DNA from: an uncultured Eubacteriales bacterium
Lineage (GTDB): Bacteria; Acidobacteriota; Aminicenantia; Aminicenantales; UBA8522
Assembly (NCBI GenBank): GCA_964558915.1
Contig: CAZLFV010000004.1
Span: 643 to 64,642, forward strand
Length of the DNA: 64,000 nucleotides
Reading direction: 5' to 3'
Within the stretch, counting starts at the first letter, position 1. Each line of letters starts with the position of its first letter. This document shows positions 1 through 64,000 of this stretch, piece by piece. The notes below the pieces were generated by a model, which ran no database searches, was not told the origin of the DNA, and saw only the letters and a list, made by a program, of their open reading frames with translations. A program made the position numbers and the translations under genes.

Positions 1-281
1 CGCCAGCGAAGTACTATCTTTTTCGCTGTCTCCAGAGCGTCGGGGATGAAAAAAAACGGTCCGACCTTTTCACTGTCTGTGGGGCCTTCTTTCCGGAGAT
101 AGGGCAGTCTTTTTTTTCTCCTCAGGTCAAAAAGATCGTACCCGATAATCTCTCCGCCTCTCAGCACGGCTAGGCTCAGGAAGCCATCCAGCCCAATTCC
201 CTGTCTGTTCCATTCTCCAACAAGCTTCCGGAGGAGGCTCGTCTTTCCGGAATGAACCGGACCCGTGAGTACGAAGATCAT
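1..281 (-). CDS. P-loop NTPase (THEP1/DUF2478-like); N-terminal 93 codons only, gene continues past the window start
   Basis: Own translation of the minus strand from ATG (rc of 279-281): MIFVLTGPVHSGKTSLLRKLVGEWNRQGIGLDGFLSLAV... Walker A is GPVHSGKT. It is absent from the ORF track because no stop lies inside the window. It sits 61 nt downstream of the secretin gene on the same strand. Confidence 0.6.
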   Translation of the reverse strand, partial: MIFVLTGPVHSGKTSLLRKLVGEWNRQGIGLDGFLSLAVLRGGEIIGYDLFDLRRKKRLPYLRKEGPTDSEKVGPFFFIPDALETAKKIVLRW

Positions 282-342
282 GAGCCAAAAATAAACTAGA
301 AAAACAGAGAAGTCAAAAAGAGCAGATGGGTCTCCTGAATCT

Positions 343-2520
343 TCAGCGGACAGCGACCTTCGAATCCCGGCTTACAAATCTCACGGGCTGGCCCGTCGGA
401 GCGTTGGCAGAAATGCTCGTCACAGCAATGCTTGTCTCTCCTTGAGCCACCGCCTCACAGACAAGAACGGCCAGGCCTCCTCCTCCCTTGAAGCCTCGAT
501 TGACCTGAGGGCTGGAGAGCCCGATCGTGCAGCTTCCTCCGGGATTGTTCACATTCTTCAGGAACGGGGCCTTCCCTCCCATCTGCCGGGTCAGGTCGCC
601 TTCGATGACGTCCTTGAGTTTGATGACCTGGGGGTTAAAACTTAAGTTCAGCGACAGGTTGCCGACTTCCTGCTGCGTTCTTAAGTTGACGCTAACCCGA
701 AACTCCCTTCCCTGAGGGACCTCAAAACTCGCTGGGTCAAGGGAGATTTGGTTAGCCCCGGGCTCCTCGCTGGGCTGCTCCGCCGGCTCTTCCTCTACCC
801 CCGTTATCTCTCTTTTTTCCCCGATTCCCTCGGATACGAGGATCCCTTCTCCGGGAGCGCGTTCTTCTTTTCCTGCCGTACTTACGCCCTCGAGCTGAAC
901 CCAAAGCGGCTTGCGATCCTCGGCCGTTTGGGGAACGGAACGAATGATATAGGGAGTAATGGTCATGATGAGTTCAGTCTTGTCGATGGTCTGGTCGGTT
1001 ACGCCGAAAAGGCTGCCCAGGACGGGAATGCTCGTGAGCCCGGCAATGCCGCGGAGAGATTTTCTCTCTTCATCTCTGAGGAGGCCGGCCAAAAGGTTTG
1101 TCTCTCCATCCTTGAGCCTGAGCGTATTCTTGACTTTTCGGGTGCCGATGATAGGGATATCCGCGTACCCGCTCCCGGCTATATTGGTAATCTCCAGTTC
1201 GATCTCTAGGGTGATTTCGCCCTCGATGTGAATCTTCGGCTTAATCTTGATTTTGAACCCGACATCCTGATAAGTAAAGGATGTCACAGGCTGCTGATTG
1301 ACGCCGCCCGCCGCAATGGGAGTAAAAGTCGTCTGAGGAATGGGCACCTGCTGCCCGATCATCGTCTCGATGTCCTCATCGCTGACGCCCCTAAGCCTCG
1401 GCTGCGCCAGGACTTTGGTATCTGCATCGGATGCCAGAAACCTGATGAAGGCCGTCGGCAAGTTGATCTGGTAGCTGCTCGTTTCACCCAAGGCGATCTC
1501 CCCAAGGTTATACCAGCCGGCGTTTGCCTCACCCTCAACTGCCCCGGGTCCAGCGTATCTAAAACCCACGGCCTCGTCGATGTCCAGCCCGATCTGCCTG
1601 AGTTTCTGGCGGGACACTTCCATAATCTCGAGGTCTATGATGATCTCTCCCTTGGGCTTGTCCCATTTTCTGATCAGCTCGGCAGCCAGTTCGAGGTTCG
1701 CCGGCGTATCTCTCACAGTGACCGTGTTAAGGGTTTTATCCACGAAAATATTGGGGGCGCGGTATTGCGTCCGGAGCATCTGTTGCAGGGCGGCAAAAAT
1801 ATCCTGGGCATTGATATTGGACAGGTAAAAGACCATGATGGCGTTCTGCTCGTACTGGATTCTCTTGACCGGCTGGTCGGGAACGATGATGACCGTCCTC
1901 TCATCGATCACGCGGTAAAAATTCTTGCTGGCAAGACAGAGATAGCCCACCGCTTCTTCAAATTCTCTCCCCGAAAGGTCGATGGAGAGGGGCATATCCT
2001 TGAAGAGTTCGTCGAAAATGATGTTGATCTGGGCATGTTTTCCAAGAGCTTGGAAAATCGAGCGCAGGCTGGCTTCAGTGAACTTGAGCTCGATCTTTTC
2101 GGGGCCCACTTTCAGCTTGACCGGGTAGCCCAGCTTCTCCATTTTCAGCGCTTCTTTCGGGGCGGGCTCTTGAAAGGTTCGCCTCATTTCCTCGATAATG
2201 GCTCTATTGGAAGGATCATAAGAAAGCGCCTTCTGGTATTCCTTGGTCGCTTCGTCTTTCTTTCCATCTCGAAAGAGCCTTCTCGCTTCCTGGAGATGGG
2301 ACAAGCTGGCGGAAATCCTCACCCGGGTCAAGGAGAGCTTGTAGGTATAATCCTTCGGGTTTTCGGCAATCGCTTTCTCGTAATAACTGATGGCTTCATC
2401 CCAGTTCCTGTTCACCTCAGCCTGGGCCCCAAGGTTGTAATAATGGGAGCTGAAGCTCGCGCAACTCCAGAACGATAGCGCCGCTATAATTAATATCAAG
2501 CTGCGTTTTCTCATCGTCAT
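343..2520 (-). CDS. Secretin (PilQ/GspD family) with N-terminal TPR module and C-terminal cohesin-like domain
   Basis: 725-aa ORF. Signal peptide with Cys20. TPR-like repeats (WDEAISYYEKAIAENPKDY, ATKEYQKALSYDPSN). STN/N0-like and Secretin_N-like domains (VFYLSNINAQDIFAALQQML..VDKTLNTVTVRDTPANLELAAELIRKWD). Secretin core (TKVLAQPRLRGVSD..LLAGLLRDEERKSLRGIAGLTSIPVLGSLFG). Acidic linker. Last ~135 aa are cohesin-like (ISLDPASFEVPQGREFRVSVNL..LSLNLSFNPQVIKLKDV). Confidence 0.9.
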   Translation of the reverse strand: MTMRKRSLILIIAALSFWSCASFSSHYYNLGAQAEVNRNWDEAISYYEKAIAENPKDYTYKLSLTRVRISASLSHLQEARRLFRDGKKDEATKEYQKALSYDPSNRAIIEEMRRTFQEPAPKEALKMEKLGYPVKLKVGPEKIELKFTEASLRSIFQALGKHAQINIIFDELFKDMPLSIDLSGREFEEAVGYLCLASKNFYRVIDERTVIIVPDQPVKRIQYEQNAIMVFYLSNINAQDIFAALQQMLRTQYRAPNIFVDKTLNTVTVRDTPANLELAAELIRKWDKPKGEIIIDLEIMEVSRQKLRQIGLDIDEAVGFRYAGPGAVEGEANAGWYNLGEIALGETSSYQINLPTAFIRFLASDADTKVLAQPRLRGVSDEDIETMIGQQVPIPQTTFTPIAAGGVNQQPVTSFTYQDVGFKIKIKPKIHIEGEITLEIELEITNIAGSGYADIPIIGTRKVKNTLRLKDGETNLLAGLLRDEERKSLRGIAGLTSIPVLGSLFGVTDQTIDKTELIMTITPYIIRSVPQTAEDRKPLWVQLEGVSTAGKEERAPGEGILVSEGIGEKREITGVEEEPAEQPSEEPGANQISLDPASFEVPQGREFRVSVNLRTQQEVGNLSLNLSFNPQVIKLKDVIEGDLTRQMGGKAPFLKNVNNPGGSCTIGLSSPQVNRGFKGGGGLAVLVCEAVAQGETSIAVTSISANAPTGQPVRFVSRDSKVAVR

Positions 2521-3047
2521 TCTCCTTCTAAGGAAAATTTCCTTGTCGTGGAGTCGGGCATGACGACTTCCAACTCCCGCGGAGTGATTTTTCCGATCCG
2601 AATACCCTCCAATACTACTTCTCCCTCTATTACAGCCATTGGCTGGCCTTCCAGGATGACCAAAGCAGTTATTTTTTGTGAGGACCTGGTATATTCGATA
2701 AAGCCGATGTACCTAAGATTGACATTCAGGGTCGGAGGAGCTTGCGCTTGTTCCCCCTGAGTTTCAACCTGCTCCGAGGCAATTAACGGGGATGGCTCCT
2801 CGATGATCGGCCGCGCCGTGGCTCCAAACGATGGCTCCGGAGAAAATATGTTCCTTTTGGAGACGACAGGCGCGTCTCTCTGGACGCGGAGCAAGTCCAT
2901 CCTGATGAGACTCATTTTTGACCTTTCCCTGGAGGAGTTTTGGGCCGAGGGGAGAGCAACCGCCCCCGCGCCAACTCGGCCAACCCAGATAAAAACCCAA
3001 ACGACCGCCAGAATCTTAGATACTCTCATAGTATCCCGCCAGAACAA
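2517..3047 (-). CDS. PilP/GspC-like periplasmic pilus-assembly component (hypothetical)
   Basis: 176 aa. N-terminal membrane anchor (MRVSKILAVVWVFIWVG; the start may be Met7 at 3029). C-terminal beta-rich segment LRYIGFI..ALVILEGQPMAVIEGEVV is typical of PilP/GspC HR domains. The position between the PilO-like gene and the secretin, with 4-nt overlap to the secretin, supports the call. Confidence 0.5.
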   Translation of the reverse strand: MFWRDTMRVSKILAVVWVFIWVGRVGAGAVALPSAQNSSRERSKMSLIRMDLLRVQRDAPVVSKRNIFSPEPSFGATARPIIEEPSPLIASEQVETQGEQAQAPPTLNVNLRYIGFIEYTRSSQKITALVILEGQPMAVIEGEVVLEGIRIGKITPRELEVVMPDSTTRKFSLEGE

Positions 3048-3579
3048 CCCTGAGTTCGAGGACGTTTCCGCCGGCGCTGACCTTTATAAAGTCGATTTTC
3101 TCGAGGACAAGGAATTTCGGAAATCGTTCGACCGTGTCGAGGAATCTCTTAAGAATAGGATAGGATCCGGTAAAGGTAAAAGTGACATTGACCCGCCTAA
3201 AGCTCCCCTTTTCTAGGTTCATGTAGTTATACCGAATGGAGCGCAGGGCGATTCCGGATTCGGCCAGAATTTTTTGGAGGTCCACTCGGAGTTCGTTGAG
3301 GCCCTCAGTCTCTTTAAAAAAGTACCTTTTTTTCAGTTCGGCCATATCCTGCTCTGCCTGCTCCCATCTCGAGCATTCCTCAGCGCTGGCGCTTAGGGAT
3401 CCGGTCGCTTCGGAGGCGACTTTCTCCCTGACCTGGAGATCGCTTTCCAAACCAAGATACCGGCGCCGCTGACCCAGGGAGAAGAACACGAAAAAGGCCA
3501 GGACAAGAAGAAAGGCAAGGGCCAACACACGGAGAAGCCTTTTCTCGTTTTCGTTCAAAACGCTAAATATTTCTATCAT
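3016..3579 (-). CDS. PilO/GspM-like inner-membrane assembly protein
   Basis: 187 aa. A single N-terminal TM (LLRVLALAFLLVLAFFVFFSL) is followed by a coiled-coil and an alpha/beta C-terminal domain. Operon position is after the PilN-like gene. Confidence 0.55.
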   Translation of the reverse strand: MIEIFSVLNENEKRLLRVLALAFLLVLAFFVFFSLGQRRRYLGLESDLQVREKVASEATGSLSASAEECSRWEQAEQDMAELKKRYFFKETEGLNELRVDLQKILAESGIALRSIRYNYMNLEKGSFRRVNVTFTFTGSYPILKRFLDTVERFPKFLVLEKIDFIKVSAGGNVLELRVVLAGYYESI

Positions 3580-4120
3580 AGCTGACTGTGATTTCCGAAG
3601 TCAGTTGACCCTGTTCATTTCTCTCTTCGCTTTCCACCAGGGGCAGACTGAAGTTCTGGGCCTGAAGATTACTGATCAGTTTGAGAAGGTCATCCAGGCT
3701 TTCGGAGACGACCTTAAACCGAACCTGGACTCGGGAATCGTCGACGAGCGTGGGGGCCAAGGAGAGAATATAGCTTGGGCCGGGAAGGCAGTCTTCGAGC
3801 CGGGAAAAAAATCCGGTCCAGGAAAAGCTCTTCTTCAGGATAATGCGGTTGATCAGGTCAATTTTATCTTTGTCCCGACTCGCGGCCTCCTTGCTCTTGG
3901 CCACAAGCCGTGTCCTCTCTTTTTGATCCGCGAGGATGGCCTCATTGACTTTTTTAAGAGAGATTTTGACCGTTCTTTTCTTCACGTTGAAATGGAAAAA
4001 AAGGACAGCGGAAAAAAGGGCTAAAACAAGAAGCGCGGTTCCGACAAAGCCCGCCAGGACAAGAAAGAGCCTCCTGTTGCGCAAAGGGGAGGCCGCCAAG
4101 TTCAGATGAATTCGTTTCAT
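3563..4120 (-). CDS. PilN-like inner-membrane assembly protein
   Basis: 185 aa. N-terminus MKRIHLNLAASPLRNRR followed by a TM (LFLVLAGFVGTALLVLALFSAVLFF), which is the PilN-type architecture. 4-nt overlap with the upstream PilM-like gene. Confidence 0.6.
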   Translation of the reverse strand: MKRIHLNLAASPLRNRRLFLVLAGFVGTALLVLALFSAVLFFHFNVKKRTVKISLKKVNEAILADQKERTRLVAKSKEAASRDKDKIDLINRIILKKSFSWTGFFSRLEDCLPGPSYILSLAPTLVDDSRVQVRFKVVSESLDDLLKLISNLQAQNFSLPLVESEERNEQGQLTSEITVSYDRNI

Positions 4121-5070
4121 GGAATCTGCCCGGCAAGGGGCATGAGGATCTCTCGATCCGAAGACCGAACCTCAGCCAGGAGGGGAGACTCGATTGCCCT
4201 GATGGCCAGCGAGAACCTATTGGCTAATTGAGAAATGACCTCCTCCTGCCCCCCACCTAAACTTGAGCGCAACCAGAGGGAGCGAACCTTGCGCTTTTCT
4301 TTATCTTCGATAAAATGAACTGTATTTTCAATTTCCTTTGCTACCATCTCGATTTTTTGCTTCGCCTGAACCAGATTTAGGGGTTCAACGGCAAAAGGCT
4401 TGAAACGATAAAGCATCAGTTCGGATTGCGTGACGGCCGCAAGACTGAATGAATCCTCCTCAATGTTAGCCGCCATGAAGTCTTTCTCGATTTCCCAATC
4501 GACGAGGTTGAGAAGACTCAGAGAGGGGCTCGTCATGATCCCGACGTCAAGGCCAAGGCCGGCAAATAAATCTTCATATTCCTGGAGAACAGCTGTTTTG
4601 GCCAAGGAAACAACCACCTTGACCGAAGAGCTCGAAGTCATGACTTGATAGGAAAGGCGGTTCTCTTCTGGCAGAACGGGCATTTGTTTCTTGATCCGCC
4701 AGCGAAGGAGCTTCTCTCTTTCCCGCTCCGACGGAGGAAAGGACTCAAAGGAAAGGATAAAAACCTTCTGGCAGGCTTCCGGGATAAGGGCTGCCGCACT
4801 CTCCCTGGAGAACTTGAGCCCCTTCAGTCCCTTTTTTATGAGCCCGAGCAGAGTGGCCGCATCAGACATGTTCTTGCGGTCGAAATGCGGCTCGACAAGC
4901 CCTGCTGGCAAAGTCAGGGTCAAATGCTGTTTGATTGTTTTTTCCCTGACCGCGAGATGAATTGCGCTGATATAAGATGAAGACACTTGGACCACCACCT
5001 GGGGACAGGGGGGCACCGTGAGGTAATTCTTCAGTTTCTTTATGAGTTGAGCCATGCGTTCATTCGACAA
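4117..5070 (-). CDS. PilM-like actin-fold assembly protein
   Basis: 317 aa cytoplasmic protein. The VVVQVSSSYISAIHL segment resembles the PilM GIDIGSSSIK phosphate-1 region. Operon position is before the PilN/O-like genes. Confidence 0.6.
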   Translation of the reverse strand: MSNERMAQLIKKLKNYLTVPPCPQVVVQVSSSYISAIHLAVREKTIKQHLTLTLPAGLVEPHFDRKNMSDAATLLGLIKKGLKGLKFSRESAAALIPEACQKVFILSFESFPPSEREREKLLRWRIKKQMPVLPEENRLSYQVMTSSSSVKVVVSLAKTAVLQEYEDLFAGLGLDVGIMTSPSLSLLNLVDWEIEKDFMAANIEEDSFSLAAVTQSELMLYRFKPFAVEPLNLVQAKQKIEMVAKEIENTVHFIEDKEKRKVRSLWLRSSLGGGQEEVISQLANRFSLAIRAIESPLLAEVRSSDREILMPLAGQIP

Positions 5071-6670
5071 AAGTCACTTTGTTCAACTCTTTGAGACTGG
5101 TCACCCCGCCGAGCACTTTTTCCAGTCCCACCTCTCTCAGGAAGACAATGCCCTCGTCCTTGGCCCTTTTTTTCACCTCCGAGAGCGGCTTCCTCTCCAA
5201 GATCATTTCCCTGATCACGTCGGATAATTCCAGGAGCTCGGCGATAGCCGTTCTTCCCTGGTAACCCGTAAGATTGCAGTCGGAACAGCCTCGGGCTTCA
5301 TAGAATACCTGTTTCCTGTAGATGTCCGGCACCAAACCGGATTCGAGGAGCTGGTCGTCCCTGTATTTCACGGGATCTTTGCATCTCGGGCAAAGCACTC
5401 TCACCAGGCGTTGGGCCAGTATGCAGTTCAGGGCTGAAATGAAACTATAAGGGTCGACCTGCATGTGCAGAAAACGACCGATCACATCAAAGACGTTATT
5501 GGCGTGGACAGTGGTGAAGACAAGATGGCCCGTCAGAGCGGATTGGATGGCGATCTGGGCTGTTTCCGGGTCTCTGATCTCCCCCACCATGATCTTGTCG
5601 GGGTCATGCCTCAGGATGGACCTCAGCCCGCGAGCAAAGGTGAGCCCCTTTTTTTCGTTCACCGGGATCTGCGTGATGCCGTCGATCTGGTACTCGACCG
5701 GGTCTTCGATGGTGATGATTTTGTCCTCCGGCGATTTGATCTCCGTCAGTGCGGCGTACAGAGAGGTTGTCTTCCCGCTTCCCGTCGGCCCCGTGACGAG
5801 GATCATCCCGTAGGGCTGGGTGATGTACCGACGGAATTTTCGAAGCACATTGTCAGAAAAACCGAGGAGGTCCAGCTTTAACTCGGATATGGCCTCAGTA
5901 ATCATCTCCTTATCGAGGATGCGGATGACCGCATCCTCGCCATAGATGCTCGGCATGATAGAAACGCGGAAATCGATCGTCTTATCTTTGATCTTGAGCC
6001 GGAATCGTCCGTCCTGAGGGACGCGCCGTTCGGCAATATCCAGGTCGGACATGACCTTGATGCGGGAAATGATCGGCGACTGGAACTTCTTGTCAATCGG
6101 CTCCATCGCCTCATTCAGAACGCCGTCAATGCGGTACTTGATTTTGACTCCGTCTTCTCTGGACTCCACGTGGACATCGCTGGCCCTCTTCTGCACGGCC
6201 GTAAAAATGATGGTGTTGACCAATTTGATGATCGAACCATCCTGGTCAGCCAGTTTCTCCAGCGAAATGACCTCCTCCTCTTCTCCGCTCTCTTTCTCAA
6301 CCACCTGGACGATGAAACCTTCCGTGGCGTCCTTGAGGACCTGGAGGGCTGTTTCACTTTTGCGCAGGGCTTCCTGAATGGCCCATTTGGAAGCGGCATA
6401 AACCTGGACTTTTTTCCCCAGATAGGACTCGATCGAGTCGATCGTCCCGATGTCCGAAGGGTCGGCGATGGCAATTTTGAGGGAATTGTCATTCTCCTCC
6501 AGCGGAATGAAATTGGCCCGGTACAAAAACTCGGGAGGGAAAGACTGGACGAGGTCCCGGTTGACAGCGTGAGCCGAGAGATCGATATAAGGGACGTTGT
6601 ATCTTTCCGCGAGTTTCTTGGTTTCCGTTTCTTCGGCGAGGCTGATTCTTTTAGCGTCCTCTTTCTTCAT
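5060..6670 (-). CDS. GspE/PilB-family secretion ATPase (type IV pilus / T2SS assembly ATPase)
   Basis: 536 aa. N-terminal T2SSE_N/MshEN-like domain (LAERYNVPYIDLSAH..). Walker A GPTGSGKTT. Asp/His boxes. Tetracysteine CPRC..CSDC motif. Confidence 0.92.
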   Translation of the reverse strand: MKKEDAKRISLAEETETKKLAERYNVPYIDLSAHAVNRDLVQSFPPEFLYRANFIPLEENDNSLKIAIADPSDIGTIDSIESYLGKKVQVYAASKWAIQEALRKSETALQVLKDATEGFIVQVVEKESGEEEEVISLEKLADQDGSIIKLVNTIIFTAVQKRASDVHVESREDGVKIKYRIDGVLNEAMEPIDKKFQSPIISRIKVMSDLDIAERRVPQDGRFRLKIKDKTIDFRVSIMPSIYGEDAVIRILDKEMITEAISELKLDLLGFSDNVLRKFRRYITQPYGMILVTGPTGSGKTTSLYAALTEIKSPEDKIITIEDPVEYQIDGITQIPVNEKKGLTFARGLRSILRHDPDKIMVGEIRDPETAQIAIQSALTGHLVFTTVHANNVFDVIGRFLHMQVDPYSFISALNCILAQRLVRVLCPRCKDPVKYRDDQLLESGLVPDIYRKQVFYEARGCSDCNLTGYQGRTAIAELLELSDVIREMILERKPLSEVKKRAKDEGIVFLREVGLEKVLGGVTSLKELNKVTFVE

Positions 6671-6672
6671 GT

Positions 6673-7881
6673 TTATCTCGTGACTCTGATAATATTAAAA
6701 ATGGGAAGATAGACGGCCAGCAACATCAAGGCGACGAGGAGCCCCATGAAGATGATAATGACCGGTTCTATTAACGAGACAAACGTGTCGATTCTGGCTT
6801 GGATTTTTTCGTTATGGACATCGGCGACTTCCCTGAGCATGCCGTGCAAATTGGCCGAATTTTCTCCAATGCGCACCATATCGATGGCCAACTGGCTAAA
6901 AAAACCGGTCCGTCCCAAGGAATCAGATAGACTGCCTCCGTTCCTGATGTCATCCGGAACATGGCGCGTCCGTCTGGCCAGAAACTTGTTCGGAATGGCT
7001 TGAGAGGCGATGGGAAGGGCCTGGAGCAACGTGATGCCCGCCTCCAAGAGAAGTCCGAGAGTCCGGCTGAAGAGAGAAATGGCCGTTTCTGTCCAGACCG
7101 CCCGGGCATAGGGAATCTTGAGCTTGAGCCGATTCAGGAAGATATTCGTTTTCTCGTTCTTCTTAAGTTGCCCAAGGACCAGGATAAGGACGATCAGCAA
7201 GACAATCGCATAGGGCGTCAGTATTCTCAGGACTCCGGCAAAGCCGATCAGCAGACGAGTTATGCCAGGAAGCTGGGCCTCGAAATCCGTATAAAACCCG
7301 GAAAAACGTGGCAAAACAAAATTGACCAGAACGGCCATCAAAATCAGGGAGAAGACCAGGAGGAGCGTGGGATAGATGAGGGCAGCCCTGATCCGGGCCT
7401 TTGTCTGGGCAATCACTCGGGCGTAGTCGATATACCGCCCGATCAATCCAGGTAAATTCCCGCTTTGCTCTCCAGCCAAGAGAGAGGCGGTATAAACCTT
7501 GCCAAAATCCTTCTCAAACGGGCCGAAGGCTTCCGAAAGCGACTTGCCGCCCCGAATCTCTGCTTTCACCTTTACGAACATTTCCCTAAGATGGACATTC
7601 TTCGTCCGGCTGGCGATCAGCTCGATGCTCTTGAGGATAGGATAGCCAGCCCGGAGAAGAGCCATGAGCTCCTGATTAAACAGGATAAAGTCTTTGTCTT
7701 TGACTTTCTTCTCAAACGGAAGGGCCGGGAAAGGCAATTTTTTCCAGTCTTTCTTGACGGACAGGACGCAAAATCCTTCCGACTCAAAGTGCTTCCGGCA
7801 TTCCTCGACTGAGGGGGCCAGAAAAGACTGGTTAAGATAGCGACCGTCCTCGGTGGCCAAGCGGCAGAGGAAATAGGGCAT
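6673..7881 (-). CDS. GspF/PilC-family platform protein
   Basis: Two T2SSF repeats and three TM segments. The track ORF starts at a TTG (7893). I prefer the ATG at 7881 (MPYFLCRLATEDGRYL..), a typical PilC N-terminus. Confidence 0.9.
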   Translation of the reverse strand: MPYFLCRLATEDGRYLNQSFLAPSVEECRKHFESEGFCVLSVKKDWKKLPFPALPFEKKVKDKDFILFNQELMALLRAGYPILKSIELIASRTKNVHLREMFVKVKAEIRGGKSLSEAFGPFEKDFGKVYTASLLAGEQSGNLPGLIGRYIDYARVIAQTKARIRAALIYPTLLLVFSLILMAVLVNFVLPRFSGFYTDFEAQLPGITRLLIGFAGVLRILTPYAIVLLIVLILVLGQLKKNEKTNIFLNRLKLKIPYARAVWTETAISLFSRTLGLLLEAGITLLQALPIASQAIPNKFLARRTRHVPDDIRNGGSLSDSLGRTGFFSQLAIDMVRIGENSANLHGMLREVADVHNEKIQARIDTFVSLIEPVIIIFMGLLVALMLLAVYLPIFNIIRVTR

Positions 7882-7930
7882 TTTATATATCAACCGACTT
7901 TTTCGTCAATTTTGAGTCAATGACACGTTC

Positions 7931-7959
7931 ATATTAGGTTATCCAACCGGCTTTGTCAA
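7931..7959 (-). promoter_or_regulatory. sigma-70-type promoter for the pilus/T2SS-like operon
   Basis: The minus strand reads TTGACA (rc of 7954-7959), a 17-nt spacer, then TAATAT (rc of 7931-7936), about 45 nt upstream of the ATG at 7881. Confidence 0.45.
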
Positions 7960-8069
7960 ATACGCCAAACCGGGACTTCTTCCCTCAAACCAAACCTTCC
8001 CCCTTGATTTTAGTCCATTCAGGCCTCTGGAAGTTGACAAAATATGGCAAAAGAATTATTTTAAAAGCA

Positions 8070-8363
8070 ATGAAGAGAAAGCTTCTCGCGGGGACGGTCT
8101 TCGTTTTGCTGACTCTTTCTGTTTTCTTGTCCCGGTCTCAAGAAACTCGGCCCCCGGAGCAGACAAATCCTCCTCCAGAATCCGTCCCGGCTCCCCCCGA
8201 AGAATACCCGGCCAAGCAACCAAAATACGATTACATGAGCTCCTTTTTTTCAAGAAACACTAAACCTTTGGGACTCAAAGAAGATCAAGCATTGAAAAAA
8301 CTGCTGCGGCAAAGAGGAATCATCTGGGCGGTTAGGACGCAAGTCAGGCATATCCTGGATTAG
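8070..8363 (+). CDS. hypothetical small secreted Pro-rich protein
   Basis: The internal ATG at 8070 gives MKRKLLAGTVFVLLTLSVFLSRSQE (signal peptide), then a PPEQTNPPPESVPAPPEEYP stretch. No recognisable domain. Not a type IV pilin (no G/FTLIE motif). Confidence 0.4.
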   Translation: MKRKLLAGTVFVLLTLSVFLSRSQETRPPEQTNPPPESVPAPPEEYPAKQPKYDYMSSFFSRNTKPLGLKEDQALKKLLRQRGIIWAVRTQVRHILD

Positions 8364-8420
8364 GAATGAGGCCTCAATATTTTTTTCCAAGATTGATTCA
8401 TTTTTTTGGATTTCTCGCTT

Positions 8421-11276
8421 ATGAATAAACGGATCATTCTCTCCCTCATTTTGATCTCTGTATTCCTTACCCTCGGGGGGATCAATATCTACGAGAAGAT
8501 TGTCTGGAAGGAACCCACCGACGGGGCCGTTTGGCAAGAGAAATCAGGAAGGTTTGTCGCCACAAGTGTGGATCTCAACGGTCCTGCCTATCTCGCCGGG
8601 ATCAAGAAAGGAGATATCCTCTATTCTATTAATGACCTTCCCGTTACCAACAAAATTGATATCGCCAAAAGCTGTTGGACCGCCGGGACAACTGGGCAAA
8701 AGGTCAAGTATCAGATCAGCCGGGAGGGAGAGCTTCTTTTCCCCTCCTTTTTCCTGGCGTCCAAAGGCTCCAAGCTCGCTTATTTCTACCTCGCTCTGAT
8801 CGGACTCACCACTTTGATCATAGGTATCGTCGTTTTTTTCAATTCGAAAAAAACCTTCTCCCTGCCTTACCTTTATTTCTATCTCCTTTGCTTTGTCCTG
8901 TATTCCCTTTACGTCTTTTCCTCGACAGGACAAATGGATGTTCTCGACCGTATCTTTTATTGGTTGAACAAAATCGCCCTGCTGGTGTTTCCTCCGCTCT
9001 TGCTTCATTTCTTTCTCATCTTCCCCCAGCGCAAAAGAATCGCCAAGGAGAGAGCATCATCGATCTTCCTTTTCTATCTGCCGGCATTTCTTCTTCTTTT
9101 AGCTCACCTGGTTCTGTATCTTCCGTTTTCGCGAGGCTGGAATGACGGCGCAATTTTTTCCGCCTACAGCACTCTGGAAAGATTAGAAATATTCCATTTC
9201 GCCATTTTTACGATTATCACTCTCTTGGTGCTCGTCGGGAGCCTCCGCCAGCCGATCAATCTCTTGGTGGCAAAGCAGGTCCACTGGATTATCTCCGGGT
9301 TGGGAATTGGGTTTATTCCGTTTATCGTTTTCTATGTTGGGCCCTATGCTCTGGGACACGTCCCTTCGTCCTTTAGCGAGCTGACCATTCTTTTTCAAGC
9401 CCTGATTCCGCTGACTTTTGCTTATTCTGTTTCCCGATACAAACTTATGGATTTCGAGGTGCTGCTTAAAAAGGCCGCCACTCTTATTTTTTCCTACTTC
9501 GTCCTAGCCTGCCTGTATATTGTCCTGAGCTCGCAGACTGAAATGTTCTCAGAGAACAAGCTCAACGTGCTCATCCTCGGGGTTCTGGCCATGATTCTTG
9601 GAGCGACGCTCTTTACGCCGCTGAAAAAGCTGTTTGCCGCTCTTTTTGACAGATTCTTTTATAAGCGGGCGTATAAATACCGGAAAACTCTTCTCTTCAT
9701 CAGCAAAGAGCTCAGCCGGGAAAGAAACCTTCAGCGACTCTCCCAATCGCTCACCGACCTCATCGCCAATGCTCTCTCCCTCAAGAGCCTGGCCCTGCTG
9801 CTTTATCAGGAAGACGGAGGCCAAACATTTCTTGTCTCCAGCTATAAGGGGGAGTCCGCCACGTTCCCCCAAACGATCACTCTTCATCCACAGTTTTGCC
9901 AGGAACTCAAGCAGAAGGACTTAATTTCCTTCGATTCCTTCTCCGATAGAAAAGAGCTTCAGATAGGGGCGGAAATTTCCTCAAGGCTGGGGTTCGCCCA
10001 TTTTCTTCCTCTCAAGGTCGAGGAAAAGCTCGTCGGCTGCCTGGCCATGGGGAAGAAGATCGACAACTCCTTCTTGAACAGCGAAGACTGGGAGTTGCTG
10101 ACGACCATATCCTCGCCGGTTAGCCTGGCCATTGAAAATGCTTCTCTCTACCAACAGGCCAGTATCCGGGCTGTTGAACTCGAGAGGCTCAAAGATTACA
10201 GCGAGAATATTATCGAAAGCCTGACGGTTGGAGTGGCCGTGCTCAACCAAAACGGTGCGGTCATCGGCTGGAACCGAGTCATGGAAAGAATCTTCTCGAT
10301 GGAGAAACAGGAGGCCCTGGGGCGAGGGCTTCGGGACGTCCTCGGACCAAAGAATTTTCTGGCGCTCTTTCCTCCGGACACCCAGCAAGACTTTCGGCTC
10401 CTTGGCGAGATCACTCTGGAAATGCCCCAGGGGGAACACAAAATTTTTGACATTGCCAAAACTCCTCTCCTAGACAACACCATGAATCCCTACGGAACCA
10501 TTGTCGTCTTTGAAGATATCACCGAGAAGATCCGCCTTCAGCAGCAGCTCGTGACCTCGGAAAAACTCGCCTCCATCGGGTTGCTTTCGGCGGGAGTGGC
10601 CCACGAAATCAACACCCCCCTGACCGGAATATCGAGCTATATCCAGCTCCTCCAGAAAAAGATGACCGATTCCCATTACGTCCAGATCCTGGGCAAAATC
10701 GAAGCCCAGACAGAGCGGGTTTCAAAGATCATCAAGAACCTTCTCAATTTCGCCCGCAATCCTTCAGAATCGGCCTTTCATAAAGTTAACATTGTGGACA
10801 GCCTTCAAGAGATCATCTCTCTCATTGACTATAAACTGAAGGCAATGAACATCAAACTGGACATGGACCTGACGCCGGTCCAGCTCATCTGGGCCCAGAA
10901 TGAACGGCTGCAGCAAGTGTTCATCAATATCATCCTGAATGCTTTGGACGCCATGCCCAAGGGGGGGACCTTGAAAATCGGTGTCTCTAGGCAAGACAAT
11001 GTTGTCATGATCAAAATCGCCGACACGGGCGCAGGGATCAAAAAACAGCATCTCCCCCACATCTTCGACCCCTTTTTCACAACCAAGGGCCTCGGCAAGG
11101 GAACCGGTCTGGGCTTGTCGATTTCCTACGCCATCATCAAAGAGCACGAAGGCCATATCGCCGTGGACAGCGAGGTGGGGAAGGGAACCTGCTTCACGAT
11201 TTCTATCCCGGCCGACCTTGAGTTGAAAAAAACAAAACCCAGGTCCTCTGATATCCGGAACTCAAATGCCAGATAA
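8421..11276 (+). CDS. Sensor histidine kinase with N-terminal PDZ, polytopic membrane region, GAF, PAS, HisKA and HATPase domains
   Basis: PDZ-like segment (VDLNGPAYLAGIKKGDILYSINDLPV). About 9 predicted TM helices. GAF-like and PAS regions. H-box GVAHEINTPL. N and G boxes (NIILNALDAM, DTGAGI, GTGLGLS). ATG at 8421 is preferred over the track's TTG at 8406. Confidence 0.9.
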   Translation: MNKRIILSLILISVFLTLGGINIYEKIVWKEPTDGAVWQEKSGRFVATSVDLNGPAYLAGIKKGDILYSINDLPVTNKIDIAKSCWTAGTTGQKVKYQISREGELLFPSFFLASKGSKLAYFYLALIGLTTLIIGIVVFFNSKKTFSLPYLYFYLLCFVLYSLYVFSSTGQMDVLDRIFYWLNKIALLVFPPLLLHFFLIFPQRKRIAKERASSIFLFYLPAFLLLLAHLVLYLPFSRGWNDGAIFSAYSTLERLEIFHFAIFTIITLLVLVGSLRQPINLLVAKQVHWIISGLGIGFIPFIVFYVGPYALGHVPSSFSELTILFQALIPLTFAYSVSRYKLMDFEVLLKKAATLIFSYFVLACLYIVLSSQTEMFSENKLNVLILGVLAMILGATLFTPLKKLFAALFDRFFYKRAYKYRKTLLFISKELSRERNLQRLSQSLTDLIANALSLKSLALLLYQEDGGQTFLVSSYKGESATFPQTITLHPQFCQELKQKDLISFDSFSDRKELQIGAEISSRLGFAHFLPLKVEEKLVGCLAMGKKIDNSFLNSEDWELLTTISSPVSLAIENASLYQQASIRAVELERLKDYSENIIESLTVGVAVLNQNGAVIGWNRVMERIFSMEKQEALGRGLRDVLGPKNFLALFPPDTQQDFRLLGEITLEMPQGEHKIFDIAKTPLLDNTMNPYGTIVVFEDITEKIRLQQQLVTSEKLASIGLLSAGVAHEINTPLTGISSYIQLLQKKMTDSHYVQILGKIEAQTERVSKIIKNLLNFARNPSESAFHKVNIVDSLQEIISLIDYKLKAMNIKLDMDLTPVQLIWAQNERLQQVFINIILNALDAMPKGGTLKIGVSRQDNVVMIKIADTGAGIKKQHLPHIFDPFFTTKGLGKGTGLGLSISYAIIKEHEGHIAVDSEVGKGTCFTISIPADLELKKTKPRSSDIRNSNAR

Positions 11277-12660
11277 AGGGACTATTCATGTTATTGACGA
11301 TGAACCGATTATCCACGAGGTTTTGAGCCAGTTATTGACCTCGGAAGGATATGATATCGAGATTTCATCGTCTGGCGAAGAGGCCCTAGAGAAGCATTCC
11401 TCGCAAGCCTACGACGCGGTCCTTTTGGACCTCCTGATGCCAGGTCTCAGCGGCATCGAAGTCCTCAAGGGAATAAAGAAAATTGACCCCCAGGCCAGCA
11501 TTATTATCATTACGGCCTACGCCTCCGTGGAATCCGCTATTGCCGCCATGAAAATAGGGGCCTACGATTATATTCAAAAGCCTTTTAAGCACGACGAACT
11601 GCTCCTGACGATCGAAAGAGCTCTAGAGCACAAACACCTGCAAAATGAAAATATCCGGCTGAAAGACGAACTCACCCGGAAATTCGGGTTTGACAACATC
11701 ATCGGCAAGAGCGCTCCAATGCTCAAGATTTTCGAGTTGATCAAGGCCGCGGCGCCGACCCGGAGCACGATTCTGATTCAGGGCGAGAGCGGCACGGGCA
11801 AGGAGTTGGTGGCCCGGGCCATCCATCAGAACAGCGACCGGAGGAACTATCCGTTTATCGTTGTCAACAGCGGCGCCCTTCCTCCGGACCTCCTCGAAAG
11901 TCACCTTTTCGGCCATGTGAAGGGCGCATTCACTGGAGCCGTTAGTCAGAAAAAGGGACTCTTTGAGGAAGCAGACAAGGGGAGCATCTTTTTTGATGAG
12001 ATTTCTACGATCAGTCTAGAAACCCAGGCCAAGCTACTCCGAGTGATGCAGGACAAGGAATTCATGCGGCTGGGCGGGACGAAAACCATTGTGGTGGATA
12101 CACGCATCATCGCCGCTACGAACGCCGACCTGGAAGAATTCATCGCTCAGAAGCGCTTTCGTCAAGACCTGTTTTACCGGCTGAATGTTATCAAGATTGA
12201 ACTGCCCCCCTTGCGAGCACGGAGGGAAGACATCCCTCTCCTCGTCAGGCACTTTGTGGACATTTACAGCCGGGAAAACGAGAAGAAAATCGAGAGCGTG
12301 ACCGAAGATGTCATGGAGATTTTAGAAGCTTATGACTGGCCGGGAAATGTCCGGGAGCTGGAAAATTTGATCGAGCGAGCCATTGTCCTGACAAAATCGA
12401 GCCTGATCACCCGGAATAGCCTTCCTCCCTTCTTGTTAACAAATCAACCGGAAGGACCAGAGAGAGACATCCCCGAGGACGCCGAAGACAACTTGACCTT
12501 CAAAAAACAGACGCAAATCTACCAGAAAAAAATCATCCTCAACGCTCTGAGGAAAGCGAAAGGCGTCCAGAAAAAAGCCGCCAAATCCTTGGGATTGAAG
12601 CCGACGACGCTCAACGAAATCATCAAGAGACTCAGGATCAACCTGGACACTTTCTCTTGA
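11266..12660 (+). CDS. sigma-54-dependent response regulator (NtrC/PilR family)
   Basis: Receiver domain (DAVLLDLLMPGLSG). AAA+ with GESGTGKE and a GAFTGA loop. C-terminal Fis-type HTH. 11-nt overlap with the kinase gene. Confidence 0.92.
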   Translation: MPDKGTIHVIDDEPIIHEVLSQLLTSEGYDIEISSSGEEALEKHSSQAYDAVLLDLLMPGLSGIEVLKGIKKIDPQASIIIITAYASVESAIAAMKIGAYDYIQKPFKHDELLLTIERALEHKHLQNENIRLKDELTRKFGFDNIIGKSAPMLKIFELIKAAAPTRSTILIQGESGTGKELVARAIHQNSDRRNYPFIVVNSGALPPDLLESHLFGHVKGAFTGAVSQKKGLFEEADKGSIFFDEISTISLETQAKLLRVMQDKEFMRLGGTKTIVVDTRIIAATNADLEEFIAQKRFRQDLFYRLNVIKIELPPLRARREDIPLLVRHFVDIYSRENEKKIESVTEDVMEILEAYDWPGNVRELENLIERAIVLTKSSLITRNSLPPFLLTNQPEGPERDIPEDAEDNLTFKKQTQIYQKKIILNALRKAKGVQKKAAKSLGLKPTTLNEIIKRLRINLDTFS

Positions 12661-12665
12661 TGAGA

Positions 12666-15356
12666 TTACCCCTTGACCAAAGTCAATTTGCCCGGAACAG
12701 CTTTGTCCGGGTTGATTCTGACTTTTTTAATCTGTTCCAAGACTGGTATCTCAAATTCCTGAATTTTCTTATCGATGATCAGCATTTCTCGATGGACAGC
12801 TCCCCGGGGGTTCTCCGACCATTCCAGCCATAAAGGAAAAGCAAATACCTTATTATCTTGTTCCACCCTGACCTTAAGAAAATCCCCCGCCTCCTTTTTT
12901 TGGACAAGATGAGTCACCCGAACTTCCGGAAGGAAGTATGAATTGAACCAGCCAGAGAAAAAGACGTCCAGGTCTCTCCCCGAAATCTCTTCCATGACTT
13001 TCTTGAACTGCCCCGTTGTGGCCGCGGAATACTTGTGTCGCCCAAAGAATTCCTGGAGTCCGGCAAAAAATGCCTTATCCCCCATAAGGTCCCGCAGCAT
13101 GTTGAGGGCAAGGGAACTCTTGTCATAAATGATAGTTTGGTAGGCCTCAAAGTCAAAATAGCTGAGACGCGAGCCCAATGTTATGGGGCCCCATTGGGTT
13201 TTCCTTTCGACCCATTTCGAGAACTTCTTGAGAATGGAAGAATACGCTCCATCCCTGTGTTCCGATTGCAGGTACAGAGCCGCAGAGAATTGGGCCAACC
13301 CCTCGCTCAGCCACTGGTCCCTGTAAGTGGCCCAGGTCACCCCCTGACCCCACCATTGGTGGGCGATTTCATGCGCCAGAAAATACTCCTCCCATTGCAC
13401 CAGGTCCACCGGGCTGTTTTTGTCCGTGACAAGATTCGTTTGAGGCCTGTCATCTAGACTGCGGGGCAGCTCGTTCAAGACAATAAAAGTCGCCGGGCTG
13501 TGACCGCCGGCACTCCGCCAGAGCCTCTGGATGATGCGCAAGCTTTCATAGGGATAGGGGCCAAACCGGCTCTCATAGAACTTAAGAATCTTCTGCGTTT
13601 CCTCCAAGAAATTCTTCTTGAGCCAGTGGACATCAGAGGCCACGTAAGTGCGCAGCACGGGGGAGCCGGACCTTTCCTCACTTAAGGACAACTTCCCGAC
13701 CAGGAAAGACAAATATTTCACCGGCTGATTTGTCTCAAAAACCGAGCACACGCTGCCCATCTTATCGAATTCCGTAACCCGCTGCATGCCATTCAGTGTG
13801 CCTTGTTCAAGCAGGACGCCGCTGGCCACCGAAGAATATTCCGGGGGGACGATAATTTTCAGGCGGGCGGTGAAATAGTCTTCGTCTGGAGGAGACGGAT
13901 ACCAGTGGGCGACCTGGGTGAAAAGATAGGTCTCATAACGGGGCGCAAGGTAGACGACCAAGTCTGAGCCCGGAGGAACCGGGAAAGTATCCGCCATGGG
14001 CGGAGGCGGCTCCAATTTCCCCCGATAGAGAACCTCGATTGTGGCGCTCGTGTTTTTGGGAACAGACTCAAAAAAATAAACATAAAGGTTTTGCCCACCC
14101 TTGTCTTGGGTGAACAAGAGGTTTCTTTTTTCCTGATCATATATTCGGAGGATCTCGAGCGAAGGATTGAATTTCAACCTGACCGAATCCAGGTCCTCCG
14201 TCTGGGCTGTGACTCTGATATTGGCCTTAGCGGAAAGATAGAAACTCTGCGGCTCATAATCTAACTCGATCTGATAATGCTGGACGTCGAACTTTTGGCC
14301 GAAGGTGATGACCATCCTCTTTTTTTCTTTTTCGGCGCCGGGCGAGTAGATGCTGATGAATCGGTTTCGGGAACGTTCAAAGAGAGTGATTTCCTCATTT
14401 GCAAAAGGTGAATAAACATAGGCCAGGTCGCCTCCTTTCTTGCCGTGGAATTCGATCGCTGCCGCATCCGCTTGGGGCAAAAAGGAAAGCGCGTCGGGGC
14501 TCAAGGGACTCTGAATTGTATAGTAATGCAAATGATATTTCCTATGCAAAGAAGAGGCCTTGGCTTTTTTCGCCAGAGTGATTGGGTTGACTGGGTCAGC
14601 CGGCTCCCGTGTAATCTTTATGTTTTCCTTGAAAAAAGAATTGGAAAAGCGGAAATAAGCGTGGTCCATGGTATCGACAAGAGCCGTGTTCCCATAAATC
14701 AGTTCTAGCTGATGCTGTTCATTGGAATCAGAGGGCGAGAAGAAAAAGCGGCCCTCGCCCATAACTAGCAGAGCTGTCTCCAAATCGGGGATATTATCGT
14801 AAAATACGAGCGCATCCCTGAACGTCAGGGTCATGTCCACATGTCTGACCTCAATGGATTTTACTCTCTCGACGCGTTCCGAGGGGATCCCGATCTTGTA
14901 AAGCTGGCTGATGCCCCCCTTGTTCTTTTTCTCCTTAATTCTCCACTGGCCAGCAACATCGTCCAGGGCTAGTTGCCACGTCTCGACCAGTGCGGAATAG
15001 GAATTTTCGAAGATCACCTGAAGAAAAATCTTCGGCTTCTGCTGGTCGTAACTTCCCTTATTGGCCCAGTGGAGCGTCACAGTCTCCATTTTGAGACTAT
15101 CAAAGAACGTCGACAGCTCTTGTCTTTGATTCTCCTGCAATTCAGGAGAGAAGGCTTTCAGGTAGGACTCGAGATCGTGAGAATCGAGAGATTCTTGCAT
15201 CTCGGAGATAAAATCCTGGATGCTCTGGTGTTCCGCGGAAAAACAATAGACCGAGAAAAAGAAGATCCCGGCCAGGAGCAAGCAAGGGATATTTCTCACC
15301 TTTTTATTATAACAGAAACGAAATATCCGGCTCCAATTTTTGCCTGCACCTTCCAT
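12666..15356 (-). CDS. M1-family zinc metallopeptidase (aminopeptidase N-like), secreted or membrane-anchored
   Basis: HEIAHQWWG followed 18 residues later by E in WLSEGLAQF (HEXXH-X18-E gluzincin signature). N-terminal hydrophobic segment. A possible alternative GTG start at 15299 gives MRNIPCLLLAGIFFF. Confidence 0.9.
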   Translation of the reverse strand: MEGAGKNWSRIFRFCYNKKVRNIPCLLLAGIFFFSVYCFSAEHQSIQDFISEMQESLDSHDLESYLKAFSPELQENQRQELSTFFDSLKMETVTLHWANKGSYDQQKPKIFLQVIFENSYSALVETWQLALDDVAGQWRIKEKKNKGGISQLYKIGIPSERVERVKSIEVRHVDMTLTFRDALVFYDNIPDLETALLVMGEGRFFFSPSDSNEQHQLELIYGNTALVDTMDHAYFRFSNSFFKENIKITREPADPVNPITLAKKAKASSLHRKYHLHYYTIQSPLSPDALSFLPQADAAAIEFHGKKGGDLAYVYSPFANEEITLFERSRNRFISIYSPGAEKEKKRMVITFGQKFDVQHYQIELDYEPQSFYLSAKANIRVTAQTEDLDSVRLKFNPSLEILRIYDQEKRNLLFTQDKGGQNLYVYFFESVPKNTSATIEVLYRGKLEPPPPMADTFPVPPGSDLVVYLAPRYETYLFTQVAHWYPSPPDEDYFTARLKIIVPPEYSSVASGVLLEQGTLNGMQRVTEFDKMGSVCSVFETNQPVKYLSFLVGKLSLSEERSGSPVLRTYVASDVHWLKKNFLEETQKILKFYESRFGPYPYESLRIIQRLWRSAGGHSPATFIVLNELPRSLDDRPQTNLVTDKNSPVDLVQWEEYFLAHEIAHQWWGQGVTWATYRDQWLSEGLAQFSAALYLQSEHRDGAYSSILKKFSKWVERKTQWGPITLGSRLSYFDFEAYQTIIYDKSSLALNMLRDLMGDKAFFAGLQEFFGRHKYSAATTGQFKKVMEEISGRDLDVFFSGWFNSYFLPEVRVTHLVQKKEAGDFLKVRVEQDNKVFAFPLWLEWSENPRGAVHREMLIIDKKIQEFEIPVLEQIKKVRINPDKAVPGKLTLVKG

Positions 15357-15371
15357 CTCAATTCAACAAGA

Positions 15372-15386
15372 GCATTTTTTGTGCCA
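15372..15386 (-). promoter_or_regulatory. candidate sigma-54 (-24/-12) promoter upstream of the M1 peptidase gene
   Basis: The minus strand reads TGGCACaaaaaaTGC, which has the correct GG-N10-GC spacing and matches the TGGCAC-N5-TTGC consensus at 9 of 10 defined positions. It is the only such match I saw in an intergenic region. Confidence 0.3.
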
Positions 15387-15492
15387 ATGGAAAGCGCTTA
15401 TCTCTGACAATTCCCCCCTGTTGCTCAAACTGAGTAGGGACTGACTCGCTGGTGAACCGTAAAAAATTCTTACACGCTTGTCCAGTCCGTAT

Positions 15493-15933
15493 TTACCCGT
15501 TCCTCTTGTAACTCTCCTTTTTGAAATCCTCCTCCCATGTCACAAAGCTGTGGTAATAGATCGAGTCGCCTTCGTCAATGCCTCTCGTGATCTCAGTGAT
15601 ATGGGAGGTTGAGGACCCGAAAGCTTCCACCGCCAGGACAACCGCTTTCTCAGGGTCGACATGTTTGCCGCACGTGTATATGTCCAGAGCGACGTACCCG
15701 AATTCCGGCCAAGTATGGGTTGAAATATGGGATTCGGAGATGACGACAACCCCGCTGACACCGTGCGGGGGGAATTTGCTAAAGGAAATCGACCAGACCT
15801 GGGCACCGGCGATCTCCGCCGCCTTGACCAGGATCTGCTGCACCTTTTCAACACTGCCGATAATATTCGGGTCACAGCCTGAGGACTCGACAATATAATG
15901 ACGGCCGATCGTTTCGTGAATGTTCTTAGCCAT
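15493..15933 (-). CDS. speH: S-adenosylmethionine decarboxylase proenzyme (pyruvoyl-dependent, class 1)
   Basis: 146 aa. The self-cleavage region VVISESHISTHTWPEFGYVALDIYTCG is diagnostic for the family. Confidence 0.88.
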   Translation of the reverse strand: MAKNIHETIGRHYIVESSGCDPNIIGSVEKVQQILVKAAEIAGAQVWSISFSKFPPHGVSGVVVISESHISTHTWPEFGYVALDIYTCGKHVDPEKAVVLAVEAFGSSTSHITEITRGIDEGDSIYYHSFVTWEEDFKKESYKRNG

Positions 15934-16006
15934 TGTTCCTCTCCTTTACAGCTTTATAACTTAGGCTCTATTTCCCCTTCTGTCAACAGCTTCCTCAGCC
16001 CGATTC

Positions 16007-16450
16007 TTAGACCGGGACGCGCTTCTCTTCCTTAACCACGTTCAAGACGATATGGGTGACGGTCCTGTCCACAAAAGGCAGGGAAAGAACGCCTTTAATG
16101 AAGTTGTTGAGATCATCCCGGCCGCGGAATATTCCAATAATCATGGAGTCCCATTCCCCGGTGATGTCATAGACTGCGGCGACCCTACGGTCTTCCGAGA
16201 TCTTCTGCTGGGTTTCGAGGAGTTTTCCCTTGGTGATGCGGAGCGCGATGAGGGCTATCAAATCCCAGCCAAAATGCCCGGCGCTGACAATAGGAATATA
16301 ACCCTTGATTACGCCGGCATCCTCGAGCCTCCTGACCTTATTAATTACAGCTGTGGGAGAAGTGCCCACTTCTTTGGCAATCTCCCGAAAACTCTTGCGG
16401 GCATTCTGATTCATCGACCGGACAATCTTCGTCTCGAGTTCGTCAATCAT
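16007..16450 (-). CDS. Lrp/AsnC-family transcriptional regulator
   Basis: 147 aa. N-terminal HTH (ARKSFREIAKEVGTSPTAVINKVRRLEDAGVIKGY) plus a C-terminal RAM/AsnC_trans_reg domain. Confidence 0.88.
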   Translation of the reverse strand: MIDELETKIVRSMNQNARKSFREIAKEVGTSPTAVINKVRRLEDAGVIKGYIPIVSAGHFGWDLIALIALRITKGKLLETQQKISEDRRVAAVYDITGEWDSMIIGIFRGRDDLNNFIKGVLSLPFVDRTVTHIVLNVVKEEKRVPV

Positions 16451-16521
16451 AAAGCCCTCCTTGCATTTGAACCTAATAATGAATTAAATAATATCATTTG
16501 AAATAAACTATAACAAGTATA

Positions 16522-16556
16522 TTGACAAATGTAACGTTTTGTGCAAATATTTCACA
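16522..16556 (+). promoter_or_regulatory. candidate glnA promoter with overlapping 17-bp imperfect palindrome (GlnR/TnrA-box-like)
   Basis: TTGACA (16522-16527), 17 nt, AAATAT (16545-16550). TGTGCAAATATTTCACA (16540-16556) has TGTG..CACA symmetry and overlaps the -10. It lies in an AT-rich 230-bp gap between the divergent lrp-like gene and glnA. Confidence 0.3.
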
Positions 16557-16680
16557 CAATGTTAATGAGGCGATTTTTGGCGCGTCCAGAGTCCATCTTA
16601 GAAAATTGCTCTCCCAAGGTCAAGGAAATCGAACGAGTAGCGTATTGCGCTTTATGGAAACTTAAACAAAGGAGGCCAGC

Positions 16681-18087
16681 ATGCCAAGAACAGTGAAGGA
16701 TCTGAACAGAACCTTCGGGTTTAAAACTGAGAAAGAGGTCCTGGATTACGTTTTGAACCCGGCCAATAAGGTCGAGTTTATCCGAGTCCATTTCCCTGAT
16801 ATCCTCGGGCGACCAATGGATTTCTCGTTCCCCAGTGATGAGCTGGAAAAGGCTTTTCAGGAAGGGAAGGGGTTCGACGGATCCTCCGTGGAGGGTTTTG
16901 TCCGGATCGAAGAAAGCGACCTGGTGATTCGGCCGGAACCCCATACATTCCGCGTCCTGCCGTGGGAATATCAGGGCTTCTCGGAGGACATCTCCTGGCG
17001 GGAGGGGATCATGTTCGGAGATATCCTCACGCCCGAAGGGGGGCACTATGAGGGCGATACACGCTATGTCCTCAAAAAAACCCTGGAAAGGGCCAAAAAA
17101 GAATATGACATCGATGACTTCAAAGTAGGGCCGGAGCTAGAGTTTTTTATCTTTCCGAGCGATAAAAATACAAGCTTCAGCGATGAGGGAGGATATTTCT
17201 TCAGCGGAAAGTATGGAGGTATCCGTAAGGAAATTCAGCTTCTTCTCAAAAAGATAGGTATCGCCTCAGAATATGATCACCATGAAGTCGCCCATGGCCA
17301 GCACGAGATCGACTTGAAGTATCAGGGCGCTATGGAGATGGCTGACACCGGAATGCTCTTCCGCTACATGGTCAAAAAGGTCAGCCGCATGCATAACCTC
17401 TATGCCAGCTTCATGCCTAAACCTCTGAACGGTCAGAATGGGAGCGGAATGCACGTCCATCAGTCCCTCTGGAAGGCCGGAAAAAATATTTTCTTTGCGC
17501 CCAAGAACCACTACCACCTATCTGAAGCAGCCCAGCATTATATGGCCGGGCTAATCGTCCATGCTCGAGAAATCTCCGCCGTCCTCAGCCAATGGGTCAA
17601 CTCGTACAAGCGGCTAATCGAGGGCTATGAGGCGCCTGTCTATATTGCCTGGGGTCAAAGAAACAGGTCCGCCTACATCCGAGTCCCCGAATACCAGCCG
17701 GGCAAAGAAAGAGCCACCCGCCTAGAGCTCCGCTCGCCAGACCCGGCCTGTAACCTTTACCTCGCCTTCGCCGTCATGCTCAGGGCCGGACTTGAAGGGA
17801 TCAAGAACAGCTACGCGCTTCCCAATCCTGTGGAAGAGAACATCTATGAGATGAGCCCGACCCGTCAAAAAAAGTTTGAGATACGAATCCTGCCGCGAGA
17901 TCTGGAAGAAGCGGTTAAGCTCATGGAAAAGAGCCACCTTCTCGAAGAGACCCTCGGAGGCCACATCTTCAGCAGGTTCATCGCCAATAAAAAAGCCGAG
18001 ATTGAGGAATACAATGTCAATGTCTCGGGCGAGTTTGAAAAGCAGGTGAGCGAATACGAAATAAAAAAATATCTGCCGTTTCTTTAA
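16681..18087 (+). CDS. glnA: glutamine synthetase, type I
   Basis: 468 aa. GSGMHVHQS motif, NSYKRL, and the beta-grasp N-terminal domain. Strong family resemblance throughout. Confidence 0.95.
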   Translation: MPRTVKDLNRTFGFKTEKEVLDYVLNPANKVEFIRVHFPDILGRPMDFSFPSDELEKAFQEGKGFDGSSVEGFVRIEESDLVIRPEPHTFRVLPWEYQGFSEDISWREGIMFGDILTPEGGHYEGDTRYVLKKTLERAKKEYDIDDFKVGPELEFFIFPSDKNTSFSDEGGYFFSGKYGGIRKEIQLLLKKIGIASEYDHHEVAHGQHEIDLKYQGAMEMADTGMLFRYMVKKVSRMHNLYASFMPKPLNGQNGSGMHVHQSLWKAGKNIFFAPKNHYHLSEAAQHYMAGLIVHAREISAVLSQWVNSYKRLIEGYEAPVYIAWGQRNRSAYIRVPEYQPGKERATRLELRSPDPACNLYLAFAVMLRAGLEGIKNSYALPNPVEENIYEMSPTRQKKFEIRILPRDLEEAVKLMEKSHLLEETLGGHIFSRFIANKKAEIEEYNVNVSGEFEKQVSEYEIKKYLPFL

Positions 18088-18170
18088 GCTTGGAAGGCGG
18101 AAGCAGCAAATCTCTTTGGGGGTGCTATGCAATTATTCATATCAACTCCGTATGCGAGATCACATCCCCT

Positions 18171-18296
18171 GGTTGGGAGGGATGCCGACCCTTGCCCCCA
18201 ACCCCGGGGAACCAGTCCCGTCGGTTCCCCCCGTCGGAAAAAACCGACGGGTCCCCCTTCCGCTACGGGGGCTCAGGGTCGGCATCCCTCCCAACC
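18171..18296. repeat. 126-nt near-perfect palindromic element (22-bp perfect terminal inverted repeats plus nested hairpins)
   Basis: GGTTGGGAGGGATGCCGACCCT (18171-18192) is the exact reverse complement of 18275-18296. The stem continues GCCCCC (18194-18199) / GGGGGC (18267-18272). Inner hairpins are GGAACC-N9-GGTTCC (18208-18228) and CCCGTCGG-AAAAAA-CCGACGGG (18230-18251). CCCGTCGG is duplicated at 18217-18224. Confidence 0.85.
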
Positions 18297-18456
18297 AATA
18301 TGAACTGCCGTTTTAATTAGTGGCCTCACCCTCCTTACTTTTTGCTATTGACTCTTCTGATCATCGCACTGATATCACGGAAACGGCGAAGTATTTGCAC
18401 CAGCGGTTTCGCTTTACCTCAACCGGCCGTTATGCTATAAATAGCTCTCAACAAAA

Positions 18457-19137
18457 ATGAATTTCGTTATGTTGGTTATTAGCCTGTTCGTCCTGCTGTT
18501 TGCGATCACGATTCACGAGGCTGCGCACGGCTGGGCAGCGTACAAATTCGGCGACTATACGGCCTATAGCATGGGGCGGGTGACCTTGAACCCTCTCGCC
18601 CATATCGACCCGATCGGGACGATCCTCCTACCGCTCCTGCTTGTAATTATGGGCGCGCCCGCCTTCGGCTGGGCCAAGCCCGTCCCCGTCAACCCGCTGA
18701 ACCTGAGAAACCCGCGCCGCGACGGACTCTGGGTTTCCGCCGCCGGCCCTGCCTCTAACCTCACGGTCGCCGGCTTGTCCCTTCTGGCCATCGTCTCGCT
18801 CAAAATGATCAGCCCCGGAGTAACACTATTCTTGAGGAATTTCCTTCTGGGCCGGGGATCCCTCCCCCAGGGATTTTACCCGCTGGAAGGCCTCGCTCTG
18901 GTTCTCTTCTATGGCGTTCTCGTCAACACCTACCTTGCCGTCTTCAACCTCATTCCGGTGCCACCGCTGGACGGAAGCGGTGTTCTTATGGGCGTTCTTC
19001 CTGATGAAGCGGCCCAAAAATATGACCGGATCCGGCCGTTCGGATTCCTGATCGTGTTGGGCTTGATATATATCGGCCTTCTGCAGGCTATTGTCCGGCC
19101 GATCCAGATTTTGATCCTGACGATCATCTTTATTTAA
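18457..19137 (+). CDS. M50-family (site-2 protease-like) membrane metalloprotease
   Basis: 226 aa polytopic protein. HEAAHGW (HEXXH) in TM1 and NLIPVPPLDGSG as the second zinc-ligand motif. Confidence 0.85.
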   Translation: MNFVMLVISLFVLLFAITIHEAAHGWAAYKFGDYTAYSMGRVTLNPLAHIDPIGTILLPLLLVIMGAPAFGWAKPVPVNPLNLRNPRRDGLWVSAAGPASNLTVAGLSLLAIVSLKMISPGVTLFLRNFLLGRGSLPQGFYPLEGLALVLFYGVLVNTYLAVFNLIPVPPLDGSGVLMGVLPDEAAQKYDRIRPFGFLIVLGLIYIGLLQAIVRPIQILILTIIFI

Positions 19138-19140
19138 ATC

Positions 19141-20133
19141 ATGAGCAGAAACAAAAAAAAGATCGTCTTCAGCGGAGTCAGGCCCACAGGCCCGGCTCAT
19201 CTGGGAAACTATGCCGGAGCAATGCGAAACTGGCTTCTCCTCCAGGAGAAGTACCGCTGCTTTTATTGCATCGTCACCTGGCACGCCCTGAGCTCCGAAT
19301 ACCAGAGCTCCAAGGTTCTCAAAGAGTACATCTTCGAAATGGCCGTTGACCTCCTGAGCATCGGTCTGGACCCGCAGCGGTGCGTGATTTTCGACCAGTC
19401 CGAAGTTAAGGAGCACGCCGAGCTCCATCTCCTCTTTTCTATGATTACTCCTCTGCCCTGGGTCGAGAGAGTCCCCACTTTTAAAGACATGCAGAAGGAG
19501 TTGGCCGACAAAGATATCAATACCTATGGCTACCTTGGATATCCCGTGCTGCAGACTGCCGATATTCTCCTCTACAAAGCGGATATTGTTCCGGTGGGAG
19601 AAGATCAGGAAGCTCATCTCGAGCTCGCTCGCGAGATTACACGCCGCTTCAATCGCCTGTTCGGCGAAGTATTCCCCGAGCCCCAGACCCTTCTCACCGA
19701 GACGCCCCGGCTGGCGGGAACCGACGGCCGGAAAATGAGCAAGTCCTTTGGAAACGCGATTTACCTCAAAGATCCCCCCGACGTGATTCGAGAAAAAATA
19801 TCCACCATGGTGACCGACACGAGGCGCAAACGGAGGTCTGACCCGGGAGAACCGGCGGAGTGCCCGGTTTTCACTCTGCACAACGCCTTCGTCGATAAAG
19901 AAGAACGCCAAAGACTGTCTCAGGGCTGCCGCGCCGCCAGCATTGGCTGCCTCGAATGCAAATCTGTCGTTATTAACAGACTAATCCAGCACTTCACTCC
20001 CTACTGGAAGAAGAGGGCCGGGTTCGAGAAAAAACCGGCTCTCGTGTGGGAAACGCTGGAGAGAGGAAACAAGCGGGCTCGCAAAGTTGCCCAAGAAACG
20101 ATGGAGGAAGTGAGGGCGGCCATCGGAGTTTAG
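19141..20133 (+). CDS. trpS: tryptophan--tRNA ligase
   Basis: 330 aa. Class I signatures (PTGPAHLGNY as the HIGH-like motif, KMSKS). Length and overall pattern fit TrpRS. Confidence 0.95.
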   Translation: MSRNKKKIVFSGVRPTGPAHLGNYAGAMRNWLLLQEKYRCFYCIVTWHALSSEYQSSKVLKEYIFEMAVDLLSIGLDPQRCVIFDQSEVKEHAELHLLFSMITPLPWVERVPTFKDMQKELADKDINTYGYLGYPVLQTADILLYKADIVPVGEDQEAHLELAREITRRFNRLFGEVFPEPQTLLTETPRLAGTDGRKMSKSFGNAIYLKDPPDVIREKISTMVTDTRRKRRSDPGEPAECPVFTLHNAFVDKEERQRLSQGCRAASIGCLECKSVVINRLIQHFTPYWKKRAGFEKKPALVWETLERGNKRARKVAQETMEEVRAAIGV

Positions 20134-20158
20134 ATGGAGTGCGCCTTCTCAGGATGGC

Positions 20159-20899
20159 ATGGAGATATCAGAAAGTTACCAGGTCCGGCTGGAGGTGTTT
20201 GAAGGGCCCCTTGACCTTCTGCTTTTCCTGATCCGCAAGAAAAAAATCGATATCCACAATATTCCCATCGCCGTCATTACCCGGGAATACGTGGATTACC
20301 TCGAGCACAAGGACATCATTAACATCGACCGGGAAGCGGAATTTCTGCTCATGGCCGCGCTCCTCATCCACATCAAATCGCAGATGCTCCTTCCGCGCGA
20401 AGAGCCTTTAGAGGGAGAGGAAGACCCCCGCCGTTTTCTGGTCAACCAGCTCGTGGAGTATCAGAAAATCCGAGCAGCTTGCACCCTCCTGAAAGAAAAA
20501 GAGGAGGAGCAGTCATCCTTCTGGAAAAGAGAATCATTTCCGTATCTCCTCGAACCCGAGGAGACCGAGCTGGTCGAGGTCTCTCTTTTTGACCTGGCCG
20601 AGACTTTTTTCATCCTGATGAAACGCAAGGAGGCAGAAAATTTCAAGGTCATGAGGGGAAAGAGTTATTCCCTGGAAAACAAGATGAAGGAGATCATCTC
20701 CGTACTCGAAGAGCAGTCGGTCCTGGACTTTCTGGAATATTTCAGCCAGCAGGAAACCCTCGAAGAAGCCATCGTTTCGTTCTTCAGCCTCCTCGAGCTT
20801 ATTAAAGCCAGGCTGGTTATGGCCGTGCAGGAACGCCTGTTCCATTCCATCAAAGTCTGGCTGCGCCGAGACCTCAGGGAGCCGCTGGCGAGGAAATAG
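20159..20899 (+). CDS. scpA: segregation and condensation protein A
   Basis: 246 aa. The N-terminus VFEGPLDLLLFLIRKKKIDIHNIPIA is characteristic of ScpA. Followed by scpB. Confidence 0.88.
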   Translation: MEISESYQVRLEVFEGPLDLLLFLIRKKKIDIHNIPIAVITREYVDYLEHKDIINIDREAEFLLMAALLIHIKSQMLLPREEPLEGEEDPRRFLVNQLVEYQKIRAACTLLKEKEEEQSSFWKRESFPYLLEPEETELVEVSLFDLAETFFILMKRKEAENFKVMRGKSYSLENKMKEIISVLEEQSVLDFLEYFSQQETLEEAIVSFFSLLELIKARLVMAVQERLFHSIKVWLRRDLREPLARK

Positions 20900-20901
20900 A
20901 C

Positions 20902-21453
20902 ATGACACCTGCCTTGAAAGACATCATCGAGGCCCTGATTTTCATCTCCCTGGAGCCGCTTACGCTCGAGAAGATCAAAGAGGTCCTGACCGACTTCCCC
21001 GGGGCCGAGGTCGATTCGTCCCTCAAGGAGTTGCTCCAGGACTACGCCGCTTCGGCAAAAGGGATCCAGATCATTCAGACCGCGGGAGGCTATGTTTTTA
21101 CCACCAGACCCGAATTTGACTCCTGGGTGAGGCGACTACTCAAGATCGACCGAAAGAGCCGGCTCTCGTCGGCGGCGCTCGAAACATTGTCCGTCATCGC
21201 CTACCATCAGCCCATCACCCTGTCAGAAATCTCGGCGCTCCGAAACGTCGACTCCTCTTACACTCTCAAGACGCTGCTCCAAAAAAAGCTCATCAAGATT
21301 GTCGGCAGAAAAAGCAGCCCGGGAAAGCCCCTTATCTACAGGACAACCGAAAGATTCCTGGCTTATTTCGGGCTGAATAGCTTGGAGGACCTCCCGACCG
21401 AAGAAGAGATCTCCAAAATCCTCGGAGAGGACAGGAATTTTGAACAGAAATAA
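20902..21453 (+). CDS. scpB: segregation and condensation protein B
   Basis: 183 aa. IEALIFISLEPLTLEKI and the winged-helix repeats are typical of ScpB. Confidence 0.88.
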   Translation: MTPALKDIIEALIFISLEPLTLEKIKEVLTDFPGAEVDSSLKELLQDYAASAKGIQIIQTAGGYVFTTRPEFDSWVRRLLKIDRKSRLSSAALETLSVIAYHQPITLSEISALRNVDSSYTLKTLLQKKLIKIVGRKSSPGKPLIYRTTERFLAYFGLNSLEDLPTEEEISKILGEDRNFEQK

Positions 21454-23161
21454 AAGAGCCATTGTTGGAGCCGCATCCATCTTTTTTTTGCTCGCCTTTT
21501 CCCGAAGCCCAGACGTCATAAAGGAGGAGGCTTCCTCAAGCCGTCACGCCCCGTCCAACTTTCTGGGCCGCCGCGCTATGGTCGTGGCCGCCCACCCTCT
21601 GGCTGTTGATGCCGGGCTGAGAATGCTCAAAAGCGGAGGGAATGCTGTGGACGCAGCCATTGCCGTGGCAGTCACCTTGAATGCGGCCGAGCCGTTCGCT
21701 TCCGGAATGGGAGGCGGAGGGTTCATGGTCATCCACCTCGCCAAGGAAAAACGGACGACAGTGATCAATTTCAGGGAAAAGGCTCCCCATGCCGCCTCCC
21801 CCCTGATGTTCAAAGAGAAGGGTGACGCCGAAAATGAATGGCGGACCTCAACGGGTCTAGCCGTAGCCGTGCCCGGAGCGCTGGCAGGCTGGCACCTAGC
21901 CCTCCGCCGCTACGGGACTCGCTCTTTTGCCGACGTCGCCTCCAGAGCCGTCGAGATCGCCGAGCAGGGCCTCGTAATCAGCCAGACATTCAGCAATATT
22001 AATAAGGAAGAGTACGAACGGCTGGCCAAGAACGCCGGCCCGGGGAACTGTTATCTGAATGGGGGACTCCCTTATGAGCCCGGAGATGTTCTTCGCAACC
22101 CCGACCTTGCCCGAACCCTGAAGCTCATCGCCTCCAAGGGAGTGGAAGAATTCTATCAAGGAGACCTGGCCAAAAAAATCGTGGCCGCGGTCCAAGCCCA
22201 CCAAGGGATCATGACGCTCGAAGACCTTGCTGCTTACAAACCAACGGAGACCTCCCCGCTCGTGGGAACATACAAGAACTGCACGGTCATGACAGCGCCT
22301 CCGCCCGCATCAGGGGGGCTTCAGCTCCTTCAACTCCTCAACATCAGCGCAAACTGGCCGGTGAAAAAATGGGGTCAGAATTCCCTGGCTACAATCCATC
22401 ACCTGAGCGAAGCCATGCGTTTTATTTTCGCCGACCGAGGGAGATACCTTGGCGATCCTGATGACGTGGGCATTCCCGTTCAAAGCCTTCTGGCCAAGGA
22501 CTATGCTGAGGCGCTCGCCTCAAGAATTCTTCCCGACCGTCCGCTGGATGACTATCCGTCCAGCATATTTGAGGAAAAAAAGGCCAAAAAAGATAACACA
22601 ACCCACCTGTGCGTTATGGATCAAGAGGGGAACGTCGTCTCACTGACTCAATCGATTAACGACTTCTTCGGGACGGGGATTGTGCCCGAAGGCACGGGCT
22701 TTCTCCTGAATGACCACATGGATGATTTTTCCTCTGACCCGGAATCGCCGAATGCTCCGGGGCCGGGCCGGCGGCCTCTGAGCTCCATGGCGCCGCTCAT
22801 CATGTTCAAGGAAGGAAAATTCTTTCTGGCCTTGGGATCGCCCGGAGGGACACGGATCTTCGCCGCCCTCGGCGAAATCATCCTTAACGTTACCGAATTT
22901 GGAATGTCCCTGGATGACGCCATCGAAGCGCCCCGGTTTTTCAGCTATTCGGTAAGGGGGAAACCCAGGCCAGTTTTTGTCGAGTCCAGGATTCCGCAGT
23001 CGACGCTCTTGGAACTCCAGAAGATGGGCTATCAGGTCGAAGTCAGGGAGGCCTACGACAAGTATTTTGGCGGCGCTCAAGGGCTTATGGTCGTGAAAAA
23101 AGGGAAGCTGATCCTCGGAGGGGCGGACTCCCGGCGCGACGGGTCAGGAGCAGGCTATTAA
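21440..23161 (+). CDS. ggt: gamma-glutamyltransferase
   Basis: 573 aa. Signal peptide. Autoprocessing/catalytic Thr context KDNTTHLCVMDQEGNVVSLTQSIN. GGGGF and SSMAP motifs. Confidence 0.93.
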   Translation: MNRNKRAIVGAASIFFLLAFSRSPDVIKEEASSSRHAPSNFLGRRAMVVAAHPLAVDAGLRMLKSGGNAVDAAIAVAVTLNAAEPFASGMGGGGFMVIHLAKEKRTTVINFREKAPHAASPLMFKEKGDAENEWRTSTGLAVAVPGALAGWHLALRRYGTRSFADVASRAVEIAEQGLVISQTFSNINKEEYERLAKNAGPGNCYLNGGLPYEPGDVLRNPDLARTLKLIASKGVEEFYQGDLAKKIVAAVQAHQGIMTLEDLAAYKPTETSPLVGTYKNCTVMTAPPPASGGLQLLQLLNISANWPVKKWGQNSLATIHHLSEAMRFIFADRGRYLGDPDDVGIPVQSLLAKDYAEALASRILPDRPLDDYPSSIFEEKKAKKDNTTHLCVMDQEGNVVSLTQSINDFFGTGIVPEGTGFLLNDHMDDFSSDPESPNAPGPGRRPLSSMAPLIMFKEGKFFLALGSPGGTRIFAALGEIILNVTEFGMSLDDAIEAPRFFSYSVRGKPRPVFVESRIPQSTLLELQKMGYQVEVREAYDKYFGGAQGLMVVKKGKLILGGADSRRDGSGAGY

Positions 23162-23189
23162 GAAATTTGAATAAGGAAAGGATATTACC

Positions 23190-23753
23190 ATGAAAAACAA
23201 GTCGTGGGTTCTCATTACTTCTCTGGCAGTCTTAAGCTCTTTCGCCTCAGCTGCCCTTTGGAGCGAAGAAGTCAAAGCGGTTTTCGAGCAGCCGCTCCTT
23301 GTCACATCCGCGGGACAGAATGCCGAGGTTCAGATCCTCGCGGTCCTGGCCAAAAGGGCTGGCCTAGAATATTCTCTTGCCAAGCTTGCCGCCGCCAAAG
23401 ATCTGGACAATATGAAGACGCTCGCTCTTGTCTTGGGGACGAGCCTGAAGGGATTGGGCGCAGCCGGCCTGGATATGGACAAGGAAAGAGACAGGGTGAC
23501 TGCGCTTGTTGCCGAAGCTCAGAAAAGGAACATCCCCCTTCTCTGTCTTCATCTGGGTGGAGAGAACCGCCGGGGCCAGCAGACCGACGAACTCATTACG
23601 GCCTTGTTGCCGTTGGCCAGGATGGCGATCGTCGTTAGATCGGGAAACATTGACGGCATTTTTACAAAGATCTGCCAGGAGAAAAACATCCCGCTCATAG
23701 AGGTAGAAAAAACTGCGGATGCCCTCGATCCTCTTCAGAAAGCCTTCAGATGA
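23190..23753 (+). CDS. hypothetical secreted alpha/beta protein
   Basis: 187 aa. Sec signal (LAVLSSFASAAL). The alternating beta-alpha pattern (LLVTSAGQNAEVQILAVLAKRAG.., IPLLCLHLGG) suggests a Rossmann/flavodoxin-like fold. No family I can name with confidence. Confidence 0.6.
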   Translation: MKNKSWVLITSLAVLSSFASAALWSEEVKAVFEQPLLVTSAGQNAEVQILAVLAKRAGLEYSLAKLAAAKDLDNMKTLALVLGTSLKGLGAAGLDMDKERDRVTALVAEAQKRNIPLLCLHLGGENRRGQQTDELITALLPLARMAIVVRSGNIDGIFTKICQEKNIPLIEVEKTADALDPLQKAFR

Positions 23754-23765
23754 AAAAGTGAATAT

Positions 23766-25034
23766 ATGCCCGAGTATCTGGTTTTTCTCTTCATGGTGGC
23801 CGTCTTCGTGCTCCTGGCCATGGCGGCGAAATTTCCGATCGGAATATCGCTCGCATTATCCGCTCTAGCAGGCTCCGTTCTTGCTGGCGAAGGCCTGAGC
23901 CTGCGCCATCTCATCGAAGGAGCGTTCGGTTATTTCGACATCATCCTCATCATCCTGACGGCGACGTTGTTCATCAAGGTCCTCGAAGCCTCGGGCATTC
24001 TGGACAGCGTGACGGCCTGGCTGCTCAAGACCTTTTACAGGAGCAAATCTCTGCTCCTTCTCACGGTCATGTTCCTTCTCATGTTCCCGGGAATGCTGAC
24101 GGGCTCGTCAACTGCGGCCATCCTCAGCTCCGGCCCGCTCATCGCCCCGGTGATGATGAAGCTGGGCCTGCCACGGCTTAAAACCGGCGCACTCGTAGCC
24201 ATGGGAGGAATTCTGGGGATGATTGCCCCTCCGGTAAATATTCTTGTCATGATCATGGGCTCCGGAGTGGATATGCCCTATGTGGGCGTTACTCTTCCTC
24301 TGTTGATCGTCGTCATTCCCTTGGCGGTTATCATCCCCCTGGTCATTGGCTACAAAGACCTGAAGGTCATCCCGCGCGAGGAGATGATGGCCATCCTGCC
24401 CGCATCTCTCTGGCCCAAGTATGGCGTCCGGCTTTACCTGCCGCTTCTCGTGCTTTTGCTGCTACTCATCGCTCCCGGCGTTTCTGGCGGGAGGATTCCC
24501 GATATCGGCATCCCAGCCGCTTTCATGGCCTCAAGCCTGGTGGGTGGGTTTTGCGGCCGGCCGTTCAACCTGCTCAAAATCACCCAAAAAGCGATAGAGG
24601 AAGCGATGCCCATCCTCGCCATCCTGGCCGGTGTGGGGATGTTTCTCCAGATCATGACTCTGACGGGCGCCAGAGGATGGACGGTCATGTCAATTCTCTC
24701 GCTGCCGTCGTTTCTTCTTTATCTCGGGATCGCCCTCAGCCTGCCTGCTTTCGGCGGTGTTTCGACCTTCGGCTCTGCTTCTATTCTAGGCATCCCATTC
24801 ATCCTGGCATTGATCAATAAGAATGCCGTGCTGACGACTGCCGCGCTTTCCGCGATCGCCGGACTGGGCGAACTCGTTCCTCCGGCCGCCATCTCCGGCC
24901 GTTTCTCCGCTCAGGTCGTGGGCGAAGGGAATTTTTTTAAGGTATTGCGGTATTGCCTTGTTCCTGCTCTTCTCGAGATGGCCGCAGGAATCGCCATGTT
25001 GCTTCTTGCGCCCGTGTTGGATAAATTGATTTAG
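23766..25034 (+). CDS. DctM-type (TRAP large subunit-like) permease
   Basis: 422 aa, about 12 TM. N-terminus ..LAMAAKFPIGISLALSALAGSVLAG and the overall pattern match the DctM / IT-superfamily. No dctP or dctQ gene is adjacent. Confidence 0.8.
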   Translation: MPEYLVFLFMVAVFVLLAMAAKFPIGISLALSALAGSVLAGEGLSLRHLIEGAFGYFDIILIILTATLFIKVLEASGILDSVTAWLLKTFYRSKSLLLLTVMFLLMFPGMLTGSSTAAILSSGPLIAPVMMKLGLPRLKTGALVAMGGILGMIAPPVNILVMIMGSGVDMPYVGVTLPLLIVVIPLAVIIPLVIGYKDLKVIPREEMMAILPASLWPKYGVRLYLPLLVLLLLLIAPGVSGGRIPDIGIPAAFMASSLVGGFCGRPFNLLKITQKAIEEAMPILAILAGVGMFLQIMTLTGARGWTVMSILSLPSFLLYLGIALSLPAFGGVSTFGSASILGIPFILALINKNAVLTTAALSAIAGLGELVPPAAISGRFSAQVVGEGNFFKVLRYCLVPALLEMAAGIAMLLLAPVLDKLI

Positions 25035-25042
25035 AAAAGATA

Positions 25043-25189
25043 ATGATCAGGCTTTTTTATCATCTCATCGTAATGTACCTCAGCCTGCACCTGGTTTGGT
25101 ATATGTTCCGCCAGAGAAAATTCTGGAGCCAGACATCGGCGGTCCTCGTCCTGGTCCTTTTTCTGCTGCGGCTCTTCTGGATCAAGTAA
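25043..25189 (+). CDS. putative 48-aa two-TM membrane micro-protein (not in ORF track)
   Basis: Own translation: MIRLFYHLIVMYLSLHLVWYMFRQRKFWSQTSAVLVLVLFLLRLFWIK. Two hydrophobic helices are split by a basic loop. It starts 8 nt after the permease stop (25034) and ends 3 nt before the next ATG (25193). SD is weak. Confidence 0.35.
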   Translation: MIRLFYHLIVMYLSLHLVWYMFRQRKFWSQTSAVLVLVLFLLRLFWIK

Positions 25190-25192
25190 TTC

Positions 25193-26326
25193 ATGAAAGA
25201 AATAAAAGGAACGCGACTCTCCTCTTTCCTCTTCCTTTTCCTGACAGGAGCTCTCTGTTTTTTCTCCGGCCGGAGCTTTCTGGCCATGCATCAAAAAGAG
25301 CCAGTCTATCCGGGCGCCGGGCTCTCCTCAAAAAAAATGCTCAGCGATTACCTCCCCGCTCTTCAGAACACGCATGGAGATACAGAAGTGTACGTCTTCC
25401 GGGGCAATGAAAAGGGCGGGCATCTGCTGATTATCGGCGGGACTCATCCCAATGAACCTGCGGGGTTCGTCAGCGCCGTTCTTCTCGTCGAGAATATTTC
25501 GGTAAAGCGAGGAAGCGTCTTCATCGTCCCCCGGGCCAACAGCAGCGGGTTCAGCCACAGCGACCCCCAGGAGGGTAACCCCCAGCGGTTCGCCGTTCCC
25601 ACTCCTTCAGGACCACGGCTCTTTCGCCTTGGTTCCCGGCTGACAAACCCTATCGACCAGTGGCCTGACCCGACCGTCTACATCAATCCCGCAGGACAGA
25701 AGCTTTCCGGGAATGAGGTCAGGAACTTAAACCGTTGCTTCCCGGGCAGGGTCAAAGGATACTTAACAGAGAAGATCGCTTGCGGGATCATAGAGCTGAT
25801 CAAGCAGGAAGCAATCGACCTGGGTATCGACCTCCATGAATCGGCTCCAGAATACCCGGTCATCAACGCTATCGTCTTTCACGAAAATAGCGCTGAGCTG
25901 GCGGTGCTGGCGCTCATGCAGCTCCAGAGCGAAGGGATTGAAATCCGCCTCGAGGCTTCCCCCTCCAACCTCCGCGGCCTGAGCCATCGTGAATGGGGCG
26001 ACGAGGCCGGCATCATGGCCGTTTTGCTCGAAACCCCGAATGCCTCCCACGGACGGCTCAAAGGAAAGCCGTCTTCCGACTTGATCGTCGAGGGAAAGGA
26101 TAAGTTTTACACGAAGGCGTCGCAGCTCGGCTGGCTGTTCGTGCCGTTCGGCGAGGAAGGCATTCCCCTCGCCCAAAGGGTTGCCCGTCACCTGGCCGGC
26201 ATGGAGGCCTTAATTTCCAGCTTGAAAGAGCTCGAGCCAGAAAAGGCTGTGGAAGTCGAGAACATCCCGCCCTGGGCCGAGGTTCAAGAAAAAGGAGTCG
26301 GCCCCTTCCTTCATCCTCCCAAATAG
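25193..26326 (+). CDS. succinylglutamate desuccinylase/aspartoacylase-family (M14-like) zinc hydrolase, secreted
   Basis: 377 aa. Signal peptide. IIGGTHPNEPAG zinc-binding H-x-x-E motif and overall AstE/AspA-like pattern. Confidence 0.8.
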   Translation: MKEIKGTRLSSFLFLFLTGALCFFSGRSFLAMHQKEPVYPGAGLSSKKMLSDYLPALQNTHGDTEVYVFRGNEKGGHLLIIGGTHPNEPAGFVSAVLLVENISVKRGSVFIVPRANSSGFSHSDPQEGNPQRFAVPTPSGPRLFRLGSRLTNPIDQWPDPTVYINPAGQKLSGNEVRNLNRCFPGRVKGYLTEKIACGIIELIKQEAIDLGIDLHESAPEYPVINAIVFHENSAELAVLALMQLQSEGIEIRLEASPSNLRGLSHREWGDEAGIMAVLLETPNASHGRLKGKPSSDLIVEGKDKFYTKASQLGWLFVPFGEEGIPLAQRVARHLAGMEALISSLKELEPEKAVEVENIPPWAEVQEKGVGPFLHPPK

Positions 26327-26337
26327 GAAGGGGACGG

Positions 26338-28248
26338 TTACCGCAGGATTTCAAGCTCGACGGTCACGTCGAGAACCTTCGGCTCGCCCGGATAGAGAAC
26401 CTCGAAGGGAACCGCTTTCGTCTTCTTCCCCCTGAACTCGCAGAGAGTGGATTGCCGTACTAACAATGCTTGCAACCAGGTGATATCAGCCCGCCCGCGA
26501 TCAGGCACAAGCGTGTAGACAAAGACCTCCGGCGAACGGACACGCAGGGCGTGCGCGAGGCCGATCACGCGCAATCCCTCGGGCGCGACAACCTGGGGCG
26601 GCGGCTCGCCGAGAAGCCAGCGCCCCGCTAGAGCCGAGGGCGATCCTTCGGGAGCAACTCTCAGTTTATCCGCCGGGGCGCGAAGCGGAAACTCCATCAC
26701 CACGGCGACGTTTTTGAGGTCCGAGCCGGGGATGCGGCTGCGATCGATCCGCGCCTTTGCTATAAAGCGCGTCATATCTGCACCGACCTCGAGAAGAGCA
26801 TCCGAGACAGGAGCATCCTCTCCTACGAATGGCTGGATTAGGTTCTGTCCCGCACGAAGTCGCACTGCCGTCGGACCGGACAAGATTTCCTGCCAGACCG
26901 GAGGCGGAGGGTCAGTCCGCGGCAGTGAGGCTAGCGGAGGCAGCGCGCTCATGGCCGCTTTGCCTGCAGCGAACTCCACCGCACGCGCAAAGACCAGCGC
27001 TTGCTCGCCGGCATGCTTGAGCGTCTGTTCCTCCGTAAACATGCCCGGCCAGCCCGGACCCAGCCCGAGTCCGTGGTCCATCGCCGTCGCCAGGGCAATT
27101 TTCATCTCCGCCGGGGAGTCCGGCCGAACGACCTTCATGGCCTCTCGGAGTCGCCATGTCCACACAGGACATCCGGCCCGCGGGTTGTCCCATTGCCCGC
27201 CCCACTCACCCCGATAGACAGGCAGCTCGGAGCCGTAACGTGCTTCAATATGGCGGAAATAGTCCGCCGCTGAGGCCGACACGAGGACCGGCTGCCTGTG
27301 CTCACGATTCCACATCCTCATGAAGCCCGCGACTTTCTTGGCGTGCTCTATGCTACAGTCGTCGCAGGCATGCTGCACGATCACAGCGTTGTAGTGGGAA
27401 GGATTCTTGCCCAGCATCCGCCGTATTCCGCTTTGCATCGTCTCCAGCGGCCTCTGATTTCGCGGGAACAGTTCGGCATGGAAGAAACGCGCAGCGTCAG
27501 GATCAATGCCCCACAGACCGGCCACGCCCAGATAGCTATCTGGATCGATGTAAACGAGGACACGCGCGGCCTTGGCCGACTCCCACCAAAAAGGTGTCCT
27601 CACCAATTTCTCCGGCAGCGGCCTCGTGAAGGCCATGTTAGGACCGACGAGCACGTAGCGCACCCCGCACGCGGCCAGGGCATCCACGATAGCCTCGGGG
27701 TATGAAGGCGAATCGTTGAGTATTGCTACGGCCGGCCGATAATGGAGCACTTGCTCAAGCTCATCAAGATGGGAGGTAAGAAGCCCAAGGTATTCCCAGA
27801 AGGCCGATGCATGAGGGTTTACCCAGACGGCGCTTACAGAGAGCTGTCCGTTCCGAAGGAAGCGCCGTGCGTCCTTGATGCGGGAGGCGTCACCGCGATA
27901 ACGCTCGAGCCAGCCGCCGAAGCCCCACCCCCCATCTTCCGTCCAATGAAAGTCCGGATCCCTGCCAGCCGCTGCGATGGCATCGTCAATAGCCCGGATG
28001 CGGTGCTCACGGACGAGCGATGGCAAGTCGTTGAATCCGACATCAAAGTGGCTCCCGGCCACTACATAAATGATGTCAACATCAGCGCGCGCCAGACCCG
28101 AAAAAAGGAAGGATAGCAGTGCGGCGGCGAGGACACATGTTCTCAGAAAAATCGCTGAAGGCCGGGCTGCACAGCAATTTTGCCCCTTTCCCACGATAAA
28201 AGACTGTAAATCATCACTAAAGACGCTGTCAAGCTGATGCTGGCTCAA
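26338..28248 (-). CDS. hypothetical secreted protein, possibly glycoside-hydrolase-like (GH38/GH57-type N-terminal fold); GC-rich foreign-looking gene
   Basis: 636-aa ORF. Signal peptide LRTCVLAAALLSFLFSGLARA. VVAGSHFDVGFND and AILNDSPSYPEAIVDALAACGVRYV weakly resemble GH38 N-domains. The start is uncertain (TTG 28248 or GTG 28194). R/A/P-rich and K-poor, unlike its neighbours. Confidence 0.7.
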   Translation of the reverse strand: MSQHQLDSVFSDDLQSFIVGKGQNCCAARPSAIFLRTCVLAAALLSFLFSGLARADVDIIYVVAGSHFDVGFNDLPSLVREHRIRAIDDAIAAAGRDPDFHWTEDGGWGFGGWLERYRGDASRIKDARRFLRNGQLSVSAVWVNPHASAFWEYLGLLTSHLDELEQVLHYRPAVAILNDSPSYPEAIVDALAACGVRYVLVGPNMAFTRPLPEKLVRTPFWWESAKAARVLVYIDPDSYLGVAGLWGIDPDAARFFHAELFPRNQRPLETMQSGIRRMLGKNPSHYNAVIVQHACDDCSIEHAKKVAGFMRMWNREHRQPVLVSASAADYFRHIEARYGSELPVYRGEWGGQWDNPRAGCPVWTWRLREAMKVVRPDSPAEMKIALATAMDHGLGLGPGWPGMFTEEQTLKHAGEQALVFARAVEFAAGKAAMSALPPLASLPRTDPPPPVWQEILSGPTAVRLRAGQNLIQPFVGEDAPVSDALLEVGADMTRFIAKARIDRSRIPGSDLKNVAVVMEFPLRAPADKLRVAPEGSPSALAGRWLLGEPPPQVVAPEGLRVIGLAHALRVRSPEVFVYTLVPDRGRADITWLQALLVRQSTLCEFRGKKTKAVPFEVLYPGEPKVLDVTVELEILR

Positions 28249-28613
28249 TGGCGAAAAGTGAGGCTATTATCTCGAGCGCCCGATAATGATGGGCCGTCAT
28301 CGGCTGTAGCGACCGTTGAGCGTTTAGCCTTCCCGAGATGCTCTTCGGGGGAACCTGCTCTGGTGGGCGGGAGGACTGTCTGAGCACGAGAAAACCCCGC
28401 GGATAGAGGAAGGAAGGCAAAAAGAGAAGTGTGTAAAGCAGATCTCGCGTGCGGAGTTCCGCAGCGCCGAGAAGAGCGTTGAGGGAACGGCGTTAAAAAC
28501 CCGAATGGCAGCAAGGTCGATGACGGTTGATTACCCTCTCCGTTATCTTTCGCTTGCCCACTTTTCGCTATAGAGCCGCTGTTGCTAAGTTAATATTTTA
28601 CCTATACTTAGAG

Positions 28614-28642
28614 TTGACAAACGCTGCCGACTCGGATAGTAT
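28614..28642 (+). promoter_or_regulatory. sigma-70-type promoter for the ispH-rpsA operon
   Basis: TTGACA (28614-28619), 17 nt, TAGTAT (28637-28642), about 19 nt upstream of the ispH ATG at 28661. Confidence 0.45.
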
Positions 28643-28660
28643 TAGGCTTCTCTTCGCCGG

Positions 28661-29545
28661 ATGAAAATGGAAATCATCATCGCCAAAAATTCGGGACTCT
28701 GCTATGGTGTGAAGCGGGCTCTTCAAATGGCCAGGAAGGCCCGGCTCAGAGCCGCCGGCCCGGTTTATACTTTGGGTGAACTCATCCACAATCCCCAAAT
28801 AATCGCCGACCTGGAAAACCAGGGCCTGCACGCGGTGGACGACCCGGCATTTGTTGATAAAGGGACGATTATCATCCGCAGCCATGGAGTGGCGCCTGAA
28901 ACCTATAAAATTCTGAAAGGAAAAAACGTTGAAATCATCGATGCCACCTGCCCGATCGTTCAGCGGATTCAAGAACTCGTCGAAGGCGTGGCCCAGAAAA
29001 ACGATGAAATTGTGATCGTGGGCAACACGGATCATCCGGAGATTCAAGGCCTGATCGGCTATAGCTCGGACAAGGCGAGGATCATCGAAAGCGAACCTCA
29101 GGCCCGCTCCCTCCCGCGGAAGAAGACGCGGGCTGTCCTGGCTCAGTCTACCCTGGATGTGTCTCTTTTCGGCCGAGTTGTGGCCGTCCTGGCTGAAAAG
29201 ACCGAGAAACTGACCGTCTATAACACAATTTGTCGGTCGACCGAGACCCGCCAGAAATCCACCTCCGAATTGGCTTACCGAGTTGATGTCCTGTTTATCA
29301 TCGGGGGAAAAAACAGCTCCAACACCAACACGCTGTACCGGATTTCAAAGCGGATTTTGCCTCGAACCTACCTCATCGAAAGTGCCCGCGAGATCACGCC
29401 GCGCCTGCTCAAACGGGCCAAAAGAATCGGAATTTCCGGGGGGGCCTCAACTCCTCCCGAGGCCATCGCAGAAGCCGTGGCTAAAATCAGAAAGAGCTTC
29501 CAATATCAATCGCAAAGGGAGAATCTCATCCAATGGCAGAGCTAA
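28661..29545 (+). CDS. ispH: 4-hydroxy-3-methylbut-2-enyl diphosphate reductase
   Basis: 294 aa. Conserved Cys contexts (GLCYGVKRA, ATCPIV, NTICRST) and SSNTN motif. Confidence 0.93.
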   Translation: MKMEIIIAKNSGLCYGVKRALQMARKARLRAAGPVYTLGELIHNPQIIADLENQGLHAVDDPAFVDKGTIIIRSHGVAPETYKILKGKNVEIIDATCPIVQRIQELVEGVAQKNDEIVIVGNTDHPEIQGLIGYSSDKARIIESEPQARSLPRKKTRAVLAQSTLDVSLFGRVVAVLAEKTEKLTVYNTICRSTETRQKSTSELAYRVDVLFIIGGKNSSNTNTLYRISKRILPRTYLIESAREITPRLLKRAKRIGISGGASTPPEAIAEAVAKIRKSFQYQSQRENLIQWQS

Positions 29546-31278
29546 AGAAACACCCAGACAAAGAAGAGAAACTGACCTCCGAAGATTACGAACATCTTCT
29601 GGACAAGTATCAATTCAGCGCCAAGGAAATCTCTCCCGGGAAAATCATCAGGGGCAAGGTCATCAAAATCACTCCAAGCGGCGTGCTGATGGACATTGGT
29701 TTTAAATCCGAAGGCATCATCCGGGTCGAGGATTTCGACGAGGCCGATATCAAGAAGATCCGGCCCGGCGACGAAGTCGAAGCGATCCTGGAGAAAACGG
29801 ATATTAAAGAAGGCTATCTGATCTTGTCTAAAAAAAGGGCCGATACGCTGCGGGCGCTGGACCTCCTGGAAAAAGCCTTCAACACCCATGGTTGGGTGAA
29901 TGGAAAAATCACGGGAAAAATCAAGAACGGCTACACTGTTAACGTTGGCATCCAGGCCTTTCTCCCCGACTCCCATGCCGACGTGAAGGCCGTCAAAGAG
30001 CCGGACAAGCTTGTCGGCAACGCTTTTAAATTCAAGGTGATCAAGTTTGACCGGAAAACCGAGAACGCCGTTGTCTCCCGGAAACTTTTTCTCCAGGACG
30101 AGCGGGAAAAAAGAAAAAGGCGGGTTTTCGGCCGCTTGGTCAAAGGGGAAAAAATAAAGGGCGAGGTCCGGTCTATCACCAATTTCGGAGCCTTTGTCGA
30201 CCTGGGCGGCGTTGAGGGCCTGCTCCATATTTCCGATATGTCATGGGGAAAACTCAGCCATCCTTCCGAGCTCTTTACCGTTGGGCAGAACGTTGAAGTC
30301 GTCGTTCTCGACTTCAGCGAAAGGGACGAAAAGATCTCCCTCGGGTACAAGCAACTGACTGAGGACCCCTGGAAAAATATTCAAGAGAAATACAAGGTCG
30401 GTCAAAAAGTCAAAGGCCACGCGGTCAGCTTGACTGATTTCGGTGCCTTTGTCGAGCTCGAAAAAGGTGTCGAGGGGCTGGTTCATGTTTCCGACCTGTC
30501 ATGGTCCCGCAAGCTTGTCCACCCCAAGAAACTCCTCAAGCCCGGAGAAGAAGTCCTGGTCACGATTCTGGATGTCAACCCGGAAACCAAAAGGATCTCC
30601 TTGGGCCTTAAGCAAGCGAGCCCTCATCCCCTCGAAATTCTCAAACAAAAATACAGCCCCGGCTCTCGAATAAAAGGGAAGATCACCAGCATCACCGATT
30701 TCGGCGCTTTCATGGAAGTCGAGAAAGGGATCGAAGGGCTCATCCACATCTCCGACATCTCCTGGGAAAAGGTCAAGCATCCCTCTCAAAAGTTTGAGGT
30801 CGGCCAGGAAGTCGAAGCTGTCATCCTCAATATCGATGTGGAGAAACAGAAAATCTCGCTCGGGGTCAAACAGCTCGCGGGCGATATCTGGGAGGATTTT
30901 TTCACCCGCCACAAAGTCGGGGATCTCGTCAAGGCCCGGATCGTCCGGACGGCCGATTTTGGCGTCTTCGTGGAAATCACGCCCGGGATAGAAGGGGTAG
31001 TCTTCCTGTCGGAGCTTGACGAAAAAAAGATCGAGAACCCGCAGGAAGCGTTTGCCATCGGAGAAGAGCGCAACGCCAAGATCATCAAGATGAATCCTCA
31101 GGAAAAGAAGATCTCTCTCAGTTTCAGGAGCGCCCAGCTGGAGATGCAAAAGCTAGAATATCAAAAATTTATCCGCAGCCAGGACGACAGGCTCACCCTG
31201 GGCGACATTATGAGGGATCAGCTCAAGAATATCGGCGCTCCCAAAAAAAGGATCAAAGAAAAGGAGGGGAAAAAATGA
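29533..31278 (+). CDS. rpsA: 30S ribosomal protein S1
   Basis: 581 aa with six S1 repeats (recurrent G.V..IT.FGAFV.L..G.EGL.H.S). Overlaps ispH by 13 nt in a different frame. Confidence 0.95.
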   Translation: MAELKKHPDKEEKLTSEDYEHLLDKYQFSAKEISPGKIIRGKVIKITPSGVLMDIGFKSEGIIRVEDFDEADIKKIRPGDEVEAILEKTDIKEGYLILSKKRADTLRALDLLEKAFNTHGWVNGKITGKIKNGYTVNVGIQAFLPDSHADVKAVKEPDKLVGNAFKFKVIKFDRKTENAVVSRKLFLQDEREKRKRRVFGRLVKGEKIKGEVRSITNFGAFVDLGGVEGLLHISDMSWGKLSHPSELFTVGQNVEVVVLDFSERDEKISLGYKQLTEDPWKNIQEKYKVGQKVKGHAVSLTDFGAFVELEKGVEGLVHVSDLSWSRKLVHPKKLLKPGEEVLVTILDVNPETKRISLGLKQASPHPLEILKQKYSPGSRIKGKITSITDFGAFMEVEKGIEGLIHISDISWEKVKHPSQKFEVGQEVEAVILNIDVEKQKISLGVKQLAGDIWEDFFTRHKVGDLVKARIVRTADFGVFVEITPGIEGVVFLSELDEKKIENPQEAFAIGEERNAKIIKMNPQEKKISLSFRSAQLEMQKLEYQKFIRSQDDRLTLGDIMRDQLKNIGAPKKRIKEKEGKK

Positions 31279-31550
31279 TTAAGGTCGATCTCATCAACAG
31301 GATTTCGAAGCAAATGGACATCCCCAAGCAAGAAGCCGAAGAAGGGGTCAACCTATTTTTTCAGACGATTAAGGAGGCGATACTTAAGGGAGAAGAGATA
31401 GAAATCAGGGGGTTCGGTAGTTTCCGTTTCCGCAAAAGGACGTCTCGCTCGGGAAGAAACCCGCGCACAGGGGAACCGGTGAAAGTCCCTCCCAAGAGGG
31501 TGCTCTATTTCAAACCGAGCAAGCTGCTGAAGGAGCTGATCAATAAGTAA
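31275..31550 (+). CDS. HU/IHF-family DNA-binding protein (IHF beta-like)
   Basis: 91 aa. GFGSFRFRKRTSRSGRNPRTGEPVKVPPKRVLYFKPSK is the canonical arm region. Confidence 0.9.
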   Translation: MIKVDLINRISKQMDIPKQEAEEGVNLFFQTIKEAILKGEEIEIRGFGSFRFRKRTSRSGRNPRTGEPVKVPPKRVLYFKPSKLLKELINK

Positions 31551-32065
31551 TGAAATACATTGCTGCGCCCTGGAGGGAAACATATGTGAAGAAAGTTTGC
31601 CGGAGAGAAGGCTGTGTTTTGTGCCGGGCGCTTCGGCTCAAGAACGACAGGGTCGCCTTTATTCTTTTTCGGGGCAAATGGAATTTCATCATTTTGAACA
31701 AGTTTCCTTATAACCTGGGCCACCTGATGATCGCGCCCTACAGGCATCTGGCGTCTTTTGACCGCGCCCCTAAAAAAATCAGCGATGAAATGATGGACCT
31801 TCTCAAGATGAGCCTCCGAGTTCTGAAAAAGAACTACCATCCGCACGGCTTCAACGCCGGCATGAATCTTGGCCAGAGCGCCGGGGCAGGAGTCGCCGAT
31901 CACTACCACCTTCACGTCATACCGCGCTGGCAAGGAGATTCAAACTTTATGCCGCTCGTCAGCCAAACCCGGGTCCTTATCGAAGACCTCGAGGGAGCCT
32001 ATGAACGGCTGTGGCCACTTTTTCAGAAGGAAAAAAAAGGTTGGAGAGGGGAAAAACAACGATGA
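31550..32065 (+). CDS. HIT-family (histidine triad) nucleotide hydrolase/transferase
   Basis: 171 aa. HYHLHVIPR histidine-triad motif. Confidence 0.88.
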   Translation: MKYIAAPWRETYVKKVCRREGCVLCRALRLKNDRVAFILFRGKWNFIILNKFPYNLGHLMIAPYRHLASFDRAPKKISDEMMDLLKMSLRVLKKNYHPHGFNAGMNLGQSAGAGVADHYHLHVIPRWQGDSNFMPLVSQTRVLIEDLEGAYERLWPLFQKEKKGWRGEKQR

Positions 32066-33207
32066 ATTTCCAGCTCAACGACGACCAGCTCTTGCTCCAG
32101 GAAATGGTCAGGGATTTTGCCCACAAAGAGATCGCACCTCGGATCAACTCTTTCGAAGAGAGCTATTCCTTTCCACAAGAGATCATCCACAAGCTGGCTG
32201 AGCTCGGTCTGATGGGAATGACGATTCCGTCGGAGTATGGGGGCATTAAAACGGACTATCTTTCTCTCATCTTGGCACTCGAAGAGCTCGGCCGCGTCTC
32301 TCCGACCGTCTGCCTGATTGTCAGCGTTCACAATTCGCTCTTCTCGAGCTCAATCCTGAAGTTCGGCTCGACGGAACAGAAGCAAAAATATCTCACTCGC
32401 GCCGCCCGTGGAGAAATCCTCGGTGCGTTCTCTCTCACGGAGCCAGGAGCGGGCTCCGACGCCACCGGGTTGAAAACAAAAGCTGCAAAAACCGGCCATG
32501 AATATGTTCTCAACGGAACTAAGGCTTGGGTAACCAGCGGCAGCGAGGCCGATGCCTTGATCCTGTTTGCCCAGACAGAGAGCGAGGGCGGTTCACCTAA
32601 GCTGAGCGCGTTCATTGTGGAGAAAGATTTTCCCGGGTTCAATGTGACTAAAATCGAGCAAAAGATGGGCCTCCACTCGTCTCCCACGGCTGAGGTTGTG
32701 CTCGAGGACTGCCGTGTTCCTGCCGGCAATCTCCTGGGCGAAGAAGGGCGGGGAGCTCACATCGCCCTGCAGGGGCTGGACGGAAGCCGCATCGGCATCG
32801 CGGCGCAATCCGTGGGGCTCTCGCAACAGGCCCTGGAGCTGGGCGTAAGATACGCTCATCAGCGGGAGGCGTTCGGGAAAAAAATTGCCGAGTTCCAGGC
32901 CATCCAGTTCATGATCTCAGATATGGCGACACTTGTGGAGGCCGCCCGTCTCCTGACTTACAGAGCAGCGGATTGCTATGACCGCGGCTTACCCTACACC
33001 AAGGAAGCGGCCATGGCCAAGCTGTTCGCCTCCGAAGCGGCCAACAAAACCGCCTATCTGGCCCTGCAAATCCACGGCGGCTACGGGTACTCCAAAGAAT
33101 ACGCGATAGAGAGATTATACCGGGACGCCCGAGTTCTCTCCATCTATGAGGGAACGTCTGAAATCCAGCGCCTCGTCATTGCCAGAAAATTGCTGAAGGA
33201 CGCCTGA
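32062..33207 (+). CDS. acyl-CoA dehydrogenase (short/medium-chain type)
   Basis: The ATG at 32062 (MNFQLNDDQLLLQEMVRDFA..) overlaps the HIT stop as ATGA. YEGTSEIQRLVIAR and the overall ACAD pattern are present. The track's upstream extension from 32011 is rejected. Confidence 0.93.
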   Translation: MNFQLNDDQLLLQEMVRDFAHKEIAPRINSFEESYSFPQEIIHKLAELGLMGMTIPSEYGGIKTDYLSLILALEELGRVSPTVCLIVSVHNSLFSSSILKFGSTEQKQKYLTRAARGEILGAFSLTEPGAGSDATGLKTKAAKTGHEYVLNGTKAWVTSGSEADALILFAQTESEGGSPKLSAFIVEKDFPGFNVTKIEQKMGLHSSPTAEVVLEDCRVPAGNLLGEEGRGAHIALQGLDGSRIGIAAQSVGLSQQALELGVRYAHQREAFGKKIAEFQAIQFMISDMATLVEAARLLTYRAADCYDRGLPYTKEAAMAKLFASEAANKTAYLALQIHGGYGYSKEYAIERLYRDARVLSIYEGTSEIQRLVIARKLLKDA

Positions 33208-33243
33208 CACCCAATCTCCGAGATCGCGTTTTGAGGTGAAACC

Positions 33244-35169
33244 ATGCTAAAAACAATGCGAAAAAACGTGAAATCCCTTGCCCCGACTTTGTGGATTGTC
33301 ATCGCCACATTTGTCATATCGATCTTCGCCATCTGGGGTGGCGCAGGCCGGCTGGGCGAAAAAGCTCAAGCGCAAACGATCGCCTATCTGGGAAAGGACA
33401 AGATTTCTGTTGAGGCGTATTACGCGGCTCTGCGGCAACGGCTCGAAGCCATCCAGAAACAATTTCAAGGGCTGAACAAATCATTCATCCAGCAGCTCAA
33501 TATTCCCCAGCAGGTTCTCGAGCAACTGGTTCAACAGAACCTTCTCGAGCAGAAAGCCAAGGAAATGGGGATCGTCGCGTCCGATAAAGAGGTGCGCGAT
33601 CGCATTGTCTCGATGTTTCAAAGGGATGGGAAGTTCATCGGGTTCGCCGAGTATAAGAAAATTTTGGACTGGAACCATATCTCTCTGGCCGATTTTGAGG
33701 GCGACCTCAAAAAAGATATCATCTTGAACAAAATGATTCAGGTTCTCACGGCCGGCATCGCCGTCACCCCCGAGGAGCTCTGGGAGAATTATGTCAAGCA
33801 GAATAATAGCGCCAAAATCGAGTACCTGATTCTTGACGAAACCAAGATTCCGGCCGAACAACCCCCGCTGCCCGCTGACCTCCAAGAATACTTCAAAAGA
33901 AACACGAGCAAGTATGCCATCCAGGAAAGGAGAGAAGGCTCTTATGTCTTTCTCAACGCAGAGGACCTCAAGAAAGAGCTCGCCATAAGCGATCCGGAAA
34001 TCCAAAAATATTACAAGGACAACATCAGTCAGTTCAAAGAGCCTGAGCGCCTGAAAGTCAGCCGGATTCACCTGCTGTTCGCGGGCAAAGAAAAGAACAC
34101 TGTGCGCGAAGAAGCCCAGGACCTTCTGGGCCGCGTTTCTCAGGGCGAGGACTTTGCCCGGTTGGCCAAGATGTATTCCCAGGATGTCAAAGCCAATGAT
34201 GGCGGAGACTGGGGCTTTGACGAATGGCGCAGCCTTCCTCCTCAGGAGACAAAAGAAATCAATGTTCTGGAGAAAGACCAGGTCTCTGGCGTCATCGAAA
34301 CTTCTGATGGCCTGTCCATCCTCAAAGTCACAGAAAAAGAGCCGGAAAAAACCCAGCCCCTCGAAGAGGTCAAGACACGGGTTCGGTCAATGCTCGAAGA
34401 CCAGAAGGCGCGGGACTTGGCGGCACAGAAAATCACCCAGCTCGAAAAAACCGCCCGCAAAGAAAAGAGCCTGGACGTTGCTGCCCTGAAAATGGGTTTA
34501 AAGGTAAAGATCACCGGGCCCCTCAAGCAGGGCCAGGCCCTGGATGATATTGACCCGGCCGGATCCCTGAGCCAGGCGCTTTTTGAACTCAAGGAGAAAG
34601 AGATTTCGAGCCCGATTTACGTCTTCTCCGGTACAGGGATCGTCCAGCTCGAAAAGACCGAACCGCCGCGGCCGGCAAAATTTGAAGAAGTCAAGGACGC
34701 CGTCGAAAATGACTTCCAGGCCAGGATCAGAAAAGAAATCGCCAGGAAAAAAATCCAGGAGGCGCGGTCCCAGCTCGAGGGAAAGAAATGGGAAGAGGCA
34801 GGCCCAAAAGAAGGGCTGGAATATAAGAATGCCATGGAGCACAAGAGAGAACAATACCTGGCCGTAATTGGCGAAAGTTCCGAGGTTGACCGCTTGGTCT
34901 TCTCTCTGCCTCTAAACCAAGTCTCAGAGCCAATCGAGTACTCGAGCGGCTATGTTCTGCTCAAGGTCCTGGAAAGGAAGGACGCCTCTCGGGAAGAATT
35001 TGAGAAAAACAAGGAGACGGAGACCAACAACCTTCTTGAGTCCAAGAGGAACAAGTTTCTTCAGGCCTATCTCGACCAGCTCAGACAGGAAAAGAATGTC
35101 AGGATCAATTCCAGTCTTTTTATGCAGATCAACGCGGATATTCTCGCCCGGTATGAAGGCCGAGAATAA
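33244..35169 (+). CDS. periplasmic chaperone / peptidyl-prolyl isomerase (PpiD/SurA-like, parvulin domain)
   Basis: 641 aa. N-terminal membrane anchor (LAPTLWIVIATFVISIFAIWG). Central parvulin-like rotamase region (KVSRIHLLF..GGDWGF). SurA_N-like flanks. Confidence 0.8.
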   Translation: MLKTMRKNVKSLAPTLWIVIATFVISIFAIWGGAGRLGEKAQAQTIAYLGKDKISVEAYYAALRQRLEAIQKQFQGLNKSFIQQLNIPQQVLEQLVQQNLLEQKAKEMGIVASDKEVRDRIVSMFQRDGKFIGFAEYKKILDWNHISLADFEGDLKKDIILNKMIQVLTAGIAVTPEELWENYVKQNNSAKIEYLILDETKIPAEQPPLPADLQEYFKRNTSKYAIQERREGSYVFLNAEDLKKELAISDPEIQKYYKDNISQFKEPERLKVSRIHLLFAGKEKNTVREEAQDLLGRVSQGEDFARLAKMYSQDVKANDGGDWGFDEWRSLPPQETKEINVLEKDQVSGVIETSDGLSILKVTEKEPEKTQPLEEVKTRVRSMLEDQKARDLAAQKITQLEKTARKEKSLDVAALKMGLKVKITGPLKQGQALDDIDPAGSLSQALFELKEKEISSPIYVFSGTGIVQLEKTEPPRPAKFEEVKDAVENDFQARIRKEIARKKIQEARSQLEGKKWEEAGPKEGLEYKNAMEHKREQYLAVIGESSEVDRLVFSLPLNQVSEPIEYSSGYVLLKVLERKDASREEFEKNKETETNNLLESKRNKFLQAYLDQLRQEKNVRINSSLFMQINADILARYEGRE

Positions 35170-35221
35170 CGCCTAGGAACGAAAGACTTTTCATTTAATA
35201 AAAGGCAGAAGCCGGCCGAGG

Positions 35222-35992
35222 TCAGGTCTGAATGACTTCGCGGAAAAGAACCTTGACCCGGGCTTCGAGAGCACTCCGAAAATTTTCAACGCTGTCGTCA
35301 AATCCCTTGCCAAGGTAATTGCTGATATACATTGGCTCGCCAACATTGACACGGATCTTGGCCGGGACGAGCCAGGGCGTTTGGGTCCCGTACAGGGCCA
35401 GAGGAGTGAACGGAACGGAAATATTATGATCGCAATAGAGCCTGTATGCCATGATTGACGTGCCCGGCTTAAAGGCGCTGACATAAGGATGTCGATCCCG
35501 GGGCTGAACCCGTCCCCGCCCCTGGAGGGCTATAATGGCTCTGCCTTTTTGAAGGTATTCCTGGCCCAGCCTCCGCGCCTCTCTTGTCTTTGAATGAAAA
35601 TCAACGGGGATGGTTCCAACCCTGTTGATGTTCGTTGCAATAAAGCGGACAAACATATATCTCAGAGGCTTGATCAAGGAATACAGAACCGGCCCGAAAT
35701 CTTTGAGATGGCGCTTCAAGTGCTTATGGATAAGCCGGTCCAGCTTTTCTCTGGTAAAGATGTCCTGGTTGGCCGTAAAAAAAATAAAGCGGGGGACCAC
35801 CCGGAGGATCACAGCAACATCCTTGGCTGCGCCGCAATGATTGCCGATGATGATGTTTGGGCCGTCCTTGACGAAATTTTCCGGACGCTTGACTTCGATT
35901 TTTTTCCCCAGGAGAAGAAATGCTGCCCACCTCCGGACGACGGGCTCGACGCGTTTGAATTCTTCTTCAAATGTCGTCATGACAGAATTCAA
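35222..35992 (-). CDS. lysophospholipid acyltransferase-family protein (PlsC-like)
   Basis: 256 aa. Acyltransferase block IIIGNHCGAAKD (H-X5-D rather than the canonical H-X4-D) and ALQGRGR; the family call is therefore moderate. Confidence 0.65.
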   Translation of the reverse strand: MNSVMTTFEEEFKRVEPVVRRWAAFLLLGKKIEVKRPENFVKDGPNIIIGNHCGAAKDVAVILRVVPRFIFFTANQDIFTREKLDRLIHKHLKRHLKDFGPVLYSLIKPLRYMFVRFIATNINRVGTIPVDFHSKTREARRLGQEYLQKGRAIIALQGRGRVQPRDRHPYVSAFKPGTSIMAYRLYCDHNISVPFTPLALYGTQTPWLVPAKIRVNVGEPMYISNYLGKGFDDSVENFRSALEARVKVLFREVIQT

Positions 35993-36118
35993 TATTATTT
36001 TAACAGATGCTGGGGCTATTTTAAAGGCCCGAACTCTTGCGCTCCGAATATTCGTTTCCGTATTCTGTTATTGTATTTATCGCCCTCTCGTGATAACTTC
36101 ATAACCCGGGAGGCTGGT

Positions 36119-37297
36119 ATGATCACCCTCATCAGAAACGGTATGACCTATGCTCCCGAACCCCTGGGAGCGAAAGACATTCTTGTTGTCGGGGGCAAAA
36201 TCGCCGCTTTGGCCGGGCCTGGCCAGATCAAAATAGAAGGGGCACCGGTCAAGGTCCTGGATGCGTCAGGGAAGACCGTCCTTCCCGGGATGGTCGACAG
36301 CCATGTCCATATCCTTGGGGGCGGGGGCGAAGGCGGCCCGGCGACGCGGGCTCCCGAGATCAACCTTGAAGACATCATTTTGAACGGCGTTACAACGGTC
36401 ATCGGCTGTCTGGGCACAGATAGTGTCACACGGCACATGGAATCCCTTCTAGCGAAAGCGCGGGCGCTTGAGGTTGAGGGAGTCTCGAGTTATATTTTTT
36501 CGGGAGCCTATGATGTCCCGCCCAAAACAATCACCGGCAATATTCGCTCTGACCTCGTCTTGATCGACAAAGTCATCGGGGCCGGCGAAATTGCCGTCTC
36601 TGACCACCGCTCCTCGCAGCCGACCTTTGAAGAGATCGCCCGGCTGGCAGCAGAATGTCGGGTCGGCGGAATGCTCGGAGGGAAGGCCGGAGTCCTTCAT
36701 CTCCATATCGGTGACGGCCGGAGGAAGCTGGAGATGCTCTTTCGGCTCGTTCGTGAGACTGAGATTCCGATCACACAAATCATTCCGACTCATGTCAACC
36801 GATCAGCCGAGCTTTTTGAGGAAGCAATCGCTTTTGCCCTTGAAGGCGGAACCTTTGACATTACAGCCTTTTCTGAGGAGGAAGCGGACAAAAACTCCGG
36901 GTTGAGCACGGAAAAAGCCATTGCCATTTGTCTCAAGAGACGAGTGCCTCTGAGCCAAATTACGGTGAGCTCAGACAGTAACGGAAGCATTCCTATTTTT
37001 GACGCAGCCGGACATCTCGTCGGCCTATCTATAGCCACAGAAAGAAACCTCTTTCTTGGCTTCCGCTCGTTGGTGCAGAAAAAAATCCTCCTCCTTGAAG
37101 ACGCGATCCGACTGTTCTCAACAAACCCGGCTTCGTTCTATTCGCTCTCAAGCAAAGGAAAAATAGAACCCGGACAGGATGCCGACCTCATTCTTTTTGA
37201 CAAAGATCTCGAATTGAGCGACGTCTATTGCCGAGGGAAAAGGATGATGGCCGATGGCAAGCTGATTGCCCGAGGAACGTTCAAGCCGCTGCTCTAA
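36119..37297 (+). CDS. iadA: beta-aspartyl (isoaspartyl) dipeptidase
   Basis: ATG at 36119 preceded by GGGAGG. MITLIRNG.., DSHVHILGGGGEGGPATRAPE and amidohydrolase metal ligands. The 5' 525 nt of the track ORF (35594-) is antisense to the acyltransferase gene and is rejected. Confidence 0.88.
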   Translation: MITLIRNGMTYAPEPLGAKDILVVGGKIAALAGPGQIKIEGAPVKVLDASGKTVLPGMVDSHVHILGGGGEGGPATRAPEINLEDIILNGVTTVIGCLGTDSVTRHMESLLAKARALEVEGVSSYIFSGAYDVPPKTITGNIRSDLVLIDKVIGAGEIAVSDHRSSQPTFEEIARLAAECRVGGMLGGKAGVLHLHIGDGRRKLEMLFRLVRETEIPITQIIPTHVNRSAELFEEAIAFALEGGTFDITAFSEEEADKNSGLSTEKAIAICLKRRVPLSQITVSSDSNGSIPIFDAAGHLVGLSIATERNLFLGFRSLVQKKILLLEDAIRLFSTNPASFYSLSSKGKIEPGQDADLILFDKDLELSDVYCRGKRMMADGKLIARGTFKPLL

Positions 37298-37308
37298 GGA
37301 GGAGACCT

Positions 37309-38721
37309 ATGGGGGAAGTGAAAGCGCCGAGAAAGCCGAGCTTTACTCTTGCCCTGGTGCCCTTGATCGTCATGGGGCTGTTGCTCGGTGTCGGCTACGG
37401 AATCTACAGAATTCGCCCTCAGGTCCTTCTTGTGGCCGCAGCGTTTATCACCGGCTGCCTGGCCGTTCTCCTTCGTTTCTCCTGGAAAGACATGGAGAAA
37501 GGGATCGTGGACAGCATTGCCAAGGCAATGCCCGCGATTCTCATCATGCTGAGCGTGGGTGTTCTCATCGGCTCCTGGATCGTCTGCGGGACCATTCCGA
37601 TGATTGTGTATTACGGCCTGAAGCTGATTTCTCCGCAATACTTTTTGTTCACAGCTTGTCTGGCATGCAGTGTCGTGTCCCTGGCGACGGGGACGTCCTG
37701 GGGGACGATTGGGACGATTGGCGTCGCCTTTATAGGAATTGCCTTAGGACTGGGAGTCCCCCTCGGCCCGGCAGCCGGAGCTGTCGTGGCCGGCGCTTAC
37801 TTCGGCGACAAGATGTCCCCGCTTTCCGATATCCCCAACCTCGCGGTTGTCGTCGCCGGTTCGAACCTTTTTGACCATATTAAACATCAGGTCTGGTCGG
37901 CCGGGCCGGCTTACCTTCTCGGACTCCTGGTCTATTTCCTCGCCGGATTCGGGTATCGAAGCCATACCATCAGCTCCGAGGCCATGACAACGATCCTCCA
38001 AACCTTAGAGGCCAATTTCCATTTCAATATCCTCCTTCTGCTTCCAATGATTATTGTTTTTGCTTTTGCCATCGCCAAGAAGCCCACGATTCCGGGAATG
38101 CTCCTCTCCTCCTTCGTGGCCGGGGGTCTGGCCATCATCTTTCAGCACGCCTCGGTGTCAGATGTGGCGACCGCGATTAACTCCGGGTATCCAGCCCATA
38201 CGGGGGTTGAGGCAGTCGACCGTCTCCTCTCGCGCGGCGGGATGATGAGCATGATGGAGACGCAGCTTGTGGCGTTTACAGCGTTTAGCTTCGGTGGCAT
38301 CATGCAACGCACAGGAATGCTTTCGGTCATTCTCGACCGCGTCATGAGATTTGCCACTCAAGTCTGGAGTCTTGTCCTGACGACGATCGGCACAGCGGTT
38401 ATCTCAGCCATGGTGACAGGAAGCTCCTATTTATCCATGATCATTCCGGGCGAGCTTCTCAGCCCGATCTACAAAAAAAAGGACCTGGCCGCAAAAAACT
38501 TGTCCCGGATCATTTCTGAAAGCGGCGGGATTATCGTTCCTCTGATCCCCTGGAGCATGGCAGGAGTCTACATCACTGGGACGCTCGGCGTCCCGACATT
38601 TTCATATCTGCCCTGGGCAATCATGAACTACGCCTCGGTCGTGATTCTGGCTATTTTCGGGTTCACCGGCCTGACGATGGCCCGGAGAACGCGGGAGGAT
38701 GAGACTCAGGTGGGAAGCTAG
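37309..38721 (+). CDS. nhaC: NhaC-family Na+/H+ antiporter-type carrier
   Basis: ATG at 37309 preceded by AAGGAGGAG. About 12 TM. The overall NhaC-like pattern (..GSWIVCGTIPMIVYYGL.., ..IPWSMAGVY..) is present. Confidence 0.82.
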   Translation: MGEVKAPRKPSFTLALVPLIVMGLLLGVGYGIYRIRPQVLLVAAAFITGCLAVLLRFSWKDMEKGIVDSIAKAMPAILIMLSVGVLIGSWIVCGTIPMIVYYGLKLISPQYFLFTACLACSVVSLATGTSWGTIGTIGVAFIGIALGLGVPLGPAAGAVVAGAYFGDKMSPLSDIPNLAVVVAGSNLFDHIKHQVWSAGPAYLLGLLVYFLAGFGYRSHTISSEAMTTILQTLEANFHFNILLLLPMIIVFAFAIAKKPTIPGMLLSSFVAGGLAIIFQHASVSDVATAINSGYPAHTGVEAVDRLLSRGGMMSMMETQLVAFTAFSFGGIMQRTGMLSVILDRVMRFATQVWSLVLTTIGTAVISAMVTGSSYLSMIIPGELLSPIYKKKDLAAKNLSRIISESGGIIVPLIPWSMAGVYITGTLGVPTFSYLPWAIMNYASVVILAIFGFTGLTMARRTREDETQVGS

Positions 38722-38729
38722 GCAGAAGG

Positions 38730-39008
38730 CTACTCCTCCTTTTCTGCCTCACCCATGGCTTTGGCAAATTTCTCTTCCGCCTTTTCCAGCTTTTTCTTTT
38801 CCAGCTCGGCTGTCGCTTCGAATTTCCGTTCGAACTCACTCATCCTCTTTTTTTCTTTGGACAGCAACTCATCCAGGGAATCCTTCTTCTTTGCGGCTCG
38901 CTTTTCGGTTTTGACAATGGCCTCGGTCATGCCGTCCACCCACAGGATAGACTGGCAGCACGGGCAAACGAGTTGAAACAGACCGGCTTTCTTCTTTTCT
39001 TCACTCAT
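38730..39008 (-). CDS. hypothetical zinc-ribbon plus coiled-coil protein
   Basis: 92 aa. N-terminal CPCC (LVCPCCQSILWV) followed by a K/E-rich helix. 44 nt downstream of the GAF-sigma-54 activator on the same strand. Confidence 0.5.
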   Translation of the reverse strand: MSEEKKKAGLFQLVCPCCQSILWVDGMTEAIVKTEKRAAKKKDSLDELLSKEKKRMSEFERKFEATAELEKKKLEKAEEKFAKAMGEAEKEE

Positions 39009-39052
39009 AGTAACTTCAATTTAGCAGAAAAAGGAGAATGGGACAATCTCAC

Positions 39053-40474
39053 TCACGTCCTGGGACAGTTCCCAAGCTTGTGTTTTTTCATCAATTTGAA
39101 AAGTCCCTGGCGGCTCAGTCCAACTGCTTCAGCCGTCCGGGCTTTGTTGTGGCCAAAACGAAGCAGGGCCTGGGTTAAGAACCTCTTCTCAAAATCTGCC
39201 TTGGCTTCGAAAAAATTATATGAAACGGCGGCCGGGGTTCCCCTCTGAGGATTGACTTTGGCCGAAAGGCAATCCTCTTTGATCAGGCCGCCAGGGCCAG
39301 ACAGGACCAGAGACCTCTGAATCTCATTCTGCAGCTCGCGGATATTCCCCGGCCAGGAATAGTCCATCAGAAGCTCCATGGCCCGGGGGGAGAAATACGC
39401 CCTCCCGCGTCTCATTTCCCGGCAGTACCTTTCGAGGAAATGATCGACGAGGAGAAGAAGGTCCGCTTTTCTTTCCCGGAGGGGAGGAACTTCGATGGTG
39501 AGTATGCGTAGGCGGTAGTACAAATCCATCCTGAAATTCCCCAGCTCGATCTCTTTTTCGATATTTTTGTTGGTCGCGCTAACGAAGCGAACATCAACTC
39601 GGCGCGTTCGCGTCTCTCCAACCCTTCGAATTTCCTTTTCCTGAAGAAGACGCAACAGTTTGGCTTGGAGCGGCAACGACAGATCCCCGACCTCATCCAG
39701 AAAAAAGGTGCCTCCGTTGGCCTCCTCAATCAGCCCGGCCTTGTCTCGAAGCGCTCCCGTAAATGCCCCCCGGGCGTGGCCAAAGAGCTCGCTCTCTAGC
39801 AGAGGATCGGGAATAGCGCCGCAGTTCACGGCGACAAACGAACCCACCCGTCTTGCTCCTCTCTCATGAATGGACCTGGCGATAATTTCCTTTCCCGTGC
39901 CGCTCTCGCCGGATATAAACACGGGCGCGTCTGTATCCTTGACTTTCTCGATCAAAGTCCGGATCCGGGAAGAGCTACCACTTTGCCCTATGAGGAAATC
40001 CTCTCCCTGGGGAGAATGGGAAAACCCCTCTGTATTGTTATGATCTCCACCGTTCTTGAGGAAAGGCTTGAGGGCTTGGGAAAGACAAGCCAGAAGCTCC
40101 AAGTCCTCTTCAGAATATGGGCTCTGCCCCAGGTCCCGGAAAAGACAAATGGCGCCGACCGGCTGCTCATCGCCCGAAAGGGGCAGGCAGAGAAGAGGTT
40201 GATTCGGCCAGACGGCGTCAGACTGGCTGCCATTCCAAGACGACCGATCCTTATATCCCTCGAGCAGCGGACGTTTTTCCTGGAGCACTCTTTGGATGAT
40301 GTTTTCACTCGCGGAGACACAGGATTTTTCCGGGCCTGGCCAGGCGTGTTCAAACACGACCTGGCTGCTTTTATCGAGAAGCACGAGCCGGACAAAACTC
40401 GAAGAGACTTCTTCGCCGATGATCTGGAGTAACTTACTCAAGAAAGAGCGGACCTGGCCTGGCTTTACTCCCAT
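39053..40474 (-). CDS. sigma-54-dependent transcriptional activator with N-terminal GAF-like sensor (no receiver domain)
   Basis: 473 aa. GESGTGKE Walker A, GAFTGA loop, ESELFGH, C-terminal Fis-type HTH. The N-terminal ~150 aa is GAF-like. Confidence 0.9.
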   Translation of the reverse strand: MGVKPGQVRSFLSKLLQIIGEEVSSSFVRLVLLDKSSQVVFEHAWPGPEKSCVSASENIIQRVLQEKRPLLEGYKDRSSWNGSQSDAVWPNQPLLCLPLSGDEQPVGAICLFRDLGQSPYSEEDLELLACLSQALKPFLKNGGDHNNTEGFSHSPQGEDFLIGQSGSSSRIRTLIEKVKDTDAPVFISGESGTGKEIIARSIHERGARRVGSFVAVNCGAIPDPLLESELFGHARGAFTGALRDKAGLIEEANGGTFFLDEVGDLSLPLQAKLLRLLQEKEIRRVGETRTRRVDVRFVSATNKNIEKEIELGNFRMDLYYRLRILTIEVPPLRERKADLLLLVDHFLERYCREMRRGRAYFSPRAMELLMDYSWPGNIRELQNEIQRSLVLSGPGGLIKEDCLSAKVNPQRGTPAAVSYNFFEAKADFEKRFLTQALLRFGHNKARTAEAVGLSRQGLFKLMKKHKLGNCPRT

Positions 40475-40727
40475 ACCCCAAATAACGATAGAATGTGCCT
40501 GTTTTTCTCAGCTTGGGGATGCTCAAGATCTATTAGAAGCGTCTCCGCTTCCAGGCTCGCATTGCTTTGGAATAGGGTGCTGCCATGGCTTCCGCTCGTC
40601 GTGTCGGCCTCGTTGGGTTGTCGCTTGAGTATCATGGAAACAAAGGCGTTTAGAGCATTTGTCGCGTCCTTGACTCGGTGGGCCTCTCCGTATAAGCTTA
40701 GAGGCCCGGCCATCACGAGGAACAGGC

Positions 40728-42811
40728 ATGGTTCGCCGAGCCCACAACCGCCTGGTCAACGAAAAAAGCCTGTACCTCCGCCAGCACGCCGAGAATCCCG
40801 TCCAATGGTATCCCTGGTGCGATGAGGCCTTCGAGGCCGCCCGAAAGCAGGGGAAGCCCATTTTCTTATCGATTGGCTACTCCACCTGCCACTGGTGCCA
40901 CGTGATGGAAAGAGAGTCGTTCAGCGACGAAGAGGTTGCCAGCCTGATGAATGAGCTGTTCATCGCGATCAAAGTTGACCGGGAAGAGCGACCGGATATC
41001 GATTCTTTTTATATGGACGTCTGCCAGCTTCTCTTAGGAAGCGGGGCTGGCCTTTGACGGTGATTATGACACCCGATAAGAAGCCTTTCTTTGCCGGGAC
41101 TTATTTTCCGAAAGAGAGCCGCTTCGGTTTCATGGGCCTCAAAGAAGTTCTATCTCGCACAGCCCAAGCCTGGGGCCAGAGCACTTCCGAAATATTGAGT
41201 TCTGCACAAAAAATCCACGCAGTCCTGAACCGCCCGGTGCTTTCTCGAGGCGGGGATCTTCCGGCCGATATTTTGAAGAGAACGTTCGTCCAGCTGGCCG
41301 ACCATTTCGACCAGGAAAACGGAGGATTTGGCACTACCCCGAAATTCCCCTCGCCCCAACACCTGACATTTCTTCTCCGCTGGGCCAAGCGAACAAGCGA
41401 TGCAAGGCCTCTCGTAATGGTCGAAAAAACTTTGCGGGCTATGCGCAGGGGTGGGATTTATGATCATCTCGGGTTTGGATTTCACCGTTATTCCACGGAT
41501 GCACAATGGCTGGTTCCCCATTTTGAAAAGATGCTCTGCGACCAGGCCCTCCTGACCATGGCCTACACCGAGGCCTACGTGTTCACGGCCAAGGAGGAAT
41601 ACCGCCAGACTGCCGAAGAGGTCGCAGCATATGTGTTGCGGGATATGACTTCTGAGGAAGGCGGCTTCTTCGCGGCTGAAGATGCTGACAGTAACGGCAA
41701 AGAGGGAAAGTTTTATCTTTGGGAAGAGGAGGAAATCAGGAATATCCTAAAGCCCGCCGAAGCAGAGCTCGCCATCCGAGTTTTTAATATTCGGCCAGAT
41801 GGCAATGACGAAGAAAGGAAAATCGGACGAGCAAGAGAAAATATCCTTTGGGTCGCAGAGCAGCCCATTCATCCCGCGACGAAATCATCACTTCAAGGGA
41901 AGGCAGCTCAAGCCCGTCTTGCTCGGATTCGGGAAAAGCTATTCAGGGCCCGGGAAGAAAGACCCAGACCCCTCAAGGACACAAAAATATTGACCGACTG
42001 GAACGGACTGATGATCGCAGCCCTGGCCAAAGCGTCTCAGGCGTTTGATAGAGAAGACTACGCCGCAGCGGCCAGAAAAGCTGCTGATTTTGTTCGGGCA
42101 AAGATGATTGCTCAGGGAGAGCTTTATCACCGCTATATTGAAGGCGAGGTCAAAATTCCCGGTTTCCTGGATGATTATGCTTTCTTCATCTGGGGCCTCA
42201 TCGATCTTTACGAGACGATATTCGACCCCAGTTGTCTTGAATGGGCTCTGGAATTGACCGACCGGCTTCTCCTGAAGTTCTGGGATAAAAAGGAGGGCGG
42301 GTTCTTTTTGAGTTCTGAAGAAGCCCAGGATCTTCCCTTCCGGAGAAAAGAAATTTACGACAGCGCCGTCCCATCCGGGAATTCCGTAATGACAGCCAAT
42401 CTTCTCCGGCTCGGCCGGATCACCGGGCGAACAGAACTCGAAACAAAAGCACACGAACTTGCCAAAGCCTTTTCGCTGCGGATCGTTCAGGCGCCCATAG
42501 CCCATACGCAGCTCATGTGCGCTCTTGATTTCGCCAGAGGCCCATCTTATGAAATCGTGATTGTCGGCCAAGCCAGCGCAGAAGACACCGAGACTATACT
42601 CCGGAGCCTCCGTCGGAACTACATCCCTAATAAGGTCGTCCTGTTCCGGCCAGCTGAAGTTCAATCGCCGGAAATCTTAAAGTTCGCCCCCTATCTTAAA
42701 CCGATGACAGCTCTTGAGGGAAAGGCCACTGCCTATGTCTGCTCCAACTACCGCTGCCAGCTTCCCACAACAGAGTCCGCACAAATTTTGGCCCTGCTGA
42801 ATGCTGGCTAG
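40728..42811 (+). pseudogene. thioredoxin-domain DUF255 / YyaL-type (six-hairpin glycosidase-like) protein, split by a 1-nt frameshift
   Basis: ORF 40728-41057 (..[35 protein letters not shown]) and ORF 41054-42811 (..[19 protein letters not shown]..) are the two halves of one family. The conserved GSGGWPL is restored if the G4 run at 41043-41046 is G5. Confidence 0.85.
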
Positions 42812-44427
42812 TCGTTCTCTTTCGGCCCGCTTTGAAGAGAATTCCGCCGAAGCGCCTTCCAGGTCCTGACGGAAAGTTGGTTTGGAGGGGGGCTGGTTCG
42901 AAAAGAGGGGACCGCTGCGAAGGAAAAGGCTTTTTCCACTCCTCCCCAGAGTTTTTTCCGGGAAAGATTGGAGGCGGAGAAAATGATTACGCCCGGTGCC
43001 CCGGCCTTCCTGACCGTATCTATCGTCTGGATGATCTTAGTCTCGGGAAAGAACCCGACAGGCGGGTCGGCAAGGATGCGGGTGAGTCCATCGGCGAGAG
43101 CCTGTCTGGTGAGTTTCCCCTTGAGGAAAGAGTTGTATTGACTCTTCAGCTCTTTGGCCCGGGGCGGGGAAAACCGACTAATGGAGGCGATATTAGCATC
43201 CATGAACCGGCCGAATTCGGTTTGGGGCCCTGAAGAGACATCTGTCTTCAAGAATTGAAGGGCCTGCTCCCAGGGGTCCAGTTCTTCACGGAAAATGTAA
43301 TGTGCGTCCAGCCCGACAAGATAACTGCAGTTCTCTCCGACCCATCCGACCTGGGCCCGCACTACATCCGCAAGGTAGGTTAGGTAATCCTCGAAGCTGC
43401 CCTGGAAATGGCTCCGGTAGGTCATGGTCATGGCAATATCCAGCCAAGGCGCAAAGTCCGTCCACCGCTGAGCGATGAACCTCCCGCTTTTCATCGGGTT
43501 GACAAAAACCGCGGCCGACATCTCGATCTCCGGACGAATCGCGGCCGCCCTTTCCCAGGCTTCCCGCACAAATCTGTTGATAGCGTCGCACCGCAGGGTG
43601 TAATAAAAATAATCCAGGTCGGGCCGGTTGATCGCTTTCCCCTCAAGGATAAACCTGGCCTTTTCTTCCCTTGACATCTGCGGCCAGGTCGAAGGCCTGA
43701 CCGTGAAGTCGAGGTCCCAGTTGGACTCTTCTCGGAGGCGTGTTTTTTTCAGGGCAATCCGGACATCCGACTTGGAAGGATAGTATAAAAGATTGTCGCT
43801 TAAAAAATGCTCCAGGCAATAATCACAGAAGCAGTAGGAATCCGGGGCCACATCGCCCGGATAGCGGACATAATCGTGATGGATTCCGTCCACAGGATAA
43901 TCCCGGACCACCTCCTCGATCATCGGAAGAAGCCATTGGTCGGTATAGCCGGGACGGCGGTTCGGACACATCCAGACCGGACCATAGACCTGGTCCGGAG
44001 TCAATTGTTCCCCCGCCGTCAAGCCGCCCTCGGGGTTGAGCATGGCCCATTCGGGATGGGCCTTGAAGGCTGGTGAGTCCTTGCCCTCAGGGAAATCGCA
44101 GAGCCAGGCATGGACCTTGATGCCGTACTTGGGAGCGATAGCAGTGATCGCTTTAAGAAGGTCGAAGTCTTTGTAGTCCGGATGCACGGCCTCGGGAAAT
44201 GCCTTGCTCTTCCAGAAGATGTGGCCAAGCGTATCCTTGACAAGCGGGACGACAATTTGAATGTTGGCTTTTTTCAGGATCTTGAAAAATTCTTCAACGT
44301 CTTTTTCGCTCTTGCCGAAATCGGCGGGGCCGGCCCAGACTCCCCGGCCTTCTCTCCTTGCAGGGGTTTGAGCCAGCAAGGCCAGGGGGAGCACAAAAAT
44401 CAAAAAGAAGAGACTCATTTTCCTCAT
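42808..44427 (-). CDS. secreted glycoside-hydrolase-like TIM-barrel protein (GHL10/YngK-type)
   Basis: 539 aa. Signal peptide. RGVWAG.., GIKVHAWL, GIHHDYVRYPG patterns resemble the family-10-like glycosylhydrolase group. Strong AGGAGG SD 7 nt before the ATG. Confidence 0.65.
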   Translation of the reverse strand: MRKMSLFFLIFVLPLALLAQTPARREGRGVWAGPADFGKSEKDVEEFFKILKKANIQIVVPLVKDTLGHIFWKSKAFPEAVHPDYKDFDLLKAITAIAPKYGIKVHAWLCDFPEGKDSPAFKAHPEWAMLNPEGGLTAGEQLTPDQVYGPVWMCPNRRPGYTDQWLLPMIEEVVRDYPVDGIHHDYVRYPGDVAPDSYCFCDYCLEHFLSDNLLYYPSKSDVRIALKKTRLREESNWDLDFTVRPSTWPQMSREEKARFILEGKAINRPDLDYFYYTLRCDAINRFVREAWERAAAIRPEIEMSAAVFVNPMKSGRFIAQRWTDFAPWLDIAMTMTYRSHFQGSFEDYLTYLADVVRAQVGWVGENCSYLVGLDAHYIFREELDPWEQALQFLKTDVSSGPQTEFGRFMDANIASISRFSPPRAKELKSQYNSFLKGKLTRQALADGLTRILADPPVGFFPETKIIQTIDTVRKAGAPGVIIFSASNLSRKKLWGGVEKAFSFAAVPSFRTSPPPNQLSVRTWKALRRNSLQSGPKEND

Positions 44428-44468
44428 GTTGATACCTCCTGAAAATTCTCTGCCCTTGCGTCGGTTTA

Positions 44469-44497
44469 TTACTAATAGAAAAGATATGTTTAGTCAA
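44469..44497 (-). promoter_or_regulatory. sigma-70-type promoter for the GHL10-like gene
   Basis: The minus strand reads TTGACT (rc of 44492-44497), 17 nt, TAGTAA (rc of 44469-44474). Confidence 0.35.
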
Positions 44498-44524
44498 ATA
44501 GCGAACCGTTCATGAAAAAAACCA

Positions 44525-44566
44525 TTGAACCCTCTTTTGCTAATAATTATAATCTCGTCACGTGAC
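44525..44566 (+). promoter_or_regulatory. near-consensus sigma-70 promoter plus 10-bp perfect palindrome (candidate operator) upstream of the cytochrome genes
   Basis: TTGAAC (44525-44530), 17 nt, TATAAT (44548-44553). GTCACGTGAC (44557-44566) starts 3 nt after the -10. The GGAGAGGAGAGGA SD precedes the ATG at 44582. Confidence 0.45.
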
Positions 44567-44581
44567 TGGAGAGGAGAGGAC

Positions 44582-45946
44582 ATGAAAGCAACGGTTGCTG
44601 CCTTCATTTTTCTGACTCTCGGCGTGTTCTTCTTTCTCGGCCTGAATCCCGGCCAAAACATCAAGGCCGGCGACCAAGCCCTCGGGACACGGAAATATGA
44701 CGATTACGAAACCCCAAGATTTTGCGGAACCTCATGCCATACGGATTTTTACCAGCAGTGGACTCAGGCAATGATGTCCCAAGCCTACACTCATCACTGG
44801 GATGAAATCGAGTACTTTAAGCTGGCTGTTCCGCATGCCGAGAAGGACAGCGCAGTGGCCGGAGTCAAAGCAGGATGCAACGGATGCCACGCTCCCTTCG
44901 CTTTTCTCGCGGGCGATGTCCCCCCTCCCAAACCCGCCGTGAACAGCCGCGCCAACGAATCGGTCTCCTGCGACCTCTGTCATACTGTCACCGGGTTCGC
45001 CGGCGACACCCCTTTTAACTTTAACTGGATCTCCGAGCCCGGGAAGACTAAATACGGACCGCGCGAGGGCAAGAATTCGCCCGAGCACAACCTGATGAAA
45101 TCAGAATTCCTGGGGAAAGCCGAATTTTGCGGGACTTGTCACAACGAAAAGAGCCCCTACGGAGCCTGGGTCAAAGCCACTCAGCTGGAATGGAAGGAGG
45201 GGCCTTATGCGGCCCAGGGAGTGAAATGCCACGATTGCCACATGACCTATGCTTCGCTGAAGACAGCGTCCATGGGAAATTCCTACCCGGACGCCCGGCT
45301 CCATCTTTTTCACGGAGCGCACGACCCCGGCAAGGTCAGGGGGACGATCGAGCTGAGGATCCAGCCGGATATCAGAGAAGCCGAGCCCGGTGAGGCCGTC
45401 AAGTTCACCATCGCCCTTTTTAACCAGAAAACAGGTCATAAGTTTCCCACCGGCTCCGTAGAGGACCGGATTGTCTGGATGCATGTCGAGGCTGTGGACG
45501 CCAAGGGGAATGTGTACCATCTCCCCGTAGACAAGAAAGGGTTTGAAGGCGAAGAATACACCATAGGCGCGGATGTGCTGGCCTATCAGGATATGGGAAT
45601 CGCCCTAGGAGATGCAACCTTCAAGGGAGTGCAAAGAGACGGCATACCCGTGGGCGACCGGATTTTCCGAATGGCCTATTTCGACCCACAAGGACGGATG
45701 ACCATGCAGCAATGGAACACCAAATCCTTCGGCACAGACTATCGGATTGGCCCGCGGGAAACGAAGATCGAAACCTGCACATTCACGCTCCCTGATACAA
45801 TTCCGCCCGGGACGCTGAGAGTCACAGCCGTACTCAATTATCAGAAATTGGTCAAACCAGTAGCCGACTTCCTGGGAGTGCCGGATGATGAATCGGAAAT
45901 CATCATAGTCAACGAGCACTCGACCGCGGTCACAGTCCTTCAATAA
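44582..45946 (+). CDS. multihaem c-type cytochrome (five haem-binding motifs) with C-terminal beta-sandwich-like region
   Basis: ATG at 44582 (MKATVAAFIFLTLGVFFFLGL signal/anchor). Motifs are CGTSCH (CX3CH), CNGCH, CDLCH, CGTCH and CHDCH. The C-terminal half contains ..FNQKTGHKFPTGSVEDR.. Confidence 0.85.
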   Translation: MKATVAAFIFLTLGVFFFLGLNPGQNIKAGDQALGTRKYDDYETPRFCGTSCHTDFYQQWTQAMMSQAYTHHWDEIEYFKLAVPHAEKDSAVAGVKAGCNGCHAPFAFLAGDVPPPKPAVNSRANESVSCDLCHTVTGFAGDTPFNFNWISEPGKTKYGPREGKNSPEHNLMKSEFLGKAEFCGTCHNEKSPYGAWVKATQLEWKEGPYAAQGVKCHDCHMTYASLKTASMGNSYPDARLHLFHGAHDPGKVRGTIELRIQPDIREAEPGEAVKFTIALFNQKTGHKFPTGSVEDRIVWMHVEAVDAKGNVYHLPVDKKGFEGEEYTIGADVLAYQDMGIALGDATFKGVQRDGIPVGDRIFRMAYFDPQGRMTMQQWNTKSFGTDYRIGPRETKIETCTFTLPDTIPPGTLRVTAVLNYQKLVKPVADFLGVPDDESEIIIVNEHSTAVTVLQ

Positions 45947-45955
45947 GGTGACAAA

Positions 45956-47134
45956 ATGAAAAAATCAACCCTCATTTTCCTGGGAACTGTTCTCTTTCTT
46001 CAAGCGGCTGTGGTCCGGCTTCAGGCGATACCGGCCTTCGCCCGCAAATACACGATGACCTGCAAGACCTGTCACGCTCCCTTTCCCAAGCTCAAGAGCT
46101 ACGGGGAGGAGTTCGCGGCCAACGGCTATGTCATTAAAGACAAAGATACCCCGCGTTATTATGTCGATACAGGCGACAATTTTCTCTCCTTGCTCCGGGA
46201 AGCCCCGATCGCCTTACGGCTGGAGGGATACGTCACTTATGATTATTCCCACACCAAACAATTGGATTTCACAGCTCCGTACTTGATCAAATTCCTCTCG
46301 GGGGGCGAGATCACTAAGAACATTTCCTACTATTTCTATTTTTTCTTTTCCGAGGTTGGGGAGATAGTCGGACTCGAAGACGCCTTCCTGATGTTTAACA
46401 GCCTGTTCGGTTCCAGCCTGGACTTCTATATCGGTCAGTTTCAAGTATGTGACCCGGTCTTCAAGCGAGAGTGCCGCCTCAGCTTCGAGGACTACGCGAT
46501 TTATACGGCCAAACCGGGCACCTCCCAAATTACTCTAACCTACGACAGGGGGGTCATGTTGAATTATGAGCTTCCCACGAAGACAGACCTCTGGCTGGAA
46601 ATTGTCAACGGCAGCGGAATTGACCCGGCCAATCCCTTCGGAAACTTCGATTCGGACAAGTACAAGAATCCTGTTTTCAGGGCCTCCCAGGAAATCGGCG
46701 CCAATTTCCGGCTGGGCGGGTTGGGCTACCTCGGCAAGGAAGAGCAGGACAGCATCGTCAATTCCGTGTGGATGGTGGGTATCGACGCCACTGTATCCGC
46801 CACAGCTCTTGAACTCAACCTTCAATACCTGGAGCGCAGCGACAGCAACCCCTATTTCGTTGTTTCTCTTATGGAAGGCCCGAAAATCAAGACGAGAGGC
46901 GGGTTTGCGGAGCTGATCTTTCTCCCTAAAGGGGATGACAGCCGCTGGTATCTCGTGGGACTCTTCAACCACGTCAGGTCAGGCATCAAAGAGCTGGACT
47001 ACACTTCGGCCACGCTCCACTATGGCCGGCTCTTGAGAAGAAACATCCGGGCCACGGCTGAACTTACTTATGTTCTTGACAGCATTTATAACGAGTATGC
47101 CCAGGTCGAGGCCGGACTGATCCTGGCTTTTTGA
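45956..47134 (+). CDS. outer-membrane beta-barrel protein with an N-terminal CXXCH haem motif
   Basis: 392 aa. Signal peptide ..VVRLQA|IPAF. CKTCH at residues 36-40 in IPAFARKYTMTCKTCHAPFPKLKSYGEEFAANGY. The remainder shows alternating amphipathic beta-strand patterns and ends ..AGLILAF (C-terminal Phe, an OMP signature). Confidence 0.7.
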   Translation: MKKSTLIFLGTVLFLQAAVVRLQAIPAFARKYTMTCKTCHAPFPKLKSYGEEFAANGYVIKDKDTPRYYVDTGDNFLSLLREAPIALRLEGYVTYDYSHTKQLDFTAPYLIKFLSGGEITKNISYYFYFFFSEVGEIVGLEDAFLMFNSLFGSSLDFYIGQFQVCDPVFKRECRLSFEDYAIYTAKPGTSQITLTYDRGVMLNYELPTKTDLWLEIVNGSGIDPANPFGNFDSDKYKNPVFRASQEIGANFRLGGLGYLGKEEQDSIVNSVWMVGIDATVSATALELNLQYLERSDSNPYFVVSLMEGPKIKTRGGFAELIFLPKGDDSRWYLVGLFNHVRSGIKELDYTSATLHYGRLLRRNIRATAELTYVLDSIYNEYAQVEAGLILAF

Positions 47135-47242
47135 GGCCGCGAAGAAATTCGCTGAGGACCCGCGCGTCTGCATTTTTTAGGAGCCGAAGATCTCTATTCT
47201 CCTTAACATTTTTATTTGTTTCTCGATATACTCTTATGTGAA

Positions 47243-47800
47243 ATGGACGAAAAGGAGAACCGTTTGATCGAACTCGTCCTGCACGGAAACGTCGAGGCTT
47301 TTGAGCCCCTGATCACTCCCTATCGGAAGACTATCCTGAGCCTGGCCTACCGGCTCAGCCGGAACCGGGAAGACGCTCAAGAAATCTCTCAGGACGCCCT
47401 GTTGCGGGCCTTTCGATACTTGCGCACTTACGATAAAAAAAGAAGCTTTCGGAACTGGCTGCTCCAGATTCTCGTCAATGCCTGGCGAAGTCGGCAGAAA
47501 CCGAAGCCCGAGCGAGAGAGCCCGGAGCAATTTCTTCAGCGAAGCTCTGATGATGACCCGCAACAGAGACACTTGCAGGAGGAAGCCAGGACTCAACTCC
47601 TGGACTGTCTCGCTTGCCTGAGCCCGCGCGAAAAAGAAGTTGTTCTCCTGCGGGATATCGAAGACCGGAGTATTAAAGATACGGCCACGATCCTAGGCTC
47701 TTCGCCGCTTTCTGTCCGCGTCCATCTTTGCTCAGCACGGAAAAAGCTCAAGGACAGAATCAAGGAGAAATTCCCCTTTCTTATAGAGGACCGGAGATGA
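47243..47800 (+). CDS. ECF-type RNA polymerase sigma factor (sigma-70 family, group 4)
   Basis: The ATG at 47243 is preferred over the track's TTG at 47216. Region 2 (..TILSLAYRLSRNREDAQEISQDALLRAF..) and region 4 HTH (SIKDTATILGSSPLSVRVHLCSARKKL) are present. Confidence 0.9.
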   Translation: MDEKENRLIELVLHGNVEAFEPLITPYRKTILSLAYRLSRNREDAQEISQDALLRAFRYLRTYDKKRSFRNWLLQILVNAWRSRQKPKPERESPEQFLQRSSDDDPQQRHLQEEARTQLLDCLACLSPREKEVVLLRDIEDRSIKDTATILGSSPLSVRVHLCSARKKLKDRIKEKFPFLIEDRR

Positions 47801-48429
47801 CCTGTAAACAACGCAAGAAGCATATCCCTCTTCTCGCCGGAGGCGACCTCCCGGAAAGAAAAGCCCGGCGGTTGAGAAGGCATCTCAAGGCCTGCGAGGC
47901 GTGCCGGAAAGAACTCAAAGAATATGAAGCGATCTTGGCAGGCATAAAATCCTTCGCCCTCGAGGAAGAGCGGGATTGGGAAGAAGAGGAATGGCAGAGT
48001 CTCCTGCAAAAAGTGACCGCCGAAAAACCCGGGCCGTGCGTCTTGTCTCTCGGCGTCCAGACAAGAACGGCCTGGGCCTACGGATTCCTCGTCTTGCTCG
48101 TCTTGGGCCTGACCGCTTTTCTATTCTGGACGATTTTGAGTCATCGAAAAACTGTCGGGGTTATCAAGAACATCACTATTACTCAAGCGCAGCCCGCTCG
48201 GACATTTCAGGCCGGAGAGACCGTGGTGCCGCAAATCGAAGACGCCCCTTTTGTAGCGAGAGCACCGAGGCTCCGCCGCGAAAAACTCGAGCCAACGTTT
48301 CAGGCCGCGCTTCCTGAGGAAGTCTCGCCTCAAGAACGGCTCAGTTTGACTCTCATTTCCAGTAAATCAGGACTCCGAGTCCACTGGATTTTCGATAAAA
48401 ATTTTGAATGGAAGGAGACCGGAAGATGA
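47797..48429 (+). CDS. anti-sigma factor (zf-HC2 type), single-pass membrane protein
   Basis: The ATG at 47797 overlaps the sigma stop as ATGA. HLKACEACRKEL is the H-x3-C-x2-C motif. TM is AWAYGFLVLLVLGLTAFLFWTIL. About 100 aa are periplasmic. Confidence 0.75.
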   Translation: MTCKQRKKHIPLLAGGDLPERKARRLRRHLKACEACRKELKEYEAILAGIKSFALEEERDWEEEEWQSLLQKVTAEKPGPCVLSLGVQTRTAWAYGFLVLLVLGLTAFLFWTILSHRKTVGVIKNITITQAQPARTFQAGETVVPQIEDAPFVARAPRLRREKLEPTFQAALPEEVSPQERLSLTLISSKSGLRVHWIFDKNFEWKETGR

Positions 48430-49157
48430 AAAATTCGATCGCAACCGCTTCTTTCCTCGCCATGGCCTTGTTTCTTGTCCTCGTCGCTACGGGCTTGGCT
48501 CAAGAAACTCCGCCGAAGATGGTCCAGGAGATCGTCAAGCTCAAGTATTCCAAGAGCAACGTGCTCCTCAGCGGAGGGATCCTGTACACTTTCCTCAGTC
48601 CCCAGGGACGCATTAACTCGAACCCGGAAGCCGGACTGATTACGATCAGCGACTTCCCCGAGAACGTCAAAAAAATTCTCGCACTGATTCGCGAGCTCGA
48701 CGTAAAGCCGGCCGATATCCAGTTCACGATACAGCTTGTTCTGGGGTCGGCCGCCAGTGAAGAACAAGTGGATGAGTCTCTCAAAAATGATCCCGTCATC
48801 AGGGAGCTCAAAACCTTGTTGAGCTACAAGTCCTTCGGCCTGCTGGACACGTCCTTCATCCGCGCTATCGACGGCGAGGTCTCCGAGGTCACCATGGGAA
48901 AGGACGCCGAACTCCGGCTCGAGCTCCGGCCCAAGTTTATCAAGGAAGAAAAAGACCAGCTCATTCAAGTGGAGGCCCAGCTGACCAGAAGGGGCGGGAT
49001 CATCGAAAGCGGAGGTAACGCCCGCCGGGAATCAACAGTTTTGCTCACCGCCCACTTGACCATGAAATCCGGTGAAAAAACGGTCGTCGGCGTCTCCAAG
49101 ATGAACGGCGGAGAGAAGGGGCTGATCCTCATCATCTCGGGCAAAATCACGGGTTAA
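48426..49157 (+). CDS. periplasmic protein with Secretin_N (NolW-like) domain and a truncated secretin-like C-terminus ('mini-secretin')
   Basis: The ATG at 48426 overlaps the anti-sigma stop as ATGA. Signal peptide. IVKLKYSKSNVLL..RINSNPEAGLITISDFPENVKKILALIRELDVKPADIQFTIQLV matches the Secretin_N pattern. At only 243 aa it is too short for a secretin channel. Confidence 0.65.
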   Translation: MKNSIATASFLAMALFLVLVATGLAQETPPKMVQEIVKLKYSKSNVLLSGGILYTFLSPQGRINSNPEAGLITISDFPENVKKILALIRELDVKPADIQFTIQLVLGSAASEEQVDESLKNDPVIRELKTLLSYKSFGLLDTSFIRAIDGEVSEVTMGKDAELRLELRPKFIKEEKDQLIQVEAQLTRRGGIIESGGNARRESTVLLTAHLTMKSGEKTVVGVSKMNGGEKGLILIISGKITG

Positions 49158-49201
49158 AAGAAGCACGGAAAACCGACGCGGGATTCTTAAAGGGCAATCG
49201 C

Positions 49202-51298
49202 TTATCGGACTTTCTTGCGGACATCCCTGAAGCCGGGGTTCCATTCCTTGATGGCTCGATAAAGCTCCTGGGCTTTTTGCTTTTCGTCCTTGTCCTCATA
49301 CAGAGACGCTAGCTCATATTCAAGGAAAAAGAATTCCTCAGACTTATCAGGAACCAATTTTAAGCATTCCTGGAGCCACCGGAGCGCTTCCTCCACCTCA
49401 TTTTTCTTCCGGTACGCCTTGCTGATGATGCTGTAGCATTCAAGCTTCCGGTCCGGTTCCTTGGCAGCGAGCAGAAGCTCTTCAATGGCCTCATCGAGCA
49501 AGCCCTGCTCGAGAAATGCCAGGCCGAGATGAAAACGTGTCTCATAAGCCTTGGCGTCGACCCGCTTGCGGAGCTCCTCCCTGAAATCCCTGACAATCTC
49601 AGAGAGTTCCTTCTCCAGGACGGAAATATCCCCCCGGAGCTGCTGTGAATAAACGCCCCTAATCATGGCCAGCTCATCCCCAATTTTTTCTCCAAGATCA
49701 TAATATCTCATCCCGGGCGCTTCCTCAGAAGGAAGAGGCAGAATCTCCGTGTCGGCGAAAATTTCAGCCGCTGTGACTCGTCTTCCAGCACTCCCTTCGC
49801 CCTGAAGGAGAGAAAAAAACGTTTTGGCCAGCTCCGGAGTCGCGACGATTTTCTCCTCTATTTCCTGGATTTTCTCGACTCGGGAAGGAATTTCGTCGGT
49901 CCTGATATCGGTCCTGATTTTCTCCAAGTCCGCTATTTTCTCCTCTATTTTGCGAGAAAAGGGAAACTTAAGACTCAGGTTTTCCAGAATCCTCCGGGCA
50001 TTCCGGACGAGTCCCTGGCTCACATACAGGTCAACCCTGGAGAGAAGAAGGTCGAGACTTTCCTCGTCTGTCGCGGCATAGGCCAGGACTTCTTCCTCCC
50101 CTACTTTTTCATCGACAAATCCGAGCTGTCTTCGCAAATTCCAATACTCCTGGACGAGCGCTTCATCCTTCGGGCAGAGCTCCATAAGCTCGGACAAGGC
50201 GACGAACATGTTCTCCGTGGATTTTTGTTCCCGGGCTTCTGCCAAAATAACCCGGCAAACGACTTCCAGGTTATCTTTCTGCTTCTTGGACTTGTAAATC
50301 GCAGCCAGTTTTTCCAGGGCAGGAAGATGAAGATGCTTGGCGCTGAGAACGATCCCAAGAAGCCCGACCGCCGCGTCTTCCTTCTGTTTTTTGATCAAGT
50401 TTCCGATCAGTGGTTCCAAGAGCTTATAGGCTTTTTCAGGCCTGTTTTGAAGACTGTAGACTTTCCCGAGCTTAATCCTAGCTTTGGTATTCAGGGGGTT
50501 CTGCTCGACGACTCCAGAAAATATCTCCTCCGCCTTTTTGAGCTCGCCGTCCTCAAGGTAGAGGGTTCCGAGGATATTGTTAAAATGAAGATTCTCCTTG
50601 TCTCCCCGCAGAATCTTGTTGACGATTCCGATCGCCTCTTTCCTCAGCCCTTTCCTTTTGAGAATTTCGATTTTATTTGTCAGAGTCCGGGCGTCATCTT
50701 TTTTGAGCGACTGGGCCTTTTGGATAATCTTTTCCGCCTCCTCGTTCTCACCCCGGCCGAGCAGTATCTCGGCAGCATCATTGAGCTGGAGGACCGCCTC
50801 TTCGATAAACCCCTCCTGGCTAAAGAGCTCAGCCAAAGAGAGTTTGAAGGAGATATTTCCCTGGTCCAGCTTGACCAGCTTGTGGTAAAGAAACATGAGT
50901 TCCTTTGTCCGCCTCTCTTTTCTCAGCCTTTGTTCTGCTTTCAGGTATTCCCTCTTGGCCTCCGTCGCAAAGCCTTGTGTGTCAAAAAGGTCTCCCATCC
51001 TGACCATGATCACGACATTATCAGGGTCAACCTTGGTGATTTTCTTGTAGATGGCTAAGGCCCGGGAATAAAAGCCCGTGGATTCGTAGTAGCTGGCGAC
51101 AGATTGATACGCTTTGACGGCTTCCTCATTCCGGTCCATTTTCACATAGAGGTCGCCGATGATGTTATTGACAGTCAGGTCCGGCGCTTCCCCGGCCAGT
51201 AGCTTCTTGTATTCAACAATCGCCTCTTCGAGTCGGCCGGCGCTCGCCTGCCTTTCCGCAAGCTCGATGATCCTTGTCTTATCTTTCATATTGTTCAT
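49202..51298 (-). CDS. TPR-repeat protein
   Basis: 698 aa of repeated 34-aa A..Y......P-type helical motifs (e.g. EEAVKAYQSVASYYESTGFYSRALAIYKKITKVDPDN). Last gene of the ffh-rpsP-trmD-rplS-rnhB operon (4-nt overlap with rnhB). Confidence 0.8.
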   Translation of the reverse strand: MNNMKDKTRIIELAERQASAGRLEEAIVEYKKLLAGEAPDLTVNNIIGDLYVKMDRNEEAVKAYQSVASYYESTGFYSRALAIYKKITKVDPDNVVIMVRMGDLFDTQGFATEAKREYLKAEQRLRKERRTKELMFLYHKLVKLDQGNISFKLSLAELFSQEGFIEEAVLQLNDAAEILLGRGENEEAEKIIQKAQSLKKDDARTLTNKIEILKRKGLRKEAIGIVNKILRGDKENLHFNNILGTLYLEDGELKKAEEIFSGVVEQNPLNTKARIKLGKVYSLQNRPEKAYKLLEPLIGNLIKKQKEDAAVGLLGIVLSAKHLHLPALEKLAAIYKSKKQKDNLEVVCRVILAEAREQKSTENMFVALSELMELCPKDEALVQEYWNLRRQLGFVDEKVGEEEVLAYAATDEESLDLLLSRVDLYVSQGLVRNARRILENLSLKFPFSRKIEEKIADLEKIRTDIRTDEIPSRVEKIQEIEEKIVATPELAKTFFSLLQGEGSAGRRVTAAEIFADTEILPLPSEEAPGMRYYDLGEKIGDELAMIRGVYSQQLRGDISVLEKELSEIVRDFREELRKRVDAKAYETRFHLGLAFLEQGLLDEAIEELLLAAKEPDRKLECYSIISKAYRKKNEVEEALRWLQECLKLVPDKSEEFFFLEYELASLYEDKDEKQKAQELYRAIKEWNPGFRDVRKKVR

Positions 51299-51945
51299 GC
51301 CAGCTCGACCTTGCCCGCAAGATTAAAGGTGAGGCGGTGCAGCGGCGACGGCCCTTTCTCTTTCAGTGCCTGGTAGTGTTCCTTTGTCCCGTAGCCCTTG
51401 TTCTTGGCCAAATGATAACCCGCAAAAAATTCCTCCAGAAAAACCATCCACTCATCCCGGACGACTTTGGCCAGGATAGAAGCGGCTGCAACGGATATGC
51501 TCTTTCGGTCACCGCCCCGGAGGCAGAGTCCCGGACAGCCAAGGTCTATTGTTCGGTTCTCGAACCCGTCGATTAAAAGATAGTCGGGCCGCGCAGTCAA
51601 GTTTGACACCGCCCTCTTCATCGCCTCGAGCGAGGCTTGATAAATATTGATGAGGTCAATCTCCTTGTTCGTGACCGAGCCCAAGCCTACGGCCAAGGCC
51701 TCGGTCAAAATATGGCCAGCCAGTTCCTTTCGCTTCTGCGGAGATAGCGCCTTTGAATCGTCGACGTCTCTCAACCATCCTTTCAGCGGAGCATTGATCC
51801 ATTGCGGTGGCAGAATGACGGCCGCCGCTACAACAGGACCAAATAAAGCTCCTCTCCCCACTTCATCTACTCCAGCAATAGTCCTGAACCGCTGTCTGAC
51901 GATTCGCTTTTCAATCCTGAAGCTCAGCATTTCCGCTAAAAACAA
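51295..51945 (-). CDS. rnhB: ribonuclease HII
   Basis: 216 aa. AGVDEVGRGALFGPVVAAAV catalytic motif. Confidence 0.92.
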   Translation of the reverse strand: MFLAEMLSFRIEKRIVRQRFRTIAGVDEVGRGALFGPVVAAAVILPPQWINAPLKGWLRDVDDSKALSPQKRKELAGHILTEALAVGLGSVTNKEIDLINIYQASLEAMKRAVSNLTARPDYLLIDGFENRTIDLGCPGLCLRGGDRKSISVAAASILAKVVRDEWMVFLEEFFAGYHLAKNKGYGTKEHYQALKEKGPSPLHRLTFNLAGKVELA

Positions 51946-51973
51946 GACGAAAGGCCGATGGTGCTTTTCCTGT

Positions 51974-52315
51974 CTATTTGGCTTCCTTAAGCTTGGCGGC
52001 CTTACCCCTTAGGTCGCGCATATAATATAGCTTGGCCCGTCGGACTCTGCCTTTTTTGACAACTTCAATCTTCTTAATAGCCTTGCTATGAACAGGAAAA
52101 ATTCTTTCCACACCGATTCCAAAAGAAATTTTCCGCACCGTGAATGTCATCCCAGCACCTTTCCCCCTCTTGGCGATCACGTCGCCCTTGAAAACCTGGA
52201 TTCGCTCTTTGTCCCCTTCCTTGATTATGACATGGACTTTGACCGTGTCCCCCACCGCAAACGGTTCCAGGTCTGTTCTCAGATCTCTTGCTTCAGCCAA
52301 GTCAATCAGGCTCAT
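51974..52315 (-). CDS. rplS: 50S ribosomal protein L19
   Basis: 113 aa. [33 protein letters not shown].. is the canonical L19 pattern. Confidence 0.95.
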
Positions 52316-53051
52316 TGGTCTTTCCTTTCCGTTGAATTGACTCCAATATTTTCTTGTCTTCCGAGGCCAGTTTTTTCTTCCTCAAAAGGTCGGGTCGAAG
52401 CGACCATGTCTTCTCTAAAGCCTTTCTCCAGCGCCAACAGTAAATTTTAGCATGATCCCCAGAGAAAAGCACCTGGGGGACTTTTTTCCTCCTAAAATCG
52501 CGGGGCCTGGTGTAATGGGGATAATCCAGGATCCCGTTAAAAAAAGAATCCCGCCGGACAGACTCCTCTTTTCCGACAACACCGGGGATAAACCTGGAAA
52601 CGGCGTCCACAACCACCCAAGCAGCAGGCTCTCCTCCGGTTAACACATAATCCCCTATTGAGATCTCGCCATCGACCAGGTACCGGCTAACTCTTTCATC
52701 CACGCCTTCATAGCGGCCGCAGATCAGGATGACCTGAGGGATGCGGGCAAGCGTCCGGGCGAAACGGGCATCAAATTTTCCCCCTTGAGGAGAAAGCAAG
52801 TACACGCGGCTCTTCAAATCTGCCCTTTTAATGCCCTCGACGGCTTCAAAGACCGGCTCTGGCTTGAGAACCATGCCTTCGCCGCCCCCATAAGGGCGGT
52901 CATCCACCTGTTTGTGCCTATCGTGGGCATAATCCCTTAAGTTATGGATATGGACCTCGATCAGCCCTTTCTCCAGCGCCTTCCTGACTACTCCCCCTGA
53001 AAAAAAGCCGGTGAACATTTCGGGGAAGATGGTGATAATATCAAATCTCAT
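52302..53051 (-). CDS. trmD: tRNA (guanine37-N1)-methyltransferase
   Basis: 249 aa. [13 protein letters not shown].., [20 protein letters not shown] motifs. Confidence 0.95.
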
Positions 53052-53561
53052 TCACGTCTCGTTGAGGTCCAAAAGTCCTGCGGGCGGGTCGATGCGAATT
53101 TCCTTCTTGACGAGGTCGACCTTCCGGCAGATGGACTCGTGGAAGGGAACAAATATTTCCTTCCCGTCTCGGTCGATCACCAGGAGATCATTGGCCGGGA
53201 TGGAAAGCACATCCACGACCTTGCCGATGAGCTCTCCTTGGAGGCTGAGGGCAGAGCAGCCTTTCAATTCAAAGAGGTAATAATGGCCAATCGCAGAAGG
53301 TTTCAAGCTGTCTGGGGGAACGAATACCTCCAACCCCGCAAGACTGTCGGCCTCAGCCAGAGAATCCACTCCGGCGAGCTTAACCTGGAAATATTTTCCT
53401 CTTCGAGCAAAAAATTCGACCCTGAATTCCTTGATCTCCCCCTCTTTCCCTATAAAGAGCGTTCTGCACGCGGAGAGTTCAACCAGGCCGTTATCGTAGA
53501 ATCTTAGCTTCAGCTCTCCGCGATTTCCCTGGCTTCTTAATATTTTCCCTACGCTTATCAA
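53052..53561 (-). CDS. rimM: 16S rRNA processing protein RimM
   Basis: 169 aa. The VGKILRSQGNRGELK N-terminus and PRC-barrel C-terminus fit RimM, as does the position between the KH protein and trmD. Confidence 0.9.
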   Translation of the reverse strand: MISVGKILRSQGNRGELKLRFYDNGLVELSACRTLFIGKEGEIKEFRVEFFARRGKYFQVKLAGVDSLAEADSLAGLEVFVPPDSLKPSAIGHYYLFELKGCSALSLQGELIGKVVDVLSIPANDLLVIDRDGKEIFVPFHESICRKVDLVKKEIRIDPPAGLLDLNET

Positions 53562-53798
53562 CTAGCCTTTTTCTATGATTTCGAGGTTAAATCTTCTCTT
53601 CAGTTTCATCCCCGCAGCTCCGAGGATAATCCGAATGGCCCGCGCTGTTCTCCCCTGTTTGCCGATCACTTTGCCCAAATCTTCCGGAGCCACCTTAAGC
53701 TCAAGAATTGTGGTTTGTTCCCCTTCCAATTGGGAAACCTGCACTTTTTCCGGATTGTCCACTAACGATTTGGCGATCAGTTCCACAAGCTCCTTCAC
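53562..53798 (-). CDS. KH-domain RNA-binding protein (YlqC/UPF0109 family)
   Basis: 78 aa. ..[20 protein letters not shown].. is the GXXG KH motif. Conserved position between rpsP and rimM. Confidence 0.85.
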
Positions 53799-53818
53799 TG
53801 TAACCTCCTTGCTAAAGA

Positions 53819-54082
53819 TTAAGACTGTTTATGAGGAACGTTCGTTGATTTGGAAGCTTTATTCAAAAGAGATCGGACCGTTTGGGACGCCCGGGCTCCC
53901 TTTTTTAGCCAAGAATTGGCTTTCTCAAGGTCAATTCGAATCTCCGCAGGGTCTTTTAGAGGATCGTACGTGCCGAGGAAATCCTTGGCATTGCCCTGCC
54001 TCGGACCCTTCGACTCCATAACCACAATCCGATAAAACGGCTTTTTTTTAGCACCGAAACGCATTAATCGCATACTCAACAT
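53819..54082 (-). CDS. rpsP: 30S ribosomal protein S16
   Basis: 87 aa. [21 protein letters not shown].. is the canonical S16 N-terminus. Confidence 0.95.
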
Positions 54083-54116
54083 GGTTAATTTACAATCCTT
54101 TAAAAAATGATTACGA

Positions 54117-54145
54117 ATGATAGCCGAAAACCGCTCTCAAGTCAA
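54117..54145 (-). promoter_or_regulatory. sigma-70-type promoter for the rpsP operon
   Basis: The minus strand reads TTGACT (rc of 54140-54145), 17 nt, TATCAT (rc of 54117-54122), about 35 nt upstream of the rpsP ATG with an AAAGGA SD in between. Confidence 0.45.
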
Positions 54146-54222
54146 CCTGTTTTCGGATCCCCTGAACGCGACATCATCAGAGAGCCTGCGCCGCTGGCCG
54201 CATGTATCCGCCTGCGGATTTC

Positions 54223-55554
54223 TCAACGGGAACGGGGGATAGAAGAAAGTATCTTTTTGAACTGAGACTTCTTCATCATCTTTTTCATCTCCATAAACTG
54301 CTTCAACAGCTGGTTGACCTCAAAAACCGGCCTTCCCGATCCCCTGGCGATCCGGAGCCGGCGGCGGCCGTCGATCATCCGGGGGTCATGCCTTTCCCGC
54401 GGCGTCATGGCATTGATAATAGCCTCGAAGTGGAGGATTTTTTTATCGTCCATCTCCACGGCAGACATGTCCCTAAACATGCCGGCATTGGGAAGATATT
54501 TCAGAATGGAGGAGAGCGAACCCATCTTTTTGACCTGGTGGAGCTGACGCCTGAAATCCTCGAGCGTGAATTCCTCTTTTTGAAGCTTGCGGGCGATCTC
54601 TTCTGCCTCTTTGATATCTGTCTCCTGCTCGGCCTTCTCGATCAGGGTGAGGATATCTCCCATCCCGAGAATACGCGAGGCCATCCGGTCGGGGTAGAAC
54701 ACCTCGAGCTTGTCGAATTTCTCCCCTGTTCCGACAAACCGAATCGGCTTCCCTGTAACCGAGACAATCGACAATGCCGCTCCTCCCCTGGCGTCTCCGT
54801 CGAGCTTGGTCAGGAGGATGGAGGAAAGACCGATTTTTTCTTCAAAAGCCTGGGCCGACCGGACGGCGTCCTGCCCGGTCATTGCATCTCCAACATAAAT
54901 GACCTCATCAGGCTGAAGTGCATCCTTGACCAGGCTAAGCTCCTCCATGAGTTCGTTGTCCACATGAAGCCGGCCGGCAGTATCGACGATAAGGGGGTCA
55001 TGCCCTCTATTTCTGGCGAAAAGGACAAGATCTTTGAGCGCCTTCTGAGGAGAGGCCATCTGCTCCTTGCTCATCTCATAGAAAGGCATGTTCAGCTGCC
55101 GGGCGATCATCTGCAGCTGGTCCTGCGCCGCTGGCCTTTTCAGGTCAAATGAGACAAGGAGCGGATTTTTCTGGAACCCGAGGGCCCATTTTGCCAGCTT
55201 CCCGCATGAGGTCGTCTTGCCCGATCCCTGAAGCCCGACCAGCATAAAAACGGATGGCGGACGGCTGGCAAAGCGTAAAGGCTTGGCTTCCCGGCCGAGG
55301 ATGAAGGTCAACTCGTCTCTGACGATCTTGATAACCTGCTGGGCTGGGGTTAGGCTTTCCAGGACTTCCTGGTTGAGAGCCTTGGACTGGATCTTCTCGA
55401 TAATCTCCTTGACAACTTTGTAATTGACATCTGCCTCGAGAAGGGCCAAGCGGATCATTCTTAAGGCCTCGGCCATGTTCTTTTCTGTGATTTTCCCCTC
55501 GCCCCGGAGATATTTCATCACCTTCTGGAGGCGTGTGGAGAGCTGTTCGAACAT
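54223..55554 (-). CDS. ffh: signal recognition particle protein Ffh
   Basis: 443 aa. N, G (GLQGSGKTTSCGKLA, DTAGRL, TKLDGDARGG) and Met-rich M domains. Confidence 0.96.
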   Translation of the reverse strand: MFEQLSTRLQKVMKYLRGEGKITEKNMAEALRMIRLALLEADVNYKVVKEIIEKIQSKALNQEVLESLTPAQQVIKIVRDELTFILGREAKPLRFASRPPSVFMLVGLQGSGKTTSCGKLAKWALGFQKNPLLVSFDLKRPAAQDQLQMIARQLNMPFYEMSKEQMASPQKALKDLVLFARNRGHDPLIVDTAGRLHVDNELMEELSLVKDALQPDEVIYVGDAMTGQDAVRSAQAFEEKIGLSSILLTKLDGDARGGAALSIVSVTGKPIRFVGTGEKFDKLEVFYPDRMASRILGMGDILTLIEKAEQETDIKEAEEIARKLQKEEFTLEDFRRQLHQVKKMGSLSSILKYLPNAGMFRDMSAVEMDDKKILHFEAIINAMTPRERHDPRMIDGRRRLRIARGSGRPVFEVNQLLKQFMEMKKMMKKSQFKKILSSIPRSR

Positions 55555-55706
55555 CGTCTTCCTTCCCTGGAACGAGCAATTAGACTCCCCATCTTAAGAG
55601 ATTTCTCCAGGCCAAGTCAAACTCTCGGCTTGACAATTTCTGTCTTTATGGATAACTTAATCATCAACCGAGGAAGGGCACATTGACCTCTTTGGAGGAC
55701 AGTTTT

Positions 55707-56186
55707 ATGAAAAATAAGATTGATTACGAAGAAATTGCCCGGCTCGTTAACTTTCTGGAGGAAAAAAAACTGACCAATTTTGAGCTGGAAGTTGAGGGCT
55801 TTAAAATCAAGATTAGCAGGGCTGTAGGCCCGATCGCAGCGCCAGGGCCAGAAAAGGCCTCAGTCCCGACGGCAAATCCGACGCTTGAAACTGAAAAGTC
55901 CCCTCTTCCGGCTGAGCCGAACCCTCAGGAAGCAGGAGATGGCCTCTATTATGTCACTTCCCCCATGGTGGGGACGTTTTATCGGGCACCAGACCCGACC
56001 TCTTCCCCCTTTGTTGACATCGGAGACGAGGTCAAGAAAAGCCAAACGCTTTGCATCGTTGAAGCCATGAAACTGATGAACGAAATCCAATCCGAAGTGG
56101 ACGGGGTGGTCAAAGAAATCTACGTAGAAAATGGAAAACCCGTCGAGTATGGCCAAAAATTGTTCGGAATCCAGACCGCCAGCTGA
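55707..56186 (+). CDS. accB: acetyl-CoA carboxylase biotin carboxyl carrier protein
   Basis: The ATG at 55707 is preceded by GGAGGA; the track's TTG at 55683 is rejected. Pro/Ala linker. Biotinylation motif CIVEAMKLMNEI. Confidence 0.9.
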   Translation: MKNKIDYEEIARLVNFLEEKKLTNFELEVEGFKIKISRAVGPIAAPGPEKASVPTANPTLETEKSPLPAEPNPQEAGDGLYYVTSPMVGTFYRAPDPTSSPFVDIGDEVKKSQTLCIVEAMKLMNEIQSEVDGVVKEIYVENGKPVEYGQKLFGIQTAS

Positions 56187-56192
56187 TTTCCA

Positions 56193-57545
56193 ATGTTCTC
56201 CAAAATCCTGATAGCCAATAGGGGGGAGATTGCCCTCCGGATCATGCGGGCAGCTCACGAGCTGGGCATTAAAACAGTCGCTGTTTTCTCTGAGAGCGAC
56301 CGGAACGCCCTCCATGCCATCCTGGCCGACGAAAAAATCTGCATCGGCCCGGCTCGAGCCTCCGACAGCTACCTGAATATCCCTAACCTGCTCAGCGCAG
56401 CCGAAATTACTCAAGCGGATGCGATTCATCCGGGCTACGGCTTCCTGGCGGAAAACCCCCGTTTTGCCGAGATCTGCGAATCCTCCGGGATTACTTTCAT
56501 CGGGCCAACTCCCGCCCTAATAAAGCTCATGGGAAACAAAAGTCTGGCCCGACAAGAGATGAGGAAGGCCAAACTCCCAATCGTCCCTGGAAGCGACGAG
56601 ATAATCGAAGACATTGCCGAGGCAAAAAAAACCGCTAAGAAGATCGGCTATCCGGTCATAACCAAGGCAGCGGCCGGAGGCGGCGGCAAAGGCATGAGGA
56701 TCGCCCGATCGCAGACCCAACTTGAGGAACAATTCAACCTGGCCCAGAATGAAGCCAAGTCAGCTTTCAATGACTCCTCCCTGTATATTGAAAAGTACCT
56801 GCCCGAGGCCCGGCACATCGAAATTCAGGTCATCGGCGACAAGAAAGGAAACGTGGTCGCGCTTGGGGAAAGGGAGTGTTCCATCCAGAGGAAACACCAG
56901 AAAATCATCGAAGAGACTCCCTCGCCCTTTGTGGATGAGAGGCTGCGCAAAAGGATGATCAATTATACTCAAGATGCTGCCCAGGCCATCGGCTACGAAA
57001 GTCTTGGCACTTTTGAGTTTCTTGTGGACGAAAAAAAGAACTTCTATTTCATGGAAGCAAACACCCGCATCCAGGTTGAACACCCAATCACGGAAATGGT
57101 CTACAATATTGACCTCGTCAAAGAACAGATCGCGATCGCCGCCGGGGAGAAACTCTCCATCCCCGAGGATTTAGAAATGAGAGGCCACAGTATAGAATGC
57201 CGCATCAACGCCGAGGATCCCGCAACTTTCGTCCCTTCGCCCGGCACGATCGACTTCCTCGTCTTTCCCGGGGGAACTGGCATCCGGGTTGATTCGGCCG
57301 CCTATCAGGGCTGGAAAATCCCTTCCGACTATGATTCTCTCTTAGCCAAAGTGACGGGTTTGGCTCCCTCGCGGCTTGAGGTCATAAAAAAAATGCAAGC
57401 GGCCCTGGAAATGACGACAATTGTCGGAATAAAAACCAACCTTCCCCTCCATCTTCAGATTCTCTCCGACTCGGATTTTCTCAACGGAGAATACAATACT
57501 CGGTTCATGGAGAGGTTCCTCGGAAAAAACAACAACTCGAAATAG
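56193..57545 (+). CDS. accC: acetyl-CoA carboxylase biotin carboxylase subunit
   Basis: 450 aa. MFSKILIANRGEIALRI.., an ATP-grasp domain, and EMNTRIQVEHP-like MEANTRIQVEHPITE. Confidence 0.96.
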   Translation: MFSKILIANRGEIALRIMRAAHELGIKTVAVFSESDRNALHAILADEKICIGPARASDSYLNIPNLLSAAEITQADAIHPGYGFLAENPRFAEICESSGITFIGPTPALIKLMGNKSLARQEMRKAKLPIVPGSDEIIEDIAEAKKTAKKIGYPVITKAAAGGGGKGMRIARSQTQLEEQFNLAQNEAKSAFNDSSLYIEKYLPEARHIEIQVIGDKKGNVVALGERECSIQRKHQKIIEETPSPFVDERLRKRMINYTQDAAQAIGYESLGTFEFLVDEKKNFYFMEANTRIQVEHPITEMVYNIDLVKEQIAIAAGEKLSIPEDLEMRGHSIECRINAEDPATFVPSPGTIDFLVFPGGTGIRVDSAAYQGWKIPSDYDSLLAKVTGLAPSRLEVIKKMQAALEMTTIVGIKTNLPLHLQILSDSDFLNGEYNTRFMERFLGKNNNSK

Positions 57546-57548
57546 CGT

Positions 57549-58118
57549 TTACTGGTCGGTTTTTTCGGCTGGCGTGATAGTCACCTTGAATTCCCCGGAA
57601 TTGTCGCCAGTGACATTCTCGTTGATACCAAGATAAAGGCGGCCATTTGCCGGCATCTCAACCAGGTTCCCAGATCCTACAAAAAACGTCTGGGCGGCCT
57701 CTTGTCTTTTCTCCTCGCCGGTCTTCTCATTGACAATAACGGTCACAGAAATCACGACCTTTCCGATGAGAGCTCCCAGGTTTTTCTCGGGCAGAGGTTG
57801 CTGAATGGTTTGAAGGTCATAGCCGTCGGGACCGCACTCGGCTTCGGGATTTCCCTTCTGCAGGGAAATCTTTCCCTGGGCCTTAATAATGAACTCCTGG
57901 CCCCGAACGACGTCCAATCCTGTGTCTGTCCAGGGAAGATTTCCGGGGACAACCACGGCCTGGGATTGCTCTTCGCCAGGAGGAAACGCAGCCTCTCCCT
58001 GCGCCCCGCTACCTAGGGAAGGCCAAAGATCCCCGGTAGCGGGAAAAACCAGACACAACAGGACGGCCTGGGATAAAGCAACAAAACCGGCTGCTCTATT
58101 GGCTTTCTTTTTTGTCAT
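57549..58118 (-). CDS. hypothetical secreted protein (possible PA-IL/LecA-like beta-sandwich)
   Basis: 189 aa. Signal peptide. WTDTGLDVVRGQEFIIKAQGKISL..GPDGY..GALIGKV..FFVGSG..GRLYLGINENVTGDNSGEFKVTI resembles the PA-IL-like fold pattern. This is a weak call. Confidence 0.5.
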   Translation of the reverse strand: MTKKKANRAAGFVALSQAVLLCLVFPATGDLWPSLGSGAQGEAAFPPGEEQSQAVVVPGNLPWTDTGLDVVRGQEFIIKAQGKISLQKGNPEAECGPDGYDLQTIQQPLPEKNLGALIGKVVISVTVIVNEKTGEEKRQEAAQTFFVGSGNLVEMPANGRLYLGINENVTGDNSGEFKVTITPAEKTDQ

Positions 58119-58146
58119 GATTTTTTTTATCTATTACTGTCTCTCG

Positions 58147-58938
58147 TTAGCTCTCTTTTCCCCTCTGAAGCACTCGTATCATTTGGTCATGGATCAACCC
58201 GTTGGTCGCCAGCGCCTCGGGCCCATAAATGCTGAACTCCGAGCCGTCGAAATCAGATAACCGGCCTCCCGCTTCCTGGGCAATTAATCCCGCTGCCGCC
58301 ACATCCCAAGGATGGAGCTTGAGTTCCCAAAACCCGTCAAACCGGCCACAGGCAACATAACAAATATCCAGGGCGGCTGAACCGCACCGCCGGATGGCCT
58401 GGGCTCGAGTCAAGAAATTATTGAAATGGACTGCATTGTTGACCGGGCTCATCCGGACGTCGTAGGGAAAGCCGGTCGCCAGAAGGCTCTTGCCGAGGTC
58501 GGTCTCAGAAGACACATGGATTTCTTTTCCGTTACAAGAGGCCCCTTCGCCCGCAACTGCCTCGAACAACTCGTCTTGCATCGGATCGTAAACAACGCCG
58601 ACGATAATCCTTCCTTGAAACTCCAGACCGATGGAGACGCAGAAAATCGGCACGCCGTGGGCGTAATTGGTCGTGCCGTCCAGAGGGTCGATGATCCAGC
58701 GAAATTCCCGCCGCTCGCCGTGATTCAACCCTTCCTCAGCCAGAAAACCATGGTCAGGAAAGGATTCTCGGAGGCGGTTAAGTATCATCTCCTGGGCCCT
58801 GTGGTCGAAGTTCGTGACCAAGTCAATTGCTCCTTTGAAAATAACCCGGCTTCTCTCATTCAACCCCAGCTTGAGCATTTTCCCTGCTTCAAGGGCTGCC
58901 TCATGGGCGGCGTGCAGGAATCTTGACCATCTCACCAT
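58147..58938 (-). CDS. inositol monophosphatase-family protein (SuhB-like)
   Basis: 263 aa. WIIDPLDGTTNY and WDVAAG motifs. Confidence 0.9.
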   Translation of the reverse strand: MVRWSRFLHAAHEAALEAGKMLKLGLNERSRVIFKGAIDLVTNFDHRAQEMILNRLRESFPDHGFLAEEGLNHGERREFRWIIDPLDGTTNYAHGVPIFCVSIGLEFQGRIIVGVVYDPMQDELFEAVAGEGASCNGKEIHVSSETDLGKSLLATGFPYDVRMSPVNNAVHFNNFLTRAQAIRRCGSAALDICYVACGRFDGFWELKLHPWDVAAAGLIAQEAGGRLSDFDGSEFSIYGPEALATNGLIHDQMIRVLQRGKES

Positions 58939-58988
58939 GACCTTCCTATATTAGCAACTCTCCGGATCGTTCGCAATCGCAAAACTTT

Positions 58989-59017
58989 TTGCCCTTTCTG
59001 CCGTAATGTAATATGAT
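58989..59017 (+). promoter_or_regulatory. candidate sigma-70-type promoter for the adaptor/ABC operon
   Basis: TTGCCC (58989-58994), 17 nt, TATGAT (59012-59017). An AAAGGA SD lies 3 nt before the ATG at 59033. Confidence 0.3.
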
Positions 59018-59032
59018 ATATGCAAAAGGAAC

Positions 59033-60292
59033 ATGAAATATCGGATCGTATGGTATAGAAAAATGAAAGAACAAAAGAATCTGAAATCCAGGCGGAAAAA
59101 GATACTCATCGGGGCCACTGTCATCGTGGTGATCGGGCTTGTCGTCTTCTTTAACCTCCGGGCCAAAAGAGAGAAATCGATCAAGGTCACCATCGAGAAG
59201 ATCCAGCTCCATGATCTGACCTCGAAGGTTTCAGCTTCGGGAGAGGTTAAGCCCAAAAAGAACGTCGAAATTAGCGCCCAGGCACATGGCCGCATCGTCA
59301 AGATCGGCGTCGTCGAAGGCCAGGAGGTCAAGGCCGGAGATTTTCTGCTCAAGCTTGACGCAACCCAGTACGAGGCCAACGCCGAGAGAGACCGCGCGCT
59401 CACTCAGTCCTACAGGTCCCAGCTCATCCAGTCTGAGGCCAGGATGAAAAGGGAGAAGAATAATTACAACCGCCAAAAGCAGCTCTTTGCTAGCCAGCTC
59501 ATTTCCACTGAACAGCTGGAAGCAGCCAAAGTCCAGTATGATATCGCCGTGGCTGAGGTCGAGAGCATCCGCCATCAGATCCAACAGGCCGAAGCGTCCC
59601 TCAAGAGTTCTCTCGATAGCCTGACTAAGACCGTCTACAATTCTCCGATCAACGGCATTGTTACTAGCCTTCCTGTCGAAGAAGGCGAGATGGCGATCAT
59701 GGGAACTATGAATTTTTCCGGGACTGTCCTTATGACCATCGCCGACCTCTCAGAAATGGAAGTGGAGGTCGAGGTGGACGAGACAGATGTGGTTGGCGTC
59801 ACGCTCGGCCAGAAGGCGGACGTAAAAGTCGATGCCCTCCCCAACCAAGTTCTCCAGGGGACTGTAACGGAGATCGGGAGCTCGGCCATGGAAAAAGTGA
59901 GCGCGACGCAACAGGAATCGCGGGATTTCCTGGTCAAAGTCACCCTCGTCAACGCTCCGCAGAGTTTGAAACCTGGGCTATCCGCCTCGGCAGATATCAT
60001 TACGGCAGAGAAAAAGGGAGTTGTAGCCGTTCCCATCTCCGCTCTGGTGCTCCGGGAAAAAGAATCAAAGAACTCCCCGAGCAAAGAAAAAACAGAGGAA
60101 GAGGGTGTCTATGTGGTCGACCGCGGCCGAGCGAAATTCATCCCCGTGACCAAGGGAATCATGGGCGGTCTGCTCATCGAAATCACCTCCGGCCTCAAGG
60201 AAGGCCAGGAAGCTATCGTCGGCCCGTACAGCGCGCTGCGAGACCTCAAGGACGGGACCTTGGTCAAATTTGAGGAAAAGAAAGCAGGCTAG
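59033..60292 (+). CDS. periplasmic adaptor (membrane fusion protein, HlyD/MacA-like)
   Basis: 419 aa. N-terminal anchor, lipoyl-like halves flanking a long coiled-coil hairpin (..[40 protein letters not shown]..), and a beta-barrel domain. Confidence 0.85.
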
Positions 60293-60294
60293 GA

Positions 60295-60996
60295 ATGGAC
60301 CCCCAGGACGGCACGCTCATCAGGGCGGAAAACCTCTGGAAAATATACAAGCTTGAAAAACAAGAAGTTGTTGCCCTCCAGGGCGTCACTTTTACTGTCC
60401 AGCCCAATGAGTTTTTTGCCATCATGGGACCGTCCGGCTCCGGCAAATCAACCCTGATGAACCTCATTGGTTGCCTGGATACCCCTACTGAAGGCAATTA
60501 TTTTCTAAAAGGCAAATTGGTCAGCACCATGAGCGAAAATGAGCTGGCCTACATCCGCAACCGTGAAATCGGGTTTGTTTTCCAGGTCTTCAATCTTCTC
60601 CCCAGAGCCTCCGCCTTCCGCAATGTCGAGCTTCCTCTAATTTATAAGGGAACCAAGAAGCACGAAAGGGAAGAGAGGGTCAGGAAGGCTCTGGACATGG
60701 TTGAGATGACCCCGCGGATGAATCACCGGCCTCCGGAGCTGTCGGGAGGAGAGAGACAACGGGTGGCCATAGCCCGTGCTTTGGTCAACGAACCCTCTAT
60801 TCTGTTGGCCGACGAGCCGACAGGGAATCTTGATTCAAAGACCGGATCAGAGATCATGAACCTGTTTCGCAAGCTCCATGATCAAGGCAACACCATCATT
60901 ATCGTGACCCATGACCGGGACATCGCCCACCAAACGCAACGGATCATATTCCTTAAAGATGGCAAAATTGAGAGAGAAGAGCGGAAAGGAGGATGA
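60295..60996 (+). CDS. ABC transporter ATP-binding protein (MacB/LolD-type)
   Basis: 233 aa. GPSGSGKST Walker [16 protein letters not shown] signature, [12 protein letters not shown] Walker B. Confidence 0.93.
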
Positions 60997-61709
60997 GGAT
61001 GAACTTCTTCAGCCGCTTCTTTGGGATATTCTTTGATCCCGGCCGGACCTTTGCCGTCCTGGCCGAGCGGCCCGTCTGGGTTGACGCCCTGATCGTCCTT
61101 CTCATCGTGGCCGCCGTATTCAGCTATCTCGTCGCTCCCTACATGCAAAAGGACAGCCTCCAGATGATGGAGGACAATGCGGCCAAGCTCAAGCAAAAAT
61201 GGGGAGAAGAAAGATACAACCTCGTCCTGCAGCGGACTCAAAGCATATCCTCAGCCCGACGTCTCATCAATTCAGCAGTCCTTTCACCGATGACTCTTCT
61301 TATCGGTCTCCTTTTCTCCTCATTGATCATTCTTGGCCTGAGCCGCATCGTCTCCACCCAGGGAAATTATCTCAAGGTTTTTTCCGCGCTCATTCACGCC
61401 AACTTTGTGGACAAGATTCTCGGCAATGCGCTCAGGCTTCTGCTCATTATCGGCAAGAAATCAGTCCTGCAAACCTCGACCAGCCTGGCCGCCTTCTTCC
61501 CTAAACTCGAGGTTACATCCTTGCCCTATATCGTCCTTGCGCAATTTGATTTCTTCCAAATCTGGCTCTTCGGCATCTTTGGCCTCGGTCTTGCGGCCAT
61601 CTTCAAGATCAACCTTAAGAAGGCCCTGTTCATCTCTTACGGATTCTGGTTCATCAAAAGCTTGTTCAACATCGCTCTCAGCCTGTTGCTCATGTCTTAC
61701 CTGCGCTAA
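60993..61709 (+). CDS. Yip1-domain-like polytopic membrane protein
   Basis: 238 aa. The N-terminus [34 protein letters not shown] is typical of bacterial YIP1-family proteins. About 5 TM. 4-nt overlap with the ATPase gene. Confidence 0.7.
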
Positions 61710-61757
61710 TGCGGATAAGCATTGCCCTCATCTCCAATCTCGCAGCGGTGGGCCCGT

Positions 61758-61788
61758 TCCGGAAAAGTCTTTCCGGACAATTTTATTT
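61758..61788 (+). terminator. rho-independent terminator after the Yip1-like gene
   Basis: TCCGGAAA (61758-61765), AGTC loop, TTTCCGGA (61770-61777), followed by a CAATTTTATTT T-rich tail. Confidence 0.5.
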
Positions 61789-61815
61789 GACAGAGAGACG
61801 CGCTCCACATAAATT
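61787..61815 (+). promoter_or_regulatory. candidate sigma-70-type promoter upstream of the DUF4388-like gene
   Basis: TTGACA (61787-61792), 17 nt, TAAATT (61810-61815). The GTG start at 61822 would be almost leaderless, so either the promoter or the start call is uncertain. Confidence 0.25.
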
Positions 61816-61821
61816 ATTCTT

Positions 61822-62925
61822 GTGAACGAAAAGTCCTGGCGTGGAGACCTGGCCACAACTCCTCTCCCCCAGCTTCTCTTCCGCATCTGGGAAGGAAAAG
61901 AGTCAGGATATCTAAGAATTCAAGGCCAGGGGGTTGTGAAAAACCTCTGCTTCTCGGAAGGCGAACTTTCCCTGGCTGAGGGCTCTTTTTCAGAGGAAGA
62001 CTTCGCTAAGAGATTGGTCAGCAGCAATCTCCTCTCCAGCCAACAGGTTGATGAATCATCAAAATATGCCCTGGAGAACAAGATTTCACTCCTGCGGGCA
62101 CTTATTGAGCGAGGCGTCCTTCCAGCTTCTCGCGCCTTGCGGACCTTGACCGAGTTCTGGCGGGAAGACTTGGGTTCGCTTTTCGACTGGCCCCGGGCAG
62201 ACTTTTTCTTCGACTCGAGCCCGGCCATTCCAAGAGTTCAAGTTTATGCACTGGCCTCGACTCCCGAATTTATCATCCTGGGAATCCGGGGGATGAAAAA
62301 TTTCGACCTGATCGAGGCCTTCCTTCCCTCAGAGTCCGCATCTCTTCAGGTTCTTTCTCCGGCTCATACCGAGCTTCTCAAGCTCAATGCGCCCGAAAAA
62401 TATGTCCTGAGCATTCTCCCGCACGCCCCCACTTTGCAGGAGCTCTACAGTGTCAGTCAGCTGGGCAAGAAGGAAACCCAACGGGCAATCTTCGAACTTC
62501 TCCATTTAGGCGTGGTGGGGCTCACCCAGCCCAGGAACACGGTCAAACCGACGCCGGACTTCTCTTCGGCCGGACTGGAGAAAATCTGGGGTGATTTTAA
62601 CGACAAGTGCTCTTTCATATTCAAATATATCTCCAAAGAGATTGGGCCAGTCGGGCTGAATGTTGTGGAAAAAGCCCTGGATGAGGTCAGGGCGAAACTG
62701 GGCCCTCCTCTTCAGGGCCTCGAGCTGAGGGCCGACGGCCGCATTGAGCTCAAGCCCTTCCCGCTCCTGAGCCTCAACCTCTACAACGAAGAGAGCTTCA
62801 AGAACTTTATCCGCGTGCTCAACGAAATCCTGGTGGCAGAGGTCCTGGCCGTCAAGAAAACACTGGGAAACGCCCACGAAGCTGCAGTCGTGAAAAACTT
62901 GGAAAGAATCGGGGATTCAACGTGA
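61822..62925 (+). CDS. DUF4388 (PATAN-associated)-like domain protein
   Basis: 367 aa from a GTG start. The N-terminus GDLATTPLPQLLFRIWEGKESGYLRIQ..LCFSEGEL matches the DUF4388 pattern. The rest is uncharacterised. Confidence 0.6.
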   Translation: MNEKSWRGDLATTPLPQLLFRIWEGKESGYLRIQGQGVVKNLCFSEGELSLAEGSFSEEDFAKRLVSSNLLSSQQVDESSKYALENKISLLRALIERGVLPASRALRTLTEFWREDLGSLFDWPRADFFFDSSPAIPRVQVYALASTPEFIILGIRGMKNFDLIEAFLPSESASLQVLSPAHTELLKLNAPEKYVLSILPHAPTLQELYSVSQLGKKETQRAIFELLHLGVVGLTQPRNTVKPTPDFSSAGLEKIWGDFNDKCSFIFKYISKEIGPVGLNVVEKALDEVRAKLGPPLQGLELRADGRIELKPFPLLSLNLYNEESFKNFIRVLNEILVAEVLAVKKTLGNAHEAAVVKNLERIGDST

Positions 62926-62991
62926 GCCGGAAACAACTCCTCTCGCTCCTCCTGTTTATTACCGCAATCGCACTTCTTTTCTTGATCACCA

Positions 62992-63915
62992 TTGGACTCT
63001 AAAGGCAAAAATCTGGTCATCATCCTGGGTCCCACGGGAGTGGGAAAAAGCGCCGCCGGCGTCTATCTTGCCGAAAAATTCAACGGGGAGATTATCAATT
63101 GTGATTCGATGCAGGTCTATAAAGAGTTTGACATCGGGACGGATAAGCCCACAGCCGAGATGCAGCAAAGAGCGCCTCATCATCTTCTCGATATCATCGC
63201 CTGGTCCACCCAATTTACCGCGGCCGATTTTGTGCGCGAAGCGCTGGCCGCGATCCGACTCGTCGAAGGCAAAGGAAAGCTTCCCTTCATCGTTGGCGGA
63301 ACCGGGCTCTATCTTAAGGCCCTCCTGGAAGGTCTTTTCCCCGGCCCGGGAAAAGACGCCAAGCTCCGGGAGCGGCTTGAAAAAGAAGCCAGGACCGAAG
63401 GATTGGACAGTCTGAGAAAAAAGCTCGAAGAGGTCGATCCGTCGTATGCCCGGGTTATTGGCCCGAGAGACAAGATGAGAATAATCCGCGCTTTAGAGGT
63501 TTATTACTTGACGGGCCAGCCCATATCTCTTCATTTTTTAAACACCAGACCCCCTCTCTCTGATTTTCATCTGCTCAAAATTGGTTTACAATTGGATAGA
63601 AAAGAGCTTTACCGGAGAATCGAAGAGCGAGTCGAGACGATGTTCAAGAAGGGCATAGTCGCGGAAGTCGAAAATCTTCTGGCCAAGGGCGTCGAGCCGT
63701 CGGCTCCTCCTTTTCGGGCGCTGGGCTATAAATATGTCCTCCAATTCTTACAAAAGAACATCTCCCTCGAGGAAGCGGTGGCAATGACAAAGAGAGACAC
63801 ACGCCGCTACGCCAAAAGGCAGGTCACCTGGTTTAAGAAAATGGCTAGAATCAACTGGTTTGCCGCCGCCGATTATTCTTCCCTTTCCCGTTTCCTCGAA
63901 GCCAATCTGGCATAG
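62992..63915 (+). CDS. miaA: tRNA dimethylallyltransferase
   Basis: 307 aa from a TTG start. GPTGVGKS P-loop, DSMQVYKEFDIGTDKP, HHLLD motifs. Confidence 0.93.
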   Translation: MDSKGKNLVIILGPTGVGKSAAGVYLAEKFNGEIINCDSMQVYKEFDIGTDKPTAEMQQRAPHHLLDIIAWSTQFTAADFVREALAAIRLVEGKGKLPFIVGGTGLYLKALLEGLFPGPGKDAKLRERLEKEARTEGLDSLRKKLEEVDPSYARVIGPRDKMRIIRALEVYYLTGQPISLHFLNTRPPLSDFHLLKIGLQLDRKELYRRIEERVETMFKKGIVAEVENLLAKGVEPSAPPFRALGYKYVLQFLQKNISLEEAVAMTKRDTRRYAKRQVTWFKKMARINWFAAADYSSLSRFLEANLA

Positions 63916-63916
63916 A

Positions 63917-64000
63917 ATGGAAAAAGCGATCCTTGTCCACCTGACCACGAGCCAAAAGGAGAAATTCGAGGCCGAAGAATCCATGGAAGAGCTCGCCCAT
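63917..64000 (+). CDS. hflX: GTPase HflX, N-terminal 28 codons only (runs off window end)
   Basis: Own translation from the ATG at 63917: MEKAILVHLTTSQKEKFEAEESMEELAH. The ERAILV..EESLEEL pattern and the conserved miaA-hflX order support the call. Confidence 0.6.
   Translation, partial: MEKAILVHLTTSQKEKFEAEESMEELAH

Follow-up and report, generated by a model that had tools for sequence, protein, structure and literature searches.

The gene studied here lies on the minus strand at 343..2520 of the window (the whole stretch of DNA analysed, 64,000 nt), and is the last gene of an operon with the order GspF, PilB/GspE, PilM, PilN, PilO, PilP, secretin. The features of the secretin, of its operon and of two divergent genes are listed below, with residues numbered from the first ATG.

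346..753, minus strand: C-terminal cohesin-fold domain, residues 590-725 (AlphaFold, Foldseek, Pfam Cohesin)
754..900, minus strand: disordered, acidic Glu/Gly/Pro-rich tether, residues 541-589 (pLDDT 33-47 in the model)
928..1647, minus strand: secretin core/beta-barrel, residues 292-531 (Pfam PF00263; low-confidence loop at 316-354)
1651..1842, minus strand: single ring-building Secretin_N domain, residues 227-290 (Pfam PF03958 and model)
1852..2094, minus strand: N0 (STN-like) domain, residues 143-223 (AlphaFold fold; weak Pfam FecR_C)
2095..2172, minus strand: flexible Pro/Lys/Glu-rich linker between TPR and N0, residues 117-142 (low pLDDT, ~55-73; no secondary structure)
2173..2451, minus strand: TPR module, residues 24-116 (five helices, ~2.5 repeats; Pfam TPR_2/TPR_1; AlphaFold)
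2461..2514, minus strand: predicted lipoprotein-type signal peptide (MRKRSLILIIAALSFWS, then C); the Cys (residue 20 in the 725-aa numbering) is encoded at 2463-2461
343..2520, minus strand: whole secretin ORF, 725 codons; probable true start at ATG 2514, giving 723 aa
2517..3047, minus strand: PilP/GspC-HR-like protein (signal/TM segment, Pro-rich linker and C-terminal beta domain, read by eye)
3016..3579, minus strand: PilO/GspM-like protein (weak Pfam T2SSM_b and PilO; NCBIfam GspM 31 bits; syntenic)
3563..4120, minus strand: PilN-like bitopic protein (operon position; single TM segment; weak PilN match of the equivalent in locus L085)
4117..5070, minus strand: PilM-like protein (NCBIfam pilM, E 3e-4; the equivalents in loci L085 and L086 match Pfam PilM_2)
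5060..6670, minus strand: PilB/GspE-type assembly ATPase with N-terminal MshEN domain (Pfam T2SSE, E 3e-130, and MshEN)
6673..7893, minus strand: GspF/PilC platform protein (two Pfam T2SSF matches; NCBIfam GspF 271 bits)
8406-11276, plus strand: sensor histidine kinase, divergent from the operon (NCBIfam)
11266-12660, plus strand: sigma-54-dependent response regulator, divergent from the operon (NCBIfam)

Of 80 Aminicenantes loci, 62-75 retain the seven-gene order and the others end at contig breaks; the order is also found around two distant homologs (L085 and L086), with PilM_2/PilN Pfam matches and with N_methyl pilin-like genes just downstream of the operons. The PilP-like gene, which has no Pfam match, is syntenic in 75 of the 80 loci, and its stop codon and the secretin ORF's first ATG overlap (ATGA). 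The assembly ATPase scores 540 bits with the NCBIfam PilB model and 531 bits with the GspE model, both under the equivalog cut-offs.

The uninterrupted 725-codon ORF described in the initial annotation is borne out, running from the first ATG to a stop codon at 343-345, and its translation agrees with the peptides quoted there. While the coordinates stand, the strand had been left unstated and is minus, and the probable product has 723 aa, not 725. Translation probably starts at the second ATG (2514, Met3), since the spacing of an AGGAG Shine-Dalgarno sequence at 2526-2522 (1 nt from the first ATG at 2520, 7 nt from the second) favours it and the database copy of the protein (P0001) begins at Met3 too. 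With this start, Cys20 becomes Cys18. An artefact, with the three-part ORF arising by chimeric assembly or by a frameshift that joins neighbouring genes, has a negligible probability: it would fit the existence of stand-alone “cohesin” proteins of 113-247 aa as database entries, but it is excluded by the intact ORF shared by more than 120 full-length clusters and by the best 80 independent genome loci (49-100% identity). A search with the C-terminal domain alone gave only 15 short proteins. The one that was traced, P0126, comes from locus L001, in which both the secretin gene and the GspF gene are broken up into several ORFs, and it represents a fragment of the former; free stand-alone cohesins were rejected as a candidate class on this basis. 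The remaining short cohesin entries resemble similar fragments.

The Cys of the lipobox is invariant in 120 of 120 close homologs, where it appears as [LF]W[GS]C, and likewise in the distant homologs of the alignment (A5). These distant homologs have a canonical L-[AS]-G-C lipobox, and 99 of 117 fit the strict PROSITE-type pattern, whereas the Aminicenantes motif carries a Trp at -2, which is barred by strict lipobox patterns, and 7 of the 120 close homologs pass. The signal peptide is thus predicted to end in a lipobox Cys, as in a liposecretin, with a deviation at -2 in Aminicenantes. In the AlphaFold model, the helices of the TPR module span residues 24-36, 40-53, 58-84, 88-101 and 106-116 (pLDDT ~90-95), and Pfam places TPR_2 at residues 27-57 and a weaker TPR at 81-105. 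A profile search of the PDB for a pilotin relative of this module gave generic or designed TPR proteins as its best 60 matches, and no pilotin family model was among the NCBIfam matches at E<=0.01. The protein has the lipobox and the TPR repeats (only ~2.5 of them) of a TPR-lipoprotein pilotin, and falls outside the pilotin families by sequence. The linker that follows differs in length among the homologs of the same alignment.

The N0 domain has a beta-alpha-beta-beta-alpha-beta-beta fold in the AlphaFold model and a weak Pfam match to FecR_C, which has an STN-like fold (residues 145-212, E 1.6e-4); Pfam STN PF07660 itself has no match in the present protein, while homologs do carry precomputed PF07660 matches. 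Secretin_N (PF03958, residues 230-290) is found at E 1.4e-11 with 44.9 bits against a cut-off of 28.2, and Secretin (PF00263, residues 362-527) at E 4.6e-33 with 114.6 bits against 27.5. The PDB matches of the core are GspD, PilQ, pIV and RcpA. With its barrel, its N0 and one Secretin_N ring domain, and the T4F context of its operon, the ORF is a member of the secretin superfamily. It scores below the cut-offs of the models of the individual systems, namely T2SS GspD (TIGR02517 equivalog, 155.6 bits against a cut-off of 351, with N0 and one N domain as opposed to N0-N3), T4aP PilQ (TIGR02515, 106.7 bits against 284, with no AMIN match in Pfam) and the MSHA secretin MshL (TIGR02519, 85 bits against 250). 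In the full-length AlphaFold model, the N0-type fold spans residues 146-223, the barrel 292-527 and the disordered stretch behind it 545-587; the pTM of this model is 0.44, and it thus gives no confident inter-domain contact.

Behind the barrel, the tether (residues 541-590, or 539-588 in P0001) has a net charge of -9 and is the stretch with the lowest conservation in the whole protein; in the family as a whole it measures 28-200 aa (median 74) and is rich in P/A/G/E. The cohesin domain, for its part, is as conserved as the barrel. An AlphaFold model of the C-terminal 141 aa reaches a pLDDT of 93 and a pTM of 0.86, and the 50 best Foldseek matches of the domain in the PDB are all cohesin modules (TM 0.69-0.84), led by 2xdh (E 8.7e-12, TM 0.81), with the closest type I cohesins at TM 0.81-0.84. 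At the sequence level, Pfam Cohesin PF00963 matches residues 600-705 with E 1.5e-4, and its 22.4 bits narrowly miss the cut-off of 24.1. A precomputed match to the same model is present in most homologs, close and distant, and 2xdh is the only PDB sequence match that is neither a secretin nor a TPR protein. The modelled structure therefore has a genuine cohesin fold, with the nine-stranded jelly-roll beta-sandwich of that topology, as the initial annotation had proposed for a cohesin/Ig-like beta-sandwich in the last ~135 aa. The rest of its domain reading fared similarly: the STN/N0-like and Secretin_N-like domains and the canonical secretin core are supported by Pfam, the AlphaFold model and the PDB matches, and the acidic linker behind the core is real and modelled as disordered. 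The signal peptide with Cys20 and a TPR module behind it also stand, with the repeat number revised from about three canonical repeats to ~2.5 (AlphaFold, Pfam).

Cohesins are protein-docking modules, and by analogy with their roles elsewhere this one may dock a partner protein or cargo. Searches of the window and of ~1.5 Mb of related loci gave no dockerin motif, and the window gave no prepilin motif either. A dockerin motif search among the ORFs of the 80 Aminicenantes loci (L005-L084) returned a single loose non-dockerin match, and an HMM search for a second cohesin among all ORFs of the window and loci found the secretin itself only. The idea that other modules replace the cohesin in some family members was considered and dropped: although the C-terminal tails of the “TPR-secretin without cohesin” representatives have no Pfam match, a broader family-specific HMM recognised most of them as divergent cohesins; those left over are truncated or frameshifted.

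The initial annotation had proposed looking for the same fusion in related genomes, and there it is found in essentially full-length form in the best 80 loci of 198 matching species genomes. More than 120 close protein clusters (57-100% identity, 701-724 aa) have the same domains, and TPR, secretin and cohesin occur together in 105 of the 115 complete-looking distant 50%-identity representatives, which share 27-39% identity with the present protein and for which the only names recovered were Acidobacteriota and Vicinamibacterales bacterium. The TPR-secretin-cohesin layout is conserved as a unit across Acidobacteriota. Far from being rare, it is what this operon regularly encodes as its secretin in all of Aminicenantia, and it is also widespread among the other Acidobacteriota. 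The earlier statement that no secretin with this three-part layout has been characterised appears to be true, but the layout is common across this phylum. Literature searches on secretin/PilQ/GspD with cohesin, TPR fusion, Aminicenantes or Acidobacteria gave no description of it, and no PDB chain combines secretin and cohesin parts. Databases already carry it under generic names (“general secretion pathway protein D” or “cohesin domain-containing protein”), with no structure or paper describing it found.

The pilotins of T4aP and Tad secretins are TPR lipoproteins, with roughly six repeats in PilF/PilW as against ~2.5 here. The present protein is best explained as the outer-membrane secretin of a type IV filament machine, pilus- or T2SS-like and of the PilM-N-O-P type; we tentatively propose, as quite possibly correct, that it is a self-piloting “liposecretin” whose cohesin, placed like an S-domain, serves for docking or anchoring. 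Signal peptidase II processing and Cys acylation would lead the protein to the outer membrane via the Lol pathway, as has been shown for HxcQ, which is named in a 2025 paper as the one known exception to the pilotin requirement (PMC12475490). Pilotin function may be supplied in cis, as the initial annotation had suggested, the lipid-anchored TPR replacing a separate TPR lipoprotein pilotin (PilF/PilW/Tgl, TadD) and aiding insertion or oligomer stability, while the ~25-residue linker behind it would give N0 the reach to contact the PilP-like partner at the channel base. The model has a short helix (499-505) at the position of the amphipathic helical loop of solved secretins, and a long last strand (507-527) comes next. 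If the strands run as in those structures, the chain would exit the barrel on the periplasmic side, which would put the tether and cohesin where T2SS/T3SS secretins have their S-domain. This reading leans partly on cryo-EM structures of secretins. With 12-15 copies, as expected from solved secretin stoichiometries, the cohesins could form a flexible ring of docking modules under the outer membrane, which would bind an envelope partner and so anchor or stabilise the channel; this partner could be a wall component, an outer-membrane lipoprotein or the ring's own TPR modules. In T2SS and T3SS secretins, the C terminus lies in the periplasm and is bound by the pilotin (PMC4453517). The periplasmic placement of the cohesin is not certain, however, because, for the T4P secretins BfpB and PilQ, flow cytometry in the same study reported the C termini to be extracellular.

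The same C termini bear on a different arrangement, in which the tether and cohesin lie outside the cell and form a docking ring around the pore that holds dockerin-bearing or other enzymes or adhesins, like a cellulosome anchor. The Pro/Ala/Gly/Glu-rich tether of 28-200 aa resembles scaffoldin linkers. Many of the best Foldseek matches are cohesins solved in complex with dockerins, the operon has separate PilM, PilN and PilO genes as in T4aP systems, and C-terminal tags of BfpB and PilQ were accessible on intact cells while those of T2SS/T3SS secretins were not (PMC4453517). We nevertheless consider surface display improbable, given that the long last strand modelled behind the helix, read against solved secretins, would send the chain towards the periplasm, that a folded 135-aa domain would need to cross the outer membrane, that no dockerin was found near any of the 84 loci, and that the topology model of 2015 (a 16-strand monomer barrel, PMC4453517) is older than the cryo-EM structures. 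It is similarly doubtful that a ring of 12-15 functional cohesins docks dockerin-bearing or tagged exoproteins at the pore, either on the surface after export or in the periplasm before it; the surface version stays open because of the extracellular C termini reported for T4P secretins (PMC4453517). If this were true, the secretin would serve as a scaffold as well as a channel and would be the secretion-coupled equivalent, in a diderm, of the cellulosome anchor.

Placed in the periplasm, the tethered cohesins could instead capture cargo, binding a recognition module on folded exoproteins and concentrating them at the entrance of a T2SS-like channel. This would suit protein-docking modules on a tether of highly variable length, and the secretin, platform, GspM-like and pseudopilin-like genes do score best or comparably with T2SS models (GspD 156 bits, GspF 271 bits, GspM 31 bits, weak GspH and T2SSG matches), though every NCBIfam T2SS equivalog cut-off is missed by a wide margin. 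Cargo capture would be without precedent, no dockerin or candidate cargo was found in the window or the ~1.5 Mb of related loci, and the tether would begin on the outer side of the barrel wall while cargo comes into the vestibule from underneath, so that we regard it as highly improbable. The modules might also be passive anchors or spacers that tie the channel to peptidoglycan, outer membrane or exopolysaccharide, with neither a pilotin role nor a specific protein partner. The AMIN domains of PilQ are an example of such N-terminal accessories, and the cohesin fold is a jelly-roll beta-sandwich, a type also used by carbohydrate-binding modules. Secretin N-terminal regions vary from system to system (PMC7545093), the present secretin has no AMIN domains (Pfam), and the dockerin and second-cohesin searches of window and loci found no cohesin partner. 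This explanation deserves consideration but is on the whole unlikely, as the 50 best structural matches are without exception cohesins and not carbohydrate-binding modules, and the lipobox Cys, strictly conserved family-wide, argues for a targeting or anchoring role tied to lipidation.

HxcQ of Pseudomonas aeruginosa belongs to a classical Hxc T2SS and is not known to have a TPR module or a C-terminal cohesin. Its likeness to the present protein is that the secretin itself is a lipoprotein, with a lipid anchor and linker replacing the pilotin (Viarre et al. 2009, as cited in PMC12475490), while lipidation of the present protein is predicted only. PilF/PilW/Tgl (T4aP) and TadD (Tad) are lipid-anchored TPR proteins that secretin assembly requires, located at the inner side of the outer membrane, and TadD binds the C-terminal tail of its secretin RcpA, holding the C-terminal residues in its TPR groove (PMC10499894); those are separate polypeptides, whereas here ~2.5 repeats with generic TPR similarity only are fused to the N terminus of the secretin. 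The S-domain of T2SS/T3SS secretins (GspD-AspS/PulS, InvG) is, like the cohesin, a protein-contact module directly after the barrel on the outer periplasmic side, but it is short and helical and binds a lipoprotein pilotin, in contrast to a long disordered tether with a 135-aa beta-sandwich. BfpB shares an N-terminal lipid-anchored Cys (PMC4453517) and its structure (PDB 9u5s) is among the Foldseek matches, though it belongs to a T4bP type of operon and has no TPR or cohesin module. Among the secretin structures, the filamentous-phage pIV (PDB 7ofh) gives the closest target coverage (TMt 0.67). Its body is likewise minimal, with N0, one ring domain and the secretin barrel, but it is phage-encoded and lacks lipobox, TPR and cohesin. 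The cohesin domain has the fold of the non-cellulosomal cohesin of Archaeoglobus fulgidus (2xdh, 22% identity) and of cellulosomal type I cohesins (TM 0.81-0.84, rmsd ~2.4 A over ~140 residues); those belong to scaffoldins or to free extracellular or archaeal proteins with known dockerin partners, whereas the present one forms the C-terminal end of an outer-membrane channel protein.

Secretin targeting and assembly are usually studied with separate pilotins. A large natural family of lipidated TPR-secretin fusions would solve the piloting problem in a second, independent way, and since the fusion fixes stoichiometry and proximity, it would offer a natural experiment on the contacts of TPR pilotins. 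No report of a cohesin tethered to a secretin was found, and whatever its partner, it would add a docking function to an outer-membrane channel. Acidobacteriota are abundant and mostly uncultured, and the conservation of the family in Aminicenantia and other members of the phylum implies that their pilus/secretion apparatus is probably built unlike the proteobacterial models used for annotation.

The divergent kinase/regulator pair adjoins the operon in ~50 of the 80 loci, the others ending at contig breaks. The sigma-54 promoter consensus has no match in the intergenic region (7894-8405), and its three one-mismatch matches in the whole window are at chance level; an Rfam scan of the window gave no match. 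An ECF sigma/anti-sigma trio lies at 47.2-49.2 kb. In L085 a similar trio stands upstream of the operon, and its 289-aa protein is only weakly similar to the 249-aa protein of the trio in the window (E 0.011).

The initial annotation described an uninterrupted ORF of 725 codons at positions 343–2520, which is real and is located on the minus strand. Of its two candidate start codons, the first ATG is 1 nt away from an AGGAG ribosome-binding site (2526–2522) and shares an ATGA overlap with the upstream gene's stop codon. The second ATG, at 2514, is spaced 7 nt from the same site, and P0001, the identical database protein, starts at this second Met. The secretin is therefore most likely a 723-aa product, but residues are numbered here according to the 725-residue scheme of the initial annotation. 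The Pfam matches and the domains seen in a full-length structure model (44-sequence alignment; pLDDT 79, pTM 0.44) are as follows.

Domain layout of the secretin (residues; Pfam matches and full-length model)
N terminus: signal-peptide helix (model)
24–116: TPR module, five helices, about 2.5 TPRs (model); Pfam TPR_2/TPR_1 at 27–57 and a weaker repeat at 81–105, above cut-off
117–142: flexible linker (model)
146–223: N0 fold (model); Pfam FecR_C, STN-like, at 145–212 (E 1.6e-4, weak)
227–290: one copy of the Secretin_N domain (model); Pfam Secretin_N at 230–290 (E 1.4e-11)
292–527: barrel, with a low-confidence loop at 316–354 (model); Pfam Secretin at 362–527 (E 4.6e-33)
545–587: disordered segment, the tether (model)
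590–725: cohesin (model); Pfam Cohesin PF00963 at 600–705 (22.4 bits; cut-off 24.1)

The canonical secretin core and the STN/N0-like and Secretin_N-like domains read from the sequence initially are thus recovered, as is the TPR module, for which the count of about three repeats has to be lowered to about 2.5. With N0 and a single ring domain, the channel body is minimal according to the model, and among secretin structures the best target coverage in Foldseek was obtained for that of phage pIV (7ofh, TMt 0.67). Contacts of the TPR module, barrel and cohesin with each other are unreliable in this model because of its low pTM. A sequence search of the PDB matched the secretins GspD, PilQ, pIV and RcpA to residues 138–531, approximately, and the Archaeoglobus cohesin 2xdh to residues 597–646, with no single chain spanning both regions.

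The C-terminal region (residues 585–725) was also modelled separately from a 27-sequence alignment, giving an all-beta sandwich with a mean pLDDT of 93 and a pTM of 0.86. Foldseek returned 163 PDB matches at E ≤ 0.001, and the best 50 of these are all cohesin modules, led by the non-cellulosomal cohesin 2xdh (E 8.7e-12, TM 0.81, rmsd 2.4 Å, 22% identity) and followed by cellulosomal cohesins of types I and II, many of them solved with their dockerins. The tail, for which a cohesin/Ig-like beta-sandwich had been suggested, is by its predicted fold a cohesin. It is as conserved as the barrel, while conservation is lowest in the 50 residues preceding it; in distant members this tether is 28 to 200 aa long (median 74) and rich in Pro, Ala, Gly and Glu.

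Sequence searches show the three-part secretin to be a family rather than a one-off. More than 120 clusters (57–100% identity) came from the first homology search, all of 701–724 aa and of the same Pfam composition, the named ones belonging to Candidatus Aminicenantes. When GTDB was scanned with one genome per species, 198 genomes proved to contain relatives. Of these, the best 80 align along essentially the entire protein (49–88% identity) and come from Aminicenantes MAGs, among them Ca. Aminicenans sakinawicola, together with MAGs whose names resemble placeholders or errors. Aminicenantes genomes that contain the gene and are complete or nearly so include OY969586.1, OY969762.1, OY969696.1 and CP070825.1. 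The possibility of a chimeric assembly, raised earlier, is excluded by the occurrence of the same layout in these clusters and best 80 genomes. Many of the MAGs carrying the operon (50–88% identity) are titled “uncultured Eubacteriales bacterium”, “Clostridiales bacterium” or “Candidatus Desulfaltia sp.”, all of which have the appearance of placeholders or of mistaken taxonomic names. An exhaustive phmmer search covering 1.84 billion representatives clustered at 50% identity produced 1103 matches at E ≤ 1e-30. Using purpose-built domain HMMs, a first pass identified the full TPR-N0/N1-secretin-cohesin layout in 83 of the best 150; with a broader cohesin HMM it was found in 105 of the 115 complete-looking sequences among them, most of the others appearing truncated in the linker or having out-of-frame tails. 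Distant members (27–39% identity, 700–890 aa) are named “Acidobacteriota bacterium” or “Vicinamibacterales bacterium”, and their products are annotated, for example, as “cohesin domain-containing protein”. The only “stand-alone cohesin” traced (P0126) comes from a contig with fragmented genes for both the secretin and GspF (contig_39997 of ERZ25039515, 834–8414). Each of the two is broken into several short ORFs, probably by indel errors in the assembly, and such fragmentation is the probable source of the database proteins that look like stand-alone cohesins or stand-alone secretins.

The signal peptide with Cys20 proposed initially is well supported: the Cys, within a [LF]-W-[GS]-C motif, is kept in all 120 close homologs, and it is also invariant among the aligned distant homologs, in lipoboxes such as LLSGC, LAGCA and IAGCA, which are textbook examples. 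A strict PROSITE-type lipobox pattern is matched by 99 of 117 distant homologs but by only 7 of the 120 close ones, since it disallows Trp at −2. When Trp is permitted there, 107 of the 120 match and the remainder are N-terminally truncated gene calls. Lipidation of the Aminicenantes secretins is considered likely.

The secretin gene is the last of a seven-gene minus-strand operon, in the order GspF/PilC, PilB/GspE ATPase (carrying an MshEN domain), PilM-like, PilN-like, PilO/GspM-like, PilP/GspC-HR-like and secretin. This order is retained in 62–75 of the 80 best Aminicenantes loci, the others being interrupted by contig ends; in about 50 it is flanked by divergently transcribed genes for a histidine kinase and a sigma-54 response regulator. 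Just upstream of the histidine kinase gene, on the same strand, a small ORF (7953–8363, plus strand; Met at about 8068) encodes a secreted Pro-rich protein with no Pfam match; a 114-aa gene occupies its position in the contig with the fragmented operon. Two distant homologs have the same operon, which gives Pfam PilM_2/PilN matches there and is followed immediately by N_methyl pilin-like genes. Clusters of 2–3 prepilin-like genes occur 2–9 kb downstream of the secretin in about 15 Aminicenantes loci; the genes are typically of about 140–200 aa, with a third of about 330–430 aa in most.

Examples of prepilin-like clusters (locus, positions)
L030: 14334–16691
L032: 6972–9257
L044: 14690–16831

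In the L030 triplet, the only one tested, the first two genes have N_methyl motifs and the first a weak similarity to GspH. The closest relative of the window (L005) has unrelated genes at this place, and the window itself extends only 342 nt beyond the secretin on the downstream side; it contains neither a prepilin nor a dockerin motif. The related loci together span about 1.5 Mb and yielded neither a dockerin motif nor a second cohesin. As the operon proteins missed every T2SS, T4aP and MSHA equivalog model of NCBIfam by a wide margin, the operon is called, from sequence, a type IV filament machine with no subtype assigned. The secretin belongs to the secretin superfamily but falls outside the GspD, PilQ and MshL equivalog families. 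Its lipobox is reminiscent of the liposecretins HxcQ and BfpB and its N-terminal module of TPR pilotins, and like S-domain secretins it has an interaction module at the C terminus; none of these unites all three parts. No characterised secretin of this layout had been known to the initial annotation, and no PDB entry or paper describing the combination was found in the literature searched. The layout is not rare, as public databases contain many such sequences, labelled with generic names. The novelty is in its recognition and interpretation, not in the existence of the sequences.

Starting from what is observed (domain layout, cohesin fold, lipobox, conserved operon and co-inheritance of the modules), we tentatively propose a lipid-anchored, self-piloting TPR secretin whose tethered cohesins would form a ring beneath the outer membrane. 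The lipid anchor would direct the secretin to the outer membrane as in the Pseudomonas aeruginosa liposecretin HxcQ, according to a 2025 paper the known exception among secretins to the need for a pilotin (PMC12475490). The anchored TPR module may act in cis as TPR lipoproteins do in trans, the groove of TadD binding the last residues of its secretin RcpA (PMC10499894). The model places a short helix (499–505) at the position of the amphipathic helical loop of solved secretins, followed by a long final strand (507–527); read against those structures, they suggest that the chain exits the barrel towards the periplasm. In T2SS and T3SS secretins the S-domain that binds the pilotin occupies this place (PMC4453517), and a cohesin ring beneath the outer membrane would therefore be the most economical picture; the cohesins might bind the ring of TPR modules itself, some other protein of the envelope or a component of the wall. 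Capture of periplasmic cargo by the tethered cohesins seems very unlikely, and a purely structural or anchoring role somewhat unlikely.

The main uncertainty is the topology of the C terminus. Display of the cohesin outside the cell, by which the secretin would serve secreted proteins as a scaffold, appears quite unlikely to us. In its favour, Lieberman et al., whose 16-strand monomer topology is older than the cryo-EM structures, found that C-terminal tags on the T4P secretins BfpB and PilQ were accessible on intact cells, which allows for an exposed cohesin; tags on T2SS and T3SS secretins were inaccessible (PMC4453517).

The rest of the window encodes housekeeping genes; the following features were also noted.

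Other features of the window
49202–51298, minus strand: 698-aa protein, nearly all TPR repeats, without an obvious signal peptide; adjoined by an RNase HII gene and not adjacent to the pilus operon
44525–47134, plus strand: 473-aa protein with 4–5 CXXCH motifs for haem binding, its matches to MtrC/MtrF-like proteins and cytochrome c7 being weak; followed by the gene of a secreted protein of 392 aa that has a single CXXCH motif and ends in Phe
47216–49157, plus strand: ECF sigma factor, zf-HC2 anti-sigma factor and 249-aa secreted protein

A C-terminal Phe is frequent in outer-membrane barrels, and the cytochrome and the 392-aa protein may be a porin-cytochrome pair. The stretch ITISDFPENVKKILALIRELDVKPADIQFTIQLV of the 249-aa protein resembles a Secretin_N ring domain without the secretin core. 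In the locus of a distant homolog (L085), the homologous pilus operon is immediately preceded by a comparable set of three genes (ECF sigma, zf-HC2, 289 aa), whose third protein is only weakly similar to the 249-aa one (E 0.011).

What the first reader, a model, noticed from the sequence alone, without database searches (positions are those of the whole stretch)
44582..47134. Pentahaem cytochrome paired with a haem-motif-bearing outer-membrane beta-barrel: candidate two-gene porin-cytochrome conduit
Seen: gene 1 (454 aa) has an N-terminal hydrophobic signal/anchor and five haem-c motifs in its first ~230 residues, followed by a beta-rich C-terminal half. Nine nt downstream, gene 2 (392 aa) has a cleavable signal peptide, a CKTCH motif 12 residues into the mature protein (IPAFARKYTMTCKTCHAPFPKLKSYGEEFAANGY), then ~340 aa of alternating amphipathic strands ending in ..AGLILAF (terminal Phe, typical of BAM substrates). 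Established: extracellular electron-transfer conduits (MtrCAB, Geobacter Pcc) combine a porin with separate periplasmic and surface multihaem cytochromes, and in those systems the porin itself has no haem. Inference: here the barrel may carry its own haem on an N-terminal plug and receive electrons from the pentahaem partner. That would make a minimal trans-outer-membrane redox module, or alternatively a haem-gated porin. I recognise the N-terminal motif only vaguely and cannot name a characterised family.
Basis: partly seen in the sequence, partly recalled or inferred. Interest (0 to 1): 0.72.

Follow-up and report, generated by a model that had tools for sequence, protein, structure and literature searches.

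The report
Cyc2-type haem porin with pentahaem partner
The haem-bearing outer-membrane barrel belongs to the known Cyc2 "fused cytochrome-porin" family (the iron-oxidation marker already reported in Aminicenantes), and the less ordinary point is that this subfamily is almost always encoded right after one conserved five-haem periplasmic cytochrome.

Summary
Two co-directional genes lie 9 nt apart: gene 1 (44582-45946, 454 aa) has five haem sites, and gene 2 (45956-47134, 392 aa) has one N-terminal CXXCH followed by a beta-barrel.

Gene 2 is not an unknown kind of protein. It carries the published Cyc2-defining motif (AIPAFARKY-x3-CKTCH-x3-PKL). Its model is a confident 16-stranded porin (pLDDT 91). 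Its family aligns over the full length with Cyc2-type proteins of Zetaproteobacteria/Gallionellaceae, Acidithiobacillus and Nitrospira (hhalign 99.3-100%). FeGenie users have already reported cyc2 in Aminicenantes.

Gene 1 belongs to the pentahaem "PHC" family (Thermochromatium tepidum cytochrome c552, PDB 5ZE8; Geobacter ExtKL/MccSep). It lacks the Sec/Cys active site of MccSep.

The possibly new point is the pairing. Gene 2 falls in a distinct short (~390-400 aa) Cyc2 subfamily found in Aminicenantes, Ignavibacteria, Bacteroidales and Thermoanaerobaculia. Gene 1 sits directly upstream in 20 of 28 genome loci of that subfamily, and in none of about 90 other Cyc2 loci. Gene 2 follows gene 1 in 75 of 75 informative metagenome loci. 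No other neighbour is conserved.

Most likely this is a two-protein electron path between outer membrane and periplasm. The direction of flow and the substrate are unknown. The barrel is too small to sheath gene 1, so it is not an Mtr-like conduit. Interest is moderate to low.

The parts
44525..44553 (+). Promoter-like site (TTGAAC-17 nt-TATAAT, 10/12) upstream of gene 1
   Evidence: Consensus scan only: 4 sites found in the region against 1.6 expected from shuffles. Not evidence of function.
44582..45946 (+). Gene 1: secreted pentahaem c-type cytochrome of the PHC family (T. tepidum c552 / ExtKL-like), 454 aa
   Evidence: ORF. Weak Pfam multihaem hits. A profile of the family hits PDB 5ZE8 at E=1e-9, collinear in three stretches. 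All 26 of 26 family members hit the NCBIfam ExtKL model, far below its cut-off.
44582..44671 (+). Gene 1 N-terminal hydrophobic signal peptide or anchor (aa 1-30, ...NIKA|GD); no lipobox Cys
   Evidence: Read directly from the sequence. This is the least conserved part of the family. The cleavage site was not predicted with a dedicated tool.
44723..44740 (+). Haem site 1, CGTSCH (CX3CH variant)
   Evidence: It aligns with CXXCH in Bacteroidales-type orthologues, and the Cys, Cys and His are invariant.
44876..44890 (+). Haem site 2, CNGCH
   Evidence: invariant.
44969..44983 (+). Haem site 3, CDLCH
   Evidence: invariant.
45128..45142 (+). Haem site 4, CGTCH
   Evidence: invariant.
45227..45241 (+). 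Haem site 5, CHDCH
   Evidence: invariant.
45329..45943 (+). Gene 1 C-terminal haem-free domain (aa ~250-454), presumed Ig-like beta-sandwich, with an invariant G285-H286-K287-x-P289 loop
   Evidence: This is the most conserved part of the protein (column conservation 0.83-0.89 over aa 276-400). No Pfam hit. Its end aligns weakly with the C-terminal domain of 5ZE8. The Ig-like fold is inferred from descriptions of MccSep and cable-bacteria PHCs (10.1101/2025.11.18.688581, PMC11976967) and was not modelled here.
45956..47134 (+). Gene 2: Cyc2-type fused monohaem cytochrome-porin, 392 aa
45956..46027 (+). Gene 2 signal peptide (aa 1-24, ...LQA|IPAF)
   Evidence: Read directly from the sequence. 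It forms a helix at aa 3-23 in the model.
46025..46093 (+). Cyc2 signature: A-I-P-A-F-A-R-K-Y, three residues, CKTCH (46061-46075), three residues, P-K-L
   Evidence: Matches the published consensus AXPXFAR[Q/K][T/Y] ... CXXCH ... PXL (PMC8406198). P26, C36, C39, H40 and P44 are invariant, and A24, F28, R30 and L46 are at least 90% conserved across 46 diverse representatives.
46208..47131 (+). 16-stranded beta-barrel (aa 85-392) with a long internal loop (aa 164-195) and a C-terminal Phe
   Evidence: AlphaFold2 with the diverse alignment gives pLDDT 91.4 and pTM 0.87, with 16 long strands. The best Foldseek PDB matches are 16-stranded trimeric porins OmpT/OmpU/PorB/Omp32/OmpC (probability 1.0, TM 0.6-0.69).

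Best explanation
This is a self-contained two-gene operon for an electron-transfer module between the outer membrane and the periplasm.

- Gene 2 is a Cyc2-type fused cytochrome-porin. It is a 16-stranded outer-membrane barrel whose N-terminal ~60 residues bind one c-haem.
- Gene 1 is a soluble or N-terminally tethered periplasmic pentahaem cytochrome of the PHC family, with a five-haem cap and a conserved C-terminal domain.
- Proposed working: a small dissolved redox species, most plausibly Fe2+/Fe3+ complexes as in characterised Cyc2, reaches the single haem in or at the narrow pore. That haem exchanges electrons with the pentahaem protein docked at the periplasmic mouth. The pentahaem protein relays or buffers electrons to or from the rest of the periplasmic and inner-membrane redox chain.
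- In this subfamily the pentahaem protein takes the place that small mono- or dihaem cytochromes (Cyc1-type) hold next to classical cyc2.

Shown here: the identity and architecture of both proteins, conservation of all haem sites, and tight, specific synteny.

Inferred: haem attachment, physical contact between the two proteins, the substrate, and the direction of flow. Direction is undecided. I lean slightly towards a reversible or outward (reductive) use, because the hosts are mostly anaerobic or facultative organoheterotrophs, some related to Fe(III) reducers.
For: Gene 2 is a Cyc2-family protein:
- It has the published defining motif, a single CXXCH, a PXL, and a length of at least 365 aa.
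- The motif is conserved in 45 of 46 representatives.
- The model is a 16-strand barrel with pLDDT 91, and its best structural matches are 16-strand porins.
- Full-length profile-profile matches: 99.3% (E 2e-20) to Zetaproteobacteria/Gallionellaceae/Sideroxydans proteins, 99.6% (E 1.5e-23) to the Acidithiobacillus-type group, and 100% (E 6e-49) to the Nitrospira/Acidobacteria 'FARKY' group.

Gene 1 is a PHC-family protein:
- PDB 5ZE8 at E 1e-9, collinear over the protein.
- The ExtKL model is hit by 26 of 26 family members.
- All five haem sites are invariant, and there are five invariant and one near-invariant non-motif His, enough for bis-His ligation of all haems.

The two genes form a module:
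- A gene 1 orthologue (58-78% identity) lies immediately upstream, on the same strand, mostly 8-111 nt away, in 20 of 28 loci of the gene 2 subfamily. It is absent from the ~90 other Cyc2-like loci in a GTDB sample.
- Gene 2 follows gene 1 in 75 of 75 informative metagenome loci.
- No other gene is conserved around the pair.
- These are the only two cytochrome c genes in the 64-kb window.

Wider pattern: 54 of 90 other Cyc2-like loci have a neighbouring haem-motif ORF, mostly monohaem. A periplasmic cytochrome partner next to cyc2 is therefore common.
Against: - No experiment or complex model links the two proteins. Synteny alone does not prove contact.
- The position of the haem domain relative to the barrel could not be read from the model output.
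- No conserved sixth haem ligand (His or Met) is visible in the gene 2 family.
- The only characterised enzyme of the PHC family (MccSep) is catalytic, not a shuttle. The haem-free C-terminal domain of gene 1 is its most conserved part, which is unexpected for a simple wire.
- A Gemmatimonadota branch of the same Cyc2 subfamily lacks gene 1, so the barrel can work without it.
- All biochemically tested Cyc2 proteins oxidise Fe(II), so an outward direction has no direct precedent.
Confidence: 0.68

Rival explanations
1. Classical Cyc2 role. The pair is an Fe(II)-oxidation module, used for energy, for nitrate- or oxygen-linked Fe(II) oxidation, or for Fe(II) detoxification. Electrons flow inward from Fe2+ through the porin haem to the pentahaem cytochrome and on to a terminal reductase or oxidase. 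This is a directional special case of the best explanation.
For: - Every biochemically characterised Cyc2 (A. ferrooxidans Cyc2, Leptospirillum Cyt572, Mariprofundus Cyc2PV-1) oxidises Fe(II) (PMC8406198, PMC7029218).
- Gene 2 is homologous to these groups over its full length.
- The literature already reads cyc2 in Aminicenantes as potential iron oxidation.
Against: - The carriers (Aminicenantes, Ignavibacteria, Melioribacteraceae, Bacteroidales) are not known lithotrophic iron oxidisers.
- A five-haem partner related to a cytochrome titled 'low-potential' (Chen et al. 2019, title cited in PMC11976967) is not the usual acceptor for Fe(II)-derived electrons.
- Nothing in the window, such as an oxidase or a bc1 complex, supports this role.
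Confidence: 0.3
2. Enzyme plus dedicated channel. Gene 1 is a periplasmic multihaem reductase or oxidase acting on a small inorganic substrate, analogous to the PHC-family polysulfide reductase MccSep. Gene 2 mainly serves to let that substrate or product cross the outer membrane, much as ExtI is encoded next to ExtKL in Geobacter.
For: - Gene 1's best family-level matches are ExtKL/MccSep and 5ZE8.
- MccSep is a periplasmic pentahaem enzyme whose route for substrate entry is unknown (10.1101/2025.11.18.688581). Its gene lies in a cluster with the outer-membrane porin gene extI (PMC11976967).
- The haem-free C-terminal domain of gene 1 is the most conserved part and holds an invariant G-H-K-x-P loop. 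In MccSep the catalytic Sec sits in a D-G-U-P loop of the C-terminal domain. This resemblance is untested.
Against: - Gene 1 has no in-frame TGA and no conserved Cys outside the haem motifs, so it lacks both MccSep-defining residues, Sec/Cys325 and the haem-ligating Cys239.
- It scores 40 bits against a 250-bit cut-off.
- There are enough invariant His residues for all five haems to be bis-His.
- An invariant haem site in the porin is unnecessary for a plain channel.
Confidence: 0.15
3. MtrAB/Pcc-like porin-cytochrome conduit. The pentahaem protein is threaded through the barrel to span the outer membrane and contact solid minerals or electrodes.
For: - A multihaem gene is adjacent to an outer-membrane barrel gene.
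- There are weak Pfam/NCBIfam hits of gene 1 to MtrC/OmcA and DmsE-type models.
Against: - The barrel has 16 strands and resembles narrow general porins, against 26 strands in MtrB/PioB (PMC8406198).
- A 454-aa two-domain cytochrome cannot pass through it.
- Hits to Mtr-type models are 13-26 bits against cut-offs of 192-209.
- There is no lipoprotein surface cytochrome in the cassette.
Confidence: 0.03

Closest known systems
Cyc2 / Cyt572 fused cytochrome-porin family (A. ferrooxidans Cyc2, Leptospirillum Cyt572, Mariprofundus Cyc2PV-1); most similar to the 'FARKY' sequences of Nitrospira and Acidobacteria, which probably correspond to published Cluster 3
   Same: - Signal peptide, single N-terminal CXXCH, AXPXFAR[Q/K][T/Y] and PXL motifs, 16-strand porin barrel and C-terminal aromatic residue.
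- Full-length profile homology.
   Different: - Shorter: ~390-400 aa against ~420-520 aa in the other similarity groups.
- Forms its own similarity cluster.
- Hosts are anaerobic or facultative heterotroph lineages rather than lithotrophic iron oxidisers.
- Encoded behind a pentahaem PHC gene rather than next to small mono- or dihaem cytochromes.
- The FeGenie cluster assignment and the function were not tested.
Cyc2-Cyc1 (and rusticyanin) pathway of iron oxidisers
   Same: An outer-membrane monohaem porin is encoded beside a periplasmic c-type cytochrome that is thought to take over the electrons (PMC5566968). A neighbouring haem-motif ORF is seen in 54 of 90 other Cyc2-like loci.
   Different: The partner here is a 454-aa five-haem, two-domain protein of an unrelated family. 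It lies upstream, and no further pathway genes are linked.
Pentahaem cytochrome (PHC) family: T. tepidum low-potential cytochrome c552 (PDB 5ZE8), Geobacter ExtKL/MccSep and Gsu2801, cable-bacteria sPHC/lPHC
   Same: - Size of ~430-450 aa.
- Five haem sites in the N-terminal half in the same order, followed by a haem-free C-terminal domain.
- Significant collinear sequence match to 5ZE8 and to the ExtKL model.
   Different: - Only distant similarity: 40 bits against the 250-bit ExtKL cut-off.
- No Sec/Cys active site and no Cys haem ligand.
- The first haem site is CX3CH in this lineage.
- Coupled to a Cyc2-type porin, which no paper retrieved in these searches reports for other PHCs.
Geobacter extHIJKL cluster (ExtI outer-membrane barrel + ExtKL)
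   Same: A PHC-family pentahaem gene is encoded beside an outer-membrane beta-barrel gene (PMC11976967).
   Different: - ExtI is described as a haem-free porin-like protein. From my own recollection of Otero et al. 2018, not checked here, it has about 21 strands.
- The cluster also has a rhodanese-like lipoprotein and other genes.
- Here the barrel is a 16-strand Cyc2 with its own haem, and the cassette has only two genes.
MtrCAB / MtoAB / PioAB porin-cytochrome complexes
   Same: The general idea of moving electrons across the outer membrane with a barrel plus c-type cytochromes.
   Different: These use a 26-strand haem-free barrel sheathing a decahaem cytochrome. Here there is a 16-strand barrel with one covalent haem site and a separate periplasmic pentahaem protein.

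Membership tests
Cyc2 fused cytochrome-porin (criteria of Keffer et al. 2021 / FeGenie) | N-terminal signal peptide | tested here: met
   MKKSTLIFLGTVLFLQAAVVRLQA|IPAF has a basic n-region, a hydrophobic core and an AXA-like site. This was judged by eye; no dedicated predictor was available.
Cyc2 fused cytochrome-porin (criteria of Keffer et al. 2021 / FeGenie) | Exactly one CXXCH haem-binding motif, near the N-terminus | tested here: met
   CKTCH at aa 36-40 is the only one. It is conserved in 45 of 46 diverse representatives.
Cyc2 fused cytochrome-porin (criteria of Keffer et al. 2021 / FeGenie) | AXPXFAR[Q/K][T/Y] motif just upstream of the CXXCH (stated to be unique to Cyc2) | tested here: met
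   A24-I-P-A-F-A-R-K-Y32, then three residues, then C36. The same three-residue spacing was required by the scan pattern and matched in loci from Zetaproteobacteria, Gallionellaceae, Sideroxydans and Acidithiobacillus.
Cyc2 fused cytochrome-porin (criteria of Keffer et al. 2021 / FeGenie) | PXL motif 4 residues downstream of the CXXCH | tested here: met
   H40-A-P-F-P44-K-L46. P44 is invariant and L46 is at least 90% conserved.
Cyc2 fused cytochrome-porin (criteria of Keffer et al. 2021 / FeGenie) | Length of at least 365 aa | tested here: met
   392 aa.
Cyc2 fused cytochrome-porin (criteria of Keffer et al. 2021 / FeGenie) | C-terminal 16-stranded porin-like beta-barrel | tested here: met
   The AF2 model has pLDDT 91.4 and 16 long strands over aa 85-391. 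The top Foldseek matches are 16-strand porins at probability 1.0.
Cyc2 fused cytochrome-porin (criteria of Keffer et al. 2021 / FeGenie) | Sequence homology to accepted Cyc2 proteins | tested here: met
   - hhalign of the gene 2 family against motif-bearing proteins of Zetaproteobacteria/Gallionellaceae/Sideroxydans: 99.3%, E 2e-20, 347 columns.
- Against the Acidithiobacillus-type group: 99.6%, E 1.5e-23.
- Against the Nitrospira/Acidobacteria group: 100%, E 6e-49.
- Caveat: the comparison sequences come from MAGs of those taxa, not from the purified proteins themselves.
Cyc2 fused cytochrome-porin (criteria of Keffer et al. 2021 / FeGenie) | Score above the FeGenie Cyc2 HMM cut-off and assignment to Cluster 1, 2 or 3 | not testable with these tools
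   The FeGenie HMMs are not available here. A Cluster 3-like assignment is inferred from the FARKY motif and the closest profile match.
Cyc2 fused cytochrome-porin (criteria of Keffer et al. 2021 / FeGenie) | Covalent haem, outer-membrane location, Fe(II) oxidase activity | not testable with these tools
   Needs expression, haem staining, fractionation and activity assays.
MtrAB / PioAB / Pcc porin-cytochrome complex | Large (about 20-26-strand) haem-free barrel that can sheath a multihaem cytochrome | tested here: not met
   The barrel has 16 strands and carries its own haem site, compared with 26 strands in MtrB.
MtrAB / PioAB / Pcc porin-cytochrome complex | Periplasmic MtrA/DmsE-type deca- or octahaem partner | tested here: not met
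   Gene 1 has five haems. The DmsE and OmcA/MtrC models score 13-21 bits against cut-offs of 192-209.
PHC pentahaem cytochrome family (T. tepidum c552 5ZE8, ExtKL, cable-bacteria PHC) | Five c-haem sites in an N-terminal domain | tested here: met
   Five invariant sites at aa 48-220. Sites 1-3 and 4-5 align with the sites of 5ZE8.
PHC pentahaem cytochrome family (T. tepidum c552 5ZE8, ExtKL, cable-bacteria PHC) | Significant sequence relationship to a member of known structure | tested here: met
   The family profile hits 5ZE8 at E 1e-9 (41 bits) in three collinear stretches. The ExtKL HMM is hit by 26 of 26 members, best E 2e-17.
PHC pentahaem cytochrome family (T. tepidum c552 5ZE8, ExtKL, cable-bacteria PHC) | C-terminal Ig-like beta-sandwich with a long beta-hairpin | tested here: inconclusive
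   There is only a weak alignment of aa 382-443 to the C-terminal part of 5ZE8 and no Pfam hit.
MccSep (ExtKL) polysulfide-reducing selenoprotein | Conserved Sec/Cys catalytic residue (U325) in the C-terminal domain | tested here: not met
   The ORF is uninterrupted and ends in TAA. The only non-motif Cys (C399) is not conserved.
MccSep (ExtKL) polysulfide-reducing selenoprotein | Cys distal ligand of haem 2 (C239) | tested here: not met
   There is no conserved Cys outside the haem motifs.
MccSep (ExtKL) polysulfide-reducing selenoprotein | NCBIfam equivalog cut-off (250 bits) | tested here: not met
   40.1 bits.
NrfA / NrfB nitrite-reductase cytochromes | Significant match to Nrf models or structures; CXXCK active-site haem for NrfA | tested here: not met
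   There is no CXXCK. NrfA structures score only E 0.1-3 over ~25 residues. The NrfB model is hit by 1 of 26 members at E 0.001.

The most novel reading that the evidence does not exclude
The cassette is a minimal outer-membrane redox module made of just two proteins: a short Cyc2-type haem porin and a PHC pentahaem cytochrome. It would be horizontally mobile, since gene 1 is 77-78% identical between the Aminicenantes-type window and Ignavibacteriaceae. It would give fermentative or facultatively anaerobic heterotrophs (Aminicenantes, Ignavibacteria, Bacteroidales) a route to dump electrons on, or take them from, dissolved iron, humics or other small redox shuttles. A large share of environmental 'cyc2' hits would then not be iron oxidases, and iron-oxidation marker surveys would be miscounting them. 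About a quarter of a motif-based GTDB sample falls in this subfamily (25 of 97 full-length sequences).
Probability: 0.3. Interest if true: 0.6.

Novelty: new variant of a known kind. Interest (0 to 1): 0.38.

Why it matters
- cyc2 is the most widely used genetic marker for microbial iron oxidation. Its many homologues in organisms not known to oxidise iron are an acknowledged open question (PMC5566968, PMC7005843).
- Here a large, coherent Cyc2 subfamily is locked to one specific pentahaem partner in anaerobic heterotroph lineages. At least one carrier is a cultured isolate (Marinilabilia salmonicolor strain MSL42, locus L015).
- That gives a concrete two-gene target for genetics and biochemistry to ask what non-classical Cyc2 proteins do.
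- It also places a PHC-family cytochrome, whose only characterised relative is a sulfur-reducing selenoenzyme, in a defined outer-membrane context.
- For this window alone the practical result is an annotation: gene 2 is a Cyc2-like fused cytochrome-porin, and gene 1 is a PHC-family pentahaem cytochrome.

Tried and rejected
- Pfam, NCBIfam and PDB sequence searches with gene 2 alone gave nothing usable. There were only spurious HlyE hits at E about 0.01-0.1. A family-profile search of PDB also gave nothing.
- The first AlphaFold2 run used a shallow alignment of close homologues (at least 61% identity). It was poor (pLDDT 57) and was discarded in favour of the run with diverse representatives.
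- The search for related loci with the diverse gene 2 alignment failed because no stretch was conserved enough. I used a degenerate DNA pattern for the Cyc2 motif instead.
- Pfam on the C-terminal half of gene 1 alone gave no hit.
- I looked for papers linking Cyc2 with ExtKL/PHC, or describing the pair in Ignavibacteria, Melioribacter, Bacteroidales or Aminicenantes. None was found. The library covers open-access papers only.
- I checked whether the downstream ECF sigma, anti-sigma and secretin-N-like genes, or the upstream GHL10-like gene, belong to the system. They are not conserved next to the pair in 20 other genomes.
- I considered NrfA/NrfB, NapC/NirT, MtrA/DmsE and OmcA/MtrC identities for gene 1. 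All are far below family cut-offs.
- I could not align gene 1 with MccSep directly, because no sequence was at hand and its structure is not in the PDB copy. The equivalence of invariant H286 (G-H-K-x-P) with Sec325 (D-G-U-P) is therefore only a lead.
The Aminicenantes/Acidobacteriota origin is inferred from the names attached to the closest homologues.

Full report
**1. The observation**

The region holds two co-directional ORFs.

Gene 1 runs 44582-45946 and is 454 aa.
- A Shine-Dalgarno-like GGAGAGGAGAGG precedes its ATG.
- A promoter-like TTGAAC-17-TATAAT lies at 44525-44553 (this is a consensus match only).
- The N-terminus is hydrophobic and has no lipobox cysteine.
- It has four CXXCH motifs (aa 99, 130, 183, 216) plus CGTSCH at aa 48.
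It aligns with a canonical CXXCH in Bacteroidales-type orthologues, and its Cys, Cys and His are invariant. Five haems is a fair count.

Gene 2 starts 9 nt after the TAA stop of gene 1. It runs 45956-47134 and is 392 aa.
- It has a signal-peptide-like N-terminus ending LQA|IPAF.
- It has one CKTCH at aa 36-40.
- It ends in ...LILAF.

These are the only two ORFs in the 64-kb window that contain CXXCH.

**2. What gene 2 is**

Pfam, NCBIfam and PDB sequence searches are silent for gene 2. The protein nevertheless has thousands of homologues (2,946 hits; 1,464 clusters at 50% identity). All are unnamed. The closest come from Aminicenantes/Acidobacteriota MAGs.

The N-terminal sequence AIPAFARKY-TMT-CKTCH-APF-PKL matches the consensus that Keffer et al. 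(mBio 2021, PMC8406198) give as defining and unique for Cyc2: AXPXFAR[Q/K][T/Y] upstream of a single CXXCH, and PXL four residues downstream. Cyc2 is the fused cytochrome-porin iron oxidase of Acidithiobacillus, Leptospirillum (as Cyt572) and neutrophilic iron oxidisers. The motif is present in 45 of 46 full-length representatives, down to 28% identity.

A first AlphaFold2 model from close homologues was poor. With a diverse alignment the model is confident (pLDDT 91.4, pTM 0.87) and shows:
- 16 long beta-strands from aa 85 to 391;
- short helices in the N-terminal ~60 residues;
- a long internal loop at aa 164-195.

The best structural matches in PDB are 16-stranded trimeric porins: OmpT/OmpU, PorB, Omp32 and OmpC/F (probability 1.0). 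This is the architecture published for Cyc2.

It retrieved loci from Zetaproteobacteria, Mariprofundus, Gallionellaceae, Sideroxydans, Acidithiobacillus, Chlorobiaceae and Nitrospira defluvii, which are the expected Cyc2 carriers, plus many other taxa.

Profile-profile comparison of the gene 2 family with these groups gives full-length matches:

| Comparison group | Probability | E-value |
|---|---|---|
| Zetaproteobacteria/Gallionellaceae/Sideroxydans (published Cluster 1 taxa) | 99.3% | 2e-20 |
| Acidithiobacillus-type group (Cluster 2 taxa) | 99.6% | 1.5e-23 |
| 'FARKY' group of Nitrospira and Acidobacteria | 100% | 6e-49 |

The FARKY group is probably Cluster 3, which holds Cyt572.

Gene 2 is therefore a member of the Cyc2 family. 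cyc2 has already been reported in Aminicenantes genomes by FeGenie users (PMC7005843; PMC7914226). The idea of an N-terminal cytochrome 'plug' in the barrel is also in the literature (White et al. 2016, as cited in PMC5566968).

**3. A distinct subfamily**

All-against-all clustering of 97 full-length motif-bearing proteins puts gene 2 in its own group of 23-25 sequences.
- They are shorter than the rest (~364-430 aa, mostly 390-400).
- They come from Ignavibacteriaceae, Ignavibacterium album (a MAG), Melioribacteraceae, Kapabacteria, many Bacteroidales/Bacteroidota, Thermoanaerobaculia, Gemmatimonadota and a few others.
- One carrier is a cultured isolate, Marinilabilia salmonicolor MSL42.

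Against the classical Cyc2 proteins, gene 2 alone scores only 15-50 bits, mostly through the N-terminus.

**4. What gene 1 is**

Single-sequence hits are weak multihaem matches (Cytochrome_C7, C554 and MtrC domain II/IV at 24-27 bits). The best NCBIfam hit is ExtKL, at 40 bits against a cut-off of 250.

A profile of 26 orthologues matches PDB 5ZE8 ('cytochrome c552', 435 aa) at E 1e-9. The match has three collinear stretches covering haem sites 1-3, haem sites 4-5 and the C-terminal end. All 26 members hit the ExtKL model, with a best E of 2e-17.

- 5ZE8 is the penta-haem low-potential cytochrome c552 of Thermochromatium tepidum (Chen et al. 2019, cited in PMC11976967).
- ExtKL is MccSep, a periplasmic homotetrameric pentahaem selenoprotein that reduces polysulfide. 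It has an alpha-helical five-haem cap and an Ig-like C-terminal stem (10.1101/2025.11.18.688581).
- Cable-bacteria workers group these proteins as a 'PHC family'.

Gene 1 fits this family in size, haem order and two-domain layout. It lacks what defines MccSep: there is no in-frame TGA, no conserved cysteine outside the haem motifs, and hence no Sec/Cys325 and no Cys239 haem ligand.

Five invariant non-motif histidines (H71, H169, H241, H247, H286) and one near-invariant histidine (H85) are enough for bis-His ligation of all five haems.

Unexpectedly, the haem-free C-terminal half is the most conserved part of the protein. It contains an invariant G-H-K-x-P loop at aa 285-289. Whether this loop corresponds to the D-G-U-P catalytic loop of MccSep could not be tested.

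**5. The pair**

- tblastn of gene 1 against the 120 motif loci finds an orthologue in 20 of them, at 58-78% identity. All 20 are in the gene 2 subfamily. In every case it lies immediately upstream on the same strand, mostly 8-111 nt away.
- None of the ~90 other Cyc2-like loci has it.
- Within the subfamily, the Gemmatimonadota branch and a few peripheral members lack gene 1. The Gemmatimonadota loci instead have a ~160-190-aa monohaem ORF just downstream.
- In the reciprocal test, the 80 best metagenome loci found with the gene 1 profile include 75 with gene 2 directly downstream. The other five have no downstream DNA to check.
- Contig lengths and adjacent locus tags in the protein-search tables agree with this.
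- Clustering of all flanking ORFs shows that nothing else is conserved around the pair. In particular, the ECF sigma, anti-sigma and secretin-N-like genes and the GHL10-like gene that flank it in this window are not conserved next to the pair elsewhere.
- Gene 1 is more conserved than gene 2 (median 79% against 60% identity in the metagenome set), as expected for a cofactor-rich soluble protein compared with a porin.
- Gene 1 is 77-78% identical between the window and Ignavibacteriaceae. This suggests the cassette moves horizontally, but that is an inference.

**6. Mechanism**

The best-supported reading is a two-component electron path between outer membrane and periplasm. The single haem of the Cyc2-type porin reacts with a small dissolved redox species at or in the narrow pore. 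Iron is the obvious candidate, by analogy with Cyc2. The pentahaem protein takes electrons from the porin haem, or delivers them to it, at the periplasmic face.

This mirrors the Cyc2-Cyc1 arrangement of iron oxidisers. In line with that, 54 of 90 other Cyc2-like loci have a neighbouring haem-motif ORF. The difference here is a five-haem partner of a different family.

What is shown here:
- the family identity and architecture of both proteins;
- conservation of every haem site;
- specific synteny.

What is inferred:
- haem attachment;
- contact between the two proteins;
- the substrate;
- the direction of electron flow.

An MtrAB-like conduit is excluded by the 16-strand barrel.

Rival readings:
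- Classical inward Fe(II) oxidation, which is a directional version of the same model.
- An 'enzyme plus channel' reading, in which gene 1 is catalytic like MccSep. This is weakened by the missing active-site residues and by the invariant haem site in the porin.

**7. Novelty and score**

The haem-bearing porin that prompted the finding belongs to a known, named family that has already been noticed in this phylum.

In the open-access literature searched I found no description of two things:
- a large, short Cyc2 subfamily in anaerobic heterotroph lineages;
- its near-obligate coupling to a PHC-family pentahaem cytochrome as a two-gene cassette.

This is a variant of a known kind. It is useful for interpreting 'cyc2' hits in metagenomes, and it can be tested in cultured carriers. 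Interest is moderate to low (0.38).

Noticed in passing
window 40728-42811 (+), break at about 41040-41056: A DUF255/Thioredox_DsbH-family gene is split into two reading frames. ORF 40728-41057 covers Pfam profile positions 1-101, and ORF 41054-42811 continues at positions 105-162. The break lies in a GCGGGGCTGG run. It is a 1-nt indel, so either a pseudogene or an assembly error.
   Followed up: partly
window 47216-49157 (+): An ECF sigma factor (47216-47800), an overlapping zf-HC2 anti-sigma factor (47728-48429) and a small secretin-N-like secreted protein (48408-49157) lie directly downstream of gene 2. They are not conserved next to the cytochrome pair in 20 other genomes, so they are probably unrelated to it.
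   Followed up: partly
window 343-7893 (-): A run of co-directional ORFs of 725, 176, 187, 185, 317, 536 and 406 aa, in window order, has the size pattern of a type IV pilus or type II secretion assembly cluster (secretin, PilP/O/N/M-like, ATPase, platform protein). No family search was run.
   Followed up: no
whole window: No Rfam family reaches its gathering score anywhere in the 64 kb. Only the two genes of the finding contain CXXCH.
   Followed up: yes
L004, L014, L023, L031, L050 (Gemmatimonadota / Longimicrobiales loci): The Gemmatimonadota branch of the same short Cyc2 subfamily lacks the upstream pentahaem gene. Four of the five loci (not L004) instead have a ~160-190-aa monohaem ORF immediately downstream on the same strand, which may be a different periplasmic partner.
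   Followed up: partly
L058 (Ignavibacteriaceae), L081 ('Eubacteriales' MAG), P0096/P0296 ('Clostridiales' MAG): Gene 1 orthologues are 77-78% identical between the Aminicenantes-type window and Ignavibacteriaceae. This hints at horizontal transfer of the cassette. MAGs labelled Clostridiales or Eubacteriales that carry this Gram-negative outer-membrane cassette are probably mis-binned or mislabelled.
   Followed up: no
window 45434-45448 (gene 1 aa 285-289): An invariant G-H-K-x-P loop sits in the haem-free C-terminal domain of gene 1, inside the most conserved stretch of the protein. It resembles the D-G-U-P catalytic loop described for MccSep. The equivalence was not tested because no MccSep sequence or gene 1 model was available.
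   Followed up: no
L003 and L068 (Mariprofundus sp. / Zetaproteobacteria): These Zetaproteobacteria loci carry a FARKY-type (not FARQT-type) Cyc2 motif. This agrees with the published note that some Zetaproteobacteria have a Cluster 3 cyc2 in addition to Cluster 1. L003 forms a singleton in the similarity clustering.
   Followed up: no
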